NCBI GenBank assembly: GCA_977017575.1
Contig: CDRNVI010000044.1
Location: 1-64,000, forward strand
Length of the DNA stretch: 64,000 bases
Source: Paramoeba atlantica
Lineage: Eukaryota; Protista; Discosea
Reading direction: 5' to 3'
The first letter of the stretch is position 1, and the number at the start of each line of letters is the position of its first letter. The translations under genes were made by a program, and so were the position numbers. Of the stretch, positions 1 to 64,000 are shown piece by piece. The notes under the pieces are model-generated. The model was not told where the DNA came from. It did no database searches and was given only the letters and a program-made list of their open reading frames with translations.

Positions 1-486
1 CCCAATCGCAAATGCGCCTGTTAATTGATTTGCGACTTCACGTGCGGCAGTTAATAAATCTGGAGTAATCGTTAATTGTTGTTGTAGTAAATGCACTACG
101 ATCTCTGTATCAGTGTCTGATTCAAATGTAAAACCAGCCTGTATCAGCTGTGTACGTAGTCTATTGTGATTTTCAATGATCCCATTGTGGACAACTGCAA
201 GTTCTGCCTTTTCTGACATGATCGGGTGAGCATTGCGCTCTGCGGGAATGCCGTGGGTTGCCCAACGCGTATGCGCGATCCCAGTGTGGCCGCTGATCAC
301 ACTTTTTTCTAAAAAGGTGGCTAATTCGCTGACTTTACCTTGTTTGCGGATCCGTTGTAGAAACGGTTTACCGTTAATAATGGCAATTCCAGCGGAATCA
401 TAGCCACGGTATTCTAAGCGTTGTAAGCCGGATAACAACATTGGCCATACATCACGTTCGGCAATCGCACCAACGATCCCACACAT
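1..486 (-). CDS. glmS: Glutamine-fructose-6-phosphate aminotransferase, N-terminal part (runs off the window edge); bacterial
   Basis: Manual translation from the ATG at 486 gives MCGIVGAIAERDVWPMLLSGLQRLEYRGYDSAG, the canonical GlmS N-terminus. An AGGAG Shine-Dalgarno lies just upstream. Confidence 0.97.
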   Translation of the reverse strand, partial: MCGIVGAIAERDVWPMLLSGLQRLEYRGYDSAGIAIINGKPFLQRIRKQGKVSELATFLEKSVISGHTGIAHTRWATHGIPAERNAHPIMSEKAELAVVHNGIIENHNRLRTQLIQAGFTFESDTDTEIVVHLLQQQLTITPDLLTAAREVANQLTGAFAIG

Positions 487-652
487 AACTGATCTCCTGA
501 TTTGGTTAGCGTAATTAAATGATCACGACCTAGGGTTACGTGTCTAGAAACATAGGCTACCTAGGCCAAAAGCGACCCCGTATCTTGGCGCTACTATACG
601 TGTTTTGGGCTGAAAATGTCACGTTTTTGAGCAAAAAAAGCACTTGTTTCGG

Positions 653-1594
653 CTAAAAAATACTCGGCATCCTAATGCGCTGCTTCCCAATGTCTGCGAT
701 ACCGATGTCTACTTCTAGAGGGACATCTAAGGCAAATGCAGCACACATGTGACTAGGTAGGGCTGCTACCACGGTATCGACATCGCGAGTATTGACTTCA
801 AATACCAATTCATCGTGCACTTGCATGATCATCTTACAATCTAGGTGACTGGCAAGCAGCCAAGCATCGATATTGATCATGGCTTGTTTGATGATGTCGG
901 CAGCCGTGCCTTGTAGCGGTGCATTAATAGCAGTACGTTCTGCTGCTTTTTGTTGCATTTTGTTGCGAGCATTGATCTCGGGTAAATATAATCGTCTGCC
1001 AAATAACGTTTCAACAAAACCATTTTTACGCGCTTGTTCACGCGTAGTATCCATGTAACGTTTTACTCCAGGATAACGTGCGAAATATAAATCAATGTAA
1101 GCTTGTGCTTGTGATTTATCGATTGATAATTGACGTGCCAATCCAAAGGCAGACATCCCATAAATTAATCCAAAGTTAATCGCTTTAGCACTGCGACGTT
1201 GTTCGCTAGTGACCTCATCTGGGTGACAGTGAAACACTTCTGCAGCAGTGATCCGATGTATATCAGCATTGTTTGCAAAGGCTTCTAATAGCGTTTTATC
1301 TTGGGATAAATGTGCCATGATGCGTAATTCAATTTGTGAATAATCCGCAGCAACAAGTTGGTATCCATTTGGAGCAATGAATGCATGGCGAATACGTCGG
1401 CCTTCTTCAGTACGTGCTGGGATATTCTGCAAATTAGGATCAGAGGATGACAAACGACCAGTTGCAGTCACCGCTTGGTGATAGGACGTGTGCACCCGTT
1501 TGGTTTTTTGGTTAATTTGTTCTGGCAATTTATCAATATACGCCGAGAGTAATTTGGTTAAATGGCGGTGTTCTAAGATACTTCCTTCCCACAT
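653..1594 (-). CDS. polA: DNA polymerase I, C-terminal polymerase domain only (5'-truncated at ~1580; apparent 1-nt deletion near the C-terminus); bacterial
   Basis: Family A polymerase motifs [42 protein letters not shown] and QVHDEL are present. Adding one A near 691 restores the usual ending DNWEAAH* with its stop at 672-674. Confidence 0.96.
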
Positions 1595-1735
1595 TGTACT
1601 TCAACCATTCCCAGCCCCATTTTCCCAATAAACCCAGAACTCACCGATGCATCAGAATAAATATGTAAAGCACCTTCGTCGATTATAAATGGCGTGGTGC
1701 CTTCCTCCGCATACTGAAGATCCGATAAATTGGTA

Positions 1736-1760
1736 TCCAACCAACCAACCAACCAACCAA
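1736..1760. repeat. (AACC)n microsatellite
   Basis: tccaaccaaccaaccaaccaaccaacac read directly from the sequence. Confidence 0.9.
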
Positions 1761-2081
1761 CACTGGGAGAATTTGCCCAGTTAAAGGATTTACAATTTTC
1801 TCCTGAACATTTAACCTTTCAATCCAACCGCGCGGAACTAACTTGCAGAAAATTTTTCGAAAACAAACAAACTTTTTATTTTATGTATCCTAATCATTCG
1901 ATCCCTATGACACTTCAGTACTTAGCCTTCGTCTGCTGTATAAGTCACTTGCCGATGTGAGCACGACAGCAAACGGTTCAATCCACTTTTTCTGAAACTT
2001 GCAACGATACAAAGAAAAATATTGGAACTAAATGCACCTCCTATGTGAAATTCATTTTTGCATAAGCATTAGTATGAAAGG

Positions 2082-2910
2082 TCACTTTTCATGCTCTGTC
2101 ACGTTTACTTTCTTATTGCCCGTAGTTGATCGCGAACTTGACAATGTCTTCGTTGTCTTATTGATTTCCGTAGTCTTCTGTCGACTTTCGTTGTGTTTTT
2201 CGCCTTTTGTCACTTGGGTATCTTCCTCTCCTGTATCTTTTAATCGCTTCTTTTGCGAATGATTCGAACGCGCTTTTTCTAATATAATTGTATTTGGGCT
2301 GACTGTCCGTGAAGGCTCGGGGATAGAATCTTTATTTTTATGCTTTTTTGTGTTTAATACAGTTGAAGTCATGTTGCGCGGTGAATTCCTAGATCTTTTG
2401 ACTGTATTTTGATCACTAGTTTCCTGATTATCGTTTTCATTGGACTTGCTACGGTTTCCGCGTATTTTAGATTTTGTAGCTGGGGGTTTTACGGTCGTTG
2501 TTTCCATTGTTTGAGATTGTTCTATTTTGAAACCTTGTCGCCTACATTGCGTCTTAGTTAAGCGGGGTCCCTGATTCAGACCTGTCTTTCTTTTACTTTC
2601 CAGCATCAGTACTTCCCCGAAATACTTAACTGAGACTTCACGTTTTGCTAGTTCACATGCCTCTTTCGCCATGGAGTCGGCTGTGTCGTTGTATGGGTTT
2701 TCGTTATGGGATTTTACTTTTACGCAATAGAAATTTCTGTTCGTCTTAATATCAAAATAAGCGTCTCTCAGCAATTCCATGGTTTTACGGTTTTCGAAAG
2801 ATTGATACCCAATGAGCCTATATTTATGAACTATTTCGTGAAAGAATTCCCATAGGTACTCCGAATCTGTGTGTAAGATAACATCTCCCTCATACGCCTT
2901 TACCTCTTCT
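2082..2910 (-). pseudogene. Fragment of a retroelement ORF: C-terminal half of an RNase H domain plus a low-complexity tail
   Basis: Contains HTDSEY and VKVKSHNENPYNDTADSMAK, the RNase HI C-terminal motifs. The first ~28 codons of the tracked ORF (2911-2996) actually belong to the family A 3'UTR, so the ORF is a junction fusion. Confidence 0.75.
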
Positions 2911-3067
2911 AATTTTTCTCTCTCTTTCTCCTCTTTCTCACCTCTTGACATACTTTTCCCACCTTTCTCCCTACTTTCCTGCTTTCCCCTACCCAACTTT
3001 TCAACTTTTCAGGGGGGGTAAGGTCTCCCTCAGCTTCGCCTCACCCGGCCTGCAGGCGGCTCCTCAA

Positions 3068-3300
3068 CCATTCGCGCGTTCCGGACCGGGTCTTTCGACC
3101 TCTCCACGGCCTGACTTGTGAACCCTTCCCTTGTTATATGGGAGGGCGCAGGCGCGGGCCTGTGTCGACAGCGACACGGTCACGAAACAGGATGCTGGCC
3201 GACGGGGAGGAGATTCACTGCCCGTGTACTACCTCACTTGGGGTACCTAGCCCTCGCGGGCTAGGCGTGAGTATAGACTCTGTCGACCCGACCAGCATCC
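3068..3300 (-). ncRNA. Family A shared structured 3'UTR core (candidate cis-acting RNA), copy in A5
   Basis: Near-identical ~230-nt block downstream of the stop codon in every family A element, with several hairpins. Confidence 0.7.
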
Positions 3301-3374
3301 GGGCTCACATTAGAGAACCTCACTCATGAGAGAAAGGCTTGAGAATAGGTGGGTAAGACACAGTGGGTAGGGGC

Positions 3375-5426
3375 TTATGCCCCTACCAAAGACCCCGCTG
3401 GATCCGCCACGGGGATGCGTGACACCATCATCCGGGCCTGCGAACGCATGAGCGTAACATTCAGCTCCGTCAAGAGTTCATTTCGCGCTTGGCTCCGTGA
3501 CAGAAACCCCTTGGACGCATTCGCCCGTTGCGTTCCGATATCCCGGAGTAACGCTAGGGCACTTTCACTCCAGGACCCAAAGGACTCTACAACCATTGCT
3601 GTGAAGAGATGCCCGGCTTCGTCTGCTTCTTGTCGCTGTCGCGCCTTGGTCTCGGCATAGTGCGCGGCAAAAGACCCTGGGGTCACCCAGCTAGCATTAC
3701 GGACTGAGTCCAAATACTTTAATTGCTGGGCGTGGGTGACCGCAAAGTCCAATACCATGCCTTGCGCCAGAGTCCCTTTTGCCAAGGATGCAGTGGGCAG
3801 GAAGACATCCGCAGGCCTCGTGAGAGCTCCTCCGGGGCCTCGGTTTCCGAGACTCATCTCGCGCCGTGGTCCCAATTGGGCCTTGGAACAGAAAGATGTG
3901 AATTGTTGTGCCAGGGAGTTGTGGCGGGCGATGATGCCATGCCCATTTTTACAGAGCAAGGCGTGTTCACCGTTCTTGAGGAGAGGGAGGGCACAGCCTT
4001 CGGCGGGACAAGGCCTATCCTCTGGGAAAACATCCACCCCCAACCACCAACGTGATAGCGTCCGGAACTCCGTGGGGGTGAAAGCCAACCCTCTTTGCTT
4101 TGAGGGTGTCACAAAAACCCAGTTTCCGGCCCCTTTACCTGACTGAGAAACCCAGCGTGCCCTTGTTCGGGCGTCTGCCCTTGCGTAAGCAGCATAGAAC
4201 TCCTGTTCAGCGATTGCGTGGCTCAGGTGTTTTTGTCGTGGTACGATGGTTTCTGGTTCTGTGGTGTCGGGTAAAAGGGGGTGGCGGAGGGAATGGGAAA
4301 GTTTTCTTTTCGCCGGGCGTGACTGGGCGTCCCGTGCCTCGTTGTGGTAGTCTGGTGAGCTTGGCTTGAGGATACGTCCAGTATACAGATCGACCAGGAC
4401 AGTCCCAACTTTTTGATTTATTTCGCGTGCCGAATCAAGAAACCCTTCAGCTTCGGCTGCATCCCACTTATCCTTGTCGGAGGCAAAAGCCACAGAAGAA
4501 ACGTATGCGGCCGAGTGGTGAAGCAACGATGAGCGAAGGCCGAATCCCCCGTAACGTTTGGGCCGTTGTAGTTGGTCAAGGGCGGGAAGATCAAGAGGAA
4601 AAAGTGCGTGTTCCACAGCGCGCATGAGGTGAAAATCCAGCTGACGACAGAGTTCTCCGAGGCCTTGGGGAGGGGTGGTACGCAGTGCGTATACCATTTG
4701 GCAGAATCCGGCGCACTGCCTTATAAGGTCGAGGGCCACTTGCGGGTCTTCTATCAGGGAAATGGCTTCCAACGTATCGCGGGCTGGCTCGATCGCGTGT
4801 GTCCTTAGGAAATTCGCACAGTGTTCTGGAGAGCCCACCGGACTCCCAAGGATATCAAAGTTTCCGTCATACCTTATTTTGTCGCTAGGAATGTCGGGGA
4901 AAAAAGCAGAGGTGTGGGCAGACGCAGGGGGGGTGATGATTTCACATTTTGAGAGGTTCAGAAAGAGTCCCCACTGAGTTCCCACTTCCGCGAGAACGTC
5001 TAGTGCCTTCCGGACTTCCTGTGGTTCGCCAATGATCACACCGTCATCGAGATACCATAACTGTGTTTGGAGCTTTGTACGCGATGCGATTTCCTCCGTT
5101 GCACCCGACAAAACCAAAGAGAACAGGAGGGGACCTAGGGGATCACCTTGCTGCACGCCCTCGGCCGAAGGAATTAAATTGTCACCAAATGTTAGACAGC
5201 TGTGGTTGGCGTAACACCACTCAACCCATGGGGACAACTCGGGGAAATGCTTTCGCGTGAGGAAGATAAACACCGGCCTACTGACATTGTTAAAGGCGTT
5301 GCGGAGATCCACTTTACAGAAGGTTATATTTTCGTTTTCCATGTTGTTGAGCATCAACCTACGACAATTGTGAATGACTCGCTCTGCTCCGGCGGGCGCC
5401 GCAACGCCGTACTGTTTGCGGCCTTG
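3375..5426 (-). CDS. 5'-truncated RT/RLE polyprotein (family A5)
   Basis: Motifs KVDLRNAFN, GVQQGDPLGPLLF, WYLDDG, CCHC (CPAEGC..H..LC), RHN, RPAD..VLDF. The tracked ORF start at 5483 comes from an upstream 3'UTR fragment plus poly(A). Confidence 0.9.
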   Translation of the reverse strand, partial: QGRKQYGVAAPAGAERVIHNCRRLMLNNMENENITFCKVDLRNAFNNVSRPVFIFLTRKHFPELSPWVEWCYANHSCLTFGDNLIPSAEGVQQGDPLGPLLFSLVLSGATEEIASRTKLQTQLWYLDDGVIIGEPQEVRKALDVLAEVGTQWGLFLNLSKCEIITPPASAHTSAFFPDIPSDKIRYDGNFDILGSPVGSPEHCANFLRTHAIEPARDTLEAISLIEDPQVALDLIRQCAGFCQMVYALRTTPPQGLGELCRQLDFHLMRAVEHALFPLDLPALDQLQRPKRYGGFGLRSSLLHHSAAYVSSVAFASDKDKWDAAEAEGFLDSAREINQKVGTVLVDLYTGRILKPSSPDYHNEARDAQSRPAKRKLSHSLRHPLLPDTTEPETIVPRQKHLSHAIAEQEFYAAYARADARTRARWVSQSGKGAGNWVFVTPSKQRGLAFTPTEFRTLSRWWLGVDVFPEDRPCPAEGCALPLLKNGEHALLCKNGHGIIARHNSLAQQFTSFCSKAQLGPRREMSLGNRGPGGALTRPADVFLPTASLAKGTLAQGMVLDFAVTHAQQLKYLDSVRNASWVTPGSFAAHYAETKARQRQEADEAGHLFTAMVVESFGSWSESALALLRDIGTQRANASKGFLSRSQARNELLTELNVTLMRSQARMMVSRIPVADPAGSLVGA

Positions 5427-6500
5427 TTTTTTTTTTTTGATAACAATAATAATAAAAAAGGAAGCAATCCACGCCCAATCCATCCGCGCGTTCCAACGTT
5501 TTTAACAAAACGCCTTTTTTTTTTTTTTTTTTGAAACTATCCGTAGAAACCAATTTGAACTTTTTTTTTTTTTTTTTTTTTTTACTTTCTTACTTACTTT
5601 CCTACTTACTTTACTTCGCCCTTATCAACTTCGCCCGCTTCTCTCCCTTATCTCCACCCCCCCAAAGAAACCATCCGTGACTTCCCGACTTCACCCGCTT
5701 CTTTTCCTCACTTCCCCCCCCCGATCATCCATCCGCGCCTTCCAAACTTTGCCCTCCTCTTTCCCTCACTTCCCCCCAGAAATCAATCCGCGCGTGCTCC
5801 ACCCCTTCTTCCAGCAGTGCGCGCTTCGGATCGGGTCTCTCGACCTCTCCACGGCCTGGCTTGGGAACCCTTCCCTTGTTATGCGGGAGGGCTCAGGCGC
5901 GGGCATGTGCCGACAGCGGCACTTTTTTTTTTTTTTTTTGCAATTAATAAGGGGGGAGAAGTATGAATCGCGGCATTGCCTCTATATTTTGACCCAGTAG
6001 ACGAACCAAGTAGGTCCATTGGGGGGGGGTATACGAGTTGAAAACAAACAATCAAATTAGCAATTCTTTTTCTGTCCACAGATGTACCTTTTTTCTCAGC
6101 CCAAAACTAGCAATTTAGTCTCCCCTAAGTATATACTACAAACAAGAAAAACAGTAAAAATTAAAACAAGCAATCCATGCCCAATCCATTCGCGCGTTCC
6201 GGACCGGGTCTTTCGACCTCTCCACGGCCTGACTTGTGAACCCTTCCCTTGTTATATGGGAGGGCGCAGGCGCGGGCCTGTGTCGACAGCGACACGGTCA
6301 CGAAACAGGATGCTGGCCGACGGGTTTTTTTTTTTTTTTTTTTTTTTTTGCAGTTAATAAGGGGGGAGAAGTATGAATCGCGGCATTGCCTCTATATTTT
6401 GACCCAGTAGACGAACCAAGTAGGTCCATTGGGGGGGGGGGTATACGAGTTGAAAACAAGCAATCAAATTAGCAATTCTTTTTGTTTCCACAGATGTACC
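5427..6500 (-). repeat. Stack of short poly(A)-terminated family A 3'UTR fragments, including a diverged core variant at ~5830-5922
   Basis: T-tracts at ~5427, 5516, 5560, 5923 and 6325, each adjoining recognisable 3'UTR pieces. Confidence 0.8.
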
Positions 6501-6690
6501 TTTTTTTTTTTTTGTTTTTATGCAAATAAAGAAAATTTTTCTCTCTCTTTCTCCTCTTTCTCACCTCTTGACATACTTTTCCCACCTTTCTCCCTACTTT
6601 CCTGCTTTCCCCTACCCAACTTTTCAACTTTTCAGGGGGGGTAAGGTCTCCCTCAGCTTCGCCTCACCCGGCCTGCAGGCGGCTCCTCAA

Positions 6691-6923
6691 CCATTCGCGC
6701 GTTCCGGACCGGGTCTTTCGACCTCTCCACGGCCTGACTTGTGGACCTTTCCCTTGTTATACGGGAGGGCGCAGGCGCGGGCCTGTGTCGACAGCGACAC
6801 GGTCGCGAAACAGGATGCTGGCCGACGGGGAGGAGATTCACTACCCGTGTACTACCTCACTTGGGGTACCTAGCCCTGACGGACTAGGCGTGAGTATAGA
6901 CTCTGTCGACGAGACCAGCACCC
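6691..6923 (-). ncRNA. Family A structured 3'UTR core, copy in A1
   Basis: Same conserved block; hairpin variant CUAGUCC-GUCA-GGGCUAG keeps pairing through a U.G wobble. Confidence 0.7.
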
Positions 6924-6965
6924 TCAGCCTTCGAACATGCCGGGATCCGCGAGCCTTGGTTTAGG

Positions 6966-9900
6966 CTACTGCAAAATAAGTGCCGGTTGTGGATCTTCAG
7001 CCGGCATGCGTGAGACAAGCATTCTCGATTGAGAACGCATCAGGGTGAGGTTAAGCTCTTGAAGCAGCTGACGGGTAGCTGCTTCTTGAGATAGAGTCCC
7101 CTGGGAACATGAGGCGCGATGCTTCCCAACCCATCTAAGGATTGATAGGGCACTTGCACTCCAAGCACCATATGATTCTACCACCATGGCAACAAACACA
7201 TGTTTTGCTTGTTCCGCCTCCTCTCTCTCTTTCACCTTGTGAGAAGCGGCGTAGTGCTCCGCAAATGATCCTGCCGCCACCCCGTTAGCGTTGCGGACTA
7301 AGTCCGTGTATTTAGGTTGCTGAACGTGGGTGACAGCAAAATCAAGCACCAGACCTTGAGCTTTCTCATAGCCCGGAATAAAGACATCGCCCGGCCTCGT
7401 GGGACAGCCGCCAGGCCCTAGGTTCCCCAGGCTTACCTCACGTGAAGGTGATAAATTCGCCTTGGAGCACGTGTCGGTGAATTGTGTAATGAGCGCATTG
7501 TGGCGGGAGATCAGTCCATTCCCACTTTTGCAAGACACTGCATGGTTTCCTTCGAGGTCGAGAGGTTGTTGGCATGTGTTAATTGGGCACGTGCTCAACT
7601 CGTTGTAGACCTTGGCACCTAACCACCACCTGGAGAGGGCGCGGAATTCTGTGGGTGTGTAAGCGTGGCCAAGCTCTGTTGATGGGATGCAAAATGCCCA
7701 GCTGCTGGCCCCATCTCCAGTCTGAGAGGTGTACCTCGCGCGAGTGCTACTGTCCGCCGCTGCGTACGCACATGAAAATTCGTGCGCCGAGATTGCGTCG
7801 CTCAAGGCACGTTGACGGGGGGTGCAAGAATTGTCCGTTTCTGTACTTTGACTAGATCCTGTCGGAAAAGGGGAGCTGATCTCCTCTAATGCTCTTCCCG
7901 TGTCCGGATCAACTACGGGGCCTCCGCTCCGGCGATTGATGTCCAGGACTGCGGAAGAGAATCCTTCTGCATCTGACGGTAGCCAACGATCCGTCTCTGC
8001 AGCAAAAGCAACTGAAGACACGTACGCCGCTGAGCGGTGCGCAGATGCAGATCGGAGACCAAAACCTCCATACCGTTTCGGGCGTTGAACTTGTGATCGA
8101 GCTGAGGAGCTAAGCGGGCATATATTCCATTCATACGCATGGAGGACTGCTTCATCAAGACGCTGACAGAGTGCAGAAAGCTCATGTGGTGGGGTAGTTC
8201 GAAGCGAATGGACCATTTGACAAAAACCCGCACACTGTCTGATCAATGACAAGGCAATTTGAGGATCTTCGAGCATTTCTATAGCTTCCAGGGTCTCTTC
8301 TGCCGGTTCCACGGCGTGTGTCGTAAGGAAATCTATGCAATGTTGAGCAGAGCCTATGGGGCTCCCAAGAATGTCAAAATTTCCTTCGCGGTTTATCTTG
8401 GGTTCCGGAATATCGGAAAAAAGAGCAGTTTGGTGTGCCGAGGCAGGGTTCGTTATTATTTCGCATTTAGAGGTATTGATGTGAAGACCCCACTTAGGAC
8501 CAACTCGAGAAAGAGTCTCTAAAGCGAAACTGACGTCTTCGGCCTTACCGGCTATTACCCCGTCGTCGAGGTACCAGAGGTGAAGCTGGAGACTGCCTGG
8601 GAGTGCTTCTTTGATCATTTTCGCGGCTTCGAGCATTACGAGGGAAAAAAGGAGAGGCCCTAGGGGGTCCCCTTGTTGAACCCCCTCGGATGATGGAAGA
8701 GTTCTGGAACCGTAAGTTAGGAGACTATCCGTGGAGTAGGTCCACTCCACCCATGCTGACAATTCTGGAAAATGTTTGCGAAGTAAGGCGATGAACGCAG
8801 ATCTGGATACTCTATTGAACGCGTTCGCTAGGTCCACCTTACATAGCACAAAGTTCGTGTCATCGGCATGGCGGGACATAGTCTGTCGGCAGAGGTGGAT
8901 CACCCTCTCCGATCCGGCTGGCGTGGCAACCCCATACTGTATTCCTTTAAACAAGCGACTAGCTTTTTTCTTGGCTGTTAGACATGCCACTTTACCAACC
9001 AAACGACGGATTGTCTCGCCTGCGGCTATAGGTCGGACGTCACATTCTCCTTTCTGAAGTGCACACAATCTGGCCCCAGCGAAACGTTCCTGAATCTCGA
9101 ATGGAGCTTTTCCAGAAAGAAGCACATTGACTACGTCTGTAAGAGCGGTGAGAGGGTGTACTTTCTCGTCCACGTGGGCACGTAGTGCTATCTGAAGGTG
9201 CTCAGCTCTCAGCGACATCGTTCCGCCAGATGATCCCTTGCGAAAGCTTCCCAAAGCGTGCTTAACTTCTTCTTCGTTTACTTTCAAGGGAGGTGCGTTA
9301 GGGTACGGGAGATCTTGAAGCATGCAGTCCTGCGCACGAGTGGGATGCTTTGCCATCAACTTGCAGTACGTTTCGTCGTTGTCAGGTGCAAAGGGTGCCG
9401 CCGTTAGTGCACTCATTCCACGAGAGACTTCACCCTGGCGTACAAGTTTTTCGCATCGTTCTTTTGCCCTTCTTACTTCTTGCGCAAGCTCCTGGTCTTG
9501 ATCTTGGTCTTTGGTTGATGGGTGCGACGACTTCGTGTTGTTTTTGGTCGCTTCAATCCACAGAGCGGTAAATTCCACTTTTCCCCACCTTTCTAGGCTT
9601 TTTGTCACATGTGAGGCATAAGAAAGACGACCTTTGCGCCCCCCGCGGTTCGGGGCCGGTAGAACGCATTTAGGCAGCATGCCGAGACGGGTCCATGCCG
9701 CTACGGAGTTCTCGCTGGCTACGGAGGATAATACATCGGTGAGCGTTTTCGCCCATTGGTAGCGGCATCGGAATGGAACATCCCTAGAAGTGTTGATAGG
9801 AGTCATGCAAATATCAGAAAGCGATGGTAAAGGAAGAGGTTGGACACTCTGTGAGACATCGGTGCTGCGCGAACCGTGGTCCAATGAACTCTGCGTCAAG

Positions 9901-10907
9901 TTATTCGCGGGATTGGCTACAGAGTCAGTCGAGGTTCCTTTGCAAGCGTTGTCGTGTGTTGCTCGTTTGCCTTCTTCGTAATGTCGCCCGCATTTCTGGC
10001 AGAGAAAGCGCCCTTCGTTCGTCCACCAGGATTCGGGCACTTCATTCGCGTGTCTTGTAGCTACGTGGTTGTAGTAAGCTTGCCACCTGCCGCCATGAGC
10101 GAGTGTTTTCCACACGCACCCTTTAACTGGGCAAGTTTTCAAAGAGTCCTGAGGCGTGCTGCGGAATGCGGCTAAAGACGGAGGAAGTTTGGATTTGCCG
10201 CTTGGTGTTTTGTCTGTCCGGTGACCTGTCGTAGGAAAATAATTCGAGAAGCTTTTCGCTATGTCTCGGCGGCGCTTTTGTTTACCGTTTTGAGTGGGCT
10301 CAGGTGTCACGCTGTCTTCGTGCTCGTCACCCTCGGGGCTTGAAGAGTTGGTACCGTCAGTACACGTCGTTGCCGTTCGTTTTATTCGTTTCTTCTTTCT
10401 CCTACCTTTGCGTTTTGTTGTGATTGTGAAGTCAAGTTCAGTAGGCGTGAGGTCTGGAAACATCATCGCGTTCTCTGTGTCAACGGCACCTTCCATTCTC
10501 CTTGTTCGACGCAGGCATCTCTCCTTCACAGCCCTGTTTGAAGTTTGTAATTGGCTGGGTGAATTTGAGTGCGTTCCCTCGAAATGGAAAGGGGAAGGTT
10601 CATCGTCCCGACGCACACTGCAGTGTATCTCTTCCTCGGTTCTTTCACTTGATAGTTCATTCGCATGCCCCAAATCTGGCGTTGAGTCCTGCGTTGCCGT
10701 CTTCATACTTCGAAGGATTTCGTCCGTTCTCTTTTCCCAGTCCTGAGGAATATCATTAGGGAGGGCTGTGGTGTAGATTAGCTCATCGTACGTGCTAGGT
10801 CCCTTCGCTAAAGATTTGTTTGCCGCAAATTGATCCCAGGACCCAAGTGTGTGAGACGACGCCTCCTCCTCGAAGGTCGGATTTTGCTCTTCAACGGATG
10901 TGGGCAT
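6966..10907 (-). CDS. 1313-aa polyprotein: LsmAD-like N-terminus, two zinc fingers, RT, CCHC, restriction-like endonuclease
   Basis: SWDQFAANK..STYDELIYTT; CPVKGC..HVATRH and CQKC..H..AC; RPIAAGE, QQGDPLGPLLF, YLDDG; CPINTC..H..SC, RHN, RPGD..VLDF. Confidence 0.93.
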   Translation of the reverse strand: MPTSVEEQNPTFEEEASSHTLGSWDQFAANKSLAKGPSTYDELIYTTALPNDIPQDWEKRTDEILRSMKTATQDSTPDLGHANELSSERTEEEIHCSVRRDDEPSPFHFEGTHSNSPSQLQTSNRAVKERCLRRTRRMEGAVDTENAMMFPDLTPTELDFTITTKRKGRRKKKRIKRTATTCTDGTNSSSPEGDEHEDSVTPEPTQNGKQKRRRDIAKSFSNYFPTTGHRTDKTPSGKSKLPPSLAAFRSTPQDSLKTCPVKGCVWKTLAHGGRWQAYYNHVATRHANEVPESWWTNEGRFLCQKCGRHYEEGKRATHDNACKGTSTDSVANPANNLTQSSLDHGSRSTDVSQSVQPLPLPSLSDICMTPINTSRDVPFRCRYQWAKTLTDVLSSVASENSVAAWTRLGMLPKCVLPAPNRGGRKGRLSYASHVTKSLERWGKVEFTALWIEATKNNTKSSHPSTKDQDQDQELAQEVRRAKERCEKLVRQGEVSRGMSALTAAPFAPDNDETYCKLMAKHPTRAQDCMLQDLPYPNAPPLKVNEEEVKHALGSFRKGSSGGTMSLRAEHLQIALRAHVDEKVHPLTALTDVVNVLLSGKAPFEIQERFAGARLCALQKGECDVRPIAAGETIRRLVGKVACLTAKKKASRLFKGIQYGVATPAGSERVIHLCRQTMSRHADDTNFVLCKVDLANAFNRVSRSAFIALLRKHFPELSAWVEWTYSTDSLLTYGSRTLPSSEGVQQGDPLGPLLFSLVMLEAAKMIKEALPGSLQLHLWYLDDGVIAGKAEDVSFALETLSRVGPKWGLHINTSKCEIITNPASAHQTALFSDIPEPKINREGNFDILGSPIGSAQHCIDFLTTHAVEPAEETLEAIEMLEDPQIALSLIRQCAGFCQMVHSLRTTPPHELSALCQRLDEAVLHAYEWNICPLSSSARSQVQRPKRYGGFGLRSASAHRSAAYVSSVAFAAETDRWLPSDAEGFSSAVLDINRRSGGPVVDPDTGRALEEISSPFPTGSSQSTETDNSCTPRQRALSDAISAHEFSCAYAAADSSTRARYTSQTGDGASSWAFCIPSTELGHAYTPTEFRALSRWWLGAKVYNELSTCPINTCQQPLDLEGNHAVSCKSGNGLISRHNALITQFTDTCSKANLSPSREVSLGNLGPGGCPTRPGDVFIPGYEKAQGLVLDFAVTHVQQPKYTDLVRNANGVAAGSFAEHYAASHKVKEREEAEQAKHVFVAMVVESYGAWSASALSILRWVGKHRASCSQGTLSQEAATRQLLQELNLTLMRSQSRMLVSRMPAEDPQPALILQ

Positions 10908-10952
10908 GGGATCGCGACCCGGGTAACAAAGAACAAATTAATAAAAATAATT

Positions 10953-10988
10953 CAACAAGGTACAGAAACTGTATCTTTATCGTTAAAG
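10953..10988 (-). other. Spliced-leader exon copy (nt 3-38) at the 5' end of A1
   Basis: Reverse complement reads CTTTAACGATAAAGATACAGTTTCTGTACCTTGTTG, followed by the element 5'UTR rather than GT. Confidence 0.85.
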
Positions 10989-11019
10989 AATTCTTTATCG
11001 TTAAAGAATATCTTTATCG

Positions 11020-11810
11020 TTTTTTTTTTTTTTTTTTTTTTGTTTTTATGCAAATAAAGAAAATTTTTCTCTCTCTTTCTCCTCTTTCTCACCTCTTGAC
11101 ATACTTTTCCCACCTTTCTCCCTACTTTCCTTCTTTCCCCTACCCAACTTTTCAACTTTTCAGGGGGGGTAAGGTCTCCCTCAGCTTCGCCTCACCCGGC
11201 CTGCAGGCGGCTCCTCAACCATTCGCGCGTTCCGGACCGGGTCTTTCGACCTCTCCACGGCCTGACTTGTGGACCTTTCCCTTGTTATACGGGAGGGCGC
11301 AGGCGCGGGCCTGTGTCGACAGCGACACGGTCGCGAAACAGGATGCTGGCCGACGGGGAGGAGATTCACTACCCGTGTACTACCTCACTTGGGGTACCTA
11401 GCCCTGACGGACTAGGCGTGAGTATAGACTCTGTCGACGAGACCAGCACCCTCAGCCTTCGAACATGCCGGGATCCGCGAGCCTTGGTTTAGGCTACTGC
11501 AAAATAAGTGCCGGTTGTGGATCTTCAGCCGGCATGCGTGAGACAAGCATTCTCGATTGAGAACGCATCAGGGTGAGGTTAAGCTCTTGAAGCAGCTGAC
11601 GGGTAGCTGCTTCTTGAGATAGAGTCCCCTGGGAACATGAGGCGCGATGCTTCCCAACCCATCTAAGGATTGATAGGGCACTTGCACTCCAAGCACCATA
11701 TGATTCTACCACCATGGCAACAAACACATGTTTTGCTTGTTCCGCCTCCTCTCTCTCTTTCACCTTGTGAGAAGCGACGTAGTGCTCCGCAAATGATCCT
11801 GCCGCCACCC
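11020..11810 (-). mobile_element. 3' fragment of A1 (last ~105 codons plus complete 3'UTR and poly(A))
   Basis: Nearly identical to 6501-7285; ORF tail at 11494-11808. Confidence 0.9.
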
Positions 11811-11821
11811 CGATCCTGCCG

Positions 11822-12268
11822 CCAATCCATTCGCGCGTTCCGGACCGGGTCTTTCGACCTCTCCACGGCCTGACTTGTGAACCCTTCCCTTGTTATATGG
11901 GAGGGCGCAGGCGCGGGCCTGTGTCGACAGCGACACGGTCACGAAACAGGATGCTGGCCGACGGGTTTCTTTTTTTTTTTTTTTTTTTTGCAGTTAATAA
12001 GGGGGGAGAAGTATGAATCGCGGCATTGCCTCTATATTTTGACCCAGTAGACGAACCAAGTAGGTCCATTGGGGGGGGGTATACGAGTTGAAAACAAGCA
12101 ATCAAATTAGCAATTCTTTTTGTTTCTACAGATGTACCTTTTGTTTTTTCTCAGCCCAAAACTAGCAATTTAATCTCCCCTAAGTATATACTACAAACAA
12201 GAAACAGTAAAAACTAAAACAAGCAATACAGACCCAATCCATTCGCGCGTTCCGGACCGGGTCTTTCG
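11822..12268 (-). repeat. Two family A 3'UTR fragments joined by poly(A)
   Basis: Core fragment at 11822-11965, T-tract, then a type-1 tail at 11990-12268. Confidence 0.85.
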
Positions 12269-12279
12269 ATGGGTTATCC

Positions 12280-12687
12280 GTGCTCATCAACAAACCTCCG
12301 AGAGAAGAATGCTTGTACAATCATGATCCCCATATCGCCCATGCAGGCTTCATAAGGAGAATGAATCCTGCTTTTTTCTTTAACGTTGCACTGCACAAGC
12401 TCGGAATACGAAGACGTATATATCTTCGTCTTCGTATTTTCAACGCGATGGTGAGCTCCGTCCTTTCATATGGGTGCTCAACTCTCACGCCGAGTAAAAC
12501 AGAGCTTAAATCAGCAGATATAGAAGTCAACAAAATGAGGAGGCTGGCTACAGGAACTCCTTTGTGGGATGGACACAAATCAATCCCAACGAAGGCTCTC
12601 TATCGAGGAGGCTTGATGTTTTCGACTGTAGTGAAAGTAAGCAGAGTCAAACTTGTAGGACACCTTCTAAGTACTAAGAATATTTAG
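12280..12687 (+). pseudogene. Fragment of an RTE-like non-LTR RT thumb region
   Basis: LRLRIFNAMVSSVLSYG..VNKMRR..SRVKLVGHL; homologous by eye to the fragment at 22499-23041. Confidence 0.65.
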
Positions 12688-12885
12688 TTATTCAATAGCC
12701 AGCTTACAAAGACGCGTAAGCTTAGTTAGTTACTATCCCCCTGACAAGGGGGGTAGCGCCAATACGAAACGGAAGAAAACAGAATATGATGACAAAAAAA
12801 AAAACTGGGCACCGCCGGCACCCACCCAGTCGCTAGTTCGTGTATCCCACCGTCTCGCCAAGTTCCATATTGGTAAAAAAAAAAA

Positions 12886-13025
12886 AAAAAAAAAAAACAA
12901 CTCGTATACCCCCCCCCCCCGAATGGACCTACTTGGTTCGTCTACTGGGTCAAAATATAGAGGCAATGCCGCGATTCATACTTCTCCCCCCTTATTAACT
13001 GCAAAAAAAAAAAAAAAAAAAAAAA
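12886..13025 (+). repeat. Distal family A type-1 tail fragment ending in poly(A), abutting the SL of A2
   Basis: caactcgtatacccc...cttattaactgc followed by (A)n. Confidence 0.85.
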
Positions 13026-13132
13026 AACTTTAACGATACAACCATAACTTTACTCTTTAACGATAAAGATACAGTTTCTGTACCTTGTTGAATTATTTTC
13101 TTTTTTCCTTTCCCCTTTTTGGTTCAACTAGT

Positions 13133-16100
13133 ATGTCCTGCCGCGAACGTCCATGTACACACTCCTCAGAAAATGAAGCGTTCTTAGCAAGAATGGTGAA
13201 CACAGACGACGTTACATTGAACGAGGCGGAGAAATCACACCTTCTTGGTAGTTGGAATCAATTTGAGGGCAACAGACATCTCATCTCAGCTCCCAGTACC
13301 TATGACGAAAGTCTGTACACAACGGAAATCCCGAGGAATATCCCTGCAGAATGGCTACGCCTCGCTGAAAAAAAATCAGACGACCGCGAAACACCGGACA
13401 CGGGACACCACCTAGCCGAGAATGAGGAAATACAACACTGCGCAGTACAACGAAAGGGTACGACAGCCAACCTTGCAGCTAGTATTTCTACTCTGAAATC
13501 AGGGCCAGCAATCAACGCTGCACTGAAGGATGCAATATCACGTCAACAGCGCAATGCGGATGGGATCAAAGGAGTTTCAAAGACGGATAACCGATCACCT
13601 AGGCGACCCTTGGAAACACGAAGGCAACACCAACAGACTATTAAGGACAGCACCCTCGGCGAACAAACGCCGACACGCTCTCAGCCAGCCCACCAGATCC
13701 AATCACCTCCAAAGCATTCCTCCGGCACAAAACCCATGACTAGCGAAACTGGTTGTTCCGAAGCACAATCGGACGGTAGGCGCGAAGACTTTGGCAACAG
13801 ATATGCCCCACGAAACGGAAGCGACAAGCCCCCGCCACTTCCGCAGAGCGCTCCCAAACACCGCATCTGTCCTGCTGAAGGATGCGCCTGGCGCACGATT
13901 GCACATGGAGGGTCTTGGCAAGCATATTATAACCACGTAGCGTACCACCACAGTACCGGCGTCCCGGCTGCATGGTGGGCAGCGGAAGGCAAGTTCCTTT
14001 GTGAAACGTGCGGCAAACACTACACGCTCAACCGTAAAACTACGCACCCGAAGACCTGCATCGGTCAATCAAGTCAAGCAGCACAAATGTCAGTAGATAT
14101 TTTTTCGCAGCACTCCATCGTAACAGAAACCGCCGAATTACCTACTTTGGCAAGTGTCTGCACACTCGCGAAGAGCACATGTAAAGACGTGCCCCACCGA
14201 TGCCGTCAGCTGTGGGCGGAGATCTTAACTAGCGCTTTGAAGGCAGCAGTACAAGAAAACTCAGTAGCGACATGGACACTCCTTGCCATGCTCCCAAAGT
14301 GTGTGTTACCGGCCCCTCGACGCGGAGGGCGTAAAGGCTACATGGCGTACTCATCCCACGTTCGAAAGTGCATGGAGCGATGGATGGCAAAGGAATACAC
14401 TCAGTTGTGGAAAGAGGCAGCCGCTAATAGACGACAACGAAACCCTGACCCCATTTCGGAACAACATGAGGCCCAGAAAGCCGTCATCCGCGCAGAACTT
14501 CTAGTCAGACAAGGTGAATTCTCTAGAGGTATGGCTGCCTTAACCGCAGCGCCAATGGCAGATGAAAACGAAGAAACATATGCAAAGCTGTTGGAGAAGC
14601 ATCCGGCACGTCAAACTACTACGGAAGCCCTCGCCGACCCTCCACCACATGTCAAACATTTGAACCTCGAAGAATCCGATATTAAAGTAGCCATAAACAG
14701 TTTTCGTCGAGGATCTTCAGCAGGTACGATGGGTCTCCGCCCGGAACACTTACAATCCGCGCTTCTTTCCTACGAAGACAAGAATGTTCACCCGCTTCAG
14801 GAACTCACAAACCTAGCTAATCATCTTCTTTCTGGCAAAGCACCCATCGAAGTACAAGCATATTTCGCAGGTGCGCGACTATGTGCGCTCAAGAAGGGGG
14901 AAAACGACGTTCGCCCTATCGCAGCGGGGGAGACTATTCGTCGGTTAGTGAGCAAGGCCGCATGCAGTAGTGTCCGAATGAAAGCGGGGAAATACTTTGA
15001 AGCACAACAATATGGAGTGGCCACCCGAGCAGGGGCAGAACGTATCATTCACCTTTGTAGGCTTGCAATGGACACTGACACAACAAATTCCGATATAGTT
15101 TTATGCAAAGTTGATTTGTCCAACGCATTTAACAACGTTAGCCGTGACGCATTCATCAGTCTCACCAGAGAGCACTTCCCGGAATTGTCCAGATGGGTAG
15201 AATGGTGCTACGTCGAAACCAGTAGCTTAACTTACGGGCACCGTTTCGTACCGTCCGCGGAAGGGGTACAACAGGGCGATCCCCTCGGTCCTCTTCTCTT
15301 TTCCTTAGTCATGTTGGAGGTTACCAAACAAATTCAGTCGTACACGGAACTTCTTCTAAACCTGTGGTACTTAGACGATGGAGTTTTTATAGGGAAAGCG
15401 GAAGAAGTAAGAAAAGCCCTCGACATACTTGATCACCTCGGACCAGGTCAGGGACTACACCTCAATAGCAAGAAATGCGAGATCATCACACTACCCTCAT
15501 CTGCACACCAAACATCTCTTTTCCCAGATATACCAAAAGACAAGCAAAACACAGAAGGAAATTTCGACATCCTAGGAAGCCCTATCGGATCCCACAAACA
15601 CTGCGCCGAATACCTCATGACCAATGCGATCGAACCAGCAGAAGAAACTTTAGTTGCTTCCAGTTTAATTGAGGACCCGCAGGTCGCCATGGCACTGATA
15701 CGACAATGTGCTGGCTTTTGTCAACTGGTCTACGCCCTACGTACAACACCCCCACAATGCATACAACGCGTTTGCGAACATCTAGACAATTCACTGTTGA
15801 GCACAGCAGAGGAAATACTTTGCCCACTGAACGCCCCTGCCCGCGCTCAGATCCAACGCCTGAAGAGACACGGAGGTTTCGGTCTGCGTTCATCGGAAAT
15901 GTACTCGTCTTCAGCTTACATAGCATCTGTGGTGTTCGCAGCAAGCAAGGACGGATGGAATCCACTGGACGCGGAAGGTTTTTCACCTGCCGTCAACGAC
16001 GTGAACGCAAAAGCCGGAGGCACTCTCGTAGATCCCGAAACGGGTCGTTTCCTTTGCCCCACCACCCAACAGCGCGACCGATCACATCCCTCTTTTCCAC

Positions 16101-17098
16101 CAAAGCCACCCATTCACTCTTCCACACAGGTCGATACAGCCCGCGAGCCATCAGACACCGGACCTTTTTTAGATGCTGACCCGCCGTTGGGCGCTGACCT
16201 TGACATAGATATTGACCCGCCAGAATGGGACGAAAGTATCATCCCACGTCATAAAGATATCATCCGCGCTATAGGGGAAAGGGAGTTTAATATAGCATAC
16301 TGTTCCGCTGATACACGAACGCGAACCAGATGGGTATCACAATCAGGGAAAGGGGCTAGCAGCTGGGCATTCGTCACCCCATCGAAGGACCTGGGCTATG
16401 CATTCAAACCCGCGGAGTTTCGAACCTTGTGTCGATGGTGGTTGGGGGTGGATGTATACGGAGAAACTCGTCCATGTCCCTCGGATGAATGCAAACTCCC
16501 TCTGGGTCCTGAAGGGGATCACGCACTCGTGTGCAAACATGGACAAGGTATAATAAACCGGCACAATTCCCTGGTTGAACATTTTTCCTCCTTCTGCGGG
16601 CATGCCTCTTTGGCACCCCAACGAGAGCACAGTCTTGGCAATCGAGGTCCCGGAGGGGGGCTCACCAGACCAGGCGATGTGTTTCTCCCCACGTATTCCA
16701 AGGCTAAAGGCATGGTCCTTGATTTTGCAGTTACCCACGCTCAGCAAACTAAATACACGGACAAAGTTCGTAACGCTAGCTGGGTAGCTGCAGGATCATT
16801 CGCCGAGCACTACGCCGCGGAAAAAAAGGTGCACCAACGGTTGGAGGCTGAGGAAGCAGGCCATGAATTCACAGCCATGGTGGTAGAGAGCTATGGCTCC
16901 TGGAGCGTGAGCGCAACGTCCGTTCTAAAGGGAGTCGGAAAGAGGCGGGCACAGGCCTCAAATGGGACCCTTAAGGAAGAGCAGGCTACAAATAAATTGT
17001 ATGCCGAATTGAATGTGACCCTCATGCGAGCACAAGCTCGTATGATGGTTACACGCATGGCTGTGCCCGACCCGAACGAGCCCATCACGGAAGGATAG
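13133..17098 (+). CDS. Polyprotein: LsmAD-like domain, zinc fingers, RT, CCHC, RLE (first ATG at 13133; tracked ORF from 13085)
   Basis: GSWNQFEGN..STYDESLYTT; CPAEGC..H..H; QQGDPLGPLLF; YLDDG; RHN; RPGD..VLDF. Confidence 0.93.
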   Translation: MSCRERPCTHSSENEAFLARMVNTDDVTLNEAEKSHLLGSWNQFEGNRHLISAPSTYDESLYTTEIPRNIPAEWLRLAEKKSDDRETPDTGHHLAENEEIQHCAVQRKGTTANLAASISTLKSGPAINAALKDAISRQQRNADGIKGVSKTDNRSPRRPLETRRQHQQTIKDSTLGEQTPTRSQPAHQIQSPPKHSSGTKPMTSETGCSEAQSDGRREDFGNRYAPRNGSDKPPPLPQSAPKHRICPAEGCAWRTIAHGGSWQAYYNHVAYHHSTGVPAAWWAAEGKFLCETCGKHYTLNRKTTHPKTCIGQSSQAAQMSVDIFSQHSIVTETAELPTLASVCTLAKSTCKDVPHRCRQLWAEILTSALKAAVQENSVATWTLLAMLPKCVLPAPRRGGRKGYMAYSSHVRKCMERWMAKEYTQLWKEAAANRRQRNPDPISEQHEAQKAVIRAELLVRQGEFSRGMAALTAAPMADENEETYAKLLEKHPARQTTTEALADPPPHVKHLNLEESDIKVAINSFRRGSSAGTMGLRPEHLQSALLSYEDKNVHPLQELTNLANHLLSGKAPIEVQAYFAGARLCALKKGENDVRPIAAGETIRRLVSKAACSSVRMKAGKYFEAQQYGVATRAGAERIIHLCRLAMDTDTTNSDIVLCKVDLSNAFNNVSRDAFISLTREHFPELSRWVEWCYVETSSLTYGHRFVPSAEGVQQGDPLGPLLFSLVMLEVTKQIQSYTELLLNLWYLDDGVFIGKAEEVRKALDILDHLGPGQGLHLNSKKCEIITLPSSAHQTSLFPDIPKDKQNTEGNFDILGSPIGSHKHCAEYLMTNAIEPAEETLVASSLIEDPQVAMALIRQCAGFCQLVYALRTTPPQCIQRVCEHLDNSLLSTAEEILCPLNAPARAQIQRLKRHGGFGLRSSEMYSSSAYIASVVFAASKDGWNPLDAEGFSPAVNDVNAKAGGTLVDPETGRFLCPTTQQRDRSHPSFPPKPPIHSSTQVDTAREPSDTGPFLDADPPLGADLDIDIDPPEWDESIIPRHKDIIRAIGEREFNIAYCSADTRTRTRWVSQSGKGASSWAFVTPSKDLGYAFKPAEFRTLCRWWLGVDVYGETRPCPSDECKLPLGPEGDHALVCKHGQGIINRHNSLVEHFSSFCGHASLAPQREHSLGNRGPGGGLTRPGDVFLPTYSKAKGMVLDFAVTHAQQTKYTDKVRNASWVAAGSFAEHYAAEKKVHQRLEAEEAGHEFTAMVVESYGSWSVSATSVLKGVGKRRAQASNGTLKEEQATNKLYAELNVTLMRAQARMMVTRMAVPDPNEPITEG

Positions 17099-17138
17099 TG
17101 TCGGACCCAACGGATCCTATGGTGGTGACATAGGCCAC

Positions 17139-17371
17139 GGGTGCTGGTCGGGTCGACAGAGTCTATGCTCACGCCTAGCCCGCGAGGGCTAGGTACCCCA
17201 AGTGAGGTAGTACACGGGTAGTGAATCTCCTCCCCGTCGGCCAGCATCCTGTTTCGCGACCGTGTCGCTGTCGACACAGGCCCGCGCCTGCGCCCTCCCA
17301 TATAGCAAGGGAAGGGTTCACAAGTCAGGCCGTGGAGTGGTCGAAAGACCCGGTCCGGAACGCGCGAATGG
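17139..17371 (+). ncRNA. Family A structured 3'UTR core, copy in A2
   Basis: Arms GGGUGCUGGUCG / CGGCCAGCAUCC and internal hairpins are conserved. Confidence 0.7.
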
Positions 17372-17551
17372 ATTGGGTCTGTATTGCTTGTTTTAGTTTT
17401 TACTGTTTCTTGTTTGTAGTATATACTTAGGGGAGATTAAATTGCCAGTTTTGGGCTGAGAAAAAACAAAAGGTACATCTGTGGAAACAAAAAGATTTGC
17501 TAATTTGATTGCTTGTTTTCAACTCGTAAAAAAAAAAAAAAAAAAAAAAAA

Positions 17552-18223
17552 TGACACTCCGTTTTATGACGTTATGATGTGGAACAAGGACCCCAATTCA
17601 CGCGTAAAATCACTATCTGAAGCGTGCGCGGAGGACCTGGGCATTGAAATCGAACACTTATGGGAACAGGCACAAGATCGTACAGCATGGCGTATGCTGG
17701 TTGAAGGCTTGAGGGAGAACCTTGAACCTACCGCACGTTACGTACCTGTGTCAATAAAAAAGCGAGAAATAGAACAAATCTTACTCTCAAACGCGAGCCC
17801 GATGGAAAAGTGGGAATCTTTGCAGTTTTTCGAAGAGGGATCGACGTTGTGGCCCGATTATGGACTCTTGCACATGTATTGTGATGGGTCATCACAACGT
17901 AAATTCAACCAAATAGTCGCGGGAGCTGCGGTAGCTGTGGCACAGAACGGGTATGTTGCCTTTTCGAAGAAACAATCATTGCAAAAGGCGGACGCTACAT
18001 CCATCAGATCAGAGCTTCACGCATTTTTTCTTGCACTGCAAATCGGGGAGGGTAAGCAAGAATCCTTCGTTGTGCATGTCGATTCGGAGTACGTCTGGAA
18101 CTTTTGGCACAAAATACGTGTACCGTATCAGTTGGGTAAATACGCAGACTGGGAAAATGCAGATTTGCTTGAACGTATTTCCAGCTTGGCCGAACGTATT
18201 TCCAGCTTGAACGTATTTCCAGC
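17552..18223 (+). pseudogene. Fragment of an RTE-like element: end of the RT region followed by the N-terminal part of RNase H
   Basis: WEQAQDRTAWR (RTE-type post-RT motif), then YCDGS, SIRSELHAF and VHVDSEYV (RNase H catalytic motifs). Bounded by poly(A) on one side and a triplicated 17-mer on the other. Confidence 0.75.
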
Positions 18224-18265
18224 TTTCTGTACCTTGTTGATTTAATTTTCTATTTTTCTACGCTT

Positions 18266-21200
18266 ATGACACGCCTTTCTCGTACGTCTCGTTTAGATTC
18301 CGAAAACACGCGGAAAAAGGGCAGCAGAACAACAGTGAACAACGGGAAGTCTCACGGGAGAGTTGAAAAACAACGTACTCAACGAGATCAAAGCAAGACG
18401 AACGGAATAAAGGTAGCAGAAGAATCAGGATCGCACACGGAGACACCAGTGAAGGTGAAGAAGACTCCAAAGATCAAGATAATAGGTTCCAAAACACTAG
18501 CCCCGAATTGGGCGGACCATGAGCCTCCGTGTGAAATCACATCGCGGAATCTAATCAAAATCAAAGCCAAGAACTTCCGCATCGGATCTACGAGTCAATC
18601 ACACGAGAACATAGCCCATGACGAAAACCATATCCAAGAGGACCCAGCCAAAGAAATGTCCGAAACAGAAAGCGAGACCAGTGATACAATGTGTCTGGAC
18701 GACGATGGATCGACGCAAGATCGAGTACAGGAGCTAATGACACAGGCCGGCAACAAATCGCCCGACCAAGTGTACAACATCGTTTCCAAGTGGGGCAAGG
18801 GTACAGAATGTGTGATCGAATGGGGCTTCCGACAGAACACTACAAACTACAAGTCAAACGGCATCGTTGTAGGCAGGACCGTGCGAAAATCAACCGTGAA
18901 AGTCAAGATTTCATACGAGCCGGCTCTAGGTCACGATGGTCCATGCGGTTTTCTTTATCTTCCACCGTCCAATAAAATCAGAATCTGTAACCTCCAAGCC
19001 ACTAAGTTATTCAAAATCGAGATGCCGACACAAAATTTGGAGGAACAAGCGGAGCACATCTCATGCGAAGACGGTCAGAGTGACCTTGATCCGCTCCCGC
19101 CTATGGCTCAAATAGACCCATCTTTCGCGGTTCATGTTGTGGCGATTTTCCGTGCGATAATTCGGGGATATGCAGCGGCGGAGCTTGACTCAGAAAAAGA
19201 GGCGATATGGCACAAATTTTTGAATGCGCCTCGCGATTCACTTGCGACAGTACGTCAAGCAATTCGACGAAACCAAAAAGTAGCTCATGTTCGCAACGAC
19301 CGAGAAAACTTGGAAGCTAGCAACTTGAGTGCGGAACAACGGGCGGAGTTAGAAATTGACAGGCGTTCGATCAGGCACGCCCTACAGACGGCGCGGGCAG
19401 GAAACCTTGGCAAAGCAACTCGGATCCTGGACAATGTCTACAAGGAATCAGCTCTCACTCCTGAAGAAAAAGTGCGAAAGCTTCAACAACTTCATCCTGA
19501 AGGCGACGCCATACGAATCTTTGGAGTGTGTTGTGTTTTTTCACTTCAAAAGAAGTGTTTTTTCATAAAGAATATTTTCTTGTAGTATATACAAGGGGTT
19601 AAAAAAGATAAGCTGGCTGCTCGCGCTCGATCTGGTCAAATCTTCGGATTTGACTTGCGTGCTGCGTGGCACAGCTCCTAGCAAGCGATAAGGGGGGGCT
19701 TGTCCTAGGGAGGTAACATCTCCTCGGAGATATTTTGCCTAAAAATCAATCAATCAATCAATACGAATCCCGGAAGCAGACTTCCCACGGACTGGCGTTG
19801 TTGAGAAATCAGAGGTTCGCCTAGCGACCGAAAAATTATCCAGAGGCGCTTCACCAGGACCAACCGGCCTGAGTGAAAGCATGATGCGACTGCTCGTAGA
19901 CGACGAAGAGTCATGTCTTTCACTTTGCCACATGCTTCGGGATGTCATCAACGGCGAAGTTCCTCTGAATGTGCGAAAACGTCTAACCCGATGCAGAATC
20001 ATCGCGCTAGCGAAACCTCAAAATGGAATTCGACCTATTGCGATGGGGGATACCATTCTGAAGATTTGCGGTTCCATCCTTCTACAACGACATGAAAACG
20101 CTCTGCAAAATTTTTTCTCCCCAATTCAACGAGGCATTTTGCAAAAAAACGCATGTGAGTCCATCGTTCACGAACTTTTAAATGAATACGAAGAAGGACA
20201 TGCTATCCTCACCGTCGATTTTAGCAACGCGTATAATACACCACAACGCAACGCCATTGCTGAGGCACTCCTTGGTAATCCCATTTTCAAGCCTTTCATG
20301 CGCCTATTCTACCTAGAATATGGGATTCCCTCTGAGCTGCTATTTTTTGCGCACAATGCTCTGTTTGCTACCATCGAAAGCTCTTCAGGAATTCGCCAAG
20401 GATCGGCACTTTCATCAATGTACTTCTGCGCACTTTTGCAAGGCCCGCTACGAGAACTCATGCACCTCTATCCTGACGTGAAGATCCGAGCATACCAAGA
20501 CGATGTGACTTTGAGCTCCAAAAACGTGCAAGCATTGGAGGCAGCTTTCTTTTACCTGCGTGAGATCGCCGCAGAGATGAACCTCCGAATTAATTTCCAG
20601 AAATGCGATTGGTTTCAGAAGAACATTCCCAACATAGCTCAGCCTCCTCCGTTGGAAAAACTTGGAGTAAACTTTTGCAGTGATGCGATAAAAGTCTTAG
20701 GCGCATACGTAGGTACAGACCAAGTCGTGGAAAATCTGCTGATCAAGAAAATGGAGAAACACAAGTGCCTATTCCGCAGGTTGTTGCTTATGGGTCCCAG
20801 TAATTTGTCTCTTGCCATTCTCCGCCGTTGTACGATTCCACGGCACGATTACCATCTACGAGTACATCGGCCAGGCGCTACTTTCCAACTAGCACAATCC
20901 TTCGAGAACCAAGTAAACAAAGTTCTAGAAAAGTGGAGTGGAGCAGACGCAAACGCCCTGAAACTCGCCGCTCTACCACAGAAACTCGGTGGCCTAGGCT
21001 TAATTTCCTCGACTCTGAAGCAAAAACATTTCTTCGAAACTGCCAGCAAATCTATTGATGAGCACCTTAAACCCAATAACGCTCCGGTAGATCAGAAAGG
21101 CAGCGAAAAAGCTATGAAACAACCGCAAAGTCGAGGAGAGGCAGCGCGCAAGCTATTGAAAAAGAAGCTAAGTGCAGAACACGATAAACAGATAACTGAG

Positions 21201-22001
21201 CTGCAGAAGGATTCTCACATGGGACTTTTATTGAAGCGTACAAAGGAATCAAACATGCATTTAGAAAGCACCAGCAATTATGTAAACCCGTACCTCTTCC
21301 GATACACTTTGATGATGCGTTTGGGCATCGGATTACATAACGCACCGGCCGATGTTATATGCCCTGGATGCTGTGGCCATGAATCTCCTACCAGCATTAT
21401 ACCACACGTCGCAGGATGCTCCCGGTGCTCGGGCATGAATTGCACCAGAAAGCACTCACACATAGTGAGGTACCTCGCAGATTTGTGCTCCAAAGCTGGT
21501 CTCCCTTGTATTATCGAACCGCGCATCCATTCTTCGTTTTTCTGTACTAAGTGCAAGTGTTCCATCTCAGCGGAAGTAGCTGAACATCATCCTTGCAAAG
21601 CCCGCAGAATCCGATCCGGTCCTGATCTTGCTATTATGTGGCCCCACATGGGGGAGGTCCTGTATGATTTTACCGTTGTTCACACTTGTTGCAGCAGCTA
21701 TGCCAAACAAACAAGTACAGCGCTGATGCAGCACGTGCTCGACAAGAAATTCAAGAAGTACGTTACGGAGAAAGGCGTAGAAAGCGACTCTTTTCGTTGC
21801 CTGGCCGCCTCTGACTGCGGTCTTCTGCACAACGACACCAAAACCCTCCTCAAGGCATTATCCCAACGAGCCAAACAAAAGTACGAAGACGTACGTGAGG
21901 CCTTCCAACTCGAGATAGAAAAGCTAGCAGCGTATACTATTGTATCGCAGCTCCGCGAGTATATTCCAGAAGCACATTGGATTGGTGGACTGCGTCAGTG
22001 A
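18266..22001 (+). pseudogene. Interrupted family B RT/RLE polyprotein
   Basis: Both halves are essentially identical to the intact 1162-aa copies downstream. Confidence 0.9.
19520..19760 (+). mobile_element. Short retro-insertion (SINE-like or truncated LINE 3' end) with 9-bp target-site duplication and (AATC)n tail
   Basis: ATACGAATC at 19511-19519 and 19761-19769. The insert is absent from the four other copies and ends in aatcaatcaatcaatc. Confidence 0.85.
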
Positions 22002-22228
22002 GTCGACCAACAAGTTCGCACATTAGAAAAGCTCTTAAAAGTTCTTATTATTATTCACAACGATTATCCGTGTTTAGAATGCCTGCGAGATTTAGGATAA
22101 TACGAACGATCTTTGGGAGAAGGCTCAGAAAAAAAAAAAAAAAAAAATAGAATATATTTTAGAAGAAAGAATTTTTCAGTCTTGAACCATACAAGATATT
22201 GGGCGTCCGGTGAAGTCAAGACCTTTGC

Positions 22229-22504
22229 TTGGCCCGTTCGATTTTGAAGAAATACAAGATTTTCGTAGTGAAAGTTCGAGCTCATAGCGGAAACTTTATG
22301 AATGAACTCGTGGACAAACTAGCGAACGAGGCAGCAGTCGAACTCGTGCGTGAACCAGTGAATCCCTCAACCACAGCGTGTAGAGTTATAAATTCTACGG
22401 CCGAATGCGGCCATAAGTGCCGTGATAAGGCCTCATGTCTACATTCCTGTTGTAAGCGACATTTAGGAGTAGCGAAGGATAATGTCAACATTTCTTTGTC
22501 ATAA
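22229..22504 (+). pseudogene. RNase H C-terminal fragment with Cys/His-rich tail (passenger; repeated at 27599-27874, 32971-33246, 38340-38615)
   Basis: VKVRAHSGNFMNELVDKLANEA matches the RNase HI C-terminal H..N...D motif. Confidence 0.75.
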
Positions 22505-23041
22505 TAGTCGAACACTTAGCCACTTAGTCAGAAAGTGGTATATTATTATTATTATATTATTATTAAGCTCGGAATATATCTCCGAATGTCTTATCAGGTG
22601 CCCTAGAAGTCGTGCCCGGTTTACCTTATGTAGTGTGGAGAATAATGGTGTGTCAACGTAAAGGGCAGTAAGAGGTATACTTTTCCCACGGTGGTCCAAT
22701 TTTGGGCAACGACATATGATGCGACGCATTTTGTTTACCTGAATGTCTACCCAATTTAACGTTTTATCCGTCAATACAAGAGTACCTGAGTTATAGTTCA
22801 GAACGGGGTAAACCAGTGTATCGAAAAGGCGAAGTTTAGTTTTCACAGATAGTGGTGATATCCATATTCCTTGAAATTTTGAGAAGCTTGCCCAGGTAAG
22901 CCGCACCCTGTCCCTAATGCACGCCTTGGGGTCCTGTTCATGAAAAAGGTGCCCTAGGTAACGGTAACTCTCGACGTGTGGAACCTTTCCCAATGTATCG
23001 GATATTATTTCTTCGATGTTGTTATTTTTTCCTATGCTCAT
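22499..23041 (-). pseudogene. RTE-like RT domain 7/thumb fragment (passenger; repeated at 27869-28411, 33241-33783, 38610-39152)
   Basis: VESYRYLG..RVRLTWASF..IW..LSVKTKLRLFDTLVYPVLNY. Confidence 0.75.
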
Positions 23042-23214
23042 CCAGGCGGTTTTGGTGGGCCCAACAGCAATCTTTAAATTCGCAGCAAGAATTGTGCATC
23101 ATAAATATTATAAGAAAGAAAGAAAGCACTAAGCAAAACAATATCTTCATTCCCCTCTTCTATCTGATATTTGATACGTTCAATTCTATGCACATTCAAA
23201 ATTCATATGAATAC

Positions 23215-23570
23215 TTTTTTTTTTTTTTTTTTTTTTTTATCATGCAGTATGACTGCAGAGATTGTCACCTAAGAAAAATACACGCAGATCATGTATAAAC
23301 CCCGCACAAAACGGGTTTCCCTTAAGCTTTTCATCATCGCTATATGCTGGCTTCCGTCCAGCTCGGGTTATCGCGGTTTTGAAAAATCGCGAAACTTCCT
23401 CGTATTGCTCTTTTGACAAGCTTCTGTCGACATTGCGAGGCGGTGGCCTTGTTACCTCCGAAAAGTGAGTTGAGCGCTCGCGTAGAGGAGTTGAGCTTCC
23501 CTCTGGCCCCCACTTCGATGACAAGAAGAAAGGTTGCCGTGTTAGTCATTTTCCTTTCGAGTATGACCGG
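23215..23570 (-). pseudogene. 3' end of a third RLE-type element (HERO/NeSL-like C-terminus, ORF 23340-23549) with 3'UTR and poly(A); repeated in each unit
   Basis: LVIEVGARG..S..L..L..KLVKRAIRGSFAIFQNRD..W resembles the EVG.RG C-terminus of RLE elements. A T-tract lies at ~23215-23238. Confidence 0.6.
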
Positions 23571-23883
23571 TCATAACATAACGAAATTAAATAATCCCAC
23601 AACACTTCTGTCCTCTCCCAGCTTGCGAACGGGTGACGCGGGGACCACCCATTCGCTCGTCCTACTTCCATTTACAACCCAATCGCACGTTGATGTATTT
23701 CAGCGGTGCCTACTCCGCCCAAATAAATCATAAGGAAATTCCGTATCGCTCACCGTGCCCGTGCTTCTCGATATTCACTGCTACATTGTTTTTTTTGCAT
23801 ATAATTGGGGGGAGTAGTATTGAGTCTAACTATTGAGTCTTTTCTGTACCTTGTTGATTTTAATTTTCTATTTTTCTACGCTT

Positions 23884-26800
23884 ATGACACGCCTTTCTCG
23901 TACGTCTTCTCGTTTAGATTCCGAAAACACGCGGAAAAAGGGCAGCAGAACAACAGTGAACAACGGGAAGTCTCACGGGAGAGTTGAAAAACAACGTACT
24001 CAACGAGATCAAAGCAAGACGAACGGAATAAAGGTAGCAGAAGAATCAGGATCGCACACGGAGACACCAGTGAAGGTGAAGAAGACTCCAAAGATCAAGA
24101 TAATAGGTTCCAAAACACTAGCCCCGAATTGGGCGGACCATGAGCCTCCGTGTGAAATCACATCGCGGAATCTAATCAAAATCAAAGCCAAGAACTTCCG
24201 CATCGGATCTACGAGTCAATCACACGAGAACATAGCCCATGACGAAAACCATATCCAAGAGGACCCAGCCAAAGAAATGTCCGAAACAGAAAGCGAGACC
24301 AGTGATACAATGTGTCTGGACGACGATGGATCGACGCAAGATCGAGTACAGGAGCTAATGACACAGGCCGGCAACAAATCGCCCGACCAAGTGTACAACA
24401 TCGTTTCCAAGTGGGGCAAGGGTACAGAATGTGTGATCGAATGGGGCTTCCGACAGAACACTACAAACTACAAGTCAAACGGCATCGTTGTAGGCAGGAC
24501 CGTGCGAAAATCAACCGTGAAAGTCAAGATTTCATACGAGCCGGCTCTAGGTCACGATGGTCCATGCGGTTTTCTTTATCTTCCACCGTCCAATAAAATC
24601 AGAATCTGTAACCTCCAAGCCACTAAGTTATTCAAAATCGAGATGCCGACACAAAATTTGGAGGAACAAGCGGAGCACATCTCATGCGAAGACGGTCAGA
24701 GTGACCTTGATCCGCTCCCGCCTATGGCTCAAATAGACCCATCTTTCGCGGTTCATGTTGTGGCGATTTTCCGTGCGATAATTCGGGGATATGCAGCGGC
24801 GGAGCTTGACTCAGAAAAAGAGGCGATATGGCACAAATTTTTGAATGCGCCTCGCGATTCACTTGCGACAGTACGTCAAGCAATTCGACGAAACCAAAAA
24901 GTAGCTCATGTTCGCAACGACCGAGAAAACTTGGAAGCTAGCAACTTGAGTGCGGAACAACGGGCGGAGTTAGAAATTGACAGGCGTTCGATCAGGCACG
25001 CCCTACAGACGGCGCGGGCAGGAAACCTTGGCAAAGCAACTCGGATCCTGGACAATGTCTACAAGGAATCAGCTCTCACTCCTGAAGAAAAAGTGCGAAA
25101 GCTTCAACAACTTCATCCTGAAGGCGACGCCATACGAATCCCGGAAGCAGACTTCCCACGGACTGGCGTTGTTGAGAAATCAGAGGTTCGCCTAGCGACC
25201 GAAAAATTATCCAGAGGCGCTTCACCAGGACCAACCGGCCTGAGTGAAAGCATGATGCGACTGCTCGTAGACGACGAAGAGTCATGTCTTTCACTTTGCC
25301 ACATGCTTCGGGATGTCATCAACGGCGAAGTTCCTCTGAATGTGCGAAAACGTCTAACCCGATGCAGAATCATCGCGCTAGCGAAACCTCAAAATGGAAT
25401 TCGACCTATTGCGATGGGGGATACCATTCTGAAGATTTGCGGTTCCATCCTTCTACAACGACATGAAAACGCTCTGCAAAATTTTTTCTCCCCAATTCAA
25501 CGAGGCATTTTGCAAAAAAACGCATGTGAGTCCATCGTTCACGAACTTTTAAATGAATACGAAGAAGGACATGCTATCCTCACCGTCGATTTTAGCAACG
25601 CGTATAATACACCACAACGCAACGCCATTGCTGAGGCACTCCTTGGTAATCCCATTTTCAAGCCTTTCATGCGCCTATTCTACCTAGAATATGGGATTCC
25701 CTCTGAGCTGCTATTTTTTGCGCACAATGCTCTGTTTGCTACCATCGAAAGCTCTTCAGGAATTCGCCAAGGATCGGCACTTTCATCAATGTACTTCTGC
25801 GCACTTTTGCAAGGCCCGCTACGAGAACTCATGCACCTCTATCCTGACGTGAAGATCCGAGCATACCAAGACGATGTGACTTTGAGCTCCAAAAACGTGC
25901 AAGCATTGGAGGCAGCTTTCTTTTACCTGCGTGAGATCGCCGCAGAGATGAACCTCCGAATTAATTTCCAGAAATGCGATTGGTTTCAGAAGAACATTCC
26001 CAACATAGCTCAGCCTCCTCCGTTGGAAAAACTTGGAGTAAACTTTTGCAGTGATGCGATAAAAGTCTTAGGCGCATACGTAGGTACAGACCAAGTCGTG
26101 GAAAATCTGCTGATCAAGAAAATGGAGAAACACAAGTGCCTATTCCGCAGGTTGTTGCTTATGGGTCCCAGTAATTTGTCTCTTGCCATTCTCCGCCGTT
26201 GTACGATTCCACGGCACGATTACCATCTACGAGTACATCGGCCAGGCGCTACTTTCCAACTAGCACAATCCTTCGAGAACCAAGTAAACAAAGTTCTAGA
26301 AAAGTGGAGTGGAGCAGACGCAAACGCCCTGAAACTCGCCGCTCTACCACAGAAACTCGGTGGCCTAGGCTTAATTTCCTCGACTCTGAAGCAAAAACAT
26401 TTCTTCGAAACTGCCAGCAAATCTATTGATGAGCACCTTAAACCCAATAACGCTCCGGTAGATCAGAAAGGCAGCGAAAAAGCTATGAAACAACCGCAAA
26501 GTCGAGGAGAGGCAGCGCGCAAGCTATTGAAAAAGAAGCTAAGTGCAGAACACGATAAACAGATAACTGAGCTGCAGAAGGATTCTCACATGGGACTTTT
26601 ATTGAAGCGTACAAAGGAATCAAACATGCATTTAGAAAGCACCAGCAATTATGTAAACCCGTACCTCTTCCGATACACTTTGATGATGCGTTTGGGCATC
26701 GGATTACATAACGCACCGGCCGATGTTATATGCCCTGGATGCTGTGGCCATGAATCTCCTACCAGCATTATACCACACGTCGCAGGATGCTCCCGGTGCT

Positions 26801-27372
26801 CGGGCATGAATTGCACCAGAAAGCACTCACACATAGTGAGGTACCTCGCAGATTTGTGCTCCAAAGCTGGTCTCCCTTGTATTATCGAACCGCGCATCCA
26901 TTCTTCGTTTTTCTGTACTAAGTGCAAGTGTTCCATCTCAGCGGAAGTAGCTGAACATCATCCTTGCAAAGCCCGCAGAATCCGATCCGGTCCTGATCTT
27001 GCTATTATGTGGCCCCACATGGGGGAGGTCCTGTATGATTTTACCGTTGTTCACACTTGTTGCAGCAGCTATGCCAAACAAACAAGTACAGCGCTGATGC
27101 AGCACGTGCTCGACAAGAAATTCAAGAAGTACGTTACGGAGAAAGGCGTAGAAATCGACTCTTTTCGTTGCCTGGCCGCCTCTGACTGCGGTCTTCTGCA
27201 CAACGACACCAAAACCCTCCTCAAGGCATTATCCCAACGAGCCAAACAAAAGTACGAAGACGTACGTGAGGCCTTCCAACTCGAGATAGAAAAGCTAGCA
27301 GCGTATACTATTGTATCGCAGCTCCGCGAGTATATTCCAGAAGCACATTGGATTGGTGGACTGCGTCAGTGA
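23884..27372 (+). CDS. Family B RT/RLE polyprotein, 1162 aa, copy 1 (tracked ORF from 23833)
   Basis: RPIAMG, DFSNAYN, RQGSALS, AYQDDV, LPQKLGGLGL, CPGC..H..GC, RKH, GPDL..YDF; preceded by the SL 3' end. Confidence 0.9.
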   Translation: MTRLSRTSSRLDSENTRKKGSRTTVNNGKSHGRVEKQRTQRDQSKTNGIKVAEESGSHTETPVKVKKTPKIKIIGSKTLAPNWADHEPPCEITSRNLIKIKAKNFRIGSTSQSHENIAHDENHIQEDPAKEMSETESETSDTMCLDDDGSTQDRVQELMTQAGNKSPDQVYNIVSKWGKGTECVIEWGFRQNTTNYKSNGIVVGRTVRKSTVKVKISYEPALGHDGPCGFLYLPPSNKIRICNLQATKLFKIEMPTQNLEEQAEHISCEDGQSDLDPLPPMAQIDPSFAVHVVAIFRAIIRGYAAAELDSEKEAIWHKFLNAPRDSLATVRQAIRRNQKVAHVRNDRENLEASNLSAEQRAELEIDRRSIRHALQTARAGNLGKATRILDNVYKESALTPEEKVRKLQQLHPEGDAIRIPEADFPRTGVVEKSEVRLATEKLSRGASPGPTGLSESMMRLLVDDEESCLSLCHMLRDVINGEVPLNVRKRLTRCRIIALAKPQNGIRPIAMGDTILKICGSILLQRHENALQNFFSPIQRGILQKNACESIVHELLNEYEEGHAILTVDFSNAYNTPQRNAIAEALLGNPIFKPFMRLFYLEYGIPSELLFFAHNALFATIESSSGIRQGSALSSMYFCALLQGPLRELMHLYPDVKIRAYQDDVTLSSKNVQALEAAFFYLREIAAEMNLRINFQKCDWFQKNIPNIAQPPPLEKLGVNFCSDAIKVLGAYVGTDQVVENLLIKKMEKHKCLFRRLLLMGPSNLSLAILRRCTIPRHDYHLRVHRPGATFQLAQSFENQVNKVLEKWSGADANALKLAALPQKLGGLGLISSTLKQKHFFETASKSIDEHLKPNNAPVDQKGSEKAMKQPQSRGEAARKLLKKKLSAEHDKQITELQKDSHMGLLLKRTKESNMHLESTSNYVNPYLFRYTLMMRLGIGLHNAPADVICPGCCGHESPTSIIPHVAGCSRCSGMNCTRKHSHIVRYLADLCSKAGLPCIIEPRIHSSFFCTKCKCSISAEVAEHHPCKARRIRSGPDLAIMWPHMGEVLYDFTVVHTCCSSYAKQTSTALMQHVLDKKFKKYVTEKGVEIDSFRCLAASDCGLLHNDTKTLLKALSQRAKQKYEDVREAFQLEIEKLAAYTIVSQLREYIPEAHWIGGLRQ

Positions 27373-29254
27373 GTCGACCAACAAGTTCGCACATTAGAAA
27401 AGCTCTTAAAAGTTCTTATTATTATTCACAACGATTATCCGTGTTTAGAATGCCTGCGAGATTTAGGATAATACGAACGATCTTTGGGAGAAGGCTCAGA
27501 AAAAAAAAAAAAAAAAATAGAATATATTTTAGAAGAAAGAATTTTTCAGTCTTGAACCATACAAGATATTGGGCGTCCGGTGAAGTCAAGACCTTTGCTT
27601 GGCCCGTTCGATTTTGAAGAAATACAAGATTTTCGTAGTGAAAGTTCGAGCTCATAGCGGAAACTTTATGAATGAACTCGTGGACAAACTAGCGAACGAG
27701 GCAGCAGTCGAACTCGTGCGTGAACCAGTGAATCCCTCAACCACAGCGTGTAGAGTTATAAATTCTACGGCCGAATGCGGCCATAAGTGCCGTGATAAGG
27801 CCTCATGTCTACATTCCTGTTGTAAGCGACATTTAGGAGTAGCGAAGGATAATGTCAACATTTCTTTGTCATAATAGTCGAACACTTAGCCACTTAGTCA
27901 GAAAGTGGTATATTATTATTATTATATTATTATTAAGCTCGGAATATATCTCCGAATGTCTTATCAGGTGCCCTAGAAGTCGTGCCCGGTTTACCTTATG
28001 TAGTGTGGAGAATAATGGTGTGTCAACGTAAAGGGCAGTAAGAGGTATACTTTTACCACGGTGGTCCAATTTTGGGCAACGACATATGATGCGACGCATT
28101 TTGTTTACCTGAATGTCTACCCAATTTAACGTTTTATCCGTCAATACAAGAGTACCTGAGTTATAGTTCAGAACGGGGTAAACCAGTGTATCGAAAAGGC
28201 GAAGTTTAGTTTTCACAGATAGTGGTGATATCCATATTCCTTGAAATTTTGAGAAGCTTGCCCAGGTAAGCCGCACCCTGTCCCTAATGCACGCCTTGGG
28301 GTCCTGTTCATGAAAAAGGTGCCCTAGGTAACGGTAACTCTCGACGTGTGGAACCTTTCCCAATGTATCGGATATTATTTCTTCGATGTTGTTATTTTTT
28401 CCTATGCTCATCCAGGCGGTTTTGGTGGGCCCAACAGCAATCTTTAAATTCGCAGCAAGAATTGTGCATCATAAATATTATAAGAAAGAAAGAAAGCACT
28501 AAGCAAAACAATATCTTCATTCCCCTCTTCTATCTGATATTTGATACGTTCAATTCTATGCACATTCAAAATTCATATGAATACTTTTTTTTTTTTTTTT
28601 TTTTTTTTTATCATGCAGTATGACTGCAGAGATTGTCACCTAAGAAAAATACACGCAGATCATGTATAAACCCCGCACAAAACGGGTTTCCCTTAAGCTT
28701 TTCATCATCGCTATATGCTGGCTTCCGTCCAGCTCGGGTTATCGCGGTTTTGAAAAATCGCGAAACTTCCTCGTATTGCTCTTTTGACAAGCTTCTGTCG
28801 ACATTGCGAGGCGGTGGCCTTGTTACCTCCGAAAAGTGAGTTGAGCGCTCGCGTAGAGGAGTTGAGCTTCCCTCTGGCCCCCACTTCGATGACAAGAAGA
28901 AAGGTTGCCGTGTTAGTCATTTTCCTTTCGAGTATGACCGGTCATAACATAACGAAATTAAATAATCCCACAACACTTCTGTCCTCTCCCAGCTTGCGAA
29001 CGGGTGACGCGGGGACCACCCATTCGCTCGTCCTACTTCCATTTACAACCCAATCGCACGTTGATGTATTTCAGCGGTGCCTACTCCGCCCAAATAAATC
29101 ATAAGGAAATTCCGTATCGCTCACCGTGCCCGTGCTTCTCGATATTCACTGCTACATTGTTTTTTTTGCATATAATTGGGGGGAGTAGTATTGAGTCTAA
29201 CTATTGAGTCTTTTCTGTACCTTGTTGATTTTAATTTTCTATTTTTCTACGCTT

Positions 29255-32200
29255 ATGACACGCCTTTCTCGTACGTCTTCTCGTTTAGATTCCGAAAACA
29301 CGCGGAAAAAGGGCAGCAGAACAACAGTGAACAACGGGAAGTCTCACGGGAGAGTTGAAAAACAACGTACTCAACGAGATCAAAGCAAGACGAACGGAAT
29401 AAAGGTAGCAGAAGAATCAGGATCGCACACGGAGACACCAGTGAAGGTGAAGAAGACTCCAAAGATCAAGATAATAGGTTCCAAAACACTAGCCCCGAAT
29501 TGGGCGGACCATGAGCCTCCGTGTGAAATCACATCGCGGAATCTAATCAAAATCAAAGCCAAGAACTTCCGCATCGGATCTACGAGTCAATCACACGAGA
29601 ACATAGCCCATGACGAAAACCATATCCAAGAGGACCCAGCCAAAGAAATGTCCGAAACAGAAAGCGAGACCAGTGATACAATGTGTCTGGACGACGATGG
29701 ATCGACGCAAGATCGAGTACAGGAGCTAATGACACAGGCCGGCAACAAATCGCCCGACCAAGTGTACAACATCGTTTCCAAGTGGGGCAAGGGTACAGAA
29801 TGTGTGATCGAATGGGGCTTCCGACAGAACACTACAAACTACAAGTCAAACGGCATCGTTGTAGGCAGGACCGTGCGAAAATCAACCGTGAAAGTCAAGA
29901 TTTCATACGAGCCGGCTCTAGGTCACGATGGTCCATGCGGTTTTCTTTATCTTCCACCGTCCAATAAAATCAGAATCTGTAACCTCCAAGCCACTAAGTT
30001 ATTCAAAATCGAGATGCCGACACAAAATTTGGAGGAACAAGCGGAGCACATCTCATGCGAAGACGGTCAGAGTGACCTTGATCCGCTCCCGCCTATGGCT
30101 CAAATAGACCCATCTTTCGCGGTTCATGTTGTGGCGATTTTCCGTGCGATAATTCGGGGATATGCAGCGGCGGAGCTTGACTCAGAAAAAGAGGCGATAT
30201 GGCACAAATTTTTGAATGCGCCTCGCGATTCACTTGCGACAGTACGTCAAGCAATTCGACGAAACCAAAAAGTAGCTCATGTTCGCAACGACCGAGAAAA
30301 CTTGGAAGCTAGAAACTTGAGTGCGGAACAACGGGCGGAGTTAGAAATTGACAGGCGTTCGATCAGGCACGCCCTACAGACGGCGCGGGCAGGAAACCTT
30401 GGCAAAGCAACTCGGATCCTGGACAATGTCTACAAGGAATCAGCTCTCACTCCTGAAGAAAAAGTGCGAAAGCTTCAACAACTTCATCCTGAAGGCGACG
30501 CCATACGAATCCCGGAAGCAGACTTCCCACGGACTGGCGTTGTTGAGAAATCAGAGGTTCGCCTAGCGACCGAAAAATTATCCAGAGGCGCTTCACCAGG
30601 ACCAACCGGCCTGAGTGAAAGCATGATGCGACTGCTCGTAGACGACGAAGAGTCATGTCTTTCACTTTGCCACATGCTTCGGGATGTCATCAACGGCGAA
30701 GTTCCTCTGAATGTGCGAAAACGTCTAACCCGATGCGGAATCATCGCGCTAGCGAAACCTCAAAATGGAATTCGACCTATTGCGATGGGGGATACCATTC
30801 TGAAGATTTGCGGTTCCATCCTTCTACAACGACATGAAAACGCTCTGCAAAATTTTTTCTCCCCAATTCAACGAGGCATTTTGCAAAAAAACGCATGTGA
30901 GTCCATCGTTCACGAACTTTTAAATGAATACGAAGAAGGACATGCTATCCTCACCGTCGATTTTAGCAACGCGTATAATACACCACAACGCAACGCCATT
31001 GCTGAGGCACTCCTTGGTAATCCCATTTTCAAGCCTTTCATGCGCCTATTCTACCTAGAATATGGGATTCCCTCTGAGCTGCTATTTTTTGCGCACAATG
31101 CTCTGTTTGCTACCATCGAAAGCTCTTCAGGAATTCGCCAAGGATCGGCACTTTCATCAATGTACTTCTGCGCACTTTTGCAAGGCCCGCTACGAGAACT
31201 CATGCACCTCTATCCTGACGTGAAGATCCGAGCATACCAAGACGATGTGACTTTGAGCTCCAAAAACGTGCAAGCATTGGAGGCAGCTTTCTTTTACCTG
31301 CGTGAGATCGCCGCAGAGATGAACCTCCGAATTAATTTCCAGAAATGCGATTGGTTTCAGAAGAACATTCCCAACATAGCTCAGCCTCCTCCGTTGGAAA
31401 AACTTGGAGTAAACTTTTGCAGTGATGCGATAAAAGTCTTAGGCGCATACGTAGGTACAGACCAAGTCGTGGAAAATCTGCTGATCAAGAAAATGGAGAA
31501 ACACAAGTGCCTATTCCGCAGGTTGTTGCTTATGGGTCCCAGTAATTTGTCTCTTGCCATTCTCCGCCGTTGTACGATTCCACGGCACGATTACCATCTA
31601 CGAGTACATCGGCCAGGCGCTACTTTCCAACTAGCACAATCCTTCGAGAACCAAGTAAACAAAGTTCTAGAAAAGTGGAGTGGAGCAGACGCAAACGCCC
31701 TGAAACTCGCCGCTCTACCACAGAAACTCGGTGGCCTAGGCTTAATTTCCTCGACTCTGAAGCAAAAACATTTCTTCGAAACTGCCAGCAAATCTATTGA
31801 TGAGCACCTTAAACCCAATAACGCTCCGGTAGATCAGAAAGGCAGCGAAAAAGCTATGAAACAACCGCAAAGTCGAGGAGAGGCAGCGCGCAAGCTATTG
31901 AAAAAGAAGCTAAGTGCAGAACACGATAAACAGATAACTGAGCTGCAGAAGGATTCTCACATGGGACTTTTATTGAAGCGTACAAAGGAATCAAACATGC
32001 ATTTAGAAAGCACCAGCAATTATGTAAACCCGTACCTCTTCCGATACACTTTGATGATGCGTTTGGGCATCGGATTACATAACGCACCGGCCGATGTTAT
32101 ATGCCCTGGATGCTGTGGCCATGAATCTCCTACCAGCATTATACCACACGTCGCAGGATGCTCCCGGTGCTCGGGCATGAATTGCACCAGAAAGCACTCA

Positions 32201-32743
32201 CACATAGTGAGGTACCTCGCAGATTTGTGCTCCAAAGCTGGTCTCCCTTGTATTATCGAACCGCGCATCCATTCTTCGTTTTTCTGTACTAAGTGCAAGT
32301 GTTCCATCTCAGCGGAAGTAGCTGAACATCATCCTTGCAAAGCCCGCAGAATCCGATCCGGTCCTGATCTTGCTATTATGTGGCCCCACATGGGGGAGGT
32401 CCTGTATGATTTTACCGTTGTTCACACTTGTTGCAGCAGCTATGCCAAACAAACAAGTACAGCGCTGATGCAGCACGTGCTCGACAAGAAATTCAAGAAG
32501 TACGTTACGGAGAAAGGCGTAGAAAGCGACTCTTTTCGTTGCCTGGCCGCCTCTGACTGCGGTCTTCTGCACAACGACACCAAAACCCTCCTCAAGGCAT
32601 TATCCCAACGAGCCAAACAAAAGTACGAAGACGTACGTGAGGCCTTCCAACTCGAGATAGAAAAGCTAGCAGCGTATACTATTGTATCGCAGCTCCGCGA
32701 GTATATTCCAGAAGCACATTGGATTGGTGGACTGCGTCAGTGA
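29255..32743 (+). CDS. Family B RT/RLE polyprotein, copy 2
   Basis: As copy 1, with two private substitutions (EARNL, TRCGI). Confidence 0.9.
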   Translation: MTRLSRTSSRLDSENTRKKGSRTTVNNGKSHGRVEKQRTQRDQSKTNGIKVAEESGSHTETPVKVKKTPKIKIIGSKTLAPNWADHEPPCEITSRNLIKIKAKNFRIGSTSQSHENIAHDENHIQEDPAKEMSETESETSDTMCLDDDGSTQDRVQELMTQAGNKSPDQVYNIVSKWGKGTECVIEWGFRQNTTNYKSNGIVVGRTVRKSTVKVKISYEPALGHDGPCGFLYLPPSNKIRICNLQATKLFKIEMPTQNLEEQAEHISCEDGQSDLDPLPPMAQIDPSFAVHVVAIFRAIIRGYAAAELDSEKEAIWHKFLNAPRDSLATVRQAIRRNQKVAHVRNDRENLEARNLSAEQRAELEIDRRSIRHALQTARAGNLGKATRILDNVYKESALTPEEKVRKLQQLHPEGDAIRIPEADFPRTGVVEKSEVRLATEKLSRGASPGPTGLSESMMRLLVDDEESCLSLCHMLRDVINGEVPLNVRKRLTRCGIIALAKPQNGIRPIAMGDTILKICGSILLQRHENALQNFFSPIQRGILQKNACESIVHELLNEYEEGHAILTVDFSNAYNTPQRNAIAEALLGNPIFKPFMRLFYLEYGIPSELLFFAHNALFATIESSSGIRQGSALSSMYFCALLQGPLRELMHLYPDVKIRAYQDDVTLSSKNVQALEAAFFYLREIAAEMNLRINFQKCDWFQKNIPNIAQPPPLEKLGVNFCSDAIKVLGAYVGTDQVVENLLIKKMEKHKCLFRRLLLMGPSNLSLAILRRCTIPRHDYHLRVHRPGATFQLAQSFENQVNKVLEKWSGADANALKLAALPQKLGGLGLISSTLKQKHFFETASKSIDEHLKPNNAPVDQKGSEKAMKQPQSRGEAARKLLKKKLSAEHDKQITELQKDSHMGLLLKRTKESNMHLESTSNYVNPYLFRYTLMMRLGIGLHNAPADVICPGCCGHESPTSIIPHVAGCSRCSGMNCTRKHSHIVRYLADLCSKAGLPCIIEPRIHSSFFCTKCKCSISAEVAEHHPCKARRIRSGPDLAIMWPHMGEVLYDFTVVHTCCSSYAKQTSTALMQHVLDKKFKKYVTEKGVESDSFRCLAASDCGLLHNDTKTLLKALSQRAKQKYEDVREAFQLEIEKLAAYTIVSQLREYIPEAHWIGGLRQ

Positions 32744-34624
32744 GTCGACCAACAAGTTCGCACATTAGAAAAGCTCTTAAAAGTTCTTATTATTATTCAC
32801 AACGATTATCCGTGTTTAGAATGCCTGCGAGATTTAGGATAATACGAACGATCTTTGGGAGAAGGCTCAGAAAAAAAAAAAAAAAAAAATAGAATATATT
32901 TTAGAAGAAAGAATTTTTCAGTCTTGAACCATACAAGATATTGGGCGTCCGGTGAAGTCAAGACCTTTGCTTGGCCCGTTCGATTTTGAAGAAATACAAG
33001 ATTTTCGTAGTGAAAGTTCGAGCTCATAGCGGAAACTTTATGAATGAACTCGTGGACAAACTAGCGAACGAGGCAGCAGTCGAACTCGTGCGTGAACCAG
33101 TGAATCCCTCAACCACAGCGTGTAGAGTTATAAATTCTACGGCCGAATGCGGCCATAAGTGCCGTGATAAGGCCTCATGTCTACATTCCTGTTGTAAGCG
33201 ACATTTAGGAGTAGCGAAGGATAATGTCAACATTTCTTTGTCATAATAGTCGAACACTTAGCCACTTAGTCAGAAAGTGGTATATTATTATTATTATATT
33301 ATTATTAAGCTCGGAATATATCTCCGAATGTCTTATCAGGTGCCCTAGAAGTCGTGCCCGGTTTACCTTATGTAGTGTGGAGAATAATGGTGTGTCAACG
33401 TAAAGGGCAGTAAGAGGTATACTTTTACCACGGTGGTCCAATTTTGGGCAACGACATATGATGCGACGCATTTTGTTTACCTGAATGTCTACCCAATTTA
33501 ACGTTTTATCCGTCAATACAAGAGTACCTGAGTTATAGTTCAGAACGGGGTAAACCAGTGTATCGAAAAGGCGAAGTTTAGTTTTCACAGATAGTGGTGA
33601 TATCCATATTCCTTGAAATTTTGAGAAGCTTGCCCAGGTAAGCCGCACCCTGTCCCTAATGCACGCCTTGGGGTCCTGTTCATGAAAAAGGTGCCCTAGG
33701 TAACGGTAACTCTCGACGTGTGGAACCTTTCCCAATGTATCGGATATTATTTCTTCGATGTTGTTATTTTTTCCTATGCTCATCCAGGCGGTTTTGGTGG
33801 GCCCAACAGCAATCTTTAAATTCGCAGCAAGAATTGTGCATCATAAATATTATAAGAAAGAAAGAAAGCACTAAGCAAAACAATATCTTCATTCCCCTCT
33901 TCTATCTGATATTTGATACGTTCAATTCTATGCACATTCAAAATTCATATGAATACTTTTTTTTTTTTTTTTTTTTTTTATCATGCAGTATGACTGCAGA
34001 GATTGTCACCTAAGAAAAATACACGCAGATCATGTATAAACCCCGCACAAAACGGGTTTCCCTTAAGCTTTTCATCATCGCTATATGCTGGCTTCCGTCC
34101 AGCTCGGGTTATCGCGGTTTTGAAAAATCGCGAAACTTCCTCGTATTGCTCTTTTGACAAGCTTCTGTCGACATTGCGAGGCGGTGGCCTTGTTACCTCC
34201 GAAAAGTGAGTTGAGCGCTCGCGTAGAGGAGTTGAGCTTCCCTCTGGCCCCCACTTCGATGACAAGAAGAAAGGTTGCCGTGTTAGTCATTTTCCTTTCG
34301 AGTATGACCGGTCATAACATAACGAAATTAAATAATCCCACAACACTTCTGTCCTCTCCCAGCTTGCGAACGGGTGACGCGGGGACCACCCATTCGCTCG
34401 TCCTACTTCCATTTACAACCCAATCGCACGTTGATGTATTTCAGCGGTGCCTACTCCGCCCAAATAAATCATAAGGAAATTCCGTATCGCTCACCGTGCC
34501 CGTGCTTCTCGATATTCACTGCTACATTGTTTTTTTTGCATATAATTGGGGGGAGTAGTATTGAGTCTAACTATTGAGTCTTTTCTGTACCTTGTTGATT
34601 TTAATTTTCTATTTTTCTACGCTT

Positions 34625-37600
34625 ATGACACGCCTTTCTCGTACGTCTTCTCGTTTAGATTCCGAAAACACGCGGAAAAAGGGCAGCAGAACAACAGTGA
34701 ACAACGGGAAGTCTCACGGGAGAGTTGAAAAACAACGTACTCAACGAGATCAAAGCAAGACGAACGGAATAAAGGTAGCAGAAGAATCAGGATCGCACAC
34801 GGAGACACCAGTGAAGGTGAAGAAGACTCCAAAGATCAAGATAATAGGTTCCAAAACACTAGCCCCGAATTGGGCGGACCATGAGCCTCCGTGTGAAATC
34901 ACATCGCGGAATCTAATCAAAATCAAAGCCAAGAACTTCCGCATCGGATCTACGAGTCAATCACACGAGAACATAGCCCATGACGAAAACCATATCCAAG
35001 AGGACCCAGCCAAAGAAATGTCCGAAACAGAAAGCGAGACCAGTGATACAATGTGTCTGGACGACGATGGATCGACGCAAGATCGAGTACAGGAGCTAAT
35101 GACACAGGCCGGCAACAAATCGCCCGACCAAGTGTACAACATCGTTTCCAAGTGGGGCAAGGGTACAGAATGTGTGATCGAATGGGGCTTCCGACAGAAC
35201 ACTACAAACTACAAGTCAAACGGCATCGTTGTAGGCAGGACCGTGCGAAAATCAACCGTGAAAGTCAAGATTTCATACGAGCCGGCTCTAGGTCACGATG
35301 GTCCATGCGGTTTTCTTTATCTTCCACCGTCCAATAAAATCAGAATCTGTAACCTCCAAGCCACTAAGTTATTCAAAATCGAGATGCCGACACAAAATTT
35401 GGAGGAACAAGCGGAGCACATCTCATGCGAAGACGGTCAGAGTGACCTTGATCCGCTCCCGCCTATGGCTCAAATAGACCCATCTTTCGCGGTTCATGTT
35501 GTGGCGATTTTCCGTGCGATAATTCGGGGATATGCAGCGGCGGAGCTTGACTCAGAAAAAGAGGCGATATGGCACAAATTTTTGAATGCGCCTCGCGATT
35601 CACTTGCGACAGTACGTCAAGCAATTCGACGAAACCAAAAAGTAGCTCATGTTCGCAACGACCGAGAAAACTTGGAAGCTAGCAACTTGAGTGCGGAACA
35701 ACGGGCGGAGTTAGAAATTGACAGGCGTTCGATCAGGCACGCCCTACAGACGGCGCGGGCAGGAAACCTTGGCAAAGCAACTCGGATCCTGGACAATGTC
35801 TACAAGGAATCAGCTCTCACTCCTGAAGAAAAAGTGCGAAAGCTTCAACAACTTCATCCTGAAGGCGACGCCATACGAATCCCGGAAGCAGACTTCCCAC
35901 GGACTGGCGTTGTTGAGAAATCAGAGGTTCGCCTAGCGACCGAAAAATTATCCAGAGGCGCTTCACCAGGACCAACCGGCCTGAGTGAAAGCATGATGCG
36001 ACTGCTCGTAGACGACGAAGAGTCATGTCTTTCACTTTGCCACATGCTTCGGGATGTCATCAACGGCGAAGTTCCTCTGAATGTGCGAAAACGTCTAACC
36101 CGATGCAGAATCATCGCGCTAGCGAAACCTCAAAATGGAATTCGACCTATTGCGATGGGGGATACCATTCTGAAGATTTGCGGTTCCATCCTTCTACAAC
36201 GACATGAAAACGCTCTGCAAAATTTTTTCTCCCCAATTCAACGAGGCATTTTGCAAAAAAACGCATGTGAGTCCATCGTTCACGAACTTTTAAATGAATA
36301 CGAAGAAGGACATGCTATCCTCACCGTCGATTTTAGCAACGCGTATAATACACCACAACGCAACGCCATTGCTGAGGCACTCCTTGGTAATCCCATTTTC
36401 AAGCCTTTCATGCGCCTATTCTACCTAGAATATGGGATTCCCTCTGAGCTGCTATTTTTTGCGCACAATGCTCTGTTTGCTACCATCGAAAGCTCTTCAG
36501 GAATTCGCCAAGGATCGGCACTTTCATCAATGTACTTCTGCGCACTTTTGCAAGGCCCGCTACGAGAACTCATGCACCTCTATCCTGACGTGAAGATCCG
36601 AGCATACCAAGACGATGTGACTTTGAGCTCCAAAAACGTGCAAGCATTGGAGGCAGCTTTCTTTTACCTGCGTGAGATCGCCGCAGAGATGAACCTCCGA
36701 ATTAATTTCCAGAAATGCGATTGGTTTCAGAAGAACATTCCCAACATAGCTCAGCCTCCTCCGTTGGAAAAACTTGGAGTAAACTTTTGCAGTGATGCGA
36801 TAAAAGTCTTAGGCGCATACGTAGGTACAGACCAAGTCGTGGAAAATCTGCTGATCAAGAAAATGGAGAAACACAAGTGCCTATTCCGCAGGTTGTTGCT
36901 TATGGGTCCCAGTAATTTGTCTCTTGCCATTCTCCGCCGTTGTACGATTCCACGGCACGATTACCATCTACGAGTACATCGGCCAGGCGCTACTTTCCAA
37001 CTAGCACAATCCTTCGAGAACCAAGTAAACAAAGTTCTAGAAAAGTGGAGTGGAGCAGACGCAAACGCCCTGAAACTCGCCGCTCTACCACAGAAACTCG
37101 GTGGCCTAGGCTTAATTTCCTCGACTCTGAAGCAAAAACATTTCTTCGAAACTGCCAGCAAATCTATTGATGAGCACCTTAAACCCAATAACGCTCCGGT
37201 AGATCAGAAAGGCAGCGAAAAAGCTATGAAACAACCGCAAAGTCGAGGAGAGGCAGCGCGCAAGCTATTGAAAAAGAAGCTAAGTGCAGAACACGATAAA
37301 CAGATAACTGAGCTGCAGAAGGATTCTCACATGGGACTTTTATTGAAGCGTACAAAGGAATCAAACATGCATTTAGAAAGCACCAGCAATTATGTAAACC
37401 CGTACCTCTTCCGATACACTTTGATGATGCGTTTGGGCATCGGATTACATAACGCACCGGCCGATGTTATATGCCCTGGATGCTGTGGCCATGAATCTCC
37501 TACCAGCATTATACCACACGTCGCAGGATGCTCCCGGTGCTCGGGCATGAATTGCACCAGAAAGCACTCACACATAGTGAGGTACCTCGCAGATTTGTGC

Positions 37601-38113
37601 TCCAAAGCTGGTCTCCCTTGTATTATCGAACCGCGCATCCATTCTTCGTTTTTCTGTACTAAGTGCAAGTGTTCCATCTCAGCGGAAGTAGCTGAACATC
37701 ATCCTTGCAAAGCCCGCAGAATCCGATCCGGTCCTGATCTTGCTATTATGTGGCCCCACATGGGGGAGGTCCTGTATGATTTTACCGTTGTTCACACTTG
37801 TTGCAGCAGCTATGCCAAACAAACAAGTACAGCGCTGATGCAGCACGTGCTCGACAAGAAATTCAAGAAGTACGTTACGGAGAAAGGCGTAGAAAGCGAC
37901 TCTTTTCGTTGCCTGGCCGCCTCTGACTGCGGTCTTCTGCACAACGACACCAAAACCCTCCTCAAGGCATTATCCCAACGAGCCAAACAAAAGTACGAAG
38001 ACGTACGTGAGGCCTTCCAACTCGAGATAGAAAAGCTAGCAGCGTATACTATTGTATCGCAGCTCCGCGAGTATATTCCAGAAGCACATTGGATTGGTGG
38101 ACTGCGTCAGTGA
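34625..38113 (+). CDS. Family B RT/RLE polyprotein, copy 3
   Basis: Consensus copy. Confidence 0.9.
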   Translation: MTRLSRTSSRLDSENTRKKGSRTTVNNGKSHGRVEKQRTQRDQSKTNGIKVAEESGSHTETPVKVKKTPKIKIIGSKTLAPNWADHEPPCEITSRNLIKIKAKNFRIGSTSQSHENIAHDENHIQEDPAKEMSETESETSDTMCLDDDGSTQDRVQELMTQAGNKSPDQVYNIVSKWGKGTECVIEWGFRQNTTNYKSNGIVVGRTVRKSTVKVKISYEPALGHDGPCGFLYLPPSNKIRICNLQATKLFKIEMPTQNLEEQAEHISCEDGQSDLDPLPPMAQIDPSFAVHVVAIFRAIIRGYAAAELDSEKEAIWHKFLNAPRDSLATVRQAIRRNQKVAHVRNDRENLEASNLSAEQRAELEIDRRSIRHALQTARAGNLGKATRILDNVYKESALTPEEKVRKLQQLHPEGDAIRIPEADFPRTGVVEKSEVRLATEKLSRGASPGPTGLSESMMRLLVDDEESCLSLCHMLRDVINGEVPLNVRKRLTRCRIIALAKPQNGIRPIAMGDTILKICGSILLQRHENALQNFFSPIQRGILQKNACESIVHELLNEYEEGHAILTVDFSNAYNTPQRNAIAEALLGNPIFKPFMRLFYLEYGIPSELLFFAHNALFATIESSSGIRQGSALSSMYFCALLQGPLRELMHLYPDVKIRAYQDDVTLSSKNVQALEAAFFYLREIAAEMNLRINFQKCDWFQKNIPNIAQPPPLEKLGVNFCSDAIKVLGAYVGTDQVVENLLIKKMEKHKCLFRRLLLMGPSNLSLAILRRCTIPRHDYHLRVHRPGATFQLAQSFENQVNKVLEKWSGADANALKLAALPQKLGGLGLISSTLKQKHFFETASKSIDEHLKPNNAPVDQKGSEKAMKQPQSRGEAARKLLKKKLSAEHDKQITELQKDSHMGLLLKRTKESNMHLESTSNYVNPYLFRYTLMMRLGIGLHNAPADVICPGCCGHESPTSIIPHVAGCSRCSGMNCTRKHSHIVRYLADLCSKAGLPCIIEPRIHSSFFCTKCKCSISAEVAEHHPCKARRIRSGPDLAIMWPHMGEVLYDFTVVHTCCSSYAKQTSTALMQHVLDKKFKKYVTEKGVESDSFRCLAASDCGLLHNDTKTLLKALSQRAKQKYEDVREAFQLEIEKLAAYTIVSQLREYIPEAHWIGGLRQ

Positions 38114-39994
38114 GTCGACCAACAAGTTCGCACATTAGAAAAGCTCTTAAAAGTTCTTATTATTATTCACAACGATTATCCGTGTTTAGAATGCCTGCGA
38201 GATTTAGGATAATACGAACGATCTTTGGGAGAAGGCTCAGAAAAAAAAAAAAAAAAAATAGAATATATTTTAGAAGAAAGAATTTTTCAGTCTTGAACCA
38301 TACAAGATATTGGGCGTCCGGTGAAGTCAAGACCTTTGCTTGGCCCGTTCGATTTTGAAGAAATACAAGATTTTCGTAGTGAAAGTTCGAGCTCATAGCG
38401 GAAACTTTATGAATGAACTCGTGGACAAACTAGCGAACGAGGCAGCAGTCGAACTCGTGCGTGAACCAGTGAATCCCTCAACCACAGCGTGTAGAGTTAT
38501 AAATTCTACGGCCGAATGCGGCCATAAGTGCCGTGATAAGGCCTCATGTCTACATTCCTGTTGTAAGCGACATTTAGGAGTAGCGAAGGATAATGTCAAC
38601 ATTTCTTTGTCATAATAGTCGAACACTTAGCCACTTAGTCAGAAAGTGGTATATTATTATTATTATATTATTATTAAGCTCGGAATATATCTCCGAATGT
38701 CTTATCAGGTGCCCTAGAAGTCGTGCCCGGTTTACCTTATGTAGTGTGGAGAATAATGGTGTGTCAACGTAAAGGGCAGTAAGAGGTATACTTTTACCAC
38801 GGTGGTCCAATTTTGGGCAACGACATATGATGCGACGCATTTTGTTTACCTGAATGTCTACCCAATTTAACGTTTTATCCGTCAATACAAGAGTACCTGA
38901 GTTATAGTTCAGAACGGGGTAAACCAGTGTATCGAAAAGGCGAAGTTTAGTTTTCACAGATAGTGGTGATATCCATATTCCTTGAAATTTTGAGAAGCTT
39001 GCCCAGGTAAGCCGCACCCTGTCCCTAATGCACGCCTTGGGGTCCTGTTCATGAAAAAGGTGCCCTAGGTAACGGTAACTCTCGACGTGTGGAACCTTTC
39101 CCAATGTATCGGATATTATTTCTTCGATGTTGTTATTTTTTCCTATGCTCATCCAGGCGGTTTTGGTGGGCCCAACAGCAATCTTTAAATTCGCAGCAAG
39201 AATTGTGCATCATAAATATTATAAGAAAGAAAGAAAGCACTAAGCAAAACAATATCTTCATTCCCCTCTTCTATCTGATATTTGATACGTTCAATTCTAT
39301 GCACATTCAAAATTCATATGAATACTTTTTTTTTTTTTTTTTTTTTTTTATCATGCAGTATGACTGCAGAGATTGTCACCTAAGAAAAATACACGCAGAT
39401 CATGTATAAACCCCGCACAAAACGGGTTTCCCTTAAGCTTTTCATCATCGCTATATGCTGGCTTCCGTCCAGCTCGGGTTATCGCGGTTTTGAAAAATCG
39501 CGAAACTTCCTCGTATTGCTCTTTTGACAAGCTTCTGTCGACATTGCGAGGCGGTGGCCTTGTTACCTCCGAAAAGTGAGTTGAGCGCTCGCGTAGAGGA
39601 GTTGAGCTTCCCTCTGGCCCCCACTTCGATGACAAGAAGAAAGGTTGCCGTGTTAGTCATTTTCCTTTCGAGTATGACCGGTCATAACATAACGAAATTA
39701 AATAATCCCACAACACTTCTGTCCTCTCCCAGCTTGCGAACGGGTGACGCGGGGACCACCCATTCGCTCGTCCTACTTCCATTTACAACCCAATCGCACG
39801 TTGATGTATTTCAGCGGTGCCTACTCCGCCCAAATAAATCATAAGGAAATTCCGTATCGCTCACCGTGCCCGTGCTTCTCGATATTCACTGCTACATTGT
39901 TTTTTTTGCATATAATTGGGGGGAGTAGTATTGAGTCTAACTATTGAGTCTTTTCTGTACCTTGTTGATTTTAATTTTCTATTTTTCTACGCTT

Positions 39995-42900
39995 ATGACA
40001 CGCCTTTCTCGTACGTCTTCTCGTTTAGATTCCGAAAACACGCGGAAAAAGGGCAGCAGAACAACAGTGAACAACGGGAAGTCTCACGGGAGAGTTGAAA
40101 AACAACGTACTCAACGAGATCAAAGCAAGACGAACGGAATAAAGGTAGCAGAAGAATCAGGATCGCACACGGAGACACCAGTGAAGGTGAAGAAGACTCC
40201 AAAGATCAAGATAATAGGTTCCAAAACACTAGCCCCGAATTGGGCGGACCATGAGCCTCCGTGTGAAATCACATCGCGGAATCTAATCAAAATCAAAGCC
40301 AAGAACTTCCGCATCGGATCTACGAGTCAATCACACGAGAACATAGCCCATGACGAAAACCATATCCAAGAGGACCCAGCCAAAGAAATGTCCGAAACAG
40401 AAAGCGAGACCAGTGATACAATGTGTCTGGACGACGATGGATCGACGCAAGATCGAGTACAGGAGCTAATGACACAGGCCGGCAACAAATCGCCCGACCA
40501 AGTGTACAACATCGTTTCCAAGTGGGGCAAGGGTACAGAATGTGTGATCGAATGGGGCTTCCGACAGAACACTACAAACTACAAGTCAAACGGCATCGTT
40601 GTAGGCAGGACCGTGCGAAAATCAACCGTGAAAGTCAAGATTTCATACGAGCCGGCTCTAGGTCACGATGGTCCATGCGGTTTTCTTTATCTTCCACCGT
40701 CCAATAAAATCAGAATCTGTAACCTCCAAGCCACTAAGTTATTCAAAATCGAGATGCCGACACAAAATTTGGAGGAACAAGCGGAGCACATCTCATGCGA
40801 AGACGGTCAGAGTGACCTTGATCCGCTCCCGCCTATGGCTCAAATAGACCCATCTTTCGCGGTTCATGTTGTGGCGATTTTCCGTGCGATAATTCGGGGA
40901 TATGCAGCGGCGGAGCTTGACTCAGAAAAAGAGGCGATATGGCACAAATTTTTGAATGCGCCTCGCGATTCACTTGCGACAGTACGTCAAGCAATTCGAC
41001 GAAACCAAAAAGTAGCTCATGTTCGCAACGACCGAGAAAACTTGGAAGCTAGCAACTTGAGTGCGGAACAACGGGCGGAGTTAGAAATTGACAGGCGTTC
41101 GATCAGGCACGCCCTACAGACGGCGCGGGCAGGAAACCTTGGCAAAGCAACTCGGATCCTGGACAATGTCTACAAGGAATCAGCTCTCACTCCTGAAGAA
41201 AAAGTGCGAAAGCTTCAACAACTTCATCCTGAAGGCGACGCCATACGAATCCCGGAAGCAGACTTCCCACGGACTGGCGTTGTTGAGAAATCAGAGGTTC
41301 GCCTAGCGACCGAAAAATTATCCAGAGGCGCTTCACCAGGACCAACCGGCCTGAGTGAAAGCATGATGCGACTGCTCGTAGACGACGAAGAGTCATGTCT
41401 TTCACTTTGCCACATGCTTCGGGATGTCATCAACGGCGAAGTTCCTCTGAATGTGCGAAAACGTCTAACCCGATGCAGAATCATCGCGCTAGCGAAACCT
41501 CAAAATGGAATTCGACCTATTGCGATGGGGGATACCATTCTGAAGATTTGCGGTTCCATCCTTCTACAACGACATGAAAACGCTCTGCAAAATTTTTTCT
41601 CCCCAATTCAACGAGGCATTTTGCAAAAAAACGCATGTGAGTCCATCGTTCACGAACTTTTAAATGAATACGAAGAAGGACATGCTATCCTCACCGTCGA
41701 TTTTAGCAACGCGTATAATACACCACAACGCAACGCCATTGCTGAGGCACTCCTTGGTAATCCCATTTTCAAGCCTTTCATGCGCCTATTCTACCTAGAA
41801 TATGGGATTCCCTCTGAGCTGCTATTTTTTGCGCACAATGCTCTGTTTGCTACCATCGAAAGCTCTTCAGGAATTCGCCAAGGATCGGCACTTTCATCAA
41901 TGTACTTCTGCGCACTTTTGCAAGGCCCGCTACGAGAACTCATGCACCTCTATCCTGACGTGAAGATCCGAGCATACCAAGACGATGTGACTTTGAGCTC
42001 CAAAAACGTGCAAGCATTGGAGGCAGCTTTCTTTTACCTGCGTGAGATCGCCGCAGAGATGAACCTCCGAATTAATTTCCAGAAATGCGATTGGTTTCAG
42101 AAGAACATTCCCAACATAGCTCAGCCTCCTCCGTTGGAAAAACTTGGAGTAAACTTTTGCAGTGATGCGATAAAAGTCTTAGGCGCATACGTAGGTACAG
42201 ACCAAGTCGTGGAAAATCTGCTGATCAAGAAAATGGAGAAACACAAGTGCCTATTCCGCAGGTTGTTGCTTATGGGTCCCAGTAATTTGTCTCTTGCCAT
42301 TCTCCGCCGTTGTACGATTCCACGGCACGATTACCATCTACGAGTACATCGGCCAGGCGCTACTTTCCAACTAGCACAATCCTTCGAGAACCAAGTAAAC
42401 AAAGTTCTAGAAAAGTGGAGTGGAGCAGACGCAAACGCCCTGAAACTCGCCGCTCTACCACAGAAACTCGGTGGCCTAGGCTTAATTTCCTCGACTCTGA
42501 AGCAAAAACATTTCTTCGAAACTGCCAGCAAATCTATTGATGAGCACCTTAAACCCAATAACGCTCCGGTAGATCAGAAAGGCAGCGAAAAAGCTATGAA
42601 ACAACCGCAAAGTCGAGGAGAGGCAGCGCGCAAGCTATTGAAAAAGAAGCTAAGTGCAGAACACGATAAACAGATAACTGAGCTGCAGAAGGATTCTCAC
42701 ATGGGACTTTTATTGAAGCGTACAAAGGAATCAAACATGCATTTAGAAAGCACCAGCAATTATGTAAACCCGTACCTCTTCCGATACACTTTGATGATGC
42801 GTTTGGGCATCGGATTACATAACGCACCGGCCGATGTTATATGCCCTGGATGCTGTGGCCATGAATCTCCTACCAGCATTATACCACACGTCGCAGGATG

Positions 42901-43483
42901 CTCCCGGTGCTCGGGCATGAATTGCACCAGAAAGCACTCACACATAGTGAGGTACCTCGCAGATTTGTGCTCCAAAGCTGGTCTCCCTTGTATTATCGAA
43001 CCGCGCATCCATTCTTCGTTTTTCTGTACTAAGTGCAAGTGTTCCATCTCAGCGGAAGTAGCTGAACATCATCCTTGCAAAGCCCGCAGAATCCGATCCG
43101 GTCCTGATCTTGCTATTATGTGGCCCCACATGGGGGAGGTCCTGTATGATTTTACCGTTGTTCACACTTGTTGCAGCAGCTATGCCAAACAAACAAGTAC
43201 AGCGCTGATGCAGCACGTGCTCGACAAGAAATTCAAGAAGTACGTTACGGAGAAAGGCGTAGAAAGCGACTCTTTTCGTTGCCTGGCCGCCTCTGACTGC
43301 GGTCTTCTGCACAACGACACCAAAACCCTCCTCAAGGCATTATCCCAACGAGCCAAACAAAAGTACGAAGACGTACGTGAGGCCTTCCAACTCGAGATAG
43401 AAAAGCTAGCAGCGTATACTATTGTATCGCAGCTCCGCGAGTATATTCCAGAAGCACATTGGATTGGTGGACTGCGTCAGTGA
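39995..43483 (+). CDS. Family B RT/RLE polyprotein, copy 4
   Basis: Consensus copy; its poly(A) leads into the stuttered SL of A3. Confidence 0.9.
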   Translation: MTRLSRTSSRLDSENTRKKGSRTTVNNGKSHGRVEKQRTQRDQSKTNGIKVAEESGSHTETPVKVKKTPKIKIIGSKTLAPNWADHEPPCEITSRNLIKIKAKNFRIGSTSQSHENIAHDENHIQEDPAKEMSETESETSDTMCLDDDGSTQDRVQELMTQAGNKSPDQVYNIVSKWGKGTECVIEWGFRQNTTNYKSNGIVVGRTVRKSTVKVKISYEPALGHDGPCGFLYLPPSNKIRICNLQATKLFKIEMPTQNLEEQAEHISCEDGQSDLDPLPPMAQIDPSFAVHVVAIFRAIIRGYAAAELDSEKEAIWHKFLNAPRDSLATVRQAIRRNQKVAHVRNDRENLEASNLSAEQRAELEIDRRSIRHALQTARAGNLGKATRILDNVYKESALTPEEKVRKLQQLHPEGDAIRIPEADFPRTGVVEKSEVRLATEKLSRGASPGPTGLSESMMRLLVDDEESCLSLCHMLRDVINGEVPLNVRKRLTRCRIIALAKPQNGIRPIAMGDTILKICGSILLQRHENALQNFFSPIQRGILQKNACESIVHELLNEYEEGHAILTVDFSNAYNTPQRNAIAEALLGNPIFKPFMRLFYLEYGIPSELLFFAHNALFATIESSSGIRQGSALSSMYFCALLQGPLRELMHLYPDVKIRAYQDDVTLSSKNVQALEAAFFYLREIAAEMNLRINFQKCDWFQKNIPNIAQPPPLEKLGVNFCSDAIKVLGAYVGTDQVVENLLIKKMEKHKCLFRRLLLMGPSNLSLAILRRCTIPRHDYHLRVHRPGATFQLAQSFENQVNKVLEKWSGADANALKLAALPQKLGGLGLISSTLKQKHFFETASKSIDEHLKPNNAPVDQKGSEKAMKQPQSRGEAARKLLKKKLSAEHDKQITELQKDSHMGLLLKRTKESNMHLESTSNYVNPYLFRYTLMMRLGIGLHNAPADVICPGCCGHESPTSIIPHVAGCSRCSGMNCTRKHSHIVRYLADLCSKAGLPCIIEPRIHSSFFCTKCKCSISAEVAEHHPCKARRIRSGPDLAIMWPHMGEVLYDFTVVHTCCSSYAKQTSTALMQHVLDKKFKKYVTEKGVESDSFRCLAASDCGLLHNDTKTLLKALSQRAKQKYEDVREAFQLEIEKLAAYTIVSQLREYIPEAHWIGGLRQ

Positions 43484-43745
43484 GTCGACCAACAAGTTCG
43501 CACATTAGAAAAGCTCTTAAAAGTTCTTATTATTATTCACAACGATTATCCGTGTTTAGAATGCCTGCGAGATTTAGGATAATACGAACGATCTTTGGGA
43601 GAAGGCTCAGAAAAAAAAAAAAAAAAAATAGAATATTTAACGATAAAGATACAGTTTCACGAGATAAAGATACAGTTTAACGATAAAGATACAGTTTCTG
43701 TACCTTGTTGAATTATTTTCTTTTTCTTTGTCTACTCTCTTTTTG

Positions 43746-46700
43746 ATGGTGATGAACGAGACACACCCAGACAACCATCCTGAGGACACACCTTTCGACC
43801 CTGGAATCATGGATTCTAATCAGAATTCTGTCCACGAAGAAAAATCCCATGAATTGGGTAGTTGGGACCAGTTTAAGGGCAACGAACATCTTATCCGAAG
43901 CGCAAGCACCTATGACGAGAGTTTGTACACTACTGCCATCCCGCAGAATATCCCGCACGATTGGATGCGCCGTGCGCACGCTTTAGAAAAGGATATTGAA
44001 ACGCCCGACATGGGTCACGTACATGACCGAACTGAAGAGGAGATCCATTGTAGTGTCCAGCGTGATATCGATAAGTCTAATAATGCTGATTTCGAAGGAG
44101 CTGATTCGATTCCACACAGCCAACTAAGCACATTTAGCAAGGCTGCGAAGATGACCGATGAGTGCTCTAATGTCAATCCTGACGGAACCGATTCGACTTC
44201 ACTCAGCCAATTAAGCACATCTAGCAAGGCTGTGAAGACCACTGATGAGGGTCCTAATGTCAACTTCGAGGGAACTGATGCGACTTCACCCAGCCAATTG
44301 AGAAAATCTAATAAAGCTGTGAAGGCGAGATTTTTACGACACCTTCGAAACTCAGAACACTCTAAGAACTGTTACGAATCCGAAAGCAGTACGGCCACGT
44401 TCCCAGACCTCACTCCGACGGACCTCGTTTCTCATTTCTCCGTTTCTAGCAGTCTAAAGAGGCGCAAGAACAAGAAGTGCTCTAAAAGAAATATTACCTC
44501 ACAGACATCTTTGAACCAATCAGGCTCCGAAAGCACAGTAGCGACAGAGTCGGGTAGCGACGGAGTCTCCGTTGAACCGGTATCATCACAAGACAGCTGC
44601 GTCACATCGGAAGTAAAGCTTAAGCGGAACCGAGCCACTTTCAAATCCGAGCCTGTTAAATCACCTAACCTCACGCGGAAGACAAAAACATCATATAACG
44701 CTAGAAAGTGCCCAGTTGAATCATGTTTATGGCAAACCGGTCCTCATGGAAATCAATGGCAGGCGTATTATAATCACGTCTCAAACAGGCACGGGGCGGA
44801 AGTAACGGACACGTGGTGGGCAGAGGAAGGAAGATTTCGATGTGCATACTGCAAAAAACATTACCACTTAGGCAAAAAGGAGTCCCATACGCGACATTGC
44901 AAATTTCGCACACACTCATCCGATAACCCTCAGGATCCTTCCCGTGAGGTGAACGACTCCCCGAACCCTACCACAAACGCCGCTGTGATGCCTGAACGCC
45001 CCCCCGGTACGAACCCTAATGATCAGCCCGATCAGATGGAGGATGTTGACAACTTGCTGCCGACCTTATCTTCTGTGTGCACACTGCCGGTGATTACGAG
45101 CAAGGATATCCCTTATTGCTGCAGGGCTGAATGGGCACGAGTACTCACTTCCTGCTTGATGGCAGCCACGCTAGATAATACACTCGAGGCGTGGACTCTC
45201 CTTGCGATGCTTCCGAAATGTGTCCTTCCGGCCCCCCGCCGTGGAGGCAGTAAGAACAAAACCTCTTATGCGTCCTACGTTCGAAAATGTCTTTCCAGAT
45301 GGAACCAAAAGGAGTACATACCCCTCTGGAGTGAAGCAATCGCCAGTCTACAGCGCAAACGCAAATCCCCGGCGCAAGCAACCAGCGTAGAAGAAAATGA
45401 CGACAAGGCAGCTCTACGAGCGGCTAGGCTTGCCCGAGATGGAGAGCTATCGCGTGCCATGACAGCGATGACCTCGGAGCCACTCGCTCCCCATGACGAT
45501 GCCACCTACAATAAACTCATAAACAAGCACCCTCCACGACTCTCTGGCGAAGACCCAGGCGAACAACTTCCTTCATCGTCCGTAACCCCTCTCAAGATCA
45601 CACAGGAAAATGTAACCGAGGCACTCTCAAGTTTCCACAGAGGATCCTCCGGAGGGGCGTTCGGCCTTCGGCCAGAACATGTGCAGATAGCCATGGCATA
45701 TCACAACGATGAGCGCATAGATCCATTGGGAACGCTCACCAAGTTCGTTAACCATCTTCTTTCCGGAGGCGCGATGGACGAGGTCCAGCCGCACTTCGCT
45801 GGCGGACGCTTATGTGCACTTCATAAGGGAGCACACGATGTTCGGCCCATCGCCGCAGGAGAAACCCTCCGGCGTCTCGCAAGCAAGGTTGCGTGCTTTT
45901 CTGTCAAACCAAAGGCCTGTCGGCTCTTCCGAGGACATCAGTACGGGGTTGCAATACCCGCTGGAGCCGAGAGGGTAATACATTTATGCAGATTGACCAT
46001 GGCGGAACACGTTGATGACGAGGACTTCGTCTTATGTAAAGTTGATCTCCGAAATGCGTTCAACCACGTATCACGCAACAGCTTTATTTCGCTCACCCGT
46101 CAATATTTTCCTGAGCTTAGTCCCTATGTCGAATGGTGTTACTCTTCAGACAGCCGCCTAACCTTCGGAGATCGAACGATCACCTCTTCTGAAGGAGTTC
46201 AGCAGGGAGACCCACTAGGCCCTCTTTTATTTTCTCTCGTCGCGAAGGAACTATTTACGGAAATCAAGAAGGCAGCCCCAAGGCTTGACTTAAACATGTG
46301 GTTCTTGGACGATGGGGTTCTGTCAGGCAAATCTTCAGACGTCAGGCATGCACTTGACGTCATTGCAGTCGAAGGTCCCAAGTGGGGCTTACATCTCAAT
46401 GTTGCTAAATGTGAACTCATTACGAATCCAGCTGCCTCTGACCGATTTGCTCTTTTCCCGGACATTCCTGGTTTGAACAAAAACACAGACGGCAATCTTG
46501 ACATCTTGGGAAGCCCTATTGGATCTACAAGCTTTTGTCACCGATACCTATTGGAAAATCCAATCAGTCTCGCTGAGGACTCACTAACGGCAATACAAAA
46601 GTTGGATGACCCTCAAGTGGCCCTATCGCTCATTCGTCATTGCACAGGATTTTGCAAAATGGTGTATGCTCTACGCACGACACCTACCGCGGAGCTACAA

Positions 46701-47990
46701 GACCTTTGCGAACGCCTGGACCGAGCAGTCCAAAACACGACGGAGCGCTTTATCGGTCCTTTGGGTGAATCGGCTCGACGACAGGCCCAACGAGACAAAC
46801 GACACGGAGGATTAGGGTTGAGGTCCGCTGCAACACACGCCACATCAGCATACGTATCTTCTGTGGCCTTTGCGTCTGCAAATGACCGTTGGGACCCCAC
46901 GCAAGCTGAGAGTTTTGAATTCGCAGTACGGGACGTCAATAGGCGCGCGGGCTATAACTTCGTTTCAAATACAGGGAGAATTCCAAAACCTTCGTCTTCC
47001 CCACCTGAACAGTTGAACCCAGAAACAGCAAACTCCGACGATATCATCCCGGACGAAAGAATCCTAGAAGTTTTGCACCCCGACGACGCAGACCCTGAAG
47101 CCTCTCGCCCCGTACTAGTAATCCCGCGACAACGAGAATTAAGCCAGGTGATTTCAGCATCCCAATACTTGGCAGACTATAAAAACGCAGATGACAAAAC
47201 CAGAGCCCGATGGGTATCCCAAACGGGAGAAGGGGCATCGGAGTGGGCCTTTGTGATTCCATCGAAGACCAGTGGTTTCGCTTTCACTTCCGCCGAGTTT
47301 CGCACTCTGACGCGATGGTGGCTAGGGGAAAAAATTTACCCCAAGGCAAGACCCTGCCCTATGGACAAATGTGGGCTCCCGCTAGGCCCTGAGGGGGACC
47401 ATGCACTTTCCTGCAAGAGTGGGCATGGTATCATCGCTCGCCACAACGCTCTTGCCAGACAGTTTGCCCGAGACTGCACAAATGCCGGGCTTACAACGAA
47501 GCGGGAAGTAAGCCTGCATAACACGGGCCCTGGCGGCGGTCTGACGCGACCGGCGGACGTATTTATCTCAAGTTTTCGAGCGGGTCAGGGCCTTGTAATG
47601 GATTTCGCTGTCACACACGTCCAGCAAACAAAATATACGGATCTAGTCCGTGATGCTAGCGTGGTTTCAGCTGGATCCTTTGCGGAAAGATACGCAACGG
47701 AACACAAGCAGAAACAACGGGAAGAAGCCGCCGCAGCCAAACTCCGATTTGCGGCCATGGCCGTAGAATCATACGGCTCATGGTGCCCCAGCGCTATGGC
47801 TGTGATCCGTGACGTGGCAATTGAGCACTCAATGCACTCCGGTAAACTATCCAAAAAAGAAGCCTTACATCGACTTCTTGCTGGCTTGAACGTCACTTTA
47901 ATGCGGTCGCAGGCACGTATGATGGTGCTACGATCCTCACCGACACCTGACCCAGCCCTGATAGGCTATGGCGATATGGAAGTGGTGTAG
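43746..47990 (+). CDS. Polyprotein: LsmAD-like domain, zinc fingers, RT, CCHC, RLE (first ATG at 43746; tracked ORF from 43728)
   Basis: GSWDQFKGN..STYDESLYTT; CPVESC..H..H; QQGDPLGPLLF; FLDDG; RHN; RPAD..VMDF. Confidence 0.93.
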   Translation: MVMNETHPDNHPEDTPFDPGIMDSNQNSVHEEKSHELGSWDQFKGNEHLIRSASTYDESLYTTAIPQNIPHDWMRRAHALEKDIETPDMGHVHDRTEEEIHCSVQRDIDKSNNADFEGADSIPHSQLSTFSKAAKMTDECSNVNPDGTDSTSLSQLSTSSKAVKTTDEGPNVNFEGTDATSPSQLRKSNKAVKARFLRHLRNSEHSKNCYESESSTATFPDLTPTDLVSHFSVSSSLKRRKNKKCSKRNITSQTSLNQSGSESTVATESGSDGVSVEPVSSQDSCVTSEVKLKRNRATFKSEPVKSPNLTRKTKTSYNARKCPVESCLWQTGPHGNQWQAYYNHVSNRHGAEVTDTWWAEEGRFRCAYCKKHYHLGKKESHTRHCKFRTHSSDNPQDPSREVNDSPNPTTNAAVMPERPPGTNPNDQPDQMEDVDNLLPTLSSVCTLPVITSKDIPYCCRAEWARVLTSCLMAATLDNTLEAWTLLAMLPKCVLPAPRRGGSKNKTSYASYVRKCLSRWNQKEYIPLWSEAIASLQRKRKSPAQATSVEENDDKAALRAARLARDGELSRAMTAMTSEPLAPHDDATYNKLINKHPPRLSGEDPGEQLPSSSVTPLKITQENVTEALSSFHRGSSGGAFGLRPEHVQIAMAYHNDERIDPLGTLTKFVNHLLSGGAMDEVQPHFAGGRLCALHKGAHDVRPIAAGETLRRLASKVACFSVKPKACRLFRGHQYGVAIPAGAERVIHLCRLTMAEHVDDEDFVLCKVDLRNAFNHVSRNSFISLTRQYFPELSPYVEWCYSSDSRLTFGDRTITSSEGVQQGDPLGPLLFSLVAKELFTEIKKAAPRLDLNMWFLDDGVLSGKSSDVRHALDVIAVEGPKWGLHLNVAKCELITNPAASDRFALFPDIPGLNKNTDGNLDILGSPIGSTSFCHRYLLENPISLAEDSLTAIQKLDDPQVALSLIRHCTGFCKMVYALRTTPTAELQDLCERLDRAVQNTTERFIGPLGESARRQAQRDKRHGGLGLRSAATHATSAYVSSVAFASANDRWDPTQAESFEFAVRDVNRRAGYNFVSNTGRIPKPSSSPPEQLNPETANSDDIIPDERILEVLHPDDADPEASRPVLVIPRQRELSQVISASQYLADYKNADDKTRARWVSQTGEGASEWAFVIPSKTSGFAFTSAEFRTLTRWWLGEKIYPKARPCPMDKCGLPLGPEGDHALSCKSGHGIIARHNALARQFARDCTNAGLTTKREVSLHNTGPGGGLTRPADVFISSFRAGQGLVMDFAVTHVQQTKYTDLVRDASVVSAGSFAERYATEHKQKQREEAAAAKLRFAAMAVESYGSWCPSAMAVIRDVAIEHSMHSGKLSKKEALHRLLAGLNVTLMRSQARMMVLRSSPTPDPALIGYGDMEVV

Positions 47991-48018
47991 TTCCATCCTC
48001 TTTTGCATCCTCTGGTCC

Positions 48019-48251
48019 GGATGTTGGTCGTGTCGACAGAGTCTATACTCACGCCTAGCCCGCGAGGGCTAGGTACCCCAAGTGAGGTAGTACACGGGTA
48101 GTGAATCTCCTCCCCGTCGGCCAGCATCCTGTTTCGTGACCGTGTCGCTGTCGACACAGGCCCGCGCCTGCGCCCTCCCGTATAGCAAGGGAAGGGTTCA
48201 CAAGTCAGGCCGTGGAGAGGTCGAAAGACCCGGTCCGGAACGCGCGAATGG
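48019..48251 (+). ncRNA. Family A structured 3'UTR core, copy in A3 (duplicated at 50649-50881)
   Basis: Same conserved block. Confidence 0.7.
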
Positions 48252-48497
48252 ATTGGGCATGGATTGCTTGTTTTAATTTTTACTGTTTTTCTTGTTTGTA
48301 GTATATACTTAGGGGAGACTAAATTGCTAGTTTTGGGCTGAGAAAAAAGGTACATCTGTGGACAGAAAAAGAATTGCTAATTTGATTGTTTGTTAAAAAA
48401 AAAAGAAAATACTTCTGTGGAAATAAAAGGAATTGCTAATTTGATTGCTTGTTTTAAATTCATATACCACCAAAAAAAAAAAAAAAAAAAAAAAAAA

Positions 48498-48921
48498 GGC
48501 GTGAGTCTATACTCACGCCTAGCCCGCGAGGGCTAGGTACCCCAAGTGAGGTAGTACACGGGTAGTGAATCTCCTCCCCGTCGGCCAGCATCCTGTTTCG
48601 TGACCGTGTCGCTGTCGACACAGGCCCGCGCCTGCGCCCTCCTGTATAACAAGGGAAGGGTTCACAAGTCAGGCCGTGGAGAGGTCGAAAGACCCGGTCC
48701 GGAACGCGCGAATGGATTGGGCATAGATTGCTAGTTTTTATTGTTATTGTTTTTATTGTTCTTATACTTACGGGAGATCGAATTGCTAGTTTTGGGCTCC
48801 AAAATATGAAATTGCTAATTTGATTGCTTGTTTTAAAATCATATACCCCCCCAATGGACCTACTTGGTTCGTCTAATGGGTCAAAATATAGAGGCAATGC
48901 CAAAAAAAAAAAAAAAAAAAA
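48498..48921 (+). repeat. 5'-truncated family A 3'UTR copy with fold-back 5' end and poly(A)
   Basis: Starts with GGCGTGAGT-CTAT-ACTCACGCC; poly(A) at 48902-48921. Confidence 0.85.
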
Positions 48922-50500
48922 TATGGAGGTTTTGGTCTCCGATCTGCATCTGCGCACCGCTCAGCGGCGTACGTGTCTTCAGTTGCTTTTGCTGCAGAGA
49001 CGGATCGTTGGCTACCGTCAGATGCAGAAGGATTCTCTTCCGCAGTCCTGGACATCAATCGCCGGAGCGGAGGCCCCGTAGTTGATCCGGACACGGGAAG
49101 AGCATTAGAGGAGATCAGCTCCCCTTTTCCGACAGGATCTAGTCAAAGTACAGAAACGGACAATTCTTGCACCCCCCGTCAACGTGCCTTGAGCGACGCA
49201 ATCTCGGCGCACGAATTTTCATATGCGTACGCAGCGGCGGACAGTAGCACTCGCGCGAGGTACACCTCTCAGACTGGAGATGGGGCCAGCAGCTGGGCAT
49301 TTTGCATCCCATCAACAGAGCTTGGCCACGCTTACACACCCACAGAATTCCGCGCCCTCTCCAGGTGGTGGTTAGGTGCCAAGGTCTACAACGAGTTGAG
49401 CACGTGCCCAATTAACACATGCCAACAACCTCTCGACCTCGAAGGAAACCATGCAGTGTCTTGCAAAAGTGGGAATGGACTGATCTCCCGCCACAATGCG
49501 CTCATTACACAATTCACCGACACGTGCTCCAAGGCGAATTTATCACCTTCACGTGAGGTAAGCCTGGGGAACCTAGGGCCTGGCGGCTGTCCCACGAGGC
49601 CGGGCGATGTCTTTATTCCGGGCTATGAGAAAGCTCAAGGTCTGGTGCTTGATTTTGCTGTCACCCACGTTCAGCAACCTAAATACACGGACTTAGTCCG
49701 CAACGCTAACGGGGTGGCGGCAGGATCATTTGCGGAGCACTACGCCGCTTCTCACAAGGTGAAAGAGAGAGAGGAGGCGGAACAAGCAAAACATGTGTTT
49801 GTTGCCATGGTGGTAGAATCATATGGTGCTTGGAGTGCAAGTGCCCTATCAATCCTTAGATGGGTTGGGAAGCATCGCGCCTCATGTTCCCAGGGGACTC
49901 TATCTCAAGAAGCAGCTACCCGTCAGCTGCTTCAAGAGCTTAACCTCACCCTGATGCGTTCTCAATCGAGAATGCTTGTCTCACGCATGCCGGCTGAAGA
50001 TCCACAACCGGCACTTATTTTGCAGTAGCCTAAACCAAGGCTCGCGGATCCCGGCATGTTCGAAGGCTGAGGGTGCTGGTCTCGTCGACAGAGTCTATAC
50101 TCACGCCTAGTCCGTCAGGGCTAGGTACCCCAAGTGAGGTAGTACACGGGTAGTGAATCTCCTCCCCGTCGGCCAGCATCCTGTTTCGCGACCGTGTCGC
50201 TGTCGACACAGGCCCGCGCCTGCGCCCTCCCGTATAACAAGGGAAAGGTCCACAAGTCAGGCCGTGGAGAGGTCGAAAGACCCGGTCCGGAACGCGCGAA
50301 TGGTTGAGGAGCCGCCTGCAGGCCGGGTGAGGCGAAGCTGAGGGAGACCTTACCCCCCCTGAAAAGTTGAAAAGTTGGGTAGGGGAAAGCAGGAAAGTAG
50401 GGAGAAAGGTGGGAAAAGTATGTCAAGAGGTGAGAAAGAGGAGAAAGAGAGAGAAAAATTTTCTTTATTTGCATAAAAAAAAAAAAAAAAAAAAAAAAAA
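48922..50500 (+). mobile_element. 5'-truncated copy of A1 (ORF remnant to 50028, 3'UTR core 50071-50303, type-2 tail, poly(A))
   Basis: Nearly identical to the reverse complement of 6501-8075; starts directly after poly(A). Confidence 0.9.
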
Positions 50501-51115
50501 CGACTTCTTGCTGGCTTGAACGTCACTTTAATGCGGTCGCAGGCACGTATGATGGTGCTACGATCCTCACCGACACCTGACCCAGCCCTGATAGGCTATG
50601 GCGATATGGAAGTGGTGTAGTTCCATCCTCTTTTGCATCCTCTGGTCCGGATGTTGGTCGTGTCGACAGAGTCTATACTCACGCCTAGCCCGCGAGGGCT
50701 AGGTACCCCAAGTGAGGTAGTACACGGGTAGTGAATCTCCTCCCCGTCGGCCAGCATCCTGTTTCGTGACCGTGTCGCTGTCGACACAGGCCCGCGCCTG
50801 CGCCCTCCCGTATAGCAAGGGAAGGGTTCACAAGTCAGGCCGTGGAGAGGTCGAAAGACCCGGTCCGGAACGCGCGAATGGATTGGGCATGGATTGCTTG
50901 TTTTAATTTTTACTGTTTTTCTTGTTTGTAGTATATACTTAGGGGAGACTAAATTGCTAGTTTTGGGCTGAGAAAAAAGGTACATCTGTGGACAGAAAAA
51001 GAATTGCTAATTTGATTGTTTGTTAAAAAAAAAAGAAAATACTTCTGTGGAAATAAAAGGAATTGCTAATTTGATTGCTTGTTTTAAATTCAAAAAAAAA
51101 AAAAAAAAAAAAAAA
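50501..51115 (+). mobile_element. 3' fragment of A3 (last codons, 3'UTR, poly(A))
   Basis: Duplicate of ~47871-48461. Confidence 0.9.
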
Positions 51116-51335
51116 GGGACGGGGTCCTGGGGTTTGGTGGTTGTCCCTATAATTTTGGAAGGTTATAGATGTTAATCGGTTGACAAACTTTATCCTCACG
51201 CCTTGGTTTTCGAAAAAACAAGGTTCCCCAATGTGAGATAAAGGTGAGTAAAGTTTTCTTTACTCTGCGATTAGCGCCTTAATGTTTTTAACCGCGTCAT
51301 TGTTGACACGGCCAAAAAAAAAAAAAAAAAAATAG

Positions 51336-51373
51336 AACTTTAACGATAAAGATACAGTTTCTGTACCTTGTTG
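51336..51373 (+). other. Complete 38-nt spliced-leader exon copy
   Basis: AACTTTAACGATAAAGATACAGTTTCTGTACCTTGTTG: AACT start, ACAGTTTCTGTAC core and TTG end, as in kinetoplastid and diplonemid SLs. Confidence 0.88.
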
Positions 51374-51419
51374 AATTATTTTCTTTATTTCATCTTTTCC
51401 AGGTACGCGGTTCTTTCTC

Positions 51420-54400
51420 ATGTCTGAAGACGATCTTCTCAAAGCCTCACCTCCGCCGATGGACGACGATTCATTTTTACAAGAGGAAGCAGTACACAAT
51501 AGAGGATCCTGGGACCAGTTTGCTGGAAACACACATCTCATTAAGCAACGGAGTACGTACAACGAATTGCTCTACACGACCCCTATTCCTGCGAACATTC
51601 CGGAAGAATGGAACATGAACGCCGCCTTGATCTCAACTGAGAACCAGACACGTGATACGGGACAGGTAGATAGTAGCGATGAGGAAACAAACCACTCACG
51701 AGTCATCAGATTACATCATGGACACCAAAAAACGCAATCTGATAGCAACACTATCACTAAAAAGTTTACTCGATGCCAACCATCTTCCACACCCCCAAGC
51801 GTCAAAGGGAATCGGGGAATCGTAAAGTCTCATCGAAAAGCGCGCGAACCAGCTACACCTCGAAAAGGGGAAGCGACGGAACATAACCCCGAAAACAACT
51901 CTCCACGCCAAATAGTACAAGGAACTTCCCTTGAAATCCCACCTTCGACGAGCGAAGCAGTTCTCACGTTTCCATCTTCCCAAAACCGTCCGACACAAAG
52001 GGAGTGCCCCGCAGAAAACTGTATTTGGAAAACTCGTGCCCATGGAGGTCAATGGCAGTCGTACTACAACCACGTTGCTTACCGACACGGAAATAACATA
52101 CCCAATGACTGGTGGACAAAGGAAGGACGATTTCTCTGCGACGCATGCGGTCGTCATTACGATATTAGCAAGAAAACTTCTCATTTGAATCATTGTAAAA
52201 TGCAATCTACACCACCCTCCTCGCAGCCGCCCTCACAACCACAGCAGCCTTCACAGCTGTCAGAGTCCGGGGAAGCCATGTACGATATACAAGGTACGCA
52301 TAGTCTACCGTCCCTAGAGGAAGTTTGCACGACTCAAATAAGCACGTGCAAGGATGTCCCACACCGATGTCGATATCTGTGGACCAGAATTTTTACCGCA
52401 GCCCTCTCCACCGCGGTAAACGAAAACTCACTGAGAGCCTGGACCCTTCTTGCCTTGCTTCCGAAATGCGTCCTACCAGCCCCGTACCGAGGAGGCCGCA
52501 AAGCTCACAAGTCCTATACCTCCTACATCTCAAAGCGAATGGAACTTTGGATACAAGGCCAATATACCACCCTATGGGCCCAAGCAAATTCGGAGCATGA
52601 CAGGAAGCGCTCAAAAGTGCCGAATAATGAGATTGAGGGTGAAGAAGACAAGGCTGCAATACGGGCTGAAATTCTGGTTCGCCAAGGAGAATTTTCCCGA
52701 GGCATGGCTGCCCTTACTGCAGCTCCACTTGCACCATACAGCGAGGAAACCCTGCTAAAGCTGCAGGAAAAACACCCTAGCCCCCATGGTAATCCCATCT
52801 CGTGCCCCCTGCCTCCCCTGGAAGAAGAAGCTTTAAAACTGGACGAATCCGAGGTGAGAAAAGCAGTAGATACCTTCCGTCGCGGATCCTCTGCTGGGAC
52901 TATGGGGCTCCGGCCTGAACACCTCCAAACAGCGCTTCAAGAGCATGTCGACCAGAATATGAATCCTCTTACGACGCTCACTTCCTTCGTAAACCATCTC
53001 CTAGCTGGCAAAGCCCCAGACGAAGTGCAACCTTTTTTTGCAGGGGCACGGCTATGCGCACTCGAAAAAGGGGAAGATGACGTGCGGCCTATCGCTGCGG
53101 GGGAAACCCTTAGACGCCTGGTGAGCAAGGCAGTGTGCCTTTCGATAAAAGAAAAAGCAGGATCCTTCTTTGGACGTCGTCAATACGGGGTCGCAGCGTC
53201 TGCTGGGGCGGAAAGAGTGATACACCTTTGTCGCCGTCTAATGAGAAATAATGAAGAAAATGAGAACATAACGTTCTGTAAGGTGGATCTTCGGAACGCC
53301 TTTAATAACGTGAGCCGACCCGTCTTCATCTTCCTCACACGAAAGCATTTCCCTGAACTATCCCCATGGGTAGAATGGTGTTATGCCAATCACAGCTGTC
53401 TCACATTCGGCAATGATTTTATCCCCTCGGCAGAAGGAGTGCAACAAGGAGACCCTCTGGGCCCACTCCTCTTCTCCTTGGTGTTAGCAGAGGTAACAGA
53501 AGAAATTGCATCAAATTCTAACCTACGAACACAATTATGGTATTTAGATGACGGTGTGCTTGTAGGTGGGCCCAAAGAAGTCCGTAAAGCCCTAGACGTC
53601 CTCGACGAGATAGGACCGAAGTGGGGACTCTTCCTGAATCTCTCCAAGTGCGAGATCATTACCCCCCCAGCATCAGCTCATACCTCCGTTTTCTTTCCTG
53701 ACATCCCCAGTGATAAAATACGGTACGACGGGAACTTCGACATTCTTGGAAGCCCAATAGGCTCTGCGGAACACTGTGCGGAGTTTCTCATGACACACGC
53801 GATTGAACCAGCCCGCGAAACATTAGAAGCTACTGCTGTGTTAGAAGATCCCCAAATAGCTCTCGCACTAATACGGCAATGTTCGGGGTTTTGTCAGATG
53901 GTGTACGCACTGCGCACCACTCCTCCCCAAGCCCTTGGAGAATTATGCCAAAAACTTGACTCTCATCTAGTCCAGGCCGTGGAGCACGCAATTTCTCCCT
54001 TAGGCGTCGCCGCTCGCGACCAAATACAACGACCAAAACGCCACGGCGGGTTCGGACTTCGCTCATCAATTCTCCACCAGTCAGCAGCCTACGTTTCTTC
54101 CGTCGCGCACGCCGCTAGCTTGGACAACTGGGACCCCACAGAAGCTGAGGGATTTTCCAGCTCAGCACATGACATAAATGACAAAGTTGGGACTGATCTG
54201 GTTGATCCATACACTGGACGCATTACCAAACCTAGTGTGCCTGGTGAATATCATGCAAATCGGAGCATCCTTTCCCGCCCAGCGAAAAGAAAACTCGCAC
54301 AATCCCTCAATCACGCCCTTCTCCCGGTCTCGACGGATCAGGAAAAGATCATCCCGAGGCAAAAACATCTCAGCCAAGCTATCTCGGATAGGGAATTTCA

Positions 54401-55220
54401 AACGGCATATTCAAAGGCAGACGCAAGAACGCGGGCGCGATGGATCTCGCAGTCCGGAAAAGGGGCCGGAAACTGGGCTTTCGCAACTCCCTCCAAGACC
54501 AGAGGCTACGCTTTCACCCACACGGAGTTTCGTACCCTAACACGCTGGTGGCTAGGCATGGACGTCTTCCCCGAAGATCGGCCTTGCCCAGCTGACGGGT
54601 GCACCCTTCCCTTGCTCAAGAATGGAGAGCACGCTTTGCTCTGCAAGAACGGCCATGGTATCATCTCACGGCACAACGCTCTGGCCCAACAATTTACATC
54701 GTTCTGCAGCAGAGCCTTCCTGGCGCCACAGAGAGAGAAGAGTTTGGGAAATCGGGGTCCTGGGGGGGCTCTCACGAGACCAGCAGACGTATTTCTGCCA
54801 ACTGCCTCCATCGCCAAAGGATCTTTAGCGCAAGGCATGGTCCTAGATTTTGCGGTCACTCACGCACAGCAAACAAAGTATTTGGACTCAGTCCACAATG
54901 CTAGCTGGGTGACCCCGGGGTCTTTTGCCGAGCACTTCGCGGAGACCAAGGCGCGACAGCGACAAGAAGCAGAAAAAGCAGGACACCTCTTCACAGCGAT
55001 GGTGGTGGAATCCTTTGGTTCCTGGAGCGAGAGTGCGCTAGCGTTACTCCGGGACATCGGAACCCAACGGGCGAATGCATCCAAAGGGCTCCTTTCACGA
55101 GACCAAGCGCGAAACGATCTCCTAACAGATCTGAACGTGACGCTAATGCGTTCTCAAGCCAGGATGATGGTTTCGCGCATCCGCGTAGAGGACCCAGCGG
55201 ATCCTTTGGTAGAGGCTTAA
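51420..55220 (+). CDS. 1266-aa polyprotein: LsmAD-like domain, zinc fingers, RT, CCHC, RLE
   Basis: GSWDQFAGN..STYNELLYTT; CPAENC..H..H; QQGDPLGPLLF; YLDDG; RHN; RPAD..VLDF. Confidence 0.93.
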   Translation: MSEDDLLKASPPPMDDDSFLQEEAVHNRGSWDQFAGNTHLIKQRSTYNELLYTTPIPANIPEEWNMNAALISTENQTRDTGQVDSSDEETNHSRVIRLHHGHQKTQSDSNTITKKFTRCQPSSTPPSVKGNRGIVKSHRKAREPATPRKGEATEHNPENNSPRQIVQGTSLEIPPSTSEAVLTFPSSQNRPTQRECPAENCIWKTRAHGGQWQSYYNHVAYRHGNNIPNDWWTKEGRFLCDACGRHYDISKKTSHLNHCKMQSTPPSSQPPSQPQQPSQLSESGEAMYDIQGTHSLPSLEEVCTTQISTCKDVPHRCRYLWTRIFTAALSTAVNENSLRAWTLLALLPKCVLPAPYRGGRKAHKSYTSYISKRMELWIQGQYTTLWAQANSEHDRKRSKVPNNEIEGEEDKAAIRAEILVRQGEFSRGMAALTAAPLAPYSEETLLKLQEKHPSPHGNPISCPLPPLEEEALKLDESEVRKAVDTFRRGSSAGTMGLRPEHLQTALQEHVDQNMNPLTTLTSFVNHLLAGKAPDEVQPFFAGARLCALEKGEDDVRPIAAGETLRRLVSKAVCLSIKEKAGSFFGRRQYGVAASAGAERVIHLCRRLMRNNEENENITFCKVDLRNAFNNVSRPVFIFLTRKHFPELSPWVEWCYANHSCLTFGNDFIPSAEGVQQGDPLGPLLFSLVLAEVTEEIASNSNLRTQLWYLDDGVLVGGPKEVRKALDVLDEIGPKWGLFLNLSKCEIITPPASAHTSVFFPDIPSDKIRYDGNFDILGSPIGSAEHCAEFLMTHAIEPARETLEATAVLEDPQIALALIRQCSGFCQMVYALRTTPPQALGELCQKLDSHLVQAVEHAISPLGVAARDQIQRPKRHGGFGLRSSILHQSAAYVSSVAHAASLDNWDPTEAEGFSSSAHDINDKVGTDLVDPYTGRITKPSVPGEYHANRSILSRPAKRKLAQSLNHALLPVSTDQEKIIPRQKHLSQAISDREFQTAYSKADARTRARWISQSGKGAGNWAFATPSKTRGYAFTHTEFRTLTRWWLGMDVFPEDRPCPADGCTLPLLKNGEHALLCKNGHGIISRHNALAQQFTSFCSRAFLAPQREKSLGNRGPGGALTRPADVFLPTASIAKGSLAQGMVLDFAVTHAQQTKYLDSVHNASWVTPGSFAEHFAETKARQRQEAEKAGHLFTAMVVESFGSWSESALALLRDIGTQRANASKGLLSRDQARNDLLTDLNVTLMRSQARMMVSRIRVEDPADPLVEA

Positions 55221-55944
55221 GCCTCTACTGACAGTCCAGTTTCAGCACGAAGACGCCATAATATCCAGGACGGGTGCTGGCCGGGTCGACAGAGACTATG
55301 CTCACGCCTAGCCCGCGAGGGCTAGGTACCCCAAGTGAGGTAGTGCACGGGCAGTGAATCTCCTCCCCGTCGGCCAGCATCCTGTTTCGCGACCGTGTCG
55401 CTGTCGACACAGGCCCGCGCCTGCGCCCTCCCACATAACAAGGGAAGGGTTCACAAGTCAGGCCGTGGAGAGGTCGAAAGACCCGGTCCGGAACGCGCGA
55501 ATGGATTGGGTCTGGATTGCTTGTTTTAGTTTTTACTGTGTCTTGTTTGTCGTATATACTTAGGGGAGATTGAATTGCTAGTTTTGGGCTGAGAAAAAAG
55601 AAAAAGAAAATATACTTCTGTGGAAATAAAAAGAATTGCTAATTTGATTGCTTGTTTTAAATTCATATACCCCCCTAAAAAAAAAAAAAAAAAAAATAGA
55701 ATATATTTTTTTTTTTTTTTTTTTGCGATTAATAAGGGGGGAGAAGTATGAAACGCGGCATTGCCTCTATATTACCCAATACATGAACCATGAAGGTCCA
55801 TTGGGGGGGGTATATGATTTGTAAACAAGCAATCAAATTAGCAATTTCACATGTTGTAGCCCAAAACTAGTAATTCAACCTGCCTTAAGTTATTTATGAT
55901 TCTGATAACAATAATAATAAAAAAGGAAGCAATCCACGCCCAAT

Positions 55945-56178
55945 CCATCCGCGCGTTCCGGACCGGGTCTTTCGACCTCACCACGGCCTGACTTGTGGAC
56001 CCTTCCCTTGTTATATGGGAGGGCGCAGGCGCGGGCTTGTGTCGACAGCGACACGGTCGCGAAACAGGAAGCTGGTCGACGGGGAGGAGATTCACTACCC
56101 GTGTACTACCTCACTTGGGGTACCTAGCCCTCGGCGAGCTAGGCGTGAGCATAGACTCTGTCGACTCGACCAGCTTCC
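55945..56178 (-). ncRNA. Family A structured 3'UTR core, copy in A6 (compensatory variant)
   Basis: Arms changed together to GGAAGCUGGUCG / CGACCAGCUUCC. Confidence 0.75.
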
Positions 56179-56276
56179 AGATCAGTTGTTTGCGAGGGCG
56201 CTAACGTGGGCCTGTGCCGACAACGGTGTGGTTAGGAAACGATTATCCCACGAGGGCTACTTACTCCGTTACCAAG

Positions 56277-59200
56277 CTATTGCTCGATCAGCGGAGTGGG
56301 AAGGTCGTCTACCGGCATTCTTGATATCATCATACGTGCCTGGCGACGCATCAGCGTTATGTTCAAGGGGGAGAAGTATGAAACGCGGCATTGCCTCTAT
56401 ATTACCCAATACATGAACCATGAAGGTCCATTGGGGGGGGGTATATGATTTGTAAACAAGCAATCAAATTAGCAATTTCACATGTTGTAGCCCAAAACTA
56501 GTAATTCAACCTGCCTTAAGTTATTTATGATTCAAGTCTGTGACGAGCTGTAGCGTAGCTGCTCCGTCACTGAGAATGCCGTTGGACGCTTTGGCCCGAC
56601 GTTCTCCTACTTTCCGAAGTACTGCTAAGGCACTAGAGCTCCAAGAGCCGTAGCTCTCTACGACCATTGCTGTGAAGTCGCTTCCCGCCGACTCAGATTC
56701 ACGGCGCTGTCGAGCTTTCTGGTCGGAGGCGTAGTGCTCAGCGAAAGACCCCGCGGCCACCCAGCTAGCATTTCTGACTGTGTCCGTGTATTTTGATTGC
56801 TGGGCGTGAGTGACCGCGAAGTCAAGCACTATAGGTTTTCCGAGGAAGAGGCTCGGCATGAAGACGTCCCCCGGTCTGGTCAAGGCACCCCCTGGGCCCC
56901 TATTCCCGAGGCTTTTCTCGCGCTGGGGTGCTAGGTGGGCCTGGCTGCAGGTGGCAGCAAACTGATCGACTAACGAGTGGTGTCGCCGGATGATACCTTC
57001 CCCATGCTTACACGTGAGAGCATGGTCTCCGTGTATGTCAAGGGGGAGCGTGCAGTTCTCCCTGGGGCATTTTGATTCTTCCCCGTAGACTGGTACCCCC
57101 AACCACCAGCGGGACAAGGTACGGAATTCTGTTGGGGTGAAGGCGTGACCGGTGTCTTTGGATGGCGTTACGAAAGCCCAGCTATTGGCCCCTTTCCCGC
57201 TCTGGGAGACCCAACGTGCGCGAGTCCTGGCGTCAGCCTTTTCATAAGCTCGCGAAAATTCCGTAGCCGAAATCGCGTGGCTTATGTCCCTTTGGCGGGG
57301 GATACCCTTTTTCGCCCAGTCCGGCAGCTTCGCGTCAAAGCAATCCTCCGTTGCATACAATGGGCATGACGTAGGGGGGAGATCATCGGGTGACAAGGGG
57401 GGGCGATCGTGTGGAAGGGAAGGGGGATTCGCAGATGAAGTAGGATCATGGGTATCCGGCTGGCGTGGGCGCTTTGCGGGGCGATGCCTCGGAGGAAATT
57501 CTTCGCATTTGTGGTGCGGGATAGTGCACACACGGCCACTTGAGTTGAGAAGCTTGGTGCCAACCTTCGCGTTTATGTCGTCAATAGATGATAGAAAGCC
57601 TTCTACTTCGGATGGATCCCAAGAGTCCATGTCTGCTGCAAAAGCAACCGAGGAAACGTAGGCTGAGGTTGCGTGAAAGGATGCTGACCGTAACCCGAAT
57701 CCTCCGTGTTTTTTCAGGCGCTGAATTTGGGACCGTGCAGAGGGAGGCAAGGGGCATAAACATGACTCTACCGCGTGCATGAGAAAATCATCCAGACGCT
57801 CGCATAAAAGTGTAAGTGATTGTGGTGGGGTCGTGCGGAGAGCGTGGACCATTTTGCAGAACCCGGCGCATTGCCGAATAAGCGCCATTGAAACCTGTGG
57901 GTCTTTGATTCTAGTTATAGCTTCTAACGCCGTTTCTGCTGGTTCAATGGCGTGCGTTGTCAGGTATTCGGAGCAATACTCTGGGGATCCAATCGGACTT
58001 CCTAGAACGCTAAAGTCGCCACGTACGTTGATTTTGGTGTCCGGTATGTCGGGAAACAAATTTGTCACGTTAGCCGAGGCAGGGGAGGTAATGATTTCAC
58101 ACTTCGACATGTTCAAGTGCAAGCCCCAGCGAGGGCCTACCCTGGCGATCGTGTCCAGTGCATTTCTGGTGTCTTGGGCCTTGCCTATGAGAACCCCGTC
58201 GTCAAGGTACCATAATTGTAGGTCCAAGTCGGCCTGGTGATTGATTTCGTTTGCTAATTCCAGGGCGACCAGGGAGAAGAAAAGAGGTCCGAGGGGGTCC
58301 CCTTGTTGGACACCTTCGTCCGATAGGAGCGTGTGGGTTCGGTAAGTGCACTAGTGGTGGTACAATGCACTAGTGGTGGTATAGCACCAGCTTGCCCATG
58401 GGAATAATTCTGGGAAGTGCTCGCTTACAAGCTTCAGGAAGGCGGTTCTGCTAACGTTGTTAAAGGCGTTTCTGAGGTCTACTTTGCAAAGAACAAAGTC
58501 AGGGTTATCAGTGTGGATGGCCATGGCTTGTCGACAAGTGTGGATTATGCGTTCAGCTCCGACTGGTGTCGCCACTCCGAACTGTAGCCCTGCGAATATG
58601 CCGCTTGCCTTGGCTTTAACTACGTTGCACGCAGTTTTGCTGACCAATCGACGAATAGTTTCCCCCGCAGCTATGGGTCGGACGTCGTTTTCGCCCTTTT
58701 CTAAGGCGCAAAGTCTGGCTCCGGCGAAATACGGTTGAACCTCTAGAGGGGCTTTACCGGCTAGAAGGTGATTTACGAGGTTTGTAATAGCTTTGAGAGG
58801 TTTCGTAGTGTTGTCTACCTGCGCTAGGAGTGCCACTTGTAGGTGTTCTGGGCGTAGGCCCATGGTTCCGGCGGAGGAGCCTCGGTGAAAGCTTTTGATG
58901 GTTTTCGCGACTGTCGCTTCATCTACCTGTAAGGGCGCTGTTGGTGGGGGGGTGTAATCGATGGCGTCGCTGTCTGAAAGGCGGCACGGGTGTTTGTTCT
59001 GAAGCTTGATATACGTTTCTTCGTCGTCAGGAGCCATTGGGTCAGCCGTGAGTGCTGCCATTCCTCTTGAGTACTCGCCTTGTCGAACCAGCAATTCTGA
59101 CCGGATGGCAGCTTTTTCCTCCTCATCGTGAACTATGTTAGGGGTTGCGGATTGCTTTTTGAGGGCGTTGTTTACTGTATCATTCCACAAAGGTACGTAA

Positions 59201-60333
59201 TCTTGCGCCAGCCATCGGTTCATGCACTTTTCGACGAATGATGCGTATGTTGTGTGATTCTTGCGTCCTCCTCGGTGCGGAGCTGGTAGGAGACACTTCG
59301 GGAGCATAGCGAATAACGTCCACGCGGCGGGGGAGTTTTCCTTGACTGCCTTTTCGGCCGTTTTTGTTAAGATTTCTCCCCAAAGATGACGGCATCGGGC
59401 GGGGACGTCTTTGCAAGTGCTCAATTGTGTCTGAGAAATAGAGGCCAACGAGGGAAGCTCGGGTTGATGCATCTGAGTTGTGGGGGGGTGGCTTTCGTCG
59501 CTTGGGTGTGACATGTGTTATGGGCTTTGAGGGGTTGTCATCTTTCCCTTGCAGGACTGTGGGTGTGTTTCCCTTTTATTGACATCGTAAGAGCGCCCGC
59601 ATGCAGCACACAGGAATCTACCTTCTGTAGCCCACCAGGCGGCAGGGATGCTGATACCGTGGCGACAGGCGACGTGGTTATAAAACGCTTGCCACGATAC
59701 CCCGTGCGCCGGGCTCCGCCAAGTGCATCCCATCGCGGGGCATTCTCGGAATTCTTCTCTGTTTTGTGTAACTTCGGTGGCTGAGTCCTTGGCCTCAGCT
59801 AGGAGAGGTGAGGGAGGGTTTTTCTCTGTCGCCGGTATTCGTTTAGAATGCCTCGTGTCTGTCTTCGTGGGTCCTTTCGAGGGAGAAACGTTGTGTAGCA
59901 GACGGGGAGAGACGTCCTGTACTACGGCATTAAGCTTCAGTGTTTTGTCGGGGGTCCGAGATGCAGGTGCGTTCTCATGAGTTGTGCTCTGCCGTCTTAC
60001 CCCACAGTGTTGCATTTCCTCGTTTTCTGCCTCAGTATGGCCCGTGTCTGGAGTTTCCCTCTCCTGTGCAATTTGGCGTGCGTGATCCATCCATTCCGCG
60101 GGAATATCCATGGGGATCGGCGTGGTATAAAGTTGCTCGTTGTATGTACTTGCAGTGGAGATCAAGTGTTTGTTCCCCTCAAACTGGTCCCAACTGCCGA
60201 GTCGGTGGGAACGCTCTTCATCGGTGAAAGTGCCTTCGCTGAGCTTACCTTCGTTTGTGTTAGTCAATATGTGGGGTGAAGGTGGATTTTTGTCTAGGCT
60301 TGCGCGAGATCGAAGACTTTGATCGCTTTTCAT
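56277..60333 (-). pseudogene. A6 polyprotein with three lesions
   Basis: In-frame TAA at 59518-59520; a 16-nt direct duplication (58347-58362 / 58366-58381) causing a frameshift; a 164-bp insert at 56367-56530. The C-terminus LNITLMRRQARMMISRMPVDDLPTPLIEQ* resumes after the insert. Confidence 0.88.
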
Positions 60334-60475
60334 GGGGAAGGACGCTAATCCCCGGGGAGTAACTAAAGAAAGGAAAAATAATTCAACAAGGTACAGAAAC
60401 TGTATCTTTATCGTTAAAAAAAAAAATAGAATATATTTTAGAAGAAAGAATTTTTCAGTCTTGAACGTTTGAGGT

Positions 60476-60527
60476 TGTCTTAATAAAAAGTGTTGTCTTA
60501 ATATAAAGTGTTGTCTTAATAAAAAGT
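60476..60527. repeat. Short tandem repeat (GTTGTCTTAATAWAAAGT)x~3
   Basis: Read directly; related to the repeat at 62030-62092. Confidence 0.8.
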
Positions 60528-60854
60528 ACCCAACTATCCAAGAACTATCCATTAAGATTTTCTTTTTCTTTTTCTTTTTCTCTTTATGATGATGAAATAT
60601 GGACTTTATATATTTTGTTTTGTAATTTTATCGCTTCAAAAAAAGTCTAATGTTTTTATGTACGTTTCGAACTTTCCACCACTTAAAACCCTTCACCCTA
60701 CTTCCTTCCTTCCCCTACTTCCTTCCTTCCTTCCTTCCTTCCTTCCCCTACTTCCTTCCCCTCACTACATTCACTTCCCTTCTCCCACTTACTCCCTTCC
60801 GACTGACTCGTCCCTACTGACCGACTCGTCCGCACTGTGGCCCATGTGGTCCAG

Positions 60855-61127
60855 GACCTCCGCTCCCACCCCGTTAGCAGTATCAGATACTTTGTGTTGC
60901 TGTACGAGGGTGGGAGACGTGGAGGTGACCTCCGCTCCCACCCCGTTAGCAGTATCAGATACTTTAGGTTGCCGTACGAGGGTGGGAGACGTGGAGGTGA
61001 CCTCCGCTCCCACCCCGTTAGCAGTATCAGATACTTTAGGTTGCCGTACGAGGGTGGGAGACGTGGAGGTGACCTCCGCTCCCACCCCGTTAGCAGTATC
61101 AGATACTTTAGGTTGCCGTACGAGGGT
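60855..61127. repeat. 72-bp tandem repeat, ~3.8 copies, each a long imperfect hairpin; dispersed copies at ~61307-61376 and ~61490-61540
   Basis: Unit starts at 60855, 60927, 60999 and 61071. Confidence 0.95.
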
Positions 61128-61720
61128 GAGTCTACCTTTTTATGTATGGATTCCAACTTTTCCACAATTTCCACACTTACGGCCCTTCACTTTCCCTTAC
61201 TCCCGATACTTTCCACACCTACTCCTCTTAGCCCTCTCGTACTTCCCTTCCCTCACTCCCTACCCCACTCACCGATCCGCATGCACCCAGGCCCGTATGG
61301 TCCTGCACCTCCGCTCCCACCCCGTTAGCAGTAATAAATACTTTTGGTTGCCGTACGAGGGTGGGAGACGTGGAGGCCACGAAACACAAAGACGTCGTCA
61401 CGCCGAGGGAGAAGAGCGCGGAGAGAGACACGGGGCGACTGACGCAGGGGCGAGAGGAGGCGAAGCACGGGCCCATCTGCCAGGAACTCTGCCCCCACCC
61501 CGTGAGCAAGTATTGTATACTTTTGGCTGCTGACACGGGGGTGGTGGACGCGAGAGAGAAACACAACAGGGGGGCAAGCGCACTGCGGAGGGAGGGTGAG
61601 GTGGGGGGATGCGGCGCAGGGGGGTGATGGGACGAGACGGGGAAGGGGGATGCCGACAAAAAGGAGTGTATTTGAGGGGGGTGCCCTCCCATGGTCTGGA
61701 AGATGGTGTATGGAAGAAAA

Positions 61721-61758
61721 CAACAAGGTACAGAAACTGTATCTTTATCGTTAAAGTT
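61721..61758 (-). other. Complete 38-nt spliced-leader exon copy
   Basis: Exact reverse complement of 51336-51373, directly after a poly(A). Confidence 0.88.
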
Positions 61759-62000
61759 TTTTTTTGCGATTAATAAGGGGGGAGAAGTATGAAACGCGGC
61801 ATTGCCTCTATATTACCCAATACATGAACCATGAAGGTCCATTGGGGGGGGTATATGATTTGTAAACAAGCCATCAAATTAGCAATTTCACATGTTGTAG
61901 CCCAAAACTAGTAATTCAACCTGCCTTAAGTTATTTATGATTCTGATAACAATAATAATAAAAAAGGAAGCAATCCACGCCCAATCCATCCGCGCGTTCC
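61759..62000 (-). repeat. Family A type-1 tail fragment (A6-like) with poly(A)
   Basis: Matches ~55725-55958. Confidence 0.85.
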
Positions 62001-62029
62001 AAAAAAAAGTTTTTTTTTTTTTTTTTTTT

Positions 62030-62092
62030 GTCTTAATACAAAAAGTGGTCTTAATACAAAAAGTGGTCTTAATACAAAAAGTGGTCTTAATA
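62030..62092. repeat. 18-bp tandem repeat (GTCTTAATACAAAAAGTG)x3.5 between two T-tracts
   Basis: Read directly. Confidence 0.9.
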
Positions 62093-64000
62093 TTTTTTTT
62101 TTTTTTTTTTTTTTTTTTCTGCAATTAATAAGGGGGGAGAAGTATGAATCGCGGCATTGCCTCTATAATTTGACCCAGTAGACGAACCAAGTACATAGTA
62201 GGTCCATTAGGGGGGTATATGAATTTAAAACAAGCAATCAAATTAGCAATTCTTTTCATTTCCACAGAAGTATATTTTCTTGAATTTTTTTGTTTTTTCT
62301 CAGCCCAAAACTAGCAATTTAATCTTCCCTAAGTATATACTACAAACAAGAAACAGTAAAAACTAAAACAAGCAATCCACGCCCAATCCATTCGCGCGTT
62401 CCGGACCGGGTCTTTCGACCTCTCCACGGCCTGACTTGTGAACCCTTCCCTTGCTATATGGGAGGGCGCAGGCGCGGGCCTGTGTCGACAGCGACACGGT
62501 CGCGAAACAGGATGCTGGTCGACGGGGAGGAGATTCACTTCCCGTGTACTACCTCACTTGGGGTACCTAGCCCTCGCGGGCCAGGCGTGAGCATAGACTC
62601 TGTCGACTCGACCAACATCCAGGCCAGAAGTTTTCCTTACTCTTCTTTGCCATACCCCACAAGTGCAGGGCCTGTGTTCGCCGAGGGGAGGCGAAGAACG
62701 AGCATACGCGCCTGGGAGCGCATGAGGGTGACGTTCAGACTTGTTAGTATTTGCTGTAACGCCCCCCCTTGCGAAAGTGTTCCACCTGAGGTCGCAGCTT
62801 GGCCTTTCGAGACTTCCCGCAAGATCGACATAGCGGCCGGACTCCAGCATCCGTATGTTTCGACAGCCATAGCTGTGAACTTGATCTTCGCTTCTTCAGC
62901 TTCCTTCCGTTGCTTCCGCTTGTGTTCGACGGCGTACCTCTCGGCGAATGACCCGGCTGCCACCATGTTAGCATCACGGACCAGGTCCGTATACTTTTGT
63001 TGCTGAACATGTGTGACAGCGAAATCAAGGACGAGGGCCTGACCGAGACCACCGTTCCGGACATAGACATCTGCGGGTCGCGTGAGGGCGCCGCCCGGAC
63101 CCCTGTTTCCCAGAGAGACTTCTCTCTGTGGGCTCAACCCGGCCTTGCTGCATTCAGCGGAGAACTGTTCCGCTAGGGCGTTGTGCCTTGTAATGATTCC
63201 GTGGCCGCACTTGCAGGCTAGCGCATGGTCCCCCCCAGGGCCGAGTGGGAGGCGACAATTCGGAATCGGGCAGTTGTGACCTTGAGGGTATATACTCTCC
63301 CCGAGCCACCAACGAATCAGAGTCCGAAATTCAGTAGGGGTGTAGGCATGACCGCAGAGAGTCGAGGGAACCGTGAAGGCCCAGTTGGATGCCCCGTCGC
63401 CCGTTTGTGAGAGCCACCTAGCCCGAGTGCGGGGATCCGCTCTTGCGTAATCTTCCTCAAAGTCTCTCGCTGAAATCGCATGACTGAGATCGCGTTGTCG
63501 AGGAATCGCCAAATCTTGAGAAAGGTCAATATCGGGGGAGGGCGAGAAGGGGCATCTCTTTATGACGGAGTCCTTGTGGATTTTCCCGGTAGATTTGTCC
63601 ACCATACACCCCCCTACACGCCGGTTAATGTCCTCCACGGCGTAAGAAAAGCCCTCAGCCTCATTTGCATCCCATCGATCCTTGTCGGAAGCGAAAGCTA
63701 CTGAAGCTACGTACGCTGAGGTGGCATGCATTTCCGCTGAGCGAAGGCCGAGACCGCCGAACTGTTTATTTCTTTGTGCTTGTCGTCGAGCCATGTCACT
63801 CAGTGGGCGACAAAACGTTTCAACCGTACGCTGAACGGCGTTGTCGAGTCTGCGACATAAGTCCAGTAGTTCGTCCGTCGGCGTCGTGCGAAGGGAGTAA
63901 ACCATCTGGCAAAACCCTGTGCACTGTCGGATGAGAGAGAAAGCGACCTGAGGGTCCTCCAGTTTCTCGATCGCTTCAAGGGATTCCTCCGCCTGGGAAA
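62093..64000 (-). mobile_element. Family A CRE-like element A7, 3' part (continues beyond the window)
   Basis: RLE ORF, 3'UTR core at 62388-62620, type-1 tail and poly(A) at ~62093-62118. Confidence 0.92.
62637..63998 (-). CDS. C-terminal part of the family A7 polyprotein (thumb, CCHC, RLE); open to the window end
   Basis: The frame continues upstream of 63905 (EDPQVAFSLIRQCTGFCQMVYSLR); CPIPNC..H..AC, RHN, RPAD..VLDF. Confidence 0.92.
   Translation of the reverse strand, partial: SQAEESLEAIEKLEDPQVAFSLIRQCTGFCQMVYSLRTTPTDELLDLCRRLDNAVQRTVETFCRPLSDMARRQAQRNKQFGGLGLRSAEMHATSAYVASVAFASDKDRWDANEAEGFSYAVEDINRRVGGCMVDKSTGKIHKDSVIKRCPFSPSPDIDLSQDLAIPRQRDLSHAISARDFEEDYARADPRTRARWLSQTGDGASNWAFTVPSTLCGHAYTPTEFRTLIRWWLGESIYPQGHNCPIPNCRLPLGPGGDHALACKCGHGIITRHNALAEQFSAECSKAGLSPQREVSLGNRGPGGALTRPADVYVRNGGLGQALVLDFAVTHVQQQKYTDLVRDANMVAAGSFAERYAVEHKRKQRKEAEEAKIKFTAMAVETYGCWSPAAMSILREVSKGQAATSGGTLSQGGALQQILTSLNVTLMRSQARMLVLRLPSANTGPALVGYGKEE

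Follow-up and report, generated by a model that had tools for sequence, protein, structure and literature searches.

The retrotransposons CRE1/CRE2, SLACS and CZAR are not known to carry anything but zinc fingers ahead of their reverse transcriptase (RT) and interrupt the spliced leader (SL) exon of SL RNA genes. The LsmAD domain (PF06741), found in ataxin-2, Pbp1 and the plant CID proteins, is described in a 2026 survey as the unique hallmark of the ataxin-2 family, and the survey reports no insight into its functions or interaction partners (PMC12898128). Proteins of this family have been connected with retroelements: Pbp1 binds the 3′ end of Ty1 mRNA, shields it from Trf4-dependent turnover and promotes retromobility, and knock-down of ATXN2 lowers the level of LINE-1 RNA (PMC6218562).

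Here we analysed a stretch of 64,000 nucleotides (the window) containing non-LTR retrotransposons, the family A elements, whose proteins begin with a short conserved island. Like CRE1/CRE2, SLACS and CZAR, these elements encode a single large protein with N-terminal zinc fingers, an RT and a C-terminal CCHC motif followed by an RLE, are associated with the SL and reside in a kinetoplastid-type host. The CRE/SLACS label of the original prediction stays provisional, and the SL is joined to the element by its 3′ end, as in a trans-spliced mRNA, and is not interrupted as in SLACS. CRE-clade elements insert at a fixed site in the SL exon, and this was not seen for the window elements. The homologue searches returned none of the named CRE, SLACS or CZAR sequences, and the best database relatives of the elements were metagenome and sponge proteins, not SLACS-type entries.

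The island follows the motif order of the LsmAD of ataxin-2, Pbp1 and the plant CID proteins, namely, G.WDQF..N..L....STY(D/N)E.LYTT, a helix and an acidic EE..(F/H)(S/C).V.R end. In contrast to those proteins, it has no preceding SM-ATX and no following PAM2, is fused to an RT-endonuclease and is shorter in the part after the helix. The elements resemble Ty1 and human LINE-1/HERV in that an ataxin-2/Pbp1 function at the mRNA 3′ end is tied to retroelement success, but in those systems the host protein is used in trans, whereas the window elements encode a piece of the protein themselves. A literature search turned up no prior description of a retroelement with an LsmAD, in agreement with what had been claimed from the sequence.

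Sister elements from a different organism that also bears an SL, on a metagenome contig that opens with an SL-like 3′ end and closes with poly(A) (P0014 and P0016, contig L055) are 41 to 43% identical to the A3 protein over RT and RLE. These also carry a domain of the PABP/ataxin-2 network, a PABP MLLE, but at the C terminus and without the LsmAD island; they have a 2A-like DVEKNPGP motif near the N terminus, which is absent in the window elements. In Euglenozoa, LsmAD also occurs outside the classical ataxin-2 architecture in the diplonemid PDZ-LsmAD-RRM proteins P0133 (Diplonema papillatum, KAJ9472136.1) and P0140 (Flectonema neradi). However, these cellular proteins lack an RT and combine PDZ and RRM domains with two or three LsmAD repeats, which fall into a clade of their own (100/98) and are not the sister group of the element islands.

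Island-bearing elements in the window

Five family A proteins had been said to share an island of about 80 residues, and all five copies were recovered at their predicted places, the A1 copy on the minus strand. The interval 10614-10850 corresponds on that strand to codons 20 to 98 of a 1313-aa ORF (6966-10907, minus strand), whose translation there reads ...TLGSWDQFAANKSLAKGPSTYDELIYTTALPNDIPQDWEKR...EEEIHCSVRR, and contains many stops on the plus strand. The alignment places an island of about 85 aa at the N terminus of all five proteins, starting 23 to 54 residues past the first Met in most families. The features of the window are as follows.

6966..10907, minus strand: A1 ORF of 1313 aa, from the ORF list and its translation; RVT_1 61.7 bits
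10593..10880, minus strand: A1 LsmAD island of 96 codons, enclosing 10614-10850, from translation and alignment; within the element clade in trees
10953..10972, minus strand: 3′ part of the SL, an exact 20-mer match 46 nt upstream of the A1 start codon
13211..13498, plus strand: A2 LsmAD island in ORF 13085-17098, from alignment; Pfam LsmAD 17.3 bits
23833..27372, plus strand: family B, a second-lineage RT-RLE element; no LsmAD match and no SL upstream
43821..44108, plus strand: A3 LsmAD island in ORF 43728-47990; Pfam LsmAD 27.4 bits, 31.7 bits in the genome scan
51468..51755, plus strand: A4 LsmAD island in ORF 51420-55220; alignable throughout and inside the element clade
51336-51373 and ~55677-55697, plus-strand element: SL and poly(A) tail flanking A4
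59947..60234, minus strand: A6 LsmAD island in a broken element; Pfam LsmAD 26.3 bits in the genome scan
59518-60552, 58351-59514 and 56521-58227, all minus strand: ORF fragments of A6

Element proteins are ordered LsmAD, linker, zinc fingers, RT and RLE in one ORF, the LsmAD taking up roughly the first 85 to 95 residues. In A1, the linker is of low complexity, two zinc-finger-like motifs precede the RT, and CCHC and RLE motifs lie at the C terminus. RVT_1 scores ranged from 52 to 81 bits across the element proteins, and the CCHC and the RHN / (R)P(G/A)D / D(F)AV endonuclease motifs were read straight from the sequence. An RT followed by CCHC and PD..D..K-type motifs, a single ORF and a poly(A) 3′ end identify the elements as RLE non-LTR retrotransposons. 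We also observed further island-bearing architectures, in frames of 1505 to 2073 aa, in the C21/C22 tandem units and in a 365-aa ORF of P0153.

The SL 20-mer has six exact matches in the window, where none is expected by chance. In all lineage A copies examined, the SL 3′ end (...CAGTTTCTGTACCTTGTTG) abuts the 5′UTR, as in a trans-spliced mRNA, and the SL 5′ end is raggedly truncated and preceded by the poly(A) of a neighbour or by other sequence. An SL 3′ end fused to the 5′UTR, together with a poly(A) tail, is a feature of an mRNA-like template. No SL was found within 500 nt of lineage B elements.

The island is common to two RT lineages, between which the RT core is 24 to 28% identical and the island 43%. 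Within the second lineage, family B forms four tandem copies (starting at 23833, 29204, 34574 and 39944), and its protein is 54 to 56% identical to the island-bearing proteins L042 to L044 from about aa 170 onward. Since one second-lineage subfamily has the island and family B does not, the module has either moved or been lost between lineages. Island-bearing elements number more than 150 copies in many diverged subfamilies, and many open frames of equal length and many copies that are 99 to 100% identical are signs of recent activity. Expression searches turned up no RNA run with the element, and one presumed RNA run filed under the same species name had no reads on it, a result that does not indicate silence.

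The island as an LsmAD domain

Profile searches agreed in both directions with the proposed homology to LsmAD, with E-values of 1e-10 to 1e-21. A six-frame scan of the 45.7-Mb genome with PF06741 returned at least 151 matches, mostly in open frames of 1190 to 1480 aa and covering positions 4 to 72 of the 72-position model; about 100 were above the cut-off. The same scan of 14 control genomes gave none, so the number of matches lies well above what chance would give. The Pfam gathering cut-off for LsmAD is 25 bits, which was passed by A3 (27.4 bits), by L034 (28.9 bits) and by elements scoring up to 37.5 bits genome-wide. Taken singly, A2 stayed below it (17 to 22 bits), A1 scored 14 bits as a single protein and 19.3 bits in the six-frame scan, and A4 gave no match at an E-value below 1 in the protein scan. 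Because single-copy scores are modest and A1 is below the cut-off, the homology claim rests on the whole family.

In the reverse direction, the element-only profile matched 1433 proteins at an E-value of 1e-3 or lower among the 1.84 billion searched, and the matches that were sampled were canonical SM-ATX plus LsmAD proteins, one of them also with PAM2. P0155, a bacterial Ig-repeat protein matched 21 times by the island profile, was rejected as a false positive. A sequence search of the PDB with the island profile gave chance-level matches only (E-values of 0.44 and worse) and no LsmAD structure.

The consensus drawn up earlier from the five window copies agreed with an alignment of 18 islands, in which H, G, W, Q, F, N, L, S, Y-T-T, P, T.D.G and E are invariant. 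The invariant columns coincide with those of 18 canonical Lsm-LsmAD regions; the residues in common are W-(D)-Q-F, N, (S)T, E, Y-T-T and the acidic C-terminal E-E..S.V. The canonical helix residues A..A..IE are only partly retained and no longer invariant in the elements, which have gained an invariant TPDTG motif absent from canonical LsmAD. The predicted secondary structure of island and LsmAD is alike, with a short helix, a second short helix and a long helix. An AlphaFold2 model of the island had a pLDDT of 70.5, and a shape search of the ESM Atlas placed LsmAD clusters in the top three positions, with TM scores of only 0.30 to 0.46. Judged by these profile and alignment results, the element island is a genuine LsmAD domain, homologous to that of ataxin-2/Pbp1.

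The island had been described as standing in an otherwise unalignable N terminus, and pairwise identity averaged over 25-column blocks put figures on this: 0.32 to 0.62 in the island (0.62 in its core), 0.05 to 0.25 over the next ~300 columns and 0.60 to 0.67 in the RT core. The ratio of dN to dS was 0.07 to 0.22 for the island, 0.14 to 0.33 for the linker where it could be aligned, and 0.05 to 0.12 for the RT; a single pair, L034/L045, provides a clean estimate, and the other pairs are near synonymous saturation. Conservation profile and dN/dS thus agree with the earlier proposal that the island, relative to the linker, is held under selection. Purifying selection acts on the island with the same strength as on the zinc fingers and with nearly the same strength as on the RT.

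The host ataxin-2/Pbp1 gene and the origin of the island

The host Pbp1 orthologue was found on the same contig as the window elements, about 270 kb away.

L031:3848-6736: host ataxin-2/Pbp1 gene; SM-ATX 31.1 bits, LsmAD 48.6 bits

The PAM2 of its protein reads LNPNARAFTP. SM-ATX matches in the genome comprised two host Pbp1 copies and one LSM14/SCD6-like gene; this last was the sole extra match, and a host LSM12, sought by the same scan, was not found. When the host Lsm-LsmAD region was used as query in a word-index search for homologues, nothing was returned.

With the element-only profile, host Pbp1 scored 82 bits, the best foreign canonical protein 63.5 bits and a co-assembled AT-rich ATXN2 gene 43.9 bits. 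In a maximum-likelihood tree, all element islands formed one clade (99/97). The islands grouped with the host Pbp1 LsmAD (98/79), and these together with one foreign protein (99/89), against 41 other LsmADs. The host LsmAD was therefore the nearest non-element relative of the islands in the tree. Because the trees rest on about 100 columns and on foreign sequences without taxonomy, with named trypanosomatid Pbp1 left out, the sister relationship to the host gene holds only among the sampled LsmADs.

Profile scores and tree position point to the host's own ataxin-2/Pbp1 gene as the apparent source of the islands. A piece of host ataxin-2/Pbp1 mRNA would have been captured once, probably via template switching during reverse transcription, and the N-terminal module may then have been exchanged between element lineages.

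Possible roles of a stand-alone LsmAD

Ataxin-2/Pbp1 orthologues have an LSm domain before the LsmAD and a PAM2, and the element proteins lack both. A Pfam scan detected no SM-ATX (LSm) domain in them, and no PAM2-like motif turned up when 21 full-length element proteins were scanned for the pattern. In every case the island is fused in frame to the N terminus of the RT protein, and a search for a 2A-like site that would release it from the rest of the protein found none. An LsmAD that stands alone, without LSm or PAM2, under strong selection and in more than 150 copies argues that LsmAD works by itself.

We regard as moderately probable, taken as a whole, the explanation that a host-derived LsmAD sits at the N terminus of the elements and likely docks on a host mRNP partner. 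Docking on poly(A)/PABP mRNPs or granules had been offered as a conjecture in the original prediction, and it is still inferred. The island itself is most likely a protein-docking module that folds on its partner. Its most conserved positions are the canonical LsmAD invariants, which argues that the ancestral contact surface has been retained; the loss of the helix residues A..A..IE and the gain of TPDTG mean that the partner in the elements may differ from that of ataxin-2. The island is the first part to leave the ribosome, and through it an RT protein still being made could be anchored in cis to the poly(A)-tail/Pbp1-type mRNP formed on the mRNA that encodes it. Such tethering would stabilise the element RNA, with its SL and poly(A) tail, and would bring the RT close to the 3′ end, the starting point of target-primed reverse transcription. 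Modelling the island in a complex with the LSm domain of host Pbp1 gave a score of 0.00 without controls, which counts neither for nor against docking.

A tentative and broader proposal, possible in our view, is that LsmAD binds a core component of the poly(A)-tail mRNP as an autonomous module. RLE elements in protists with SL trans-splicing would then have captured parts of the PABP/ataxin-2 network more than once, LsmAD in the window elements and the PABP MLLE in the sister elements, and would use them to tether the nascent RT in cis to the tail of the element mRNA.

The island might instead act as a decoy, the stand-alone LsmAD competing with host ataxin-2/Pbp1 for the LsmAD partner and so disabling the silencing or sequestration of element RNA, for example by granule storage or DDX6/DHH1 decay. 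Separation of the domain from LSm and PAM2, the RNA and PABP contacts of ataxin-2, is what a dominant-negative fragment would look like; the copy number is very high, and the LSm/LSmAD region of ataxin-2 reportedly binds DDX6 (cited in PMC12898128). Yet in the systems tested Pbp1/ATXN2 aids retroelements and does not restrict them (PMC6218562), and a decoy has no need of the in-frame, unreleased fusion to the RT that the elements invariably show. We consider competition of this kind doubtful, and its partner-binding step is in any case common to the docking explanation.

A role confined to the element and unconnected with host ataxin-2 biology, such as self-association, contact made jointly with the zinc fingers to its own structured 3′UTR RNA, or nuclear/nucleolar targeting, appears distinctly improbable. 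It would account for the altered helix residues and the invariant TPDTG, and AlphaFold2 is more confident in the core of the island than in that of the host LsmAD (pLDDT of 76 to 88 versus 50 to 78). These are, moreover, single-ORF elements without a separate gag-like ORF1, so that some part of the element protein must carry out RNP assembly. Against such a role, the positions that are most conserved (W-Q-F, N, S-T-Y, Y-T-T and E-E) are those of canonical LsmAD.

That the island is a neutral relic of an accidental fusion, or a short motif that converged on LsmAD, is very improbable and close to refuted: weak single-copy Pfam scores (14 to 27 bits in the window) and the one clear false positive of the element profile, the bacterial Ig-repeat protein, would allow it, but the two-way E-values of 1e-10 to 1e-21 across the entire 72-position model, a dN/dS of 0.07 to 0.22 with conservation equal to that of the RT across lineages with saturated synonymous sites, and retention of the island in two RT lineages all speak against it.

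The LsmAD represents a new kind of accessory domain for non-LTR retrotransposons, an N-terminal module common to RT lineages that are only about 25% identical. Taken with the MLLE of the sister elements, it suggests that cis-preference may be reached by recruiting the poly(A)-tail mRNP directly. Ataxin-2 is a disease gene (SCA2, ALS), and the element islands supply natural stand-alone LsmADs, a comparative data set on the residues that tolerate change and a simple bait for partner searches. If LsmAD is indeed an autonomous module, the elements are a natural separation-of-function experiment, which would identify the partner and the role of the domain that defines ataxin-2.

The LsmAD-like island of the family A proteins

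Five family A retrotransposon proteins in the window had been predicted to share an N-terminal island, about 80 aa long and derived from the LsmAD domain (PF06741) of ataxin-2/Pbp1. All five carry the island where it had been reported:

6966-10907, minus strand: A1 open reading frame of 1313 aa; the originally predicted segment, 10614-10850, is its codons 20-98
13211-13498, plus strand: A2 island
43821-44108, plus strand: A3 island
51468-51755, plus strand: A4 island
59947-60234, minus strand: A6 island, in a broken element

Over the A1 island the plus strand is stop-rich, and translation identified the minus strand as the coding frame; the A1 protein starts MPTSVEEQNPTFEEEASSHTLGSWDQFAANKSLAKGPSTYDELIYTTALPNDIPQDWEKR...EEEIHCSVRR. 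Eighteen different islands, taken from the window and other contigs, aligned with a mean column identity of 52%, with H, G, W, Q, F, N, L, S, Y-T-T, P, T.D.G and E invariant. SYDQF replaces WDQF, changing the otherwise invariant Trp, in a seemingly intact element of 1352 aa on another contig (L050:1676-5731, minus strand), making SYDQF a natural variant at a core island position.

In a Pfam protein scan (cut-off, 25 bits; model length, 72 positions), the window copies scored weakly against LsmAD (A3, 27.4 bits; A2, 17.3 bits; A1, 14.0 bits), and the A4 protein gave no match. Three further tests establish that the island is an LsmAD domain. First, a six-frame scan of the 45.7-Mb assembly with PF06741 returned no fewer than 151 matches, of which about 100 exceeded the cut-off; most fell within open frames 1190-1480 aa long, many of the matches spanned model positions 4-72, and the same scan of 14 control genomes gave zero matches. 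Second, a profile built solely from the 18 element islands had 1433 matches at E ≤ 1e-3 among 1.84 billion representative proteins, and the matches sampled from other organisms were canonical SM-ATX plus LsmAD proteins (one with PAM2 as well) or other LsmAD proteins. Third, 18 canonical Lsm-LsmAD regions are invariant at the same residues as the islands. At the level of sequence, we therefore regard the predicted homology as settled. Structural comparisons go no further than support: AlphaFold2 models the island (pLDDT 70.5) as two short helices followed by a long one, matching the host LsmAD pattern, and the top three matches in an ESM Atlas shape search were LsmAD clusters (TM 0.30-0.46). 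A PDB sequence search for an LsmAD structure found none.

Relation of the island to the host ataxin-2/Pbp1 gene

Genome-wide, PF06741 scored highest on two near-identical copies of a single gene that is not an element. One copy, L031:3848-6736, shares the window's contig and lies about 270 kb away; the other is at locus L032. Both encode SM-ATX followed by LsmAD (48.6-48.9 bits), and the host protein contains a PAM2-like motif, LNPNARAFTP. The host LsmAD, EKSHRAGSWDQFKANEHLVRGKSTYDELLYTTSIPKNL...., has in common with the elements an upstream H..G and the IP following LYTT. The element-only profile scored the host gene on the window's contig at 82 bits, the best foreign canonical ataxin-2 at 63.5 bits, and a second, AT-rich and intron-split ATXN2 gene on contig C163 at 43.9 bits.

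We then examined a maximum-likelihood tree of 61 LsmADs over about 100 columns, in which the foreign sequences carry no taxonomy and no named trypanosomatid Pbp1 is included (a homologue search for one found none). The element islands formed one clade (support 99/97) and grouped with the host gene (98/79), and elements, host and a foreign metagenome protein (P0143) were separated from 41 other LsmADs (99/89), among which the diplonemid paralogues and the AT-rich gene fell. A quick tree was consistent with this topology. From the profile scores and the tree, we read the island as probably having been captured once, from the host lineage's ataxin-2/Pbp1 gene, in agreement with the host-module capture originally proposed, and we hold homology and capture jointly with high confidence.

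The AT-rich gene (L033, contig C163, about 169.0-169.3 kb) is ataxin-2-like, is split by introns and has a canonical LsmAD and a locus GC content of 33.6%; it evidently comes from another organism, AT-rich and intron-rich, whose DNA was assembled together with the kinetoplastid-type genome. The diplonemid proteins P0133 (Diplonema papillatum KAJ9472136.1) and P0140 (Flectonema neradi) carry LsmAD in two or three repeats alongside PDZ and RRM and lack SM-ATX, extending LsmAD beyond the ataxin-2 architecture in Euglenozoa. Three proteins of unknown source (P0144, P0145 and P0151, the last also with PDZ) carry LsmADs in one clade with those of P0133 and P0140.

Selection, element anatomy and the two RT lineages

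An alignment of 21 full-length element proteins, scored in blocks of 25 columns, gave mean pairwise identities of 0.32-0.62 in the island, 0.05-0.25 in the next ~300 columns (the linker), 0.46-0.52 in the zinc-finger region and 0.60-0.67 in the RT core. Synonymous sites were unsaturated in a single pair, L034/L045 (dS about 0.6), for which dN/dS was 0.14 for the island versus 0.33 for the alignable part of the linker, with 0.07 for the zinc fingers, 0.12 for the RT and 0.06 for the endonuclease; island values were 0.07-0.22 in five further subfamily pairs, where dS is near saturation. Measured against the linker, the proposed selection on the island thus held up. Many element copies share 99-100% identity and have open frames of equal length, so the island-bearing proteins come from elements active in the recent past.

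Domain and motif scans of the element proteins found neither SM-ATX nor PAM2. The island begins 23-54 residues past the first Met in most families, and a search for a 2A-like release site found none, so the island remains joined to the RT protein. C-terminal CCHC and restriction-like endonuclease motifs are present in both RT lineages. In each of the lineage A elements examined, the WDQF codons follow the 3' part of the spliced leader (SL) at a distance of 120-210 nt, and the SL 5' end is raggedly truncated, often immediately following the poly(A) of a neighbouring element. The element 3' ends are poly(A), so that the template resembles a mature mRNA, trans-spliced and polyadenylated. SLACS/CRE elements interrupt the SL exon, whereas the lineage A elements carry the SL at their 5' side, as an mRNA does.

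Linker motifs are kept in one lineage A group, in the window at:

10200-10600, minus strand: linker with conserved motifs
44110-44500, plus strand: linker with conserved motifs

The same holds for loci L034, L036, L037, L045, L046, L049 and L052. These motifs are F.FEG..S.SQL..SN.AVK (three times in A3), FPDLTP.DL.F and GRKKKKRPK, the last a basic stretch resembling a nuclear localisation signal. Over part of the A4 3'UTR (55269-55562), contigs of a run of the organism, X1 (kind not on record), are 25-40 times deeper than on the ORF, so this segment is common to far more copies than the coding part. Tandem units ~2.28 kb apart (C21:15-11627 and C22:139443-155644 of this assembly) each contain an open frame only about 100-225 aa long, with island-like sequence inside, and may be non-autonomous or truncated derivatives. 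A third island architecture in the genome is a 365-aa open frame, P0153 (C48:75467-76546 and C90:84283-85362), with an unrecognised N-terminal region and a C-terminal LsmAD island (26.4 bits). At the left edge of the window, an open frame (653-1594, minus strand) matching DNA polymerase family A (461.9 bits) adjoins fragments bearing RNase H and RT.

The island also occurs in part of a second RT lineage, represented in the window by copies that lack it:

23833-43483: family B, four tandem copies, period 5371 bp, ORF of 1179 aa

At loci L042, L043 and L044 the RT core shares just 24-28% identity with that of every other island-bearing element, and the zinc-finger and endonuclease regions are hardly alignable (17-19%); their islands are 43% identical to those of the other elements and nested within the element clade. 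Family B is 54-56% identical to L042-L044 from about residue 170 through the end, with a different N-terminus, no LsmAD match in the Pfam protein scan and no SL upstream, so the island was gained or lost within lineage B. Because the capture appears younger than the split between the host gene and P0143 and the RT lineages are very deeply diverged, movement of the N-terminal module between RT lineages would be the simpler reading.

Distribution and possible role of the captured domain

All island-bearing RT proteins in large public collections come from this same organism; the ENA contig that codes for P0008, one of these proteins, matches this genome's contig C17 at 100% identity. The nearest foreign elements, 41-43% identical over RT and endonuclease, lack the island. 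Full-text searches for LsmAD with retrotransposons or reverse transcriptase returned nothing relevant, in line with the original statement that no described retroelement was known to have this domain; a search on ataxin-2, retrotransposon and SLACS returned just one relevant paper, on Pbp1 as a Ty1 host factor (PMC6218562), and a 2026 survey of ataxin-2 'chimerisms' mentions neither transposons nor reverse transcriptase (PMC12898128). We therefore class the captured host domain as previously undescribed in a non-LTR retrotransposon.

The same survey describes the function and partners of LsmAD as unknown and cites reported DDX6 binding by the LSm/LSmAD region (PMC12898128); LSM12 is bound by the LSm domain, not LsmAD (PMC11166328). 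Yeast Pbp1 binds the Ty1 mRNA 3' end, shields it from turnover and promotes retromobility, and LINE-1 and HERV RNA are lowered upon ATXN2 knock-down (PMC6218562). From this literature we tentatively suggest that the island is a protein-docking module retaining its ancestral contact surface, through which the RT protein, still nascent, would attach to the poly(A)/Pbp1-type mRNP that contains its own mRNA. It is unlikely that the island serves instead as a decoy competing with host Pbp1, and a role internal to the element is less likely still. That it is a passenger or the product of chance seems highly improbable.

The captured LsmAD has a parallel in two of the nearest foreign elements, the metagenome sister RT-RLE elements P0014 and P0016, which have a C-terminal MLLE (46.8 and 49.3 bits), the PABP domain that binds PAM2. 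The P0014 ORF (L055:529-5661), with a 2A-like DVEKNPGP motif near its N-terminus, lies on a contig that starts with an SL-like 3' end, TCTGTACTTTATTG, and finishes in poly(A). A literature search on MLLE with non-LTR retrotransposons found no paper linking them. The sister elements have MLLE and the window elements LsmAD, both from the PABP/ataxin-2 network, so related elements in another SL-bearing protist captured a different part of the same network.

Follow-up and report, generated by a model that had tools for sequence, protein, structure and literature searches.

A two-domain structured RNA in the 3′UTR of R2/CRE-like retrotransposons of Paramoeba atlantica is a candidate recognition module for reverse transcriptase

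The window analysed here, a stretch of 64,000 nucleotides (64 kb) of a contig from Paramoeba atlantica, is crowded with reverse-transcriptase (RT) ORFs on both strands. The proteins of family A have N-terminal zinc fingers, an RT, and a C-terminal CCHC motif with a PD..D-like (RPAD..D) nuclease motif, as read by eye in the translations, and their nearest solved structures in the PDB are R2 proteins. On the basis of these features, we refer to the elements as R2/CRE-like non-LTR retrotransposons. Family A comprises 14 lineages, the proteins of which are 45–60% identical over their full length and 55–86% identical over the last 290 amino acids. Retro-copied units bear at their 5′ end a kinetoplastid-like spliced leader of 38 nt. 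We observed this leader, complete, where two units meet, past the poly(A) of the one and ahead of the 5′UTR of the other (51336–51373 in the window; L036 ~5037–5075), which indicates that the copies were made from trans-spliced mRNAs. The split-leader pattern expected on insertion into spliced-leader genes does not match the leader at either place. New copies begin immediately past the poly(A) of older copies. Giardia-type and Penelope-like telomeric arrays were also considered and were abandoned in view of the spliced leader and of the R2-like features of the proteins.

An LsmAD-like motif (SWDQF...STYNELLYTT) was noted in the N-terminal part of family A proteins (amino acids 60–114 of ORF 43728–47990, 134–181 of ORF 59518–60552 and 30–55 of ORF 51420–55220); of the matches to Pfam PF06741, the better one is barely above the cut-off and the other barely below it. 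Metagenomic relatives that are about 41% identical (P0020 and P0021) possess an MLLE/PABC domain. Taken together, these observations suggest a link to the biology of poly(A)-binding proteins.

The block under study occupies positions 55951–56180 of the minus strand, its RNA sense running from 56180 to 55951. When it was compared with the window by BLAST, 11 full-length copies were found, one of them with about 20 nt missing at its 5′ end, as well as several that were more severely truncated. A 20-mer taken from the block had 429 matches (about 430 copies) in the whole eukaryotic genome searched (45.7 Mb), as compared to 0 for the control. In the window, all family A RT ORFs, remnants included, are followed by a copy 30–85 nt past the stop codon (8/8). 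The order is always a spacer, the module, a variable tail in which ATTGCTTGTTTT-like motifs recur, and finally poly(A), the distance from module to poly(A) being 170–230 nt in the autonomous elements. The edges of the block are sharp: the spacer between the stop codon and the first helix (P1) cannot be aligned, and at least two kinds of tail can be distinguished beyond ...CGCGAAUGG. These edges coincide with the outer helices of the predicted fold, P1 and P5. The summed depth of aligned contigs, which is a count of contigs and not of RNA, was about 20–30 times greater on the core than on the adjoining ORF.

On the minus strand, copies are found at 3074–3302 (3′ of ORF 3375–5483, lineage 4, with the alternative tail), 6697–6925 (3′ of ORF 6966–10907, lineage 5), 11225–11453 (identical in sequence to the preceding one) and 62394–62622 (3′ of ORF 62637–63905, lineage 0). 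Those on the plus strand lie at 48017–48245 (3′ of ORF 43728–47990, lineage 1), 50069–50297 (3′ of ORF 48973–50028), 50647–50875 (identical to 48017–48245) and 55270–55498 (3′ of ORF 51420–55220, lineage 3). All of these were identified both by BLAST and with covariance models (CMs) of the two domains of the module. Another plus-strand copy, at 17137–17365 (3′ of ORF 13085–17098, lineage 2), has a tail and poly(A) extending to ~17552; it was identified with the CM and was also folded as a single sequence. The CM also detected a 5′-truncated plus-strand copy at 48496–48709, which begins right at the end of the poly(A) of the preceding unit, and three pieces of the second domain (D2) of the module: a partial, diverged D2 of type IV at 5833–5922 (minus strand), a D2-only remnant of a 5′-truncated copy at 6192–6309 (minus strand) and a second D2-only remnant at 11833–11950.

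The cores of eleven lineages, which we call type I, are 93–99% identical to one another. Type II is ~81% identical to type I, and types III and IV are each ~76% identical to it. At least 20 copies of type IV were found with 95–100% mutual identity, indicating that this type stems from a live family. Further core types, 77–83% identical to types III and IV, were observed at G000 C29:464448, C74:98728, C21:1493-8568, C69:435781 and other places, some of them in tandem arrays with a period of ~2.28 kb. A previous examination of this DNA, based on its letters and ORFs and referred to below as the sequence-only reading, had described a block that is almost invariant between elements with clearly diverged proteins and that is present in the 3′UTR of all family A elements. 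Both statements agree with the identities of the type I cores and of the proteins and with the 8/8 ORFs of the window. The block it delimited is also real, though not with the limits 55945–56178 that it gave, the true ones being slightly wider at the 5′ end of the RNA.

RNAalifold, applied to 18 sequences, predicted 74 pairs distributed over two domains, with 96.8% of the cells paired. Domain 1 (D1; 56065–56180, minus strand, like all helices listed here) forms a four-way junction according to RNAalifold, pair counts and single-sequence folds. It consists of the long-range helix P1 (56166–56178 with 56067–56079), a small hairpin P1a (56157–56164), a long arm made of P2 (56145–56154 with 56106–56114) and hairpin P3 (56122–56144), and P4 (56080–56101). 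P2 and P3 are separated by the internal loop UACCCCAA (56115–56121; (U)ACCCCAA), which is near-invariant even in remote copies of low GC content (alignments A2, A6 and A8). D2 (55951–56068) forms a second four-way junction, with P5 (56055–56065 with 55955–55964), hairpin P6 and its CUGU loop (56039–56054), a long arm P7/P8 (55981–56035) and P9 (55966–55977; GGUC-GAAA-GACC). The whole module at 55951–56180, which belongs to lineage 6 and type I, scored 131.5 bits for D1 and 143.6 bits for D2, with a z-score of −4.1 for its MFE fold. MFE folding of two single copies (z = −4.1 and −3.7) recovered the long-range helix.

On the minus (sense) strand, positions 56178–56167 read GGAAGCUGGUCG and positions 56078–56067 read CGACCAGCUUCC, forming 12 base pairs with no mismatch. 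In the copy located 3′ of ORF 43728–47990, the two strands are GGAUGUUGGUCG and CGGCCAGCAUCC. Across copies, one pair of this helix changes from A-U to U-A and another one is found as U-A, U.G or C-G. The hairpin CCUAGCCC-GCGA-GGGCUAGG varies in type I solely through G.U wobbles (CUAGUCC, CUGGCCC, CUAGCUC), and the stems CUCAC/GUGAG, GUGUCG/CGACAC and CCCUCCC/GGGAAGGG are retained in the alignments. The sequence-only reading had singled out these same elements: its sequences, coordinates and covariation for the 12-bp helix were exact, its description of the hairpin is valid within type I, and the stems that it reported as kept are indeed kept.

Across types, 14 pairs of the RNAalifold structure showed compensatory changes, as compared to 6.5 ± 1.4 in shuffled alignments, none of which (0/500) reached the observed value. 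Sliding the structure by 1–3 columns gave only 2–4 such pairs. The clearest case is P4: type I has AG-GA/UC-CU, type II GGGAAC/GUUCCC, type III AGGGG/CCCCU and type IV GGAUUCGGA/UCCGAAUCC. In CM-fitted alignments, which are biased towards the model and have to be read with this in mind, 19/39 pairs were changed on both sides in D1 versus 10 in shuffles, and 17/38 in D2 versus 2.8 in shuffles. Unguided alignment of 12 diverse D1 sequences with MAFFT, followed by RNAalifold, recovered P1 to P4; 14 pairs were changed on both sides in this set, a number reached by 1 of 500 shuffles, while the slid controls gave 1–7.

The two strands behaved very differently in these analyses. On the sense strand, the copies scored 125–147 bits with the D1 and D2 models. 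For D1, the scores were 125–139 bits on the sense strand versus 13–19 bits on the antisense strand, and the D2 CM search gave no antisense match at E ≤ 1. Furthermore, G.U cells were far more numerous than A.C cells (99 versus 13 in alignment A2, 54 versus 4 in alignment A8). This excess indicates that the structure is that of the sense RNA, not that of the DNA or of the antisense strand.

Remote copies of D1 scored 34–59 bits with the D1 CM, at a GC content of 38–58%. When folded singly, they displayed the same four helices, and CUCACGCCU and GGU(A/U)CCCCAA(U)GUGAG were kept. One of them, with 38% GC, lies in the window at 51165–51281 (plus strand) in a short non-coding unit ending with poly(A); its CM score was 50.6 bits (E = 2e-9), and its independent MFE fold contained the same four helices. 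D2 is near-invariant even where it is unpaired, and this may point to an additional constraint, for instance a host factor.

A protein-coding role of the module was rejected: every sense frame contains stops, and lengths differ by non-multiples of three. The antisense strand of type I has a single open frame, which types II and IV do not keep open. Two additional pairings were considered by eye, a pseudoknot between the ACCCCAA loop and UUGGG just past D2, and base pairs joining the P8 loop to the tail motif UUGCUUGUU; both were discarded, the partners being inconsistently placed in types II–IV.

We also compared the variants found among type I copies. Private variants at paired sites broke the pair in 23/26 cases, while variants common to at least four copies kept it in 11/14 cases (Fisher p = 4e-5 versus private). 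The common variants favoured unpaired columns; the private ones struck paired and unpaired columns about equally, which is how decay after insertion should look. Among lineage representatives, 11/148 paired columns were variable versus 17/89 unpaired ones (p = 0.01), and 7 of the 9 variable pairs stayed standard in every lineage. Since shared variants keep pairs and private variants break them, pairing is selected in the propagating lineages, which refutes pure gene conversion as the source of the similarity.

Exchange between lineages is nevertheless real. Lineages 1 and 10 have proteins that are 58% identical and cores that are 99% identical; lineages 7 and 8, with 60% identical proteins, both have type II cores (96% identical); and lineages 3 and 7, the proteins of which are 83% identical, have cores of different types (81% identical). 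The tail kinds are again distributed independently, in a mosaic manner. This incongruence between core type and protein tree implies that lineages have swapped the module, the simplest routes being template switching or recombination, and the exchange accounts for much of the near-identity of the cores. One and the same type I core serves proteins that are only 55–60% identical, and no signal of RNA–protein co-evolution was found.

The main proposal of the sequence-only reading, a functional and covarying sense-strand RNA domain in the 3′UTR, is thus supported by the pair changes, the folds of remote copies, the private and shared variants and the G.U asymmetry. What it had named as counter-evidence, a lack of covariation with identity due purely to gene conversion, is not what we found, the compensatory changes exceeding those of the controls.

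The module is restricted in its distribution. Family B, which is represented by four tandem RT copies (23833–43483; period 5371 bp, 1179 amino acids) about 22–26% identical to family A, showed no trace of it behind the ORFs in a search with the D1 and D2 CMs. An ENA assembly that comes from this organism or a very close one contains an RT lineage (L054:10001-16000) whose region from the RT to the C-terminus is about 56% identical to that of family A; behind its ORF, no D1 was detected even with the filters switched off, and a search with default filters detected no D2. No module was detected in relatives with ~40% identical RTs (L051 and L052, the latter sequence ending 61 nt past the stop codon). 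ENA contigs L053 and L056 do carry it, their organism appearing to be the same or near-identical and not an independent species. Its absence from family B and from the 56% identical lineage indicates that the module is specific to one group of elements. Recognition RNAs are usually specific in this way.

The module is also present on two kinds of non-autonomous units. One of them, non-coding and ending with poly(A), is ~1.1 kb long (L010:1955-3078) and has an internal direct repeat of ~400 bp; its short form in the window covers 51116–51305 plus poly(A) (to 51335), i.e. ~190 nt. This carrier lacks a spliced leader and begins right where the poly(A) of the unit before it ends. It has the low-GC D1 near its 5′ end, to which the long form adds a degenerate D2 devoid of P9, and in the long form the module lies ~800 nt ahead of the poly(A). 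At least 40 copies were scored among 94 candidates genome-wide. The second carrier (L036 ~5035-6323) has the spliced leader at its start and contains an ORF of 261 aa, the product of which shows no similarity to RT proteins. At its 3′ end, D1 alone is followed by GCGCGAAUG, a tail rich in purines and a poly(A). [quoted passage not shown]

The closest parallel is found in R2 elements. The R2 protein selectively binds a structured RNA in its own 3′UTR and thereby starts TPRT (PMC11194090, PMC12222951). Like the 3′UTR RNAs of Bombyx R2Bm and zebra finch R2Tg, which are structured over ~230–250 nt, the module lies on the sense strand in the 3′UTR of an RLE-type non-LTR element, and its structure is conserved beyond sequence between diverged types, here through compensatory changes (PMC11194090, PMC12222951). 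As with these R2 RNAs, the presumed role of the module is to select the template for the RT of its own element. Unlike them, the module is made of two tandem four-way junctions, it has no detectable homology with them in sequence or structure (no Rfam match), its element ends with a long tail and poly(A) and not directly at the module, and one near-identical version is common to many lineages in one genome.

Stringent-type LINE/SINE pairs, such as eel UnaL2 and UnaSINE1, share 3′ stem-loops. Here too, the same structural motif is found on autonomous elements and on non-autonomous poly(A) units, which suggests trans-mobilisation through recognition of the motif. In contrast with these pairs, the module measures 115–230 nt and is not a short stem-loop, its non-autonomous copies have the fold in common but not much of the sequence, and it does not directly precede the 3′ repeat or poly(A), from which it is separated by 170–230 nt, or by ~800 nt in the long non-coding unit, where it is near the 5′ end. 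HDV-like ribozymes, which occur in R2, L1Tc (Pr77) and other non-LTR elements, including those of kinetoplastids, are likewise conserved structured RNAs within retrotransposon transcripts. These are nested double pseudoknots situated at the 5′ end, whereas the module is a junction-forming RNA of the 3′UTR that matches no HDV-type model. In functional terms, these comparisons most likely group the module with the R2 3′UTR element, and less closely with the 3′ motifs common to LINE/SINE pairs. Neither its sequence nor its fold matches a described family.

We therefore propose that the module is probably a cis-acting RNA through which the RT of this R2/CRE-like family recognizes its template. Of the three functions that the sequence-only reading had offered (RT recognition element, ribozyme or stability element), this one fits best, because the module is located in the 3′UTR of an R2-like element and because diverged copies ride on retro-copied non-autonomous units; the ribozyme receives no support from Rfam. 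In the scheme that we envisage, the sense transcript would form the two adjacent junctions D1 and D2, which the protein of the element itself would recognize. This binding, which by analogy with R2 most likely involves the RT and serves TPRT, would lead to the assembly of an RNP and to the choice of the module-bearing RNA as template. Reverse transcription would then start at the poly(A) end, ~170–230 nt downstream, in a manner that would parallel the action of the R2 protein on its own 3′UTR. If the module is such a ticket to copying, selection would maintain it in propagating lineages, recombination or template switching would spread it between lineages, and non-autonomous RNAs would acquire it. 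Four observations speak against RT recognition: the module is not at the 3′ end of the RNA, there is no sign of co-evolution, a 56% identical RT lineage shows no module behind its ORF, and D2 is almost invariant even in unpaired positions.

We considered the possibility that the module is a post-transcriptional control element, acting on mRNA stability, export, translation or choice of the poly(A) site, and that it is read by host factors in an organism that regulates mainly via 3′UTRs. The distance to the poly(A), the interchangeability among proteins only 55–60% identical and the near-invariance of D2 leave room for such a role. A sense-strand structure in a 3′UTR, with near-invariant loops and stems in D2, is compatible with it; a constant host reader would be expected to tolerate exchange among lineages with very different proteins; and the LsmAD-like motif of family A and the MLLE domain of its relatives offer links to the host mRNP machinery. 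Yet, in the 380 kb examined, the module was confined to retroelement units and was found in no ordinary gene, and the fact that retro-copied non-coding carriers keep the fold while changing most of their sequence is more easily explained by a need for reverse transcription. We consequently regard a host-read element as a rather improbable alternative to recognition by the RT. If the similarity merely reflected recent gene conversion or recombination, or if the block acted as DNA, for instance as a nuclease target, the discordance between core types and the protein tree (lineages 7/8 and 3/7) and the mosaic tails would be accounted for, since exchange does occur. Against both versions stand, however, the compensatory changes seen from type to type and in the remote copies, a strong excess of G.U over A.C, shared variants that keep pairs where private ones break them, and edges that coincide with P1 and P5, and we give hardly any credence to the idea that the block has no RNA function.

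A self-cleaving ribozyme, or another processing signal that trims the transcript, might also be compact, with several helices around a junction and invariant unpaired nucleotides, and HDV-like ribozymes do exist in R2 and L1Tc, though at 5′ ends. The sequence-only reading had raised this possibility, but no ribozyme family of Rfam 15, whether HDV-like, hammerhead, hairpin, twister, pistol or hatchet, was matched by types I–IV at gathering or permissive thresholds. More generally, Rfam 15 gave no match in the window at the gathering threshold, chance-level matches only in the module region at E ≤ 10 (mir-133 and SpF56 rows, far below threshold) and no match for types II–IV, and ARAGORN found no tRNA- or tmRNA-like fold in the window. 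Cleavage in the 3′UTR would moreover separate the ORF from the poly(A) with which it is copied, whereas genomic copies contain ORF, module, tail and poly(A) as a single stretch; nor is there a common truncation point inside the module beyond the ordinary, variable 5′ truncation. A ribozyme or trimming signal thus appears very unlikely. Slightly less so, though still quite unlikely, is a new class of active RNA, either self-processing or mimicking a host RNA to recruit a priming factor, which would serve as a cassette making any RNA copyable. Maintenance of helices alone indeed leaves unexplained the invariant unpaired UACCCCAA, the CUGU and GAAA loops, the 9-nt loop of P8 and the near-invariance of D2.

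To our knowledge, RT-recognition RNAs are known in detail solely from animal R2 elements, where they are now used in building gene-insertion tools. The present module is a second, unrelated and well-delimited candidate, from a protist. Its natural variants, i.e. the four core types and the low-GC versions that keep the fold and a few loops, already map the nucleotides that are important. As a single RNA module is exchanged among a dozen lineages of elements and borrowed by non-autonomous units, competition for a common signal becomes directly testable. The module also warrants a new RNA family entry.

Some additional features were noted around the module copies. The copy at 55951–56180 belongs to a lineage-6 unit that is rearranged or 5′-truncated: a tail fragment of 167 bp at 56367–56533 separates it from the upstream ORF. 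This fragment occurs three times in the window (55737–55902, 56367–56533 and 61778–61943) with 99–100% identity, and at 56367–56533 it sits between the truncated ORF 56521–58227 and the 464-nt lineage-6 3′ end that holds the module, so that the element called A6 in the sequence-only reading is rearranged or composite. In type I tails, the final ~40 nt ahead of the poly(A) are conserved (TTGCTAATTTGATTGCTTGTTTT; observed at 17480–17552, 51040–51115 and L010:3215-3265), and the motif ATTGCT(T/A)GTTTT occurs two or three times per tail. These tail sequences may represent a second cis element or be related to the insertion site. Partial internal duplications of the module were also seen: the spacer immediately preceding lineage-6 cores contains a P5/P6-like segment (56185–56241 in the window, minus strand), and lineage-12 cores are preceded, at a distance of about 30 nt, by a degenerate second D1 (36 bits; L031:6077-6174).
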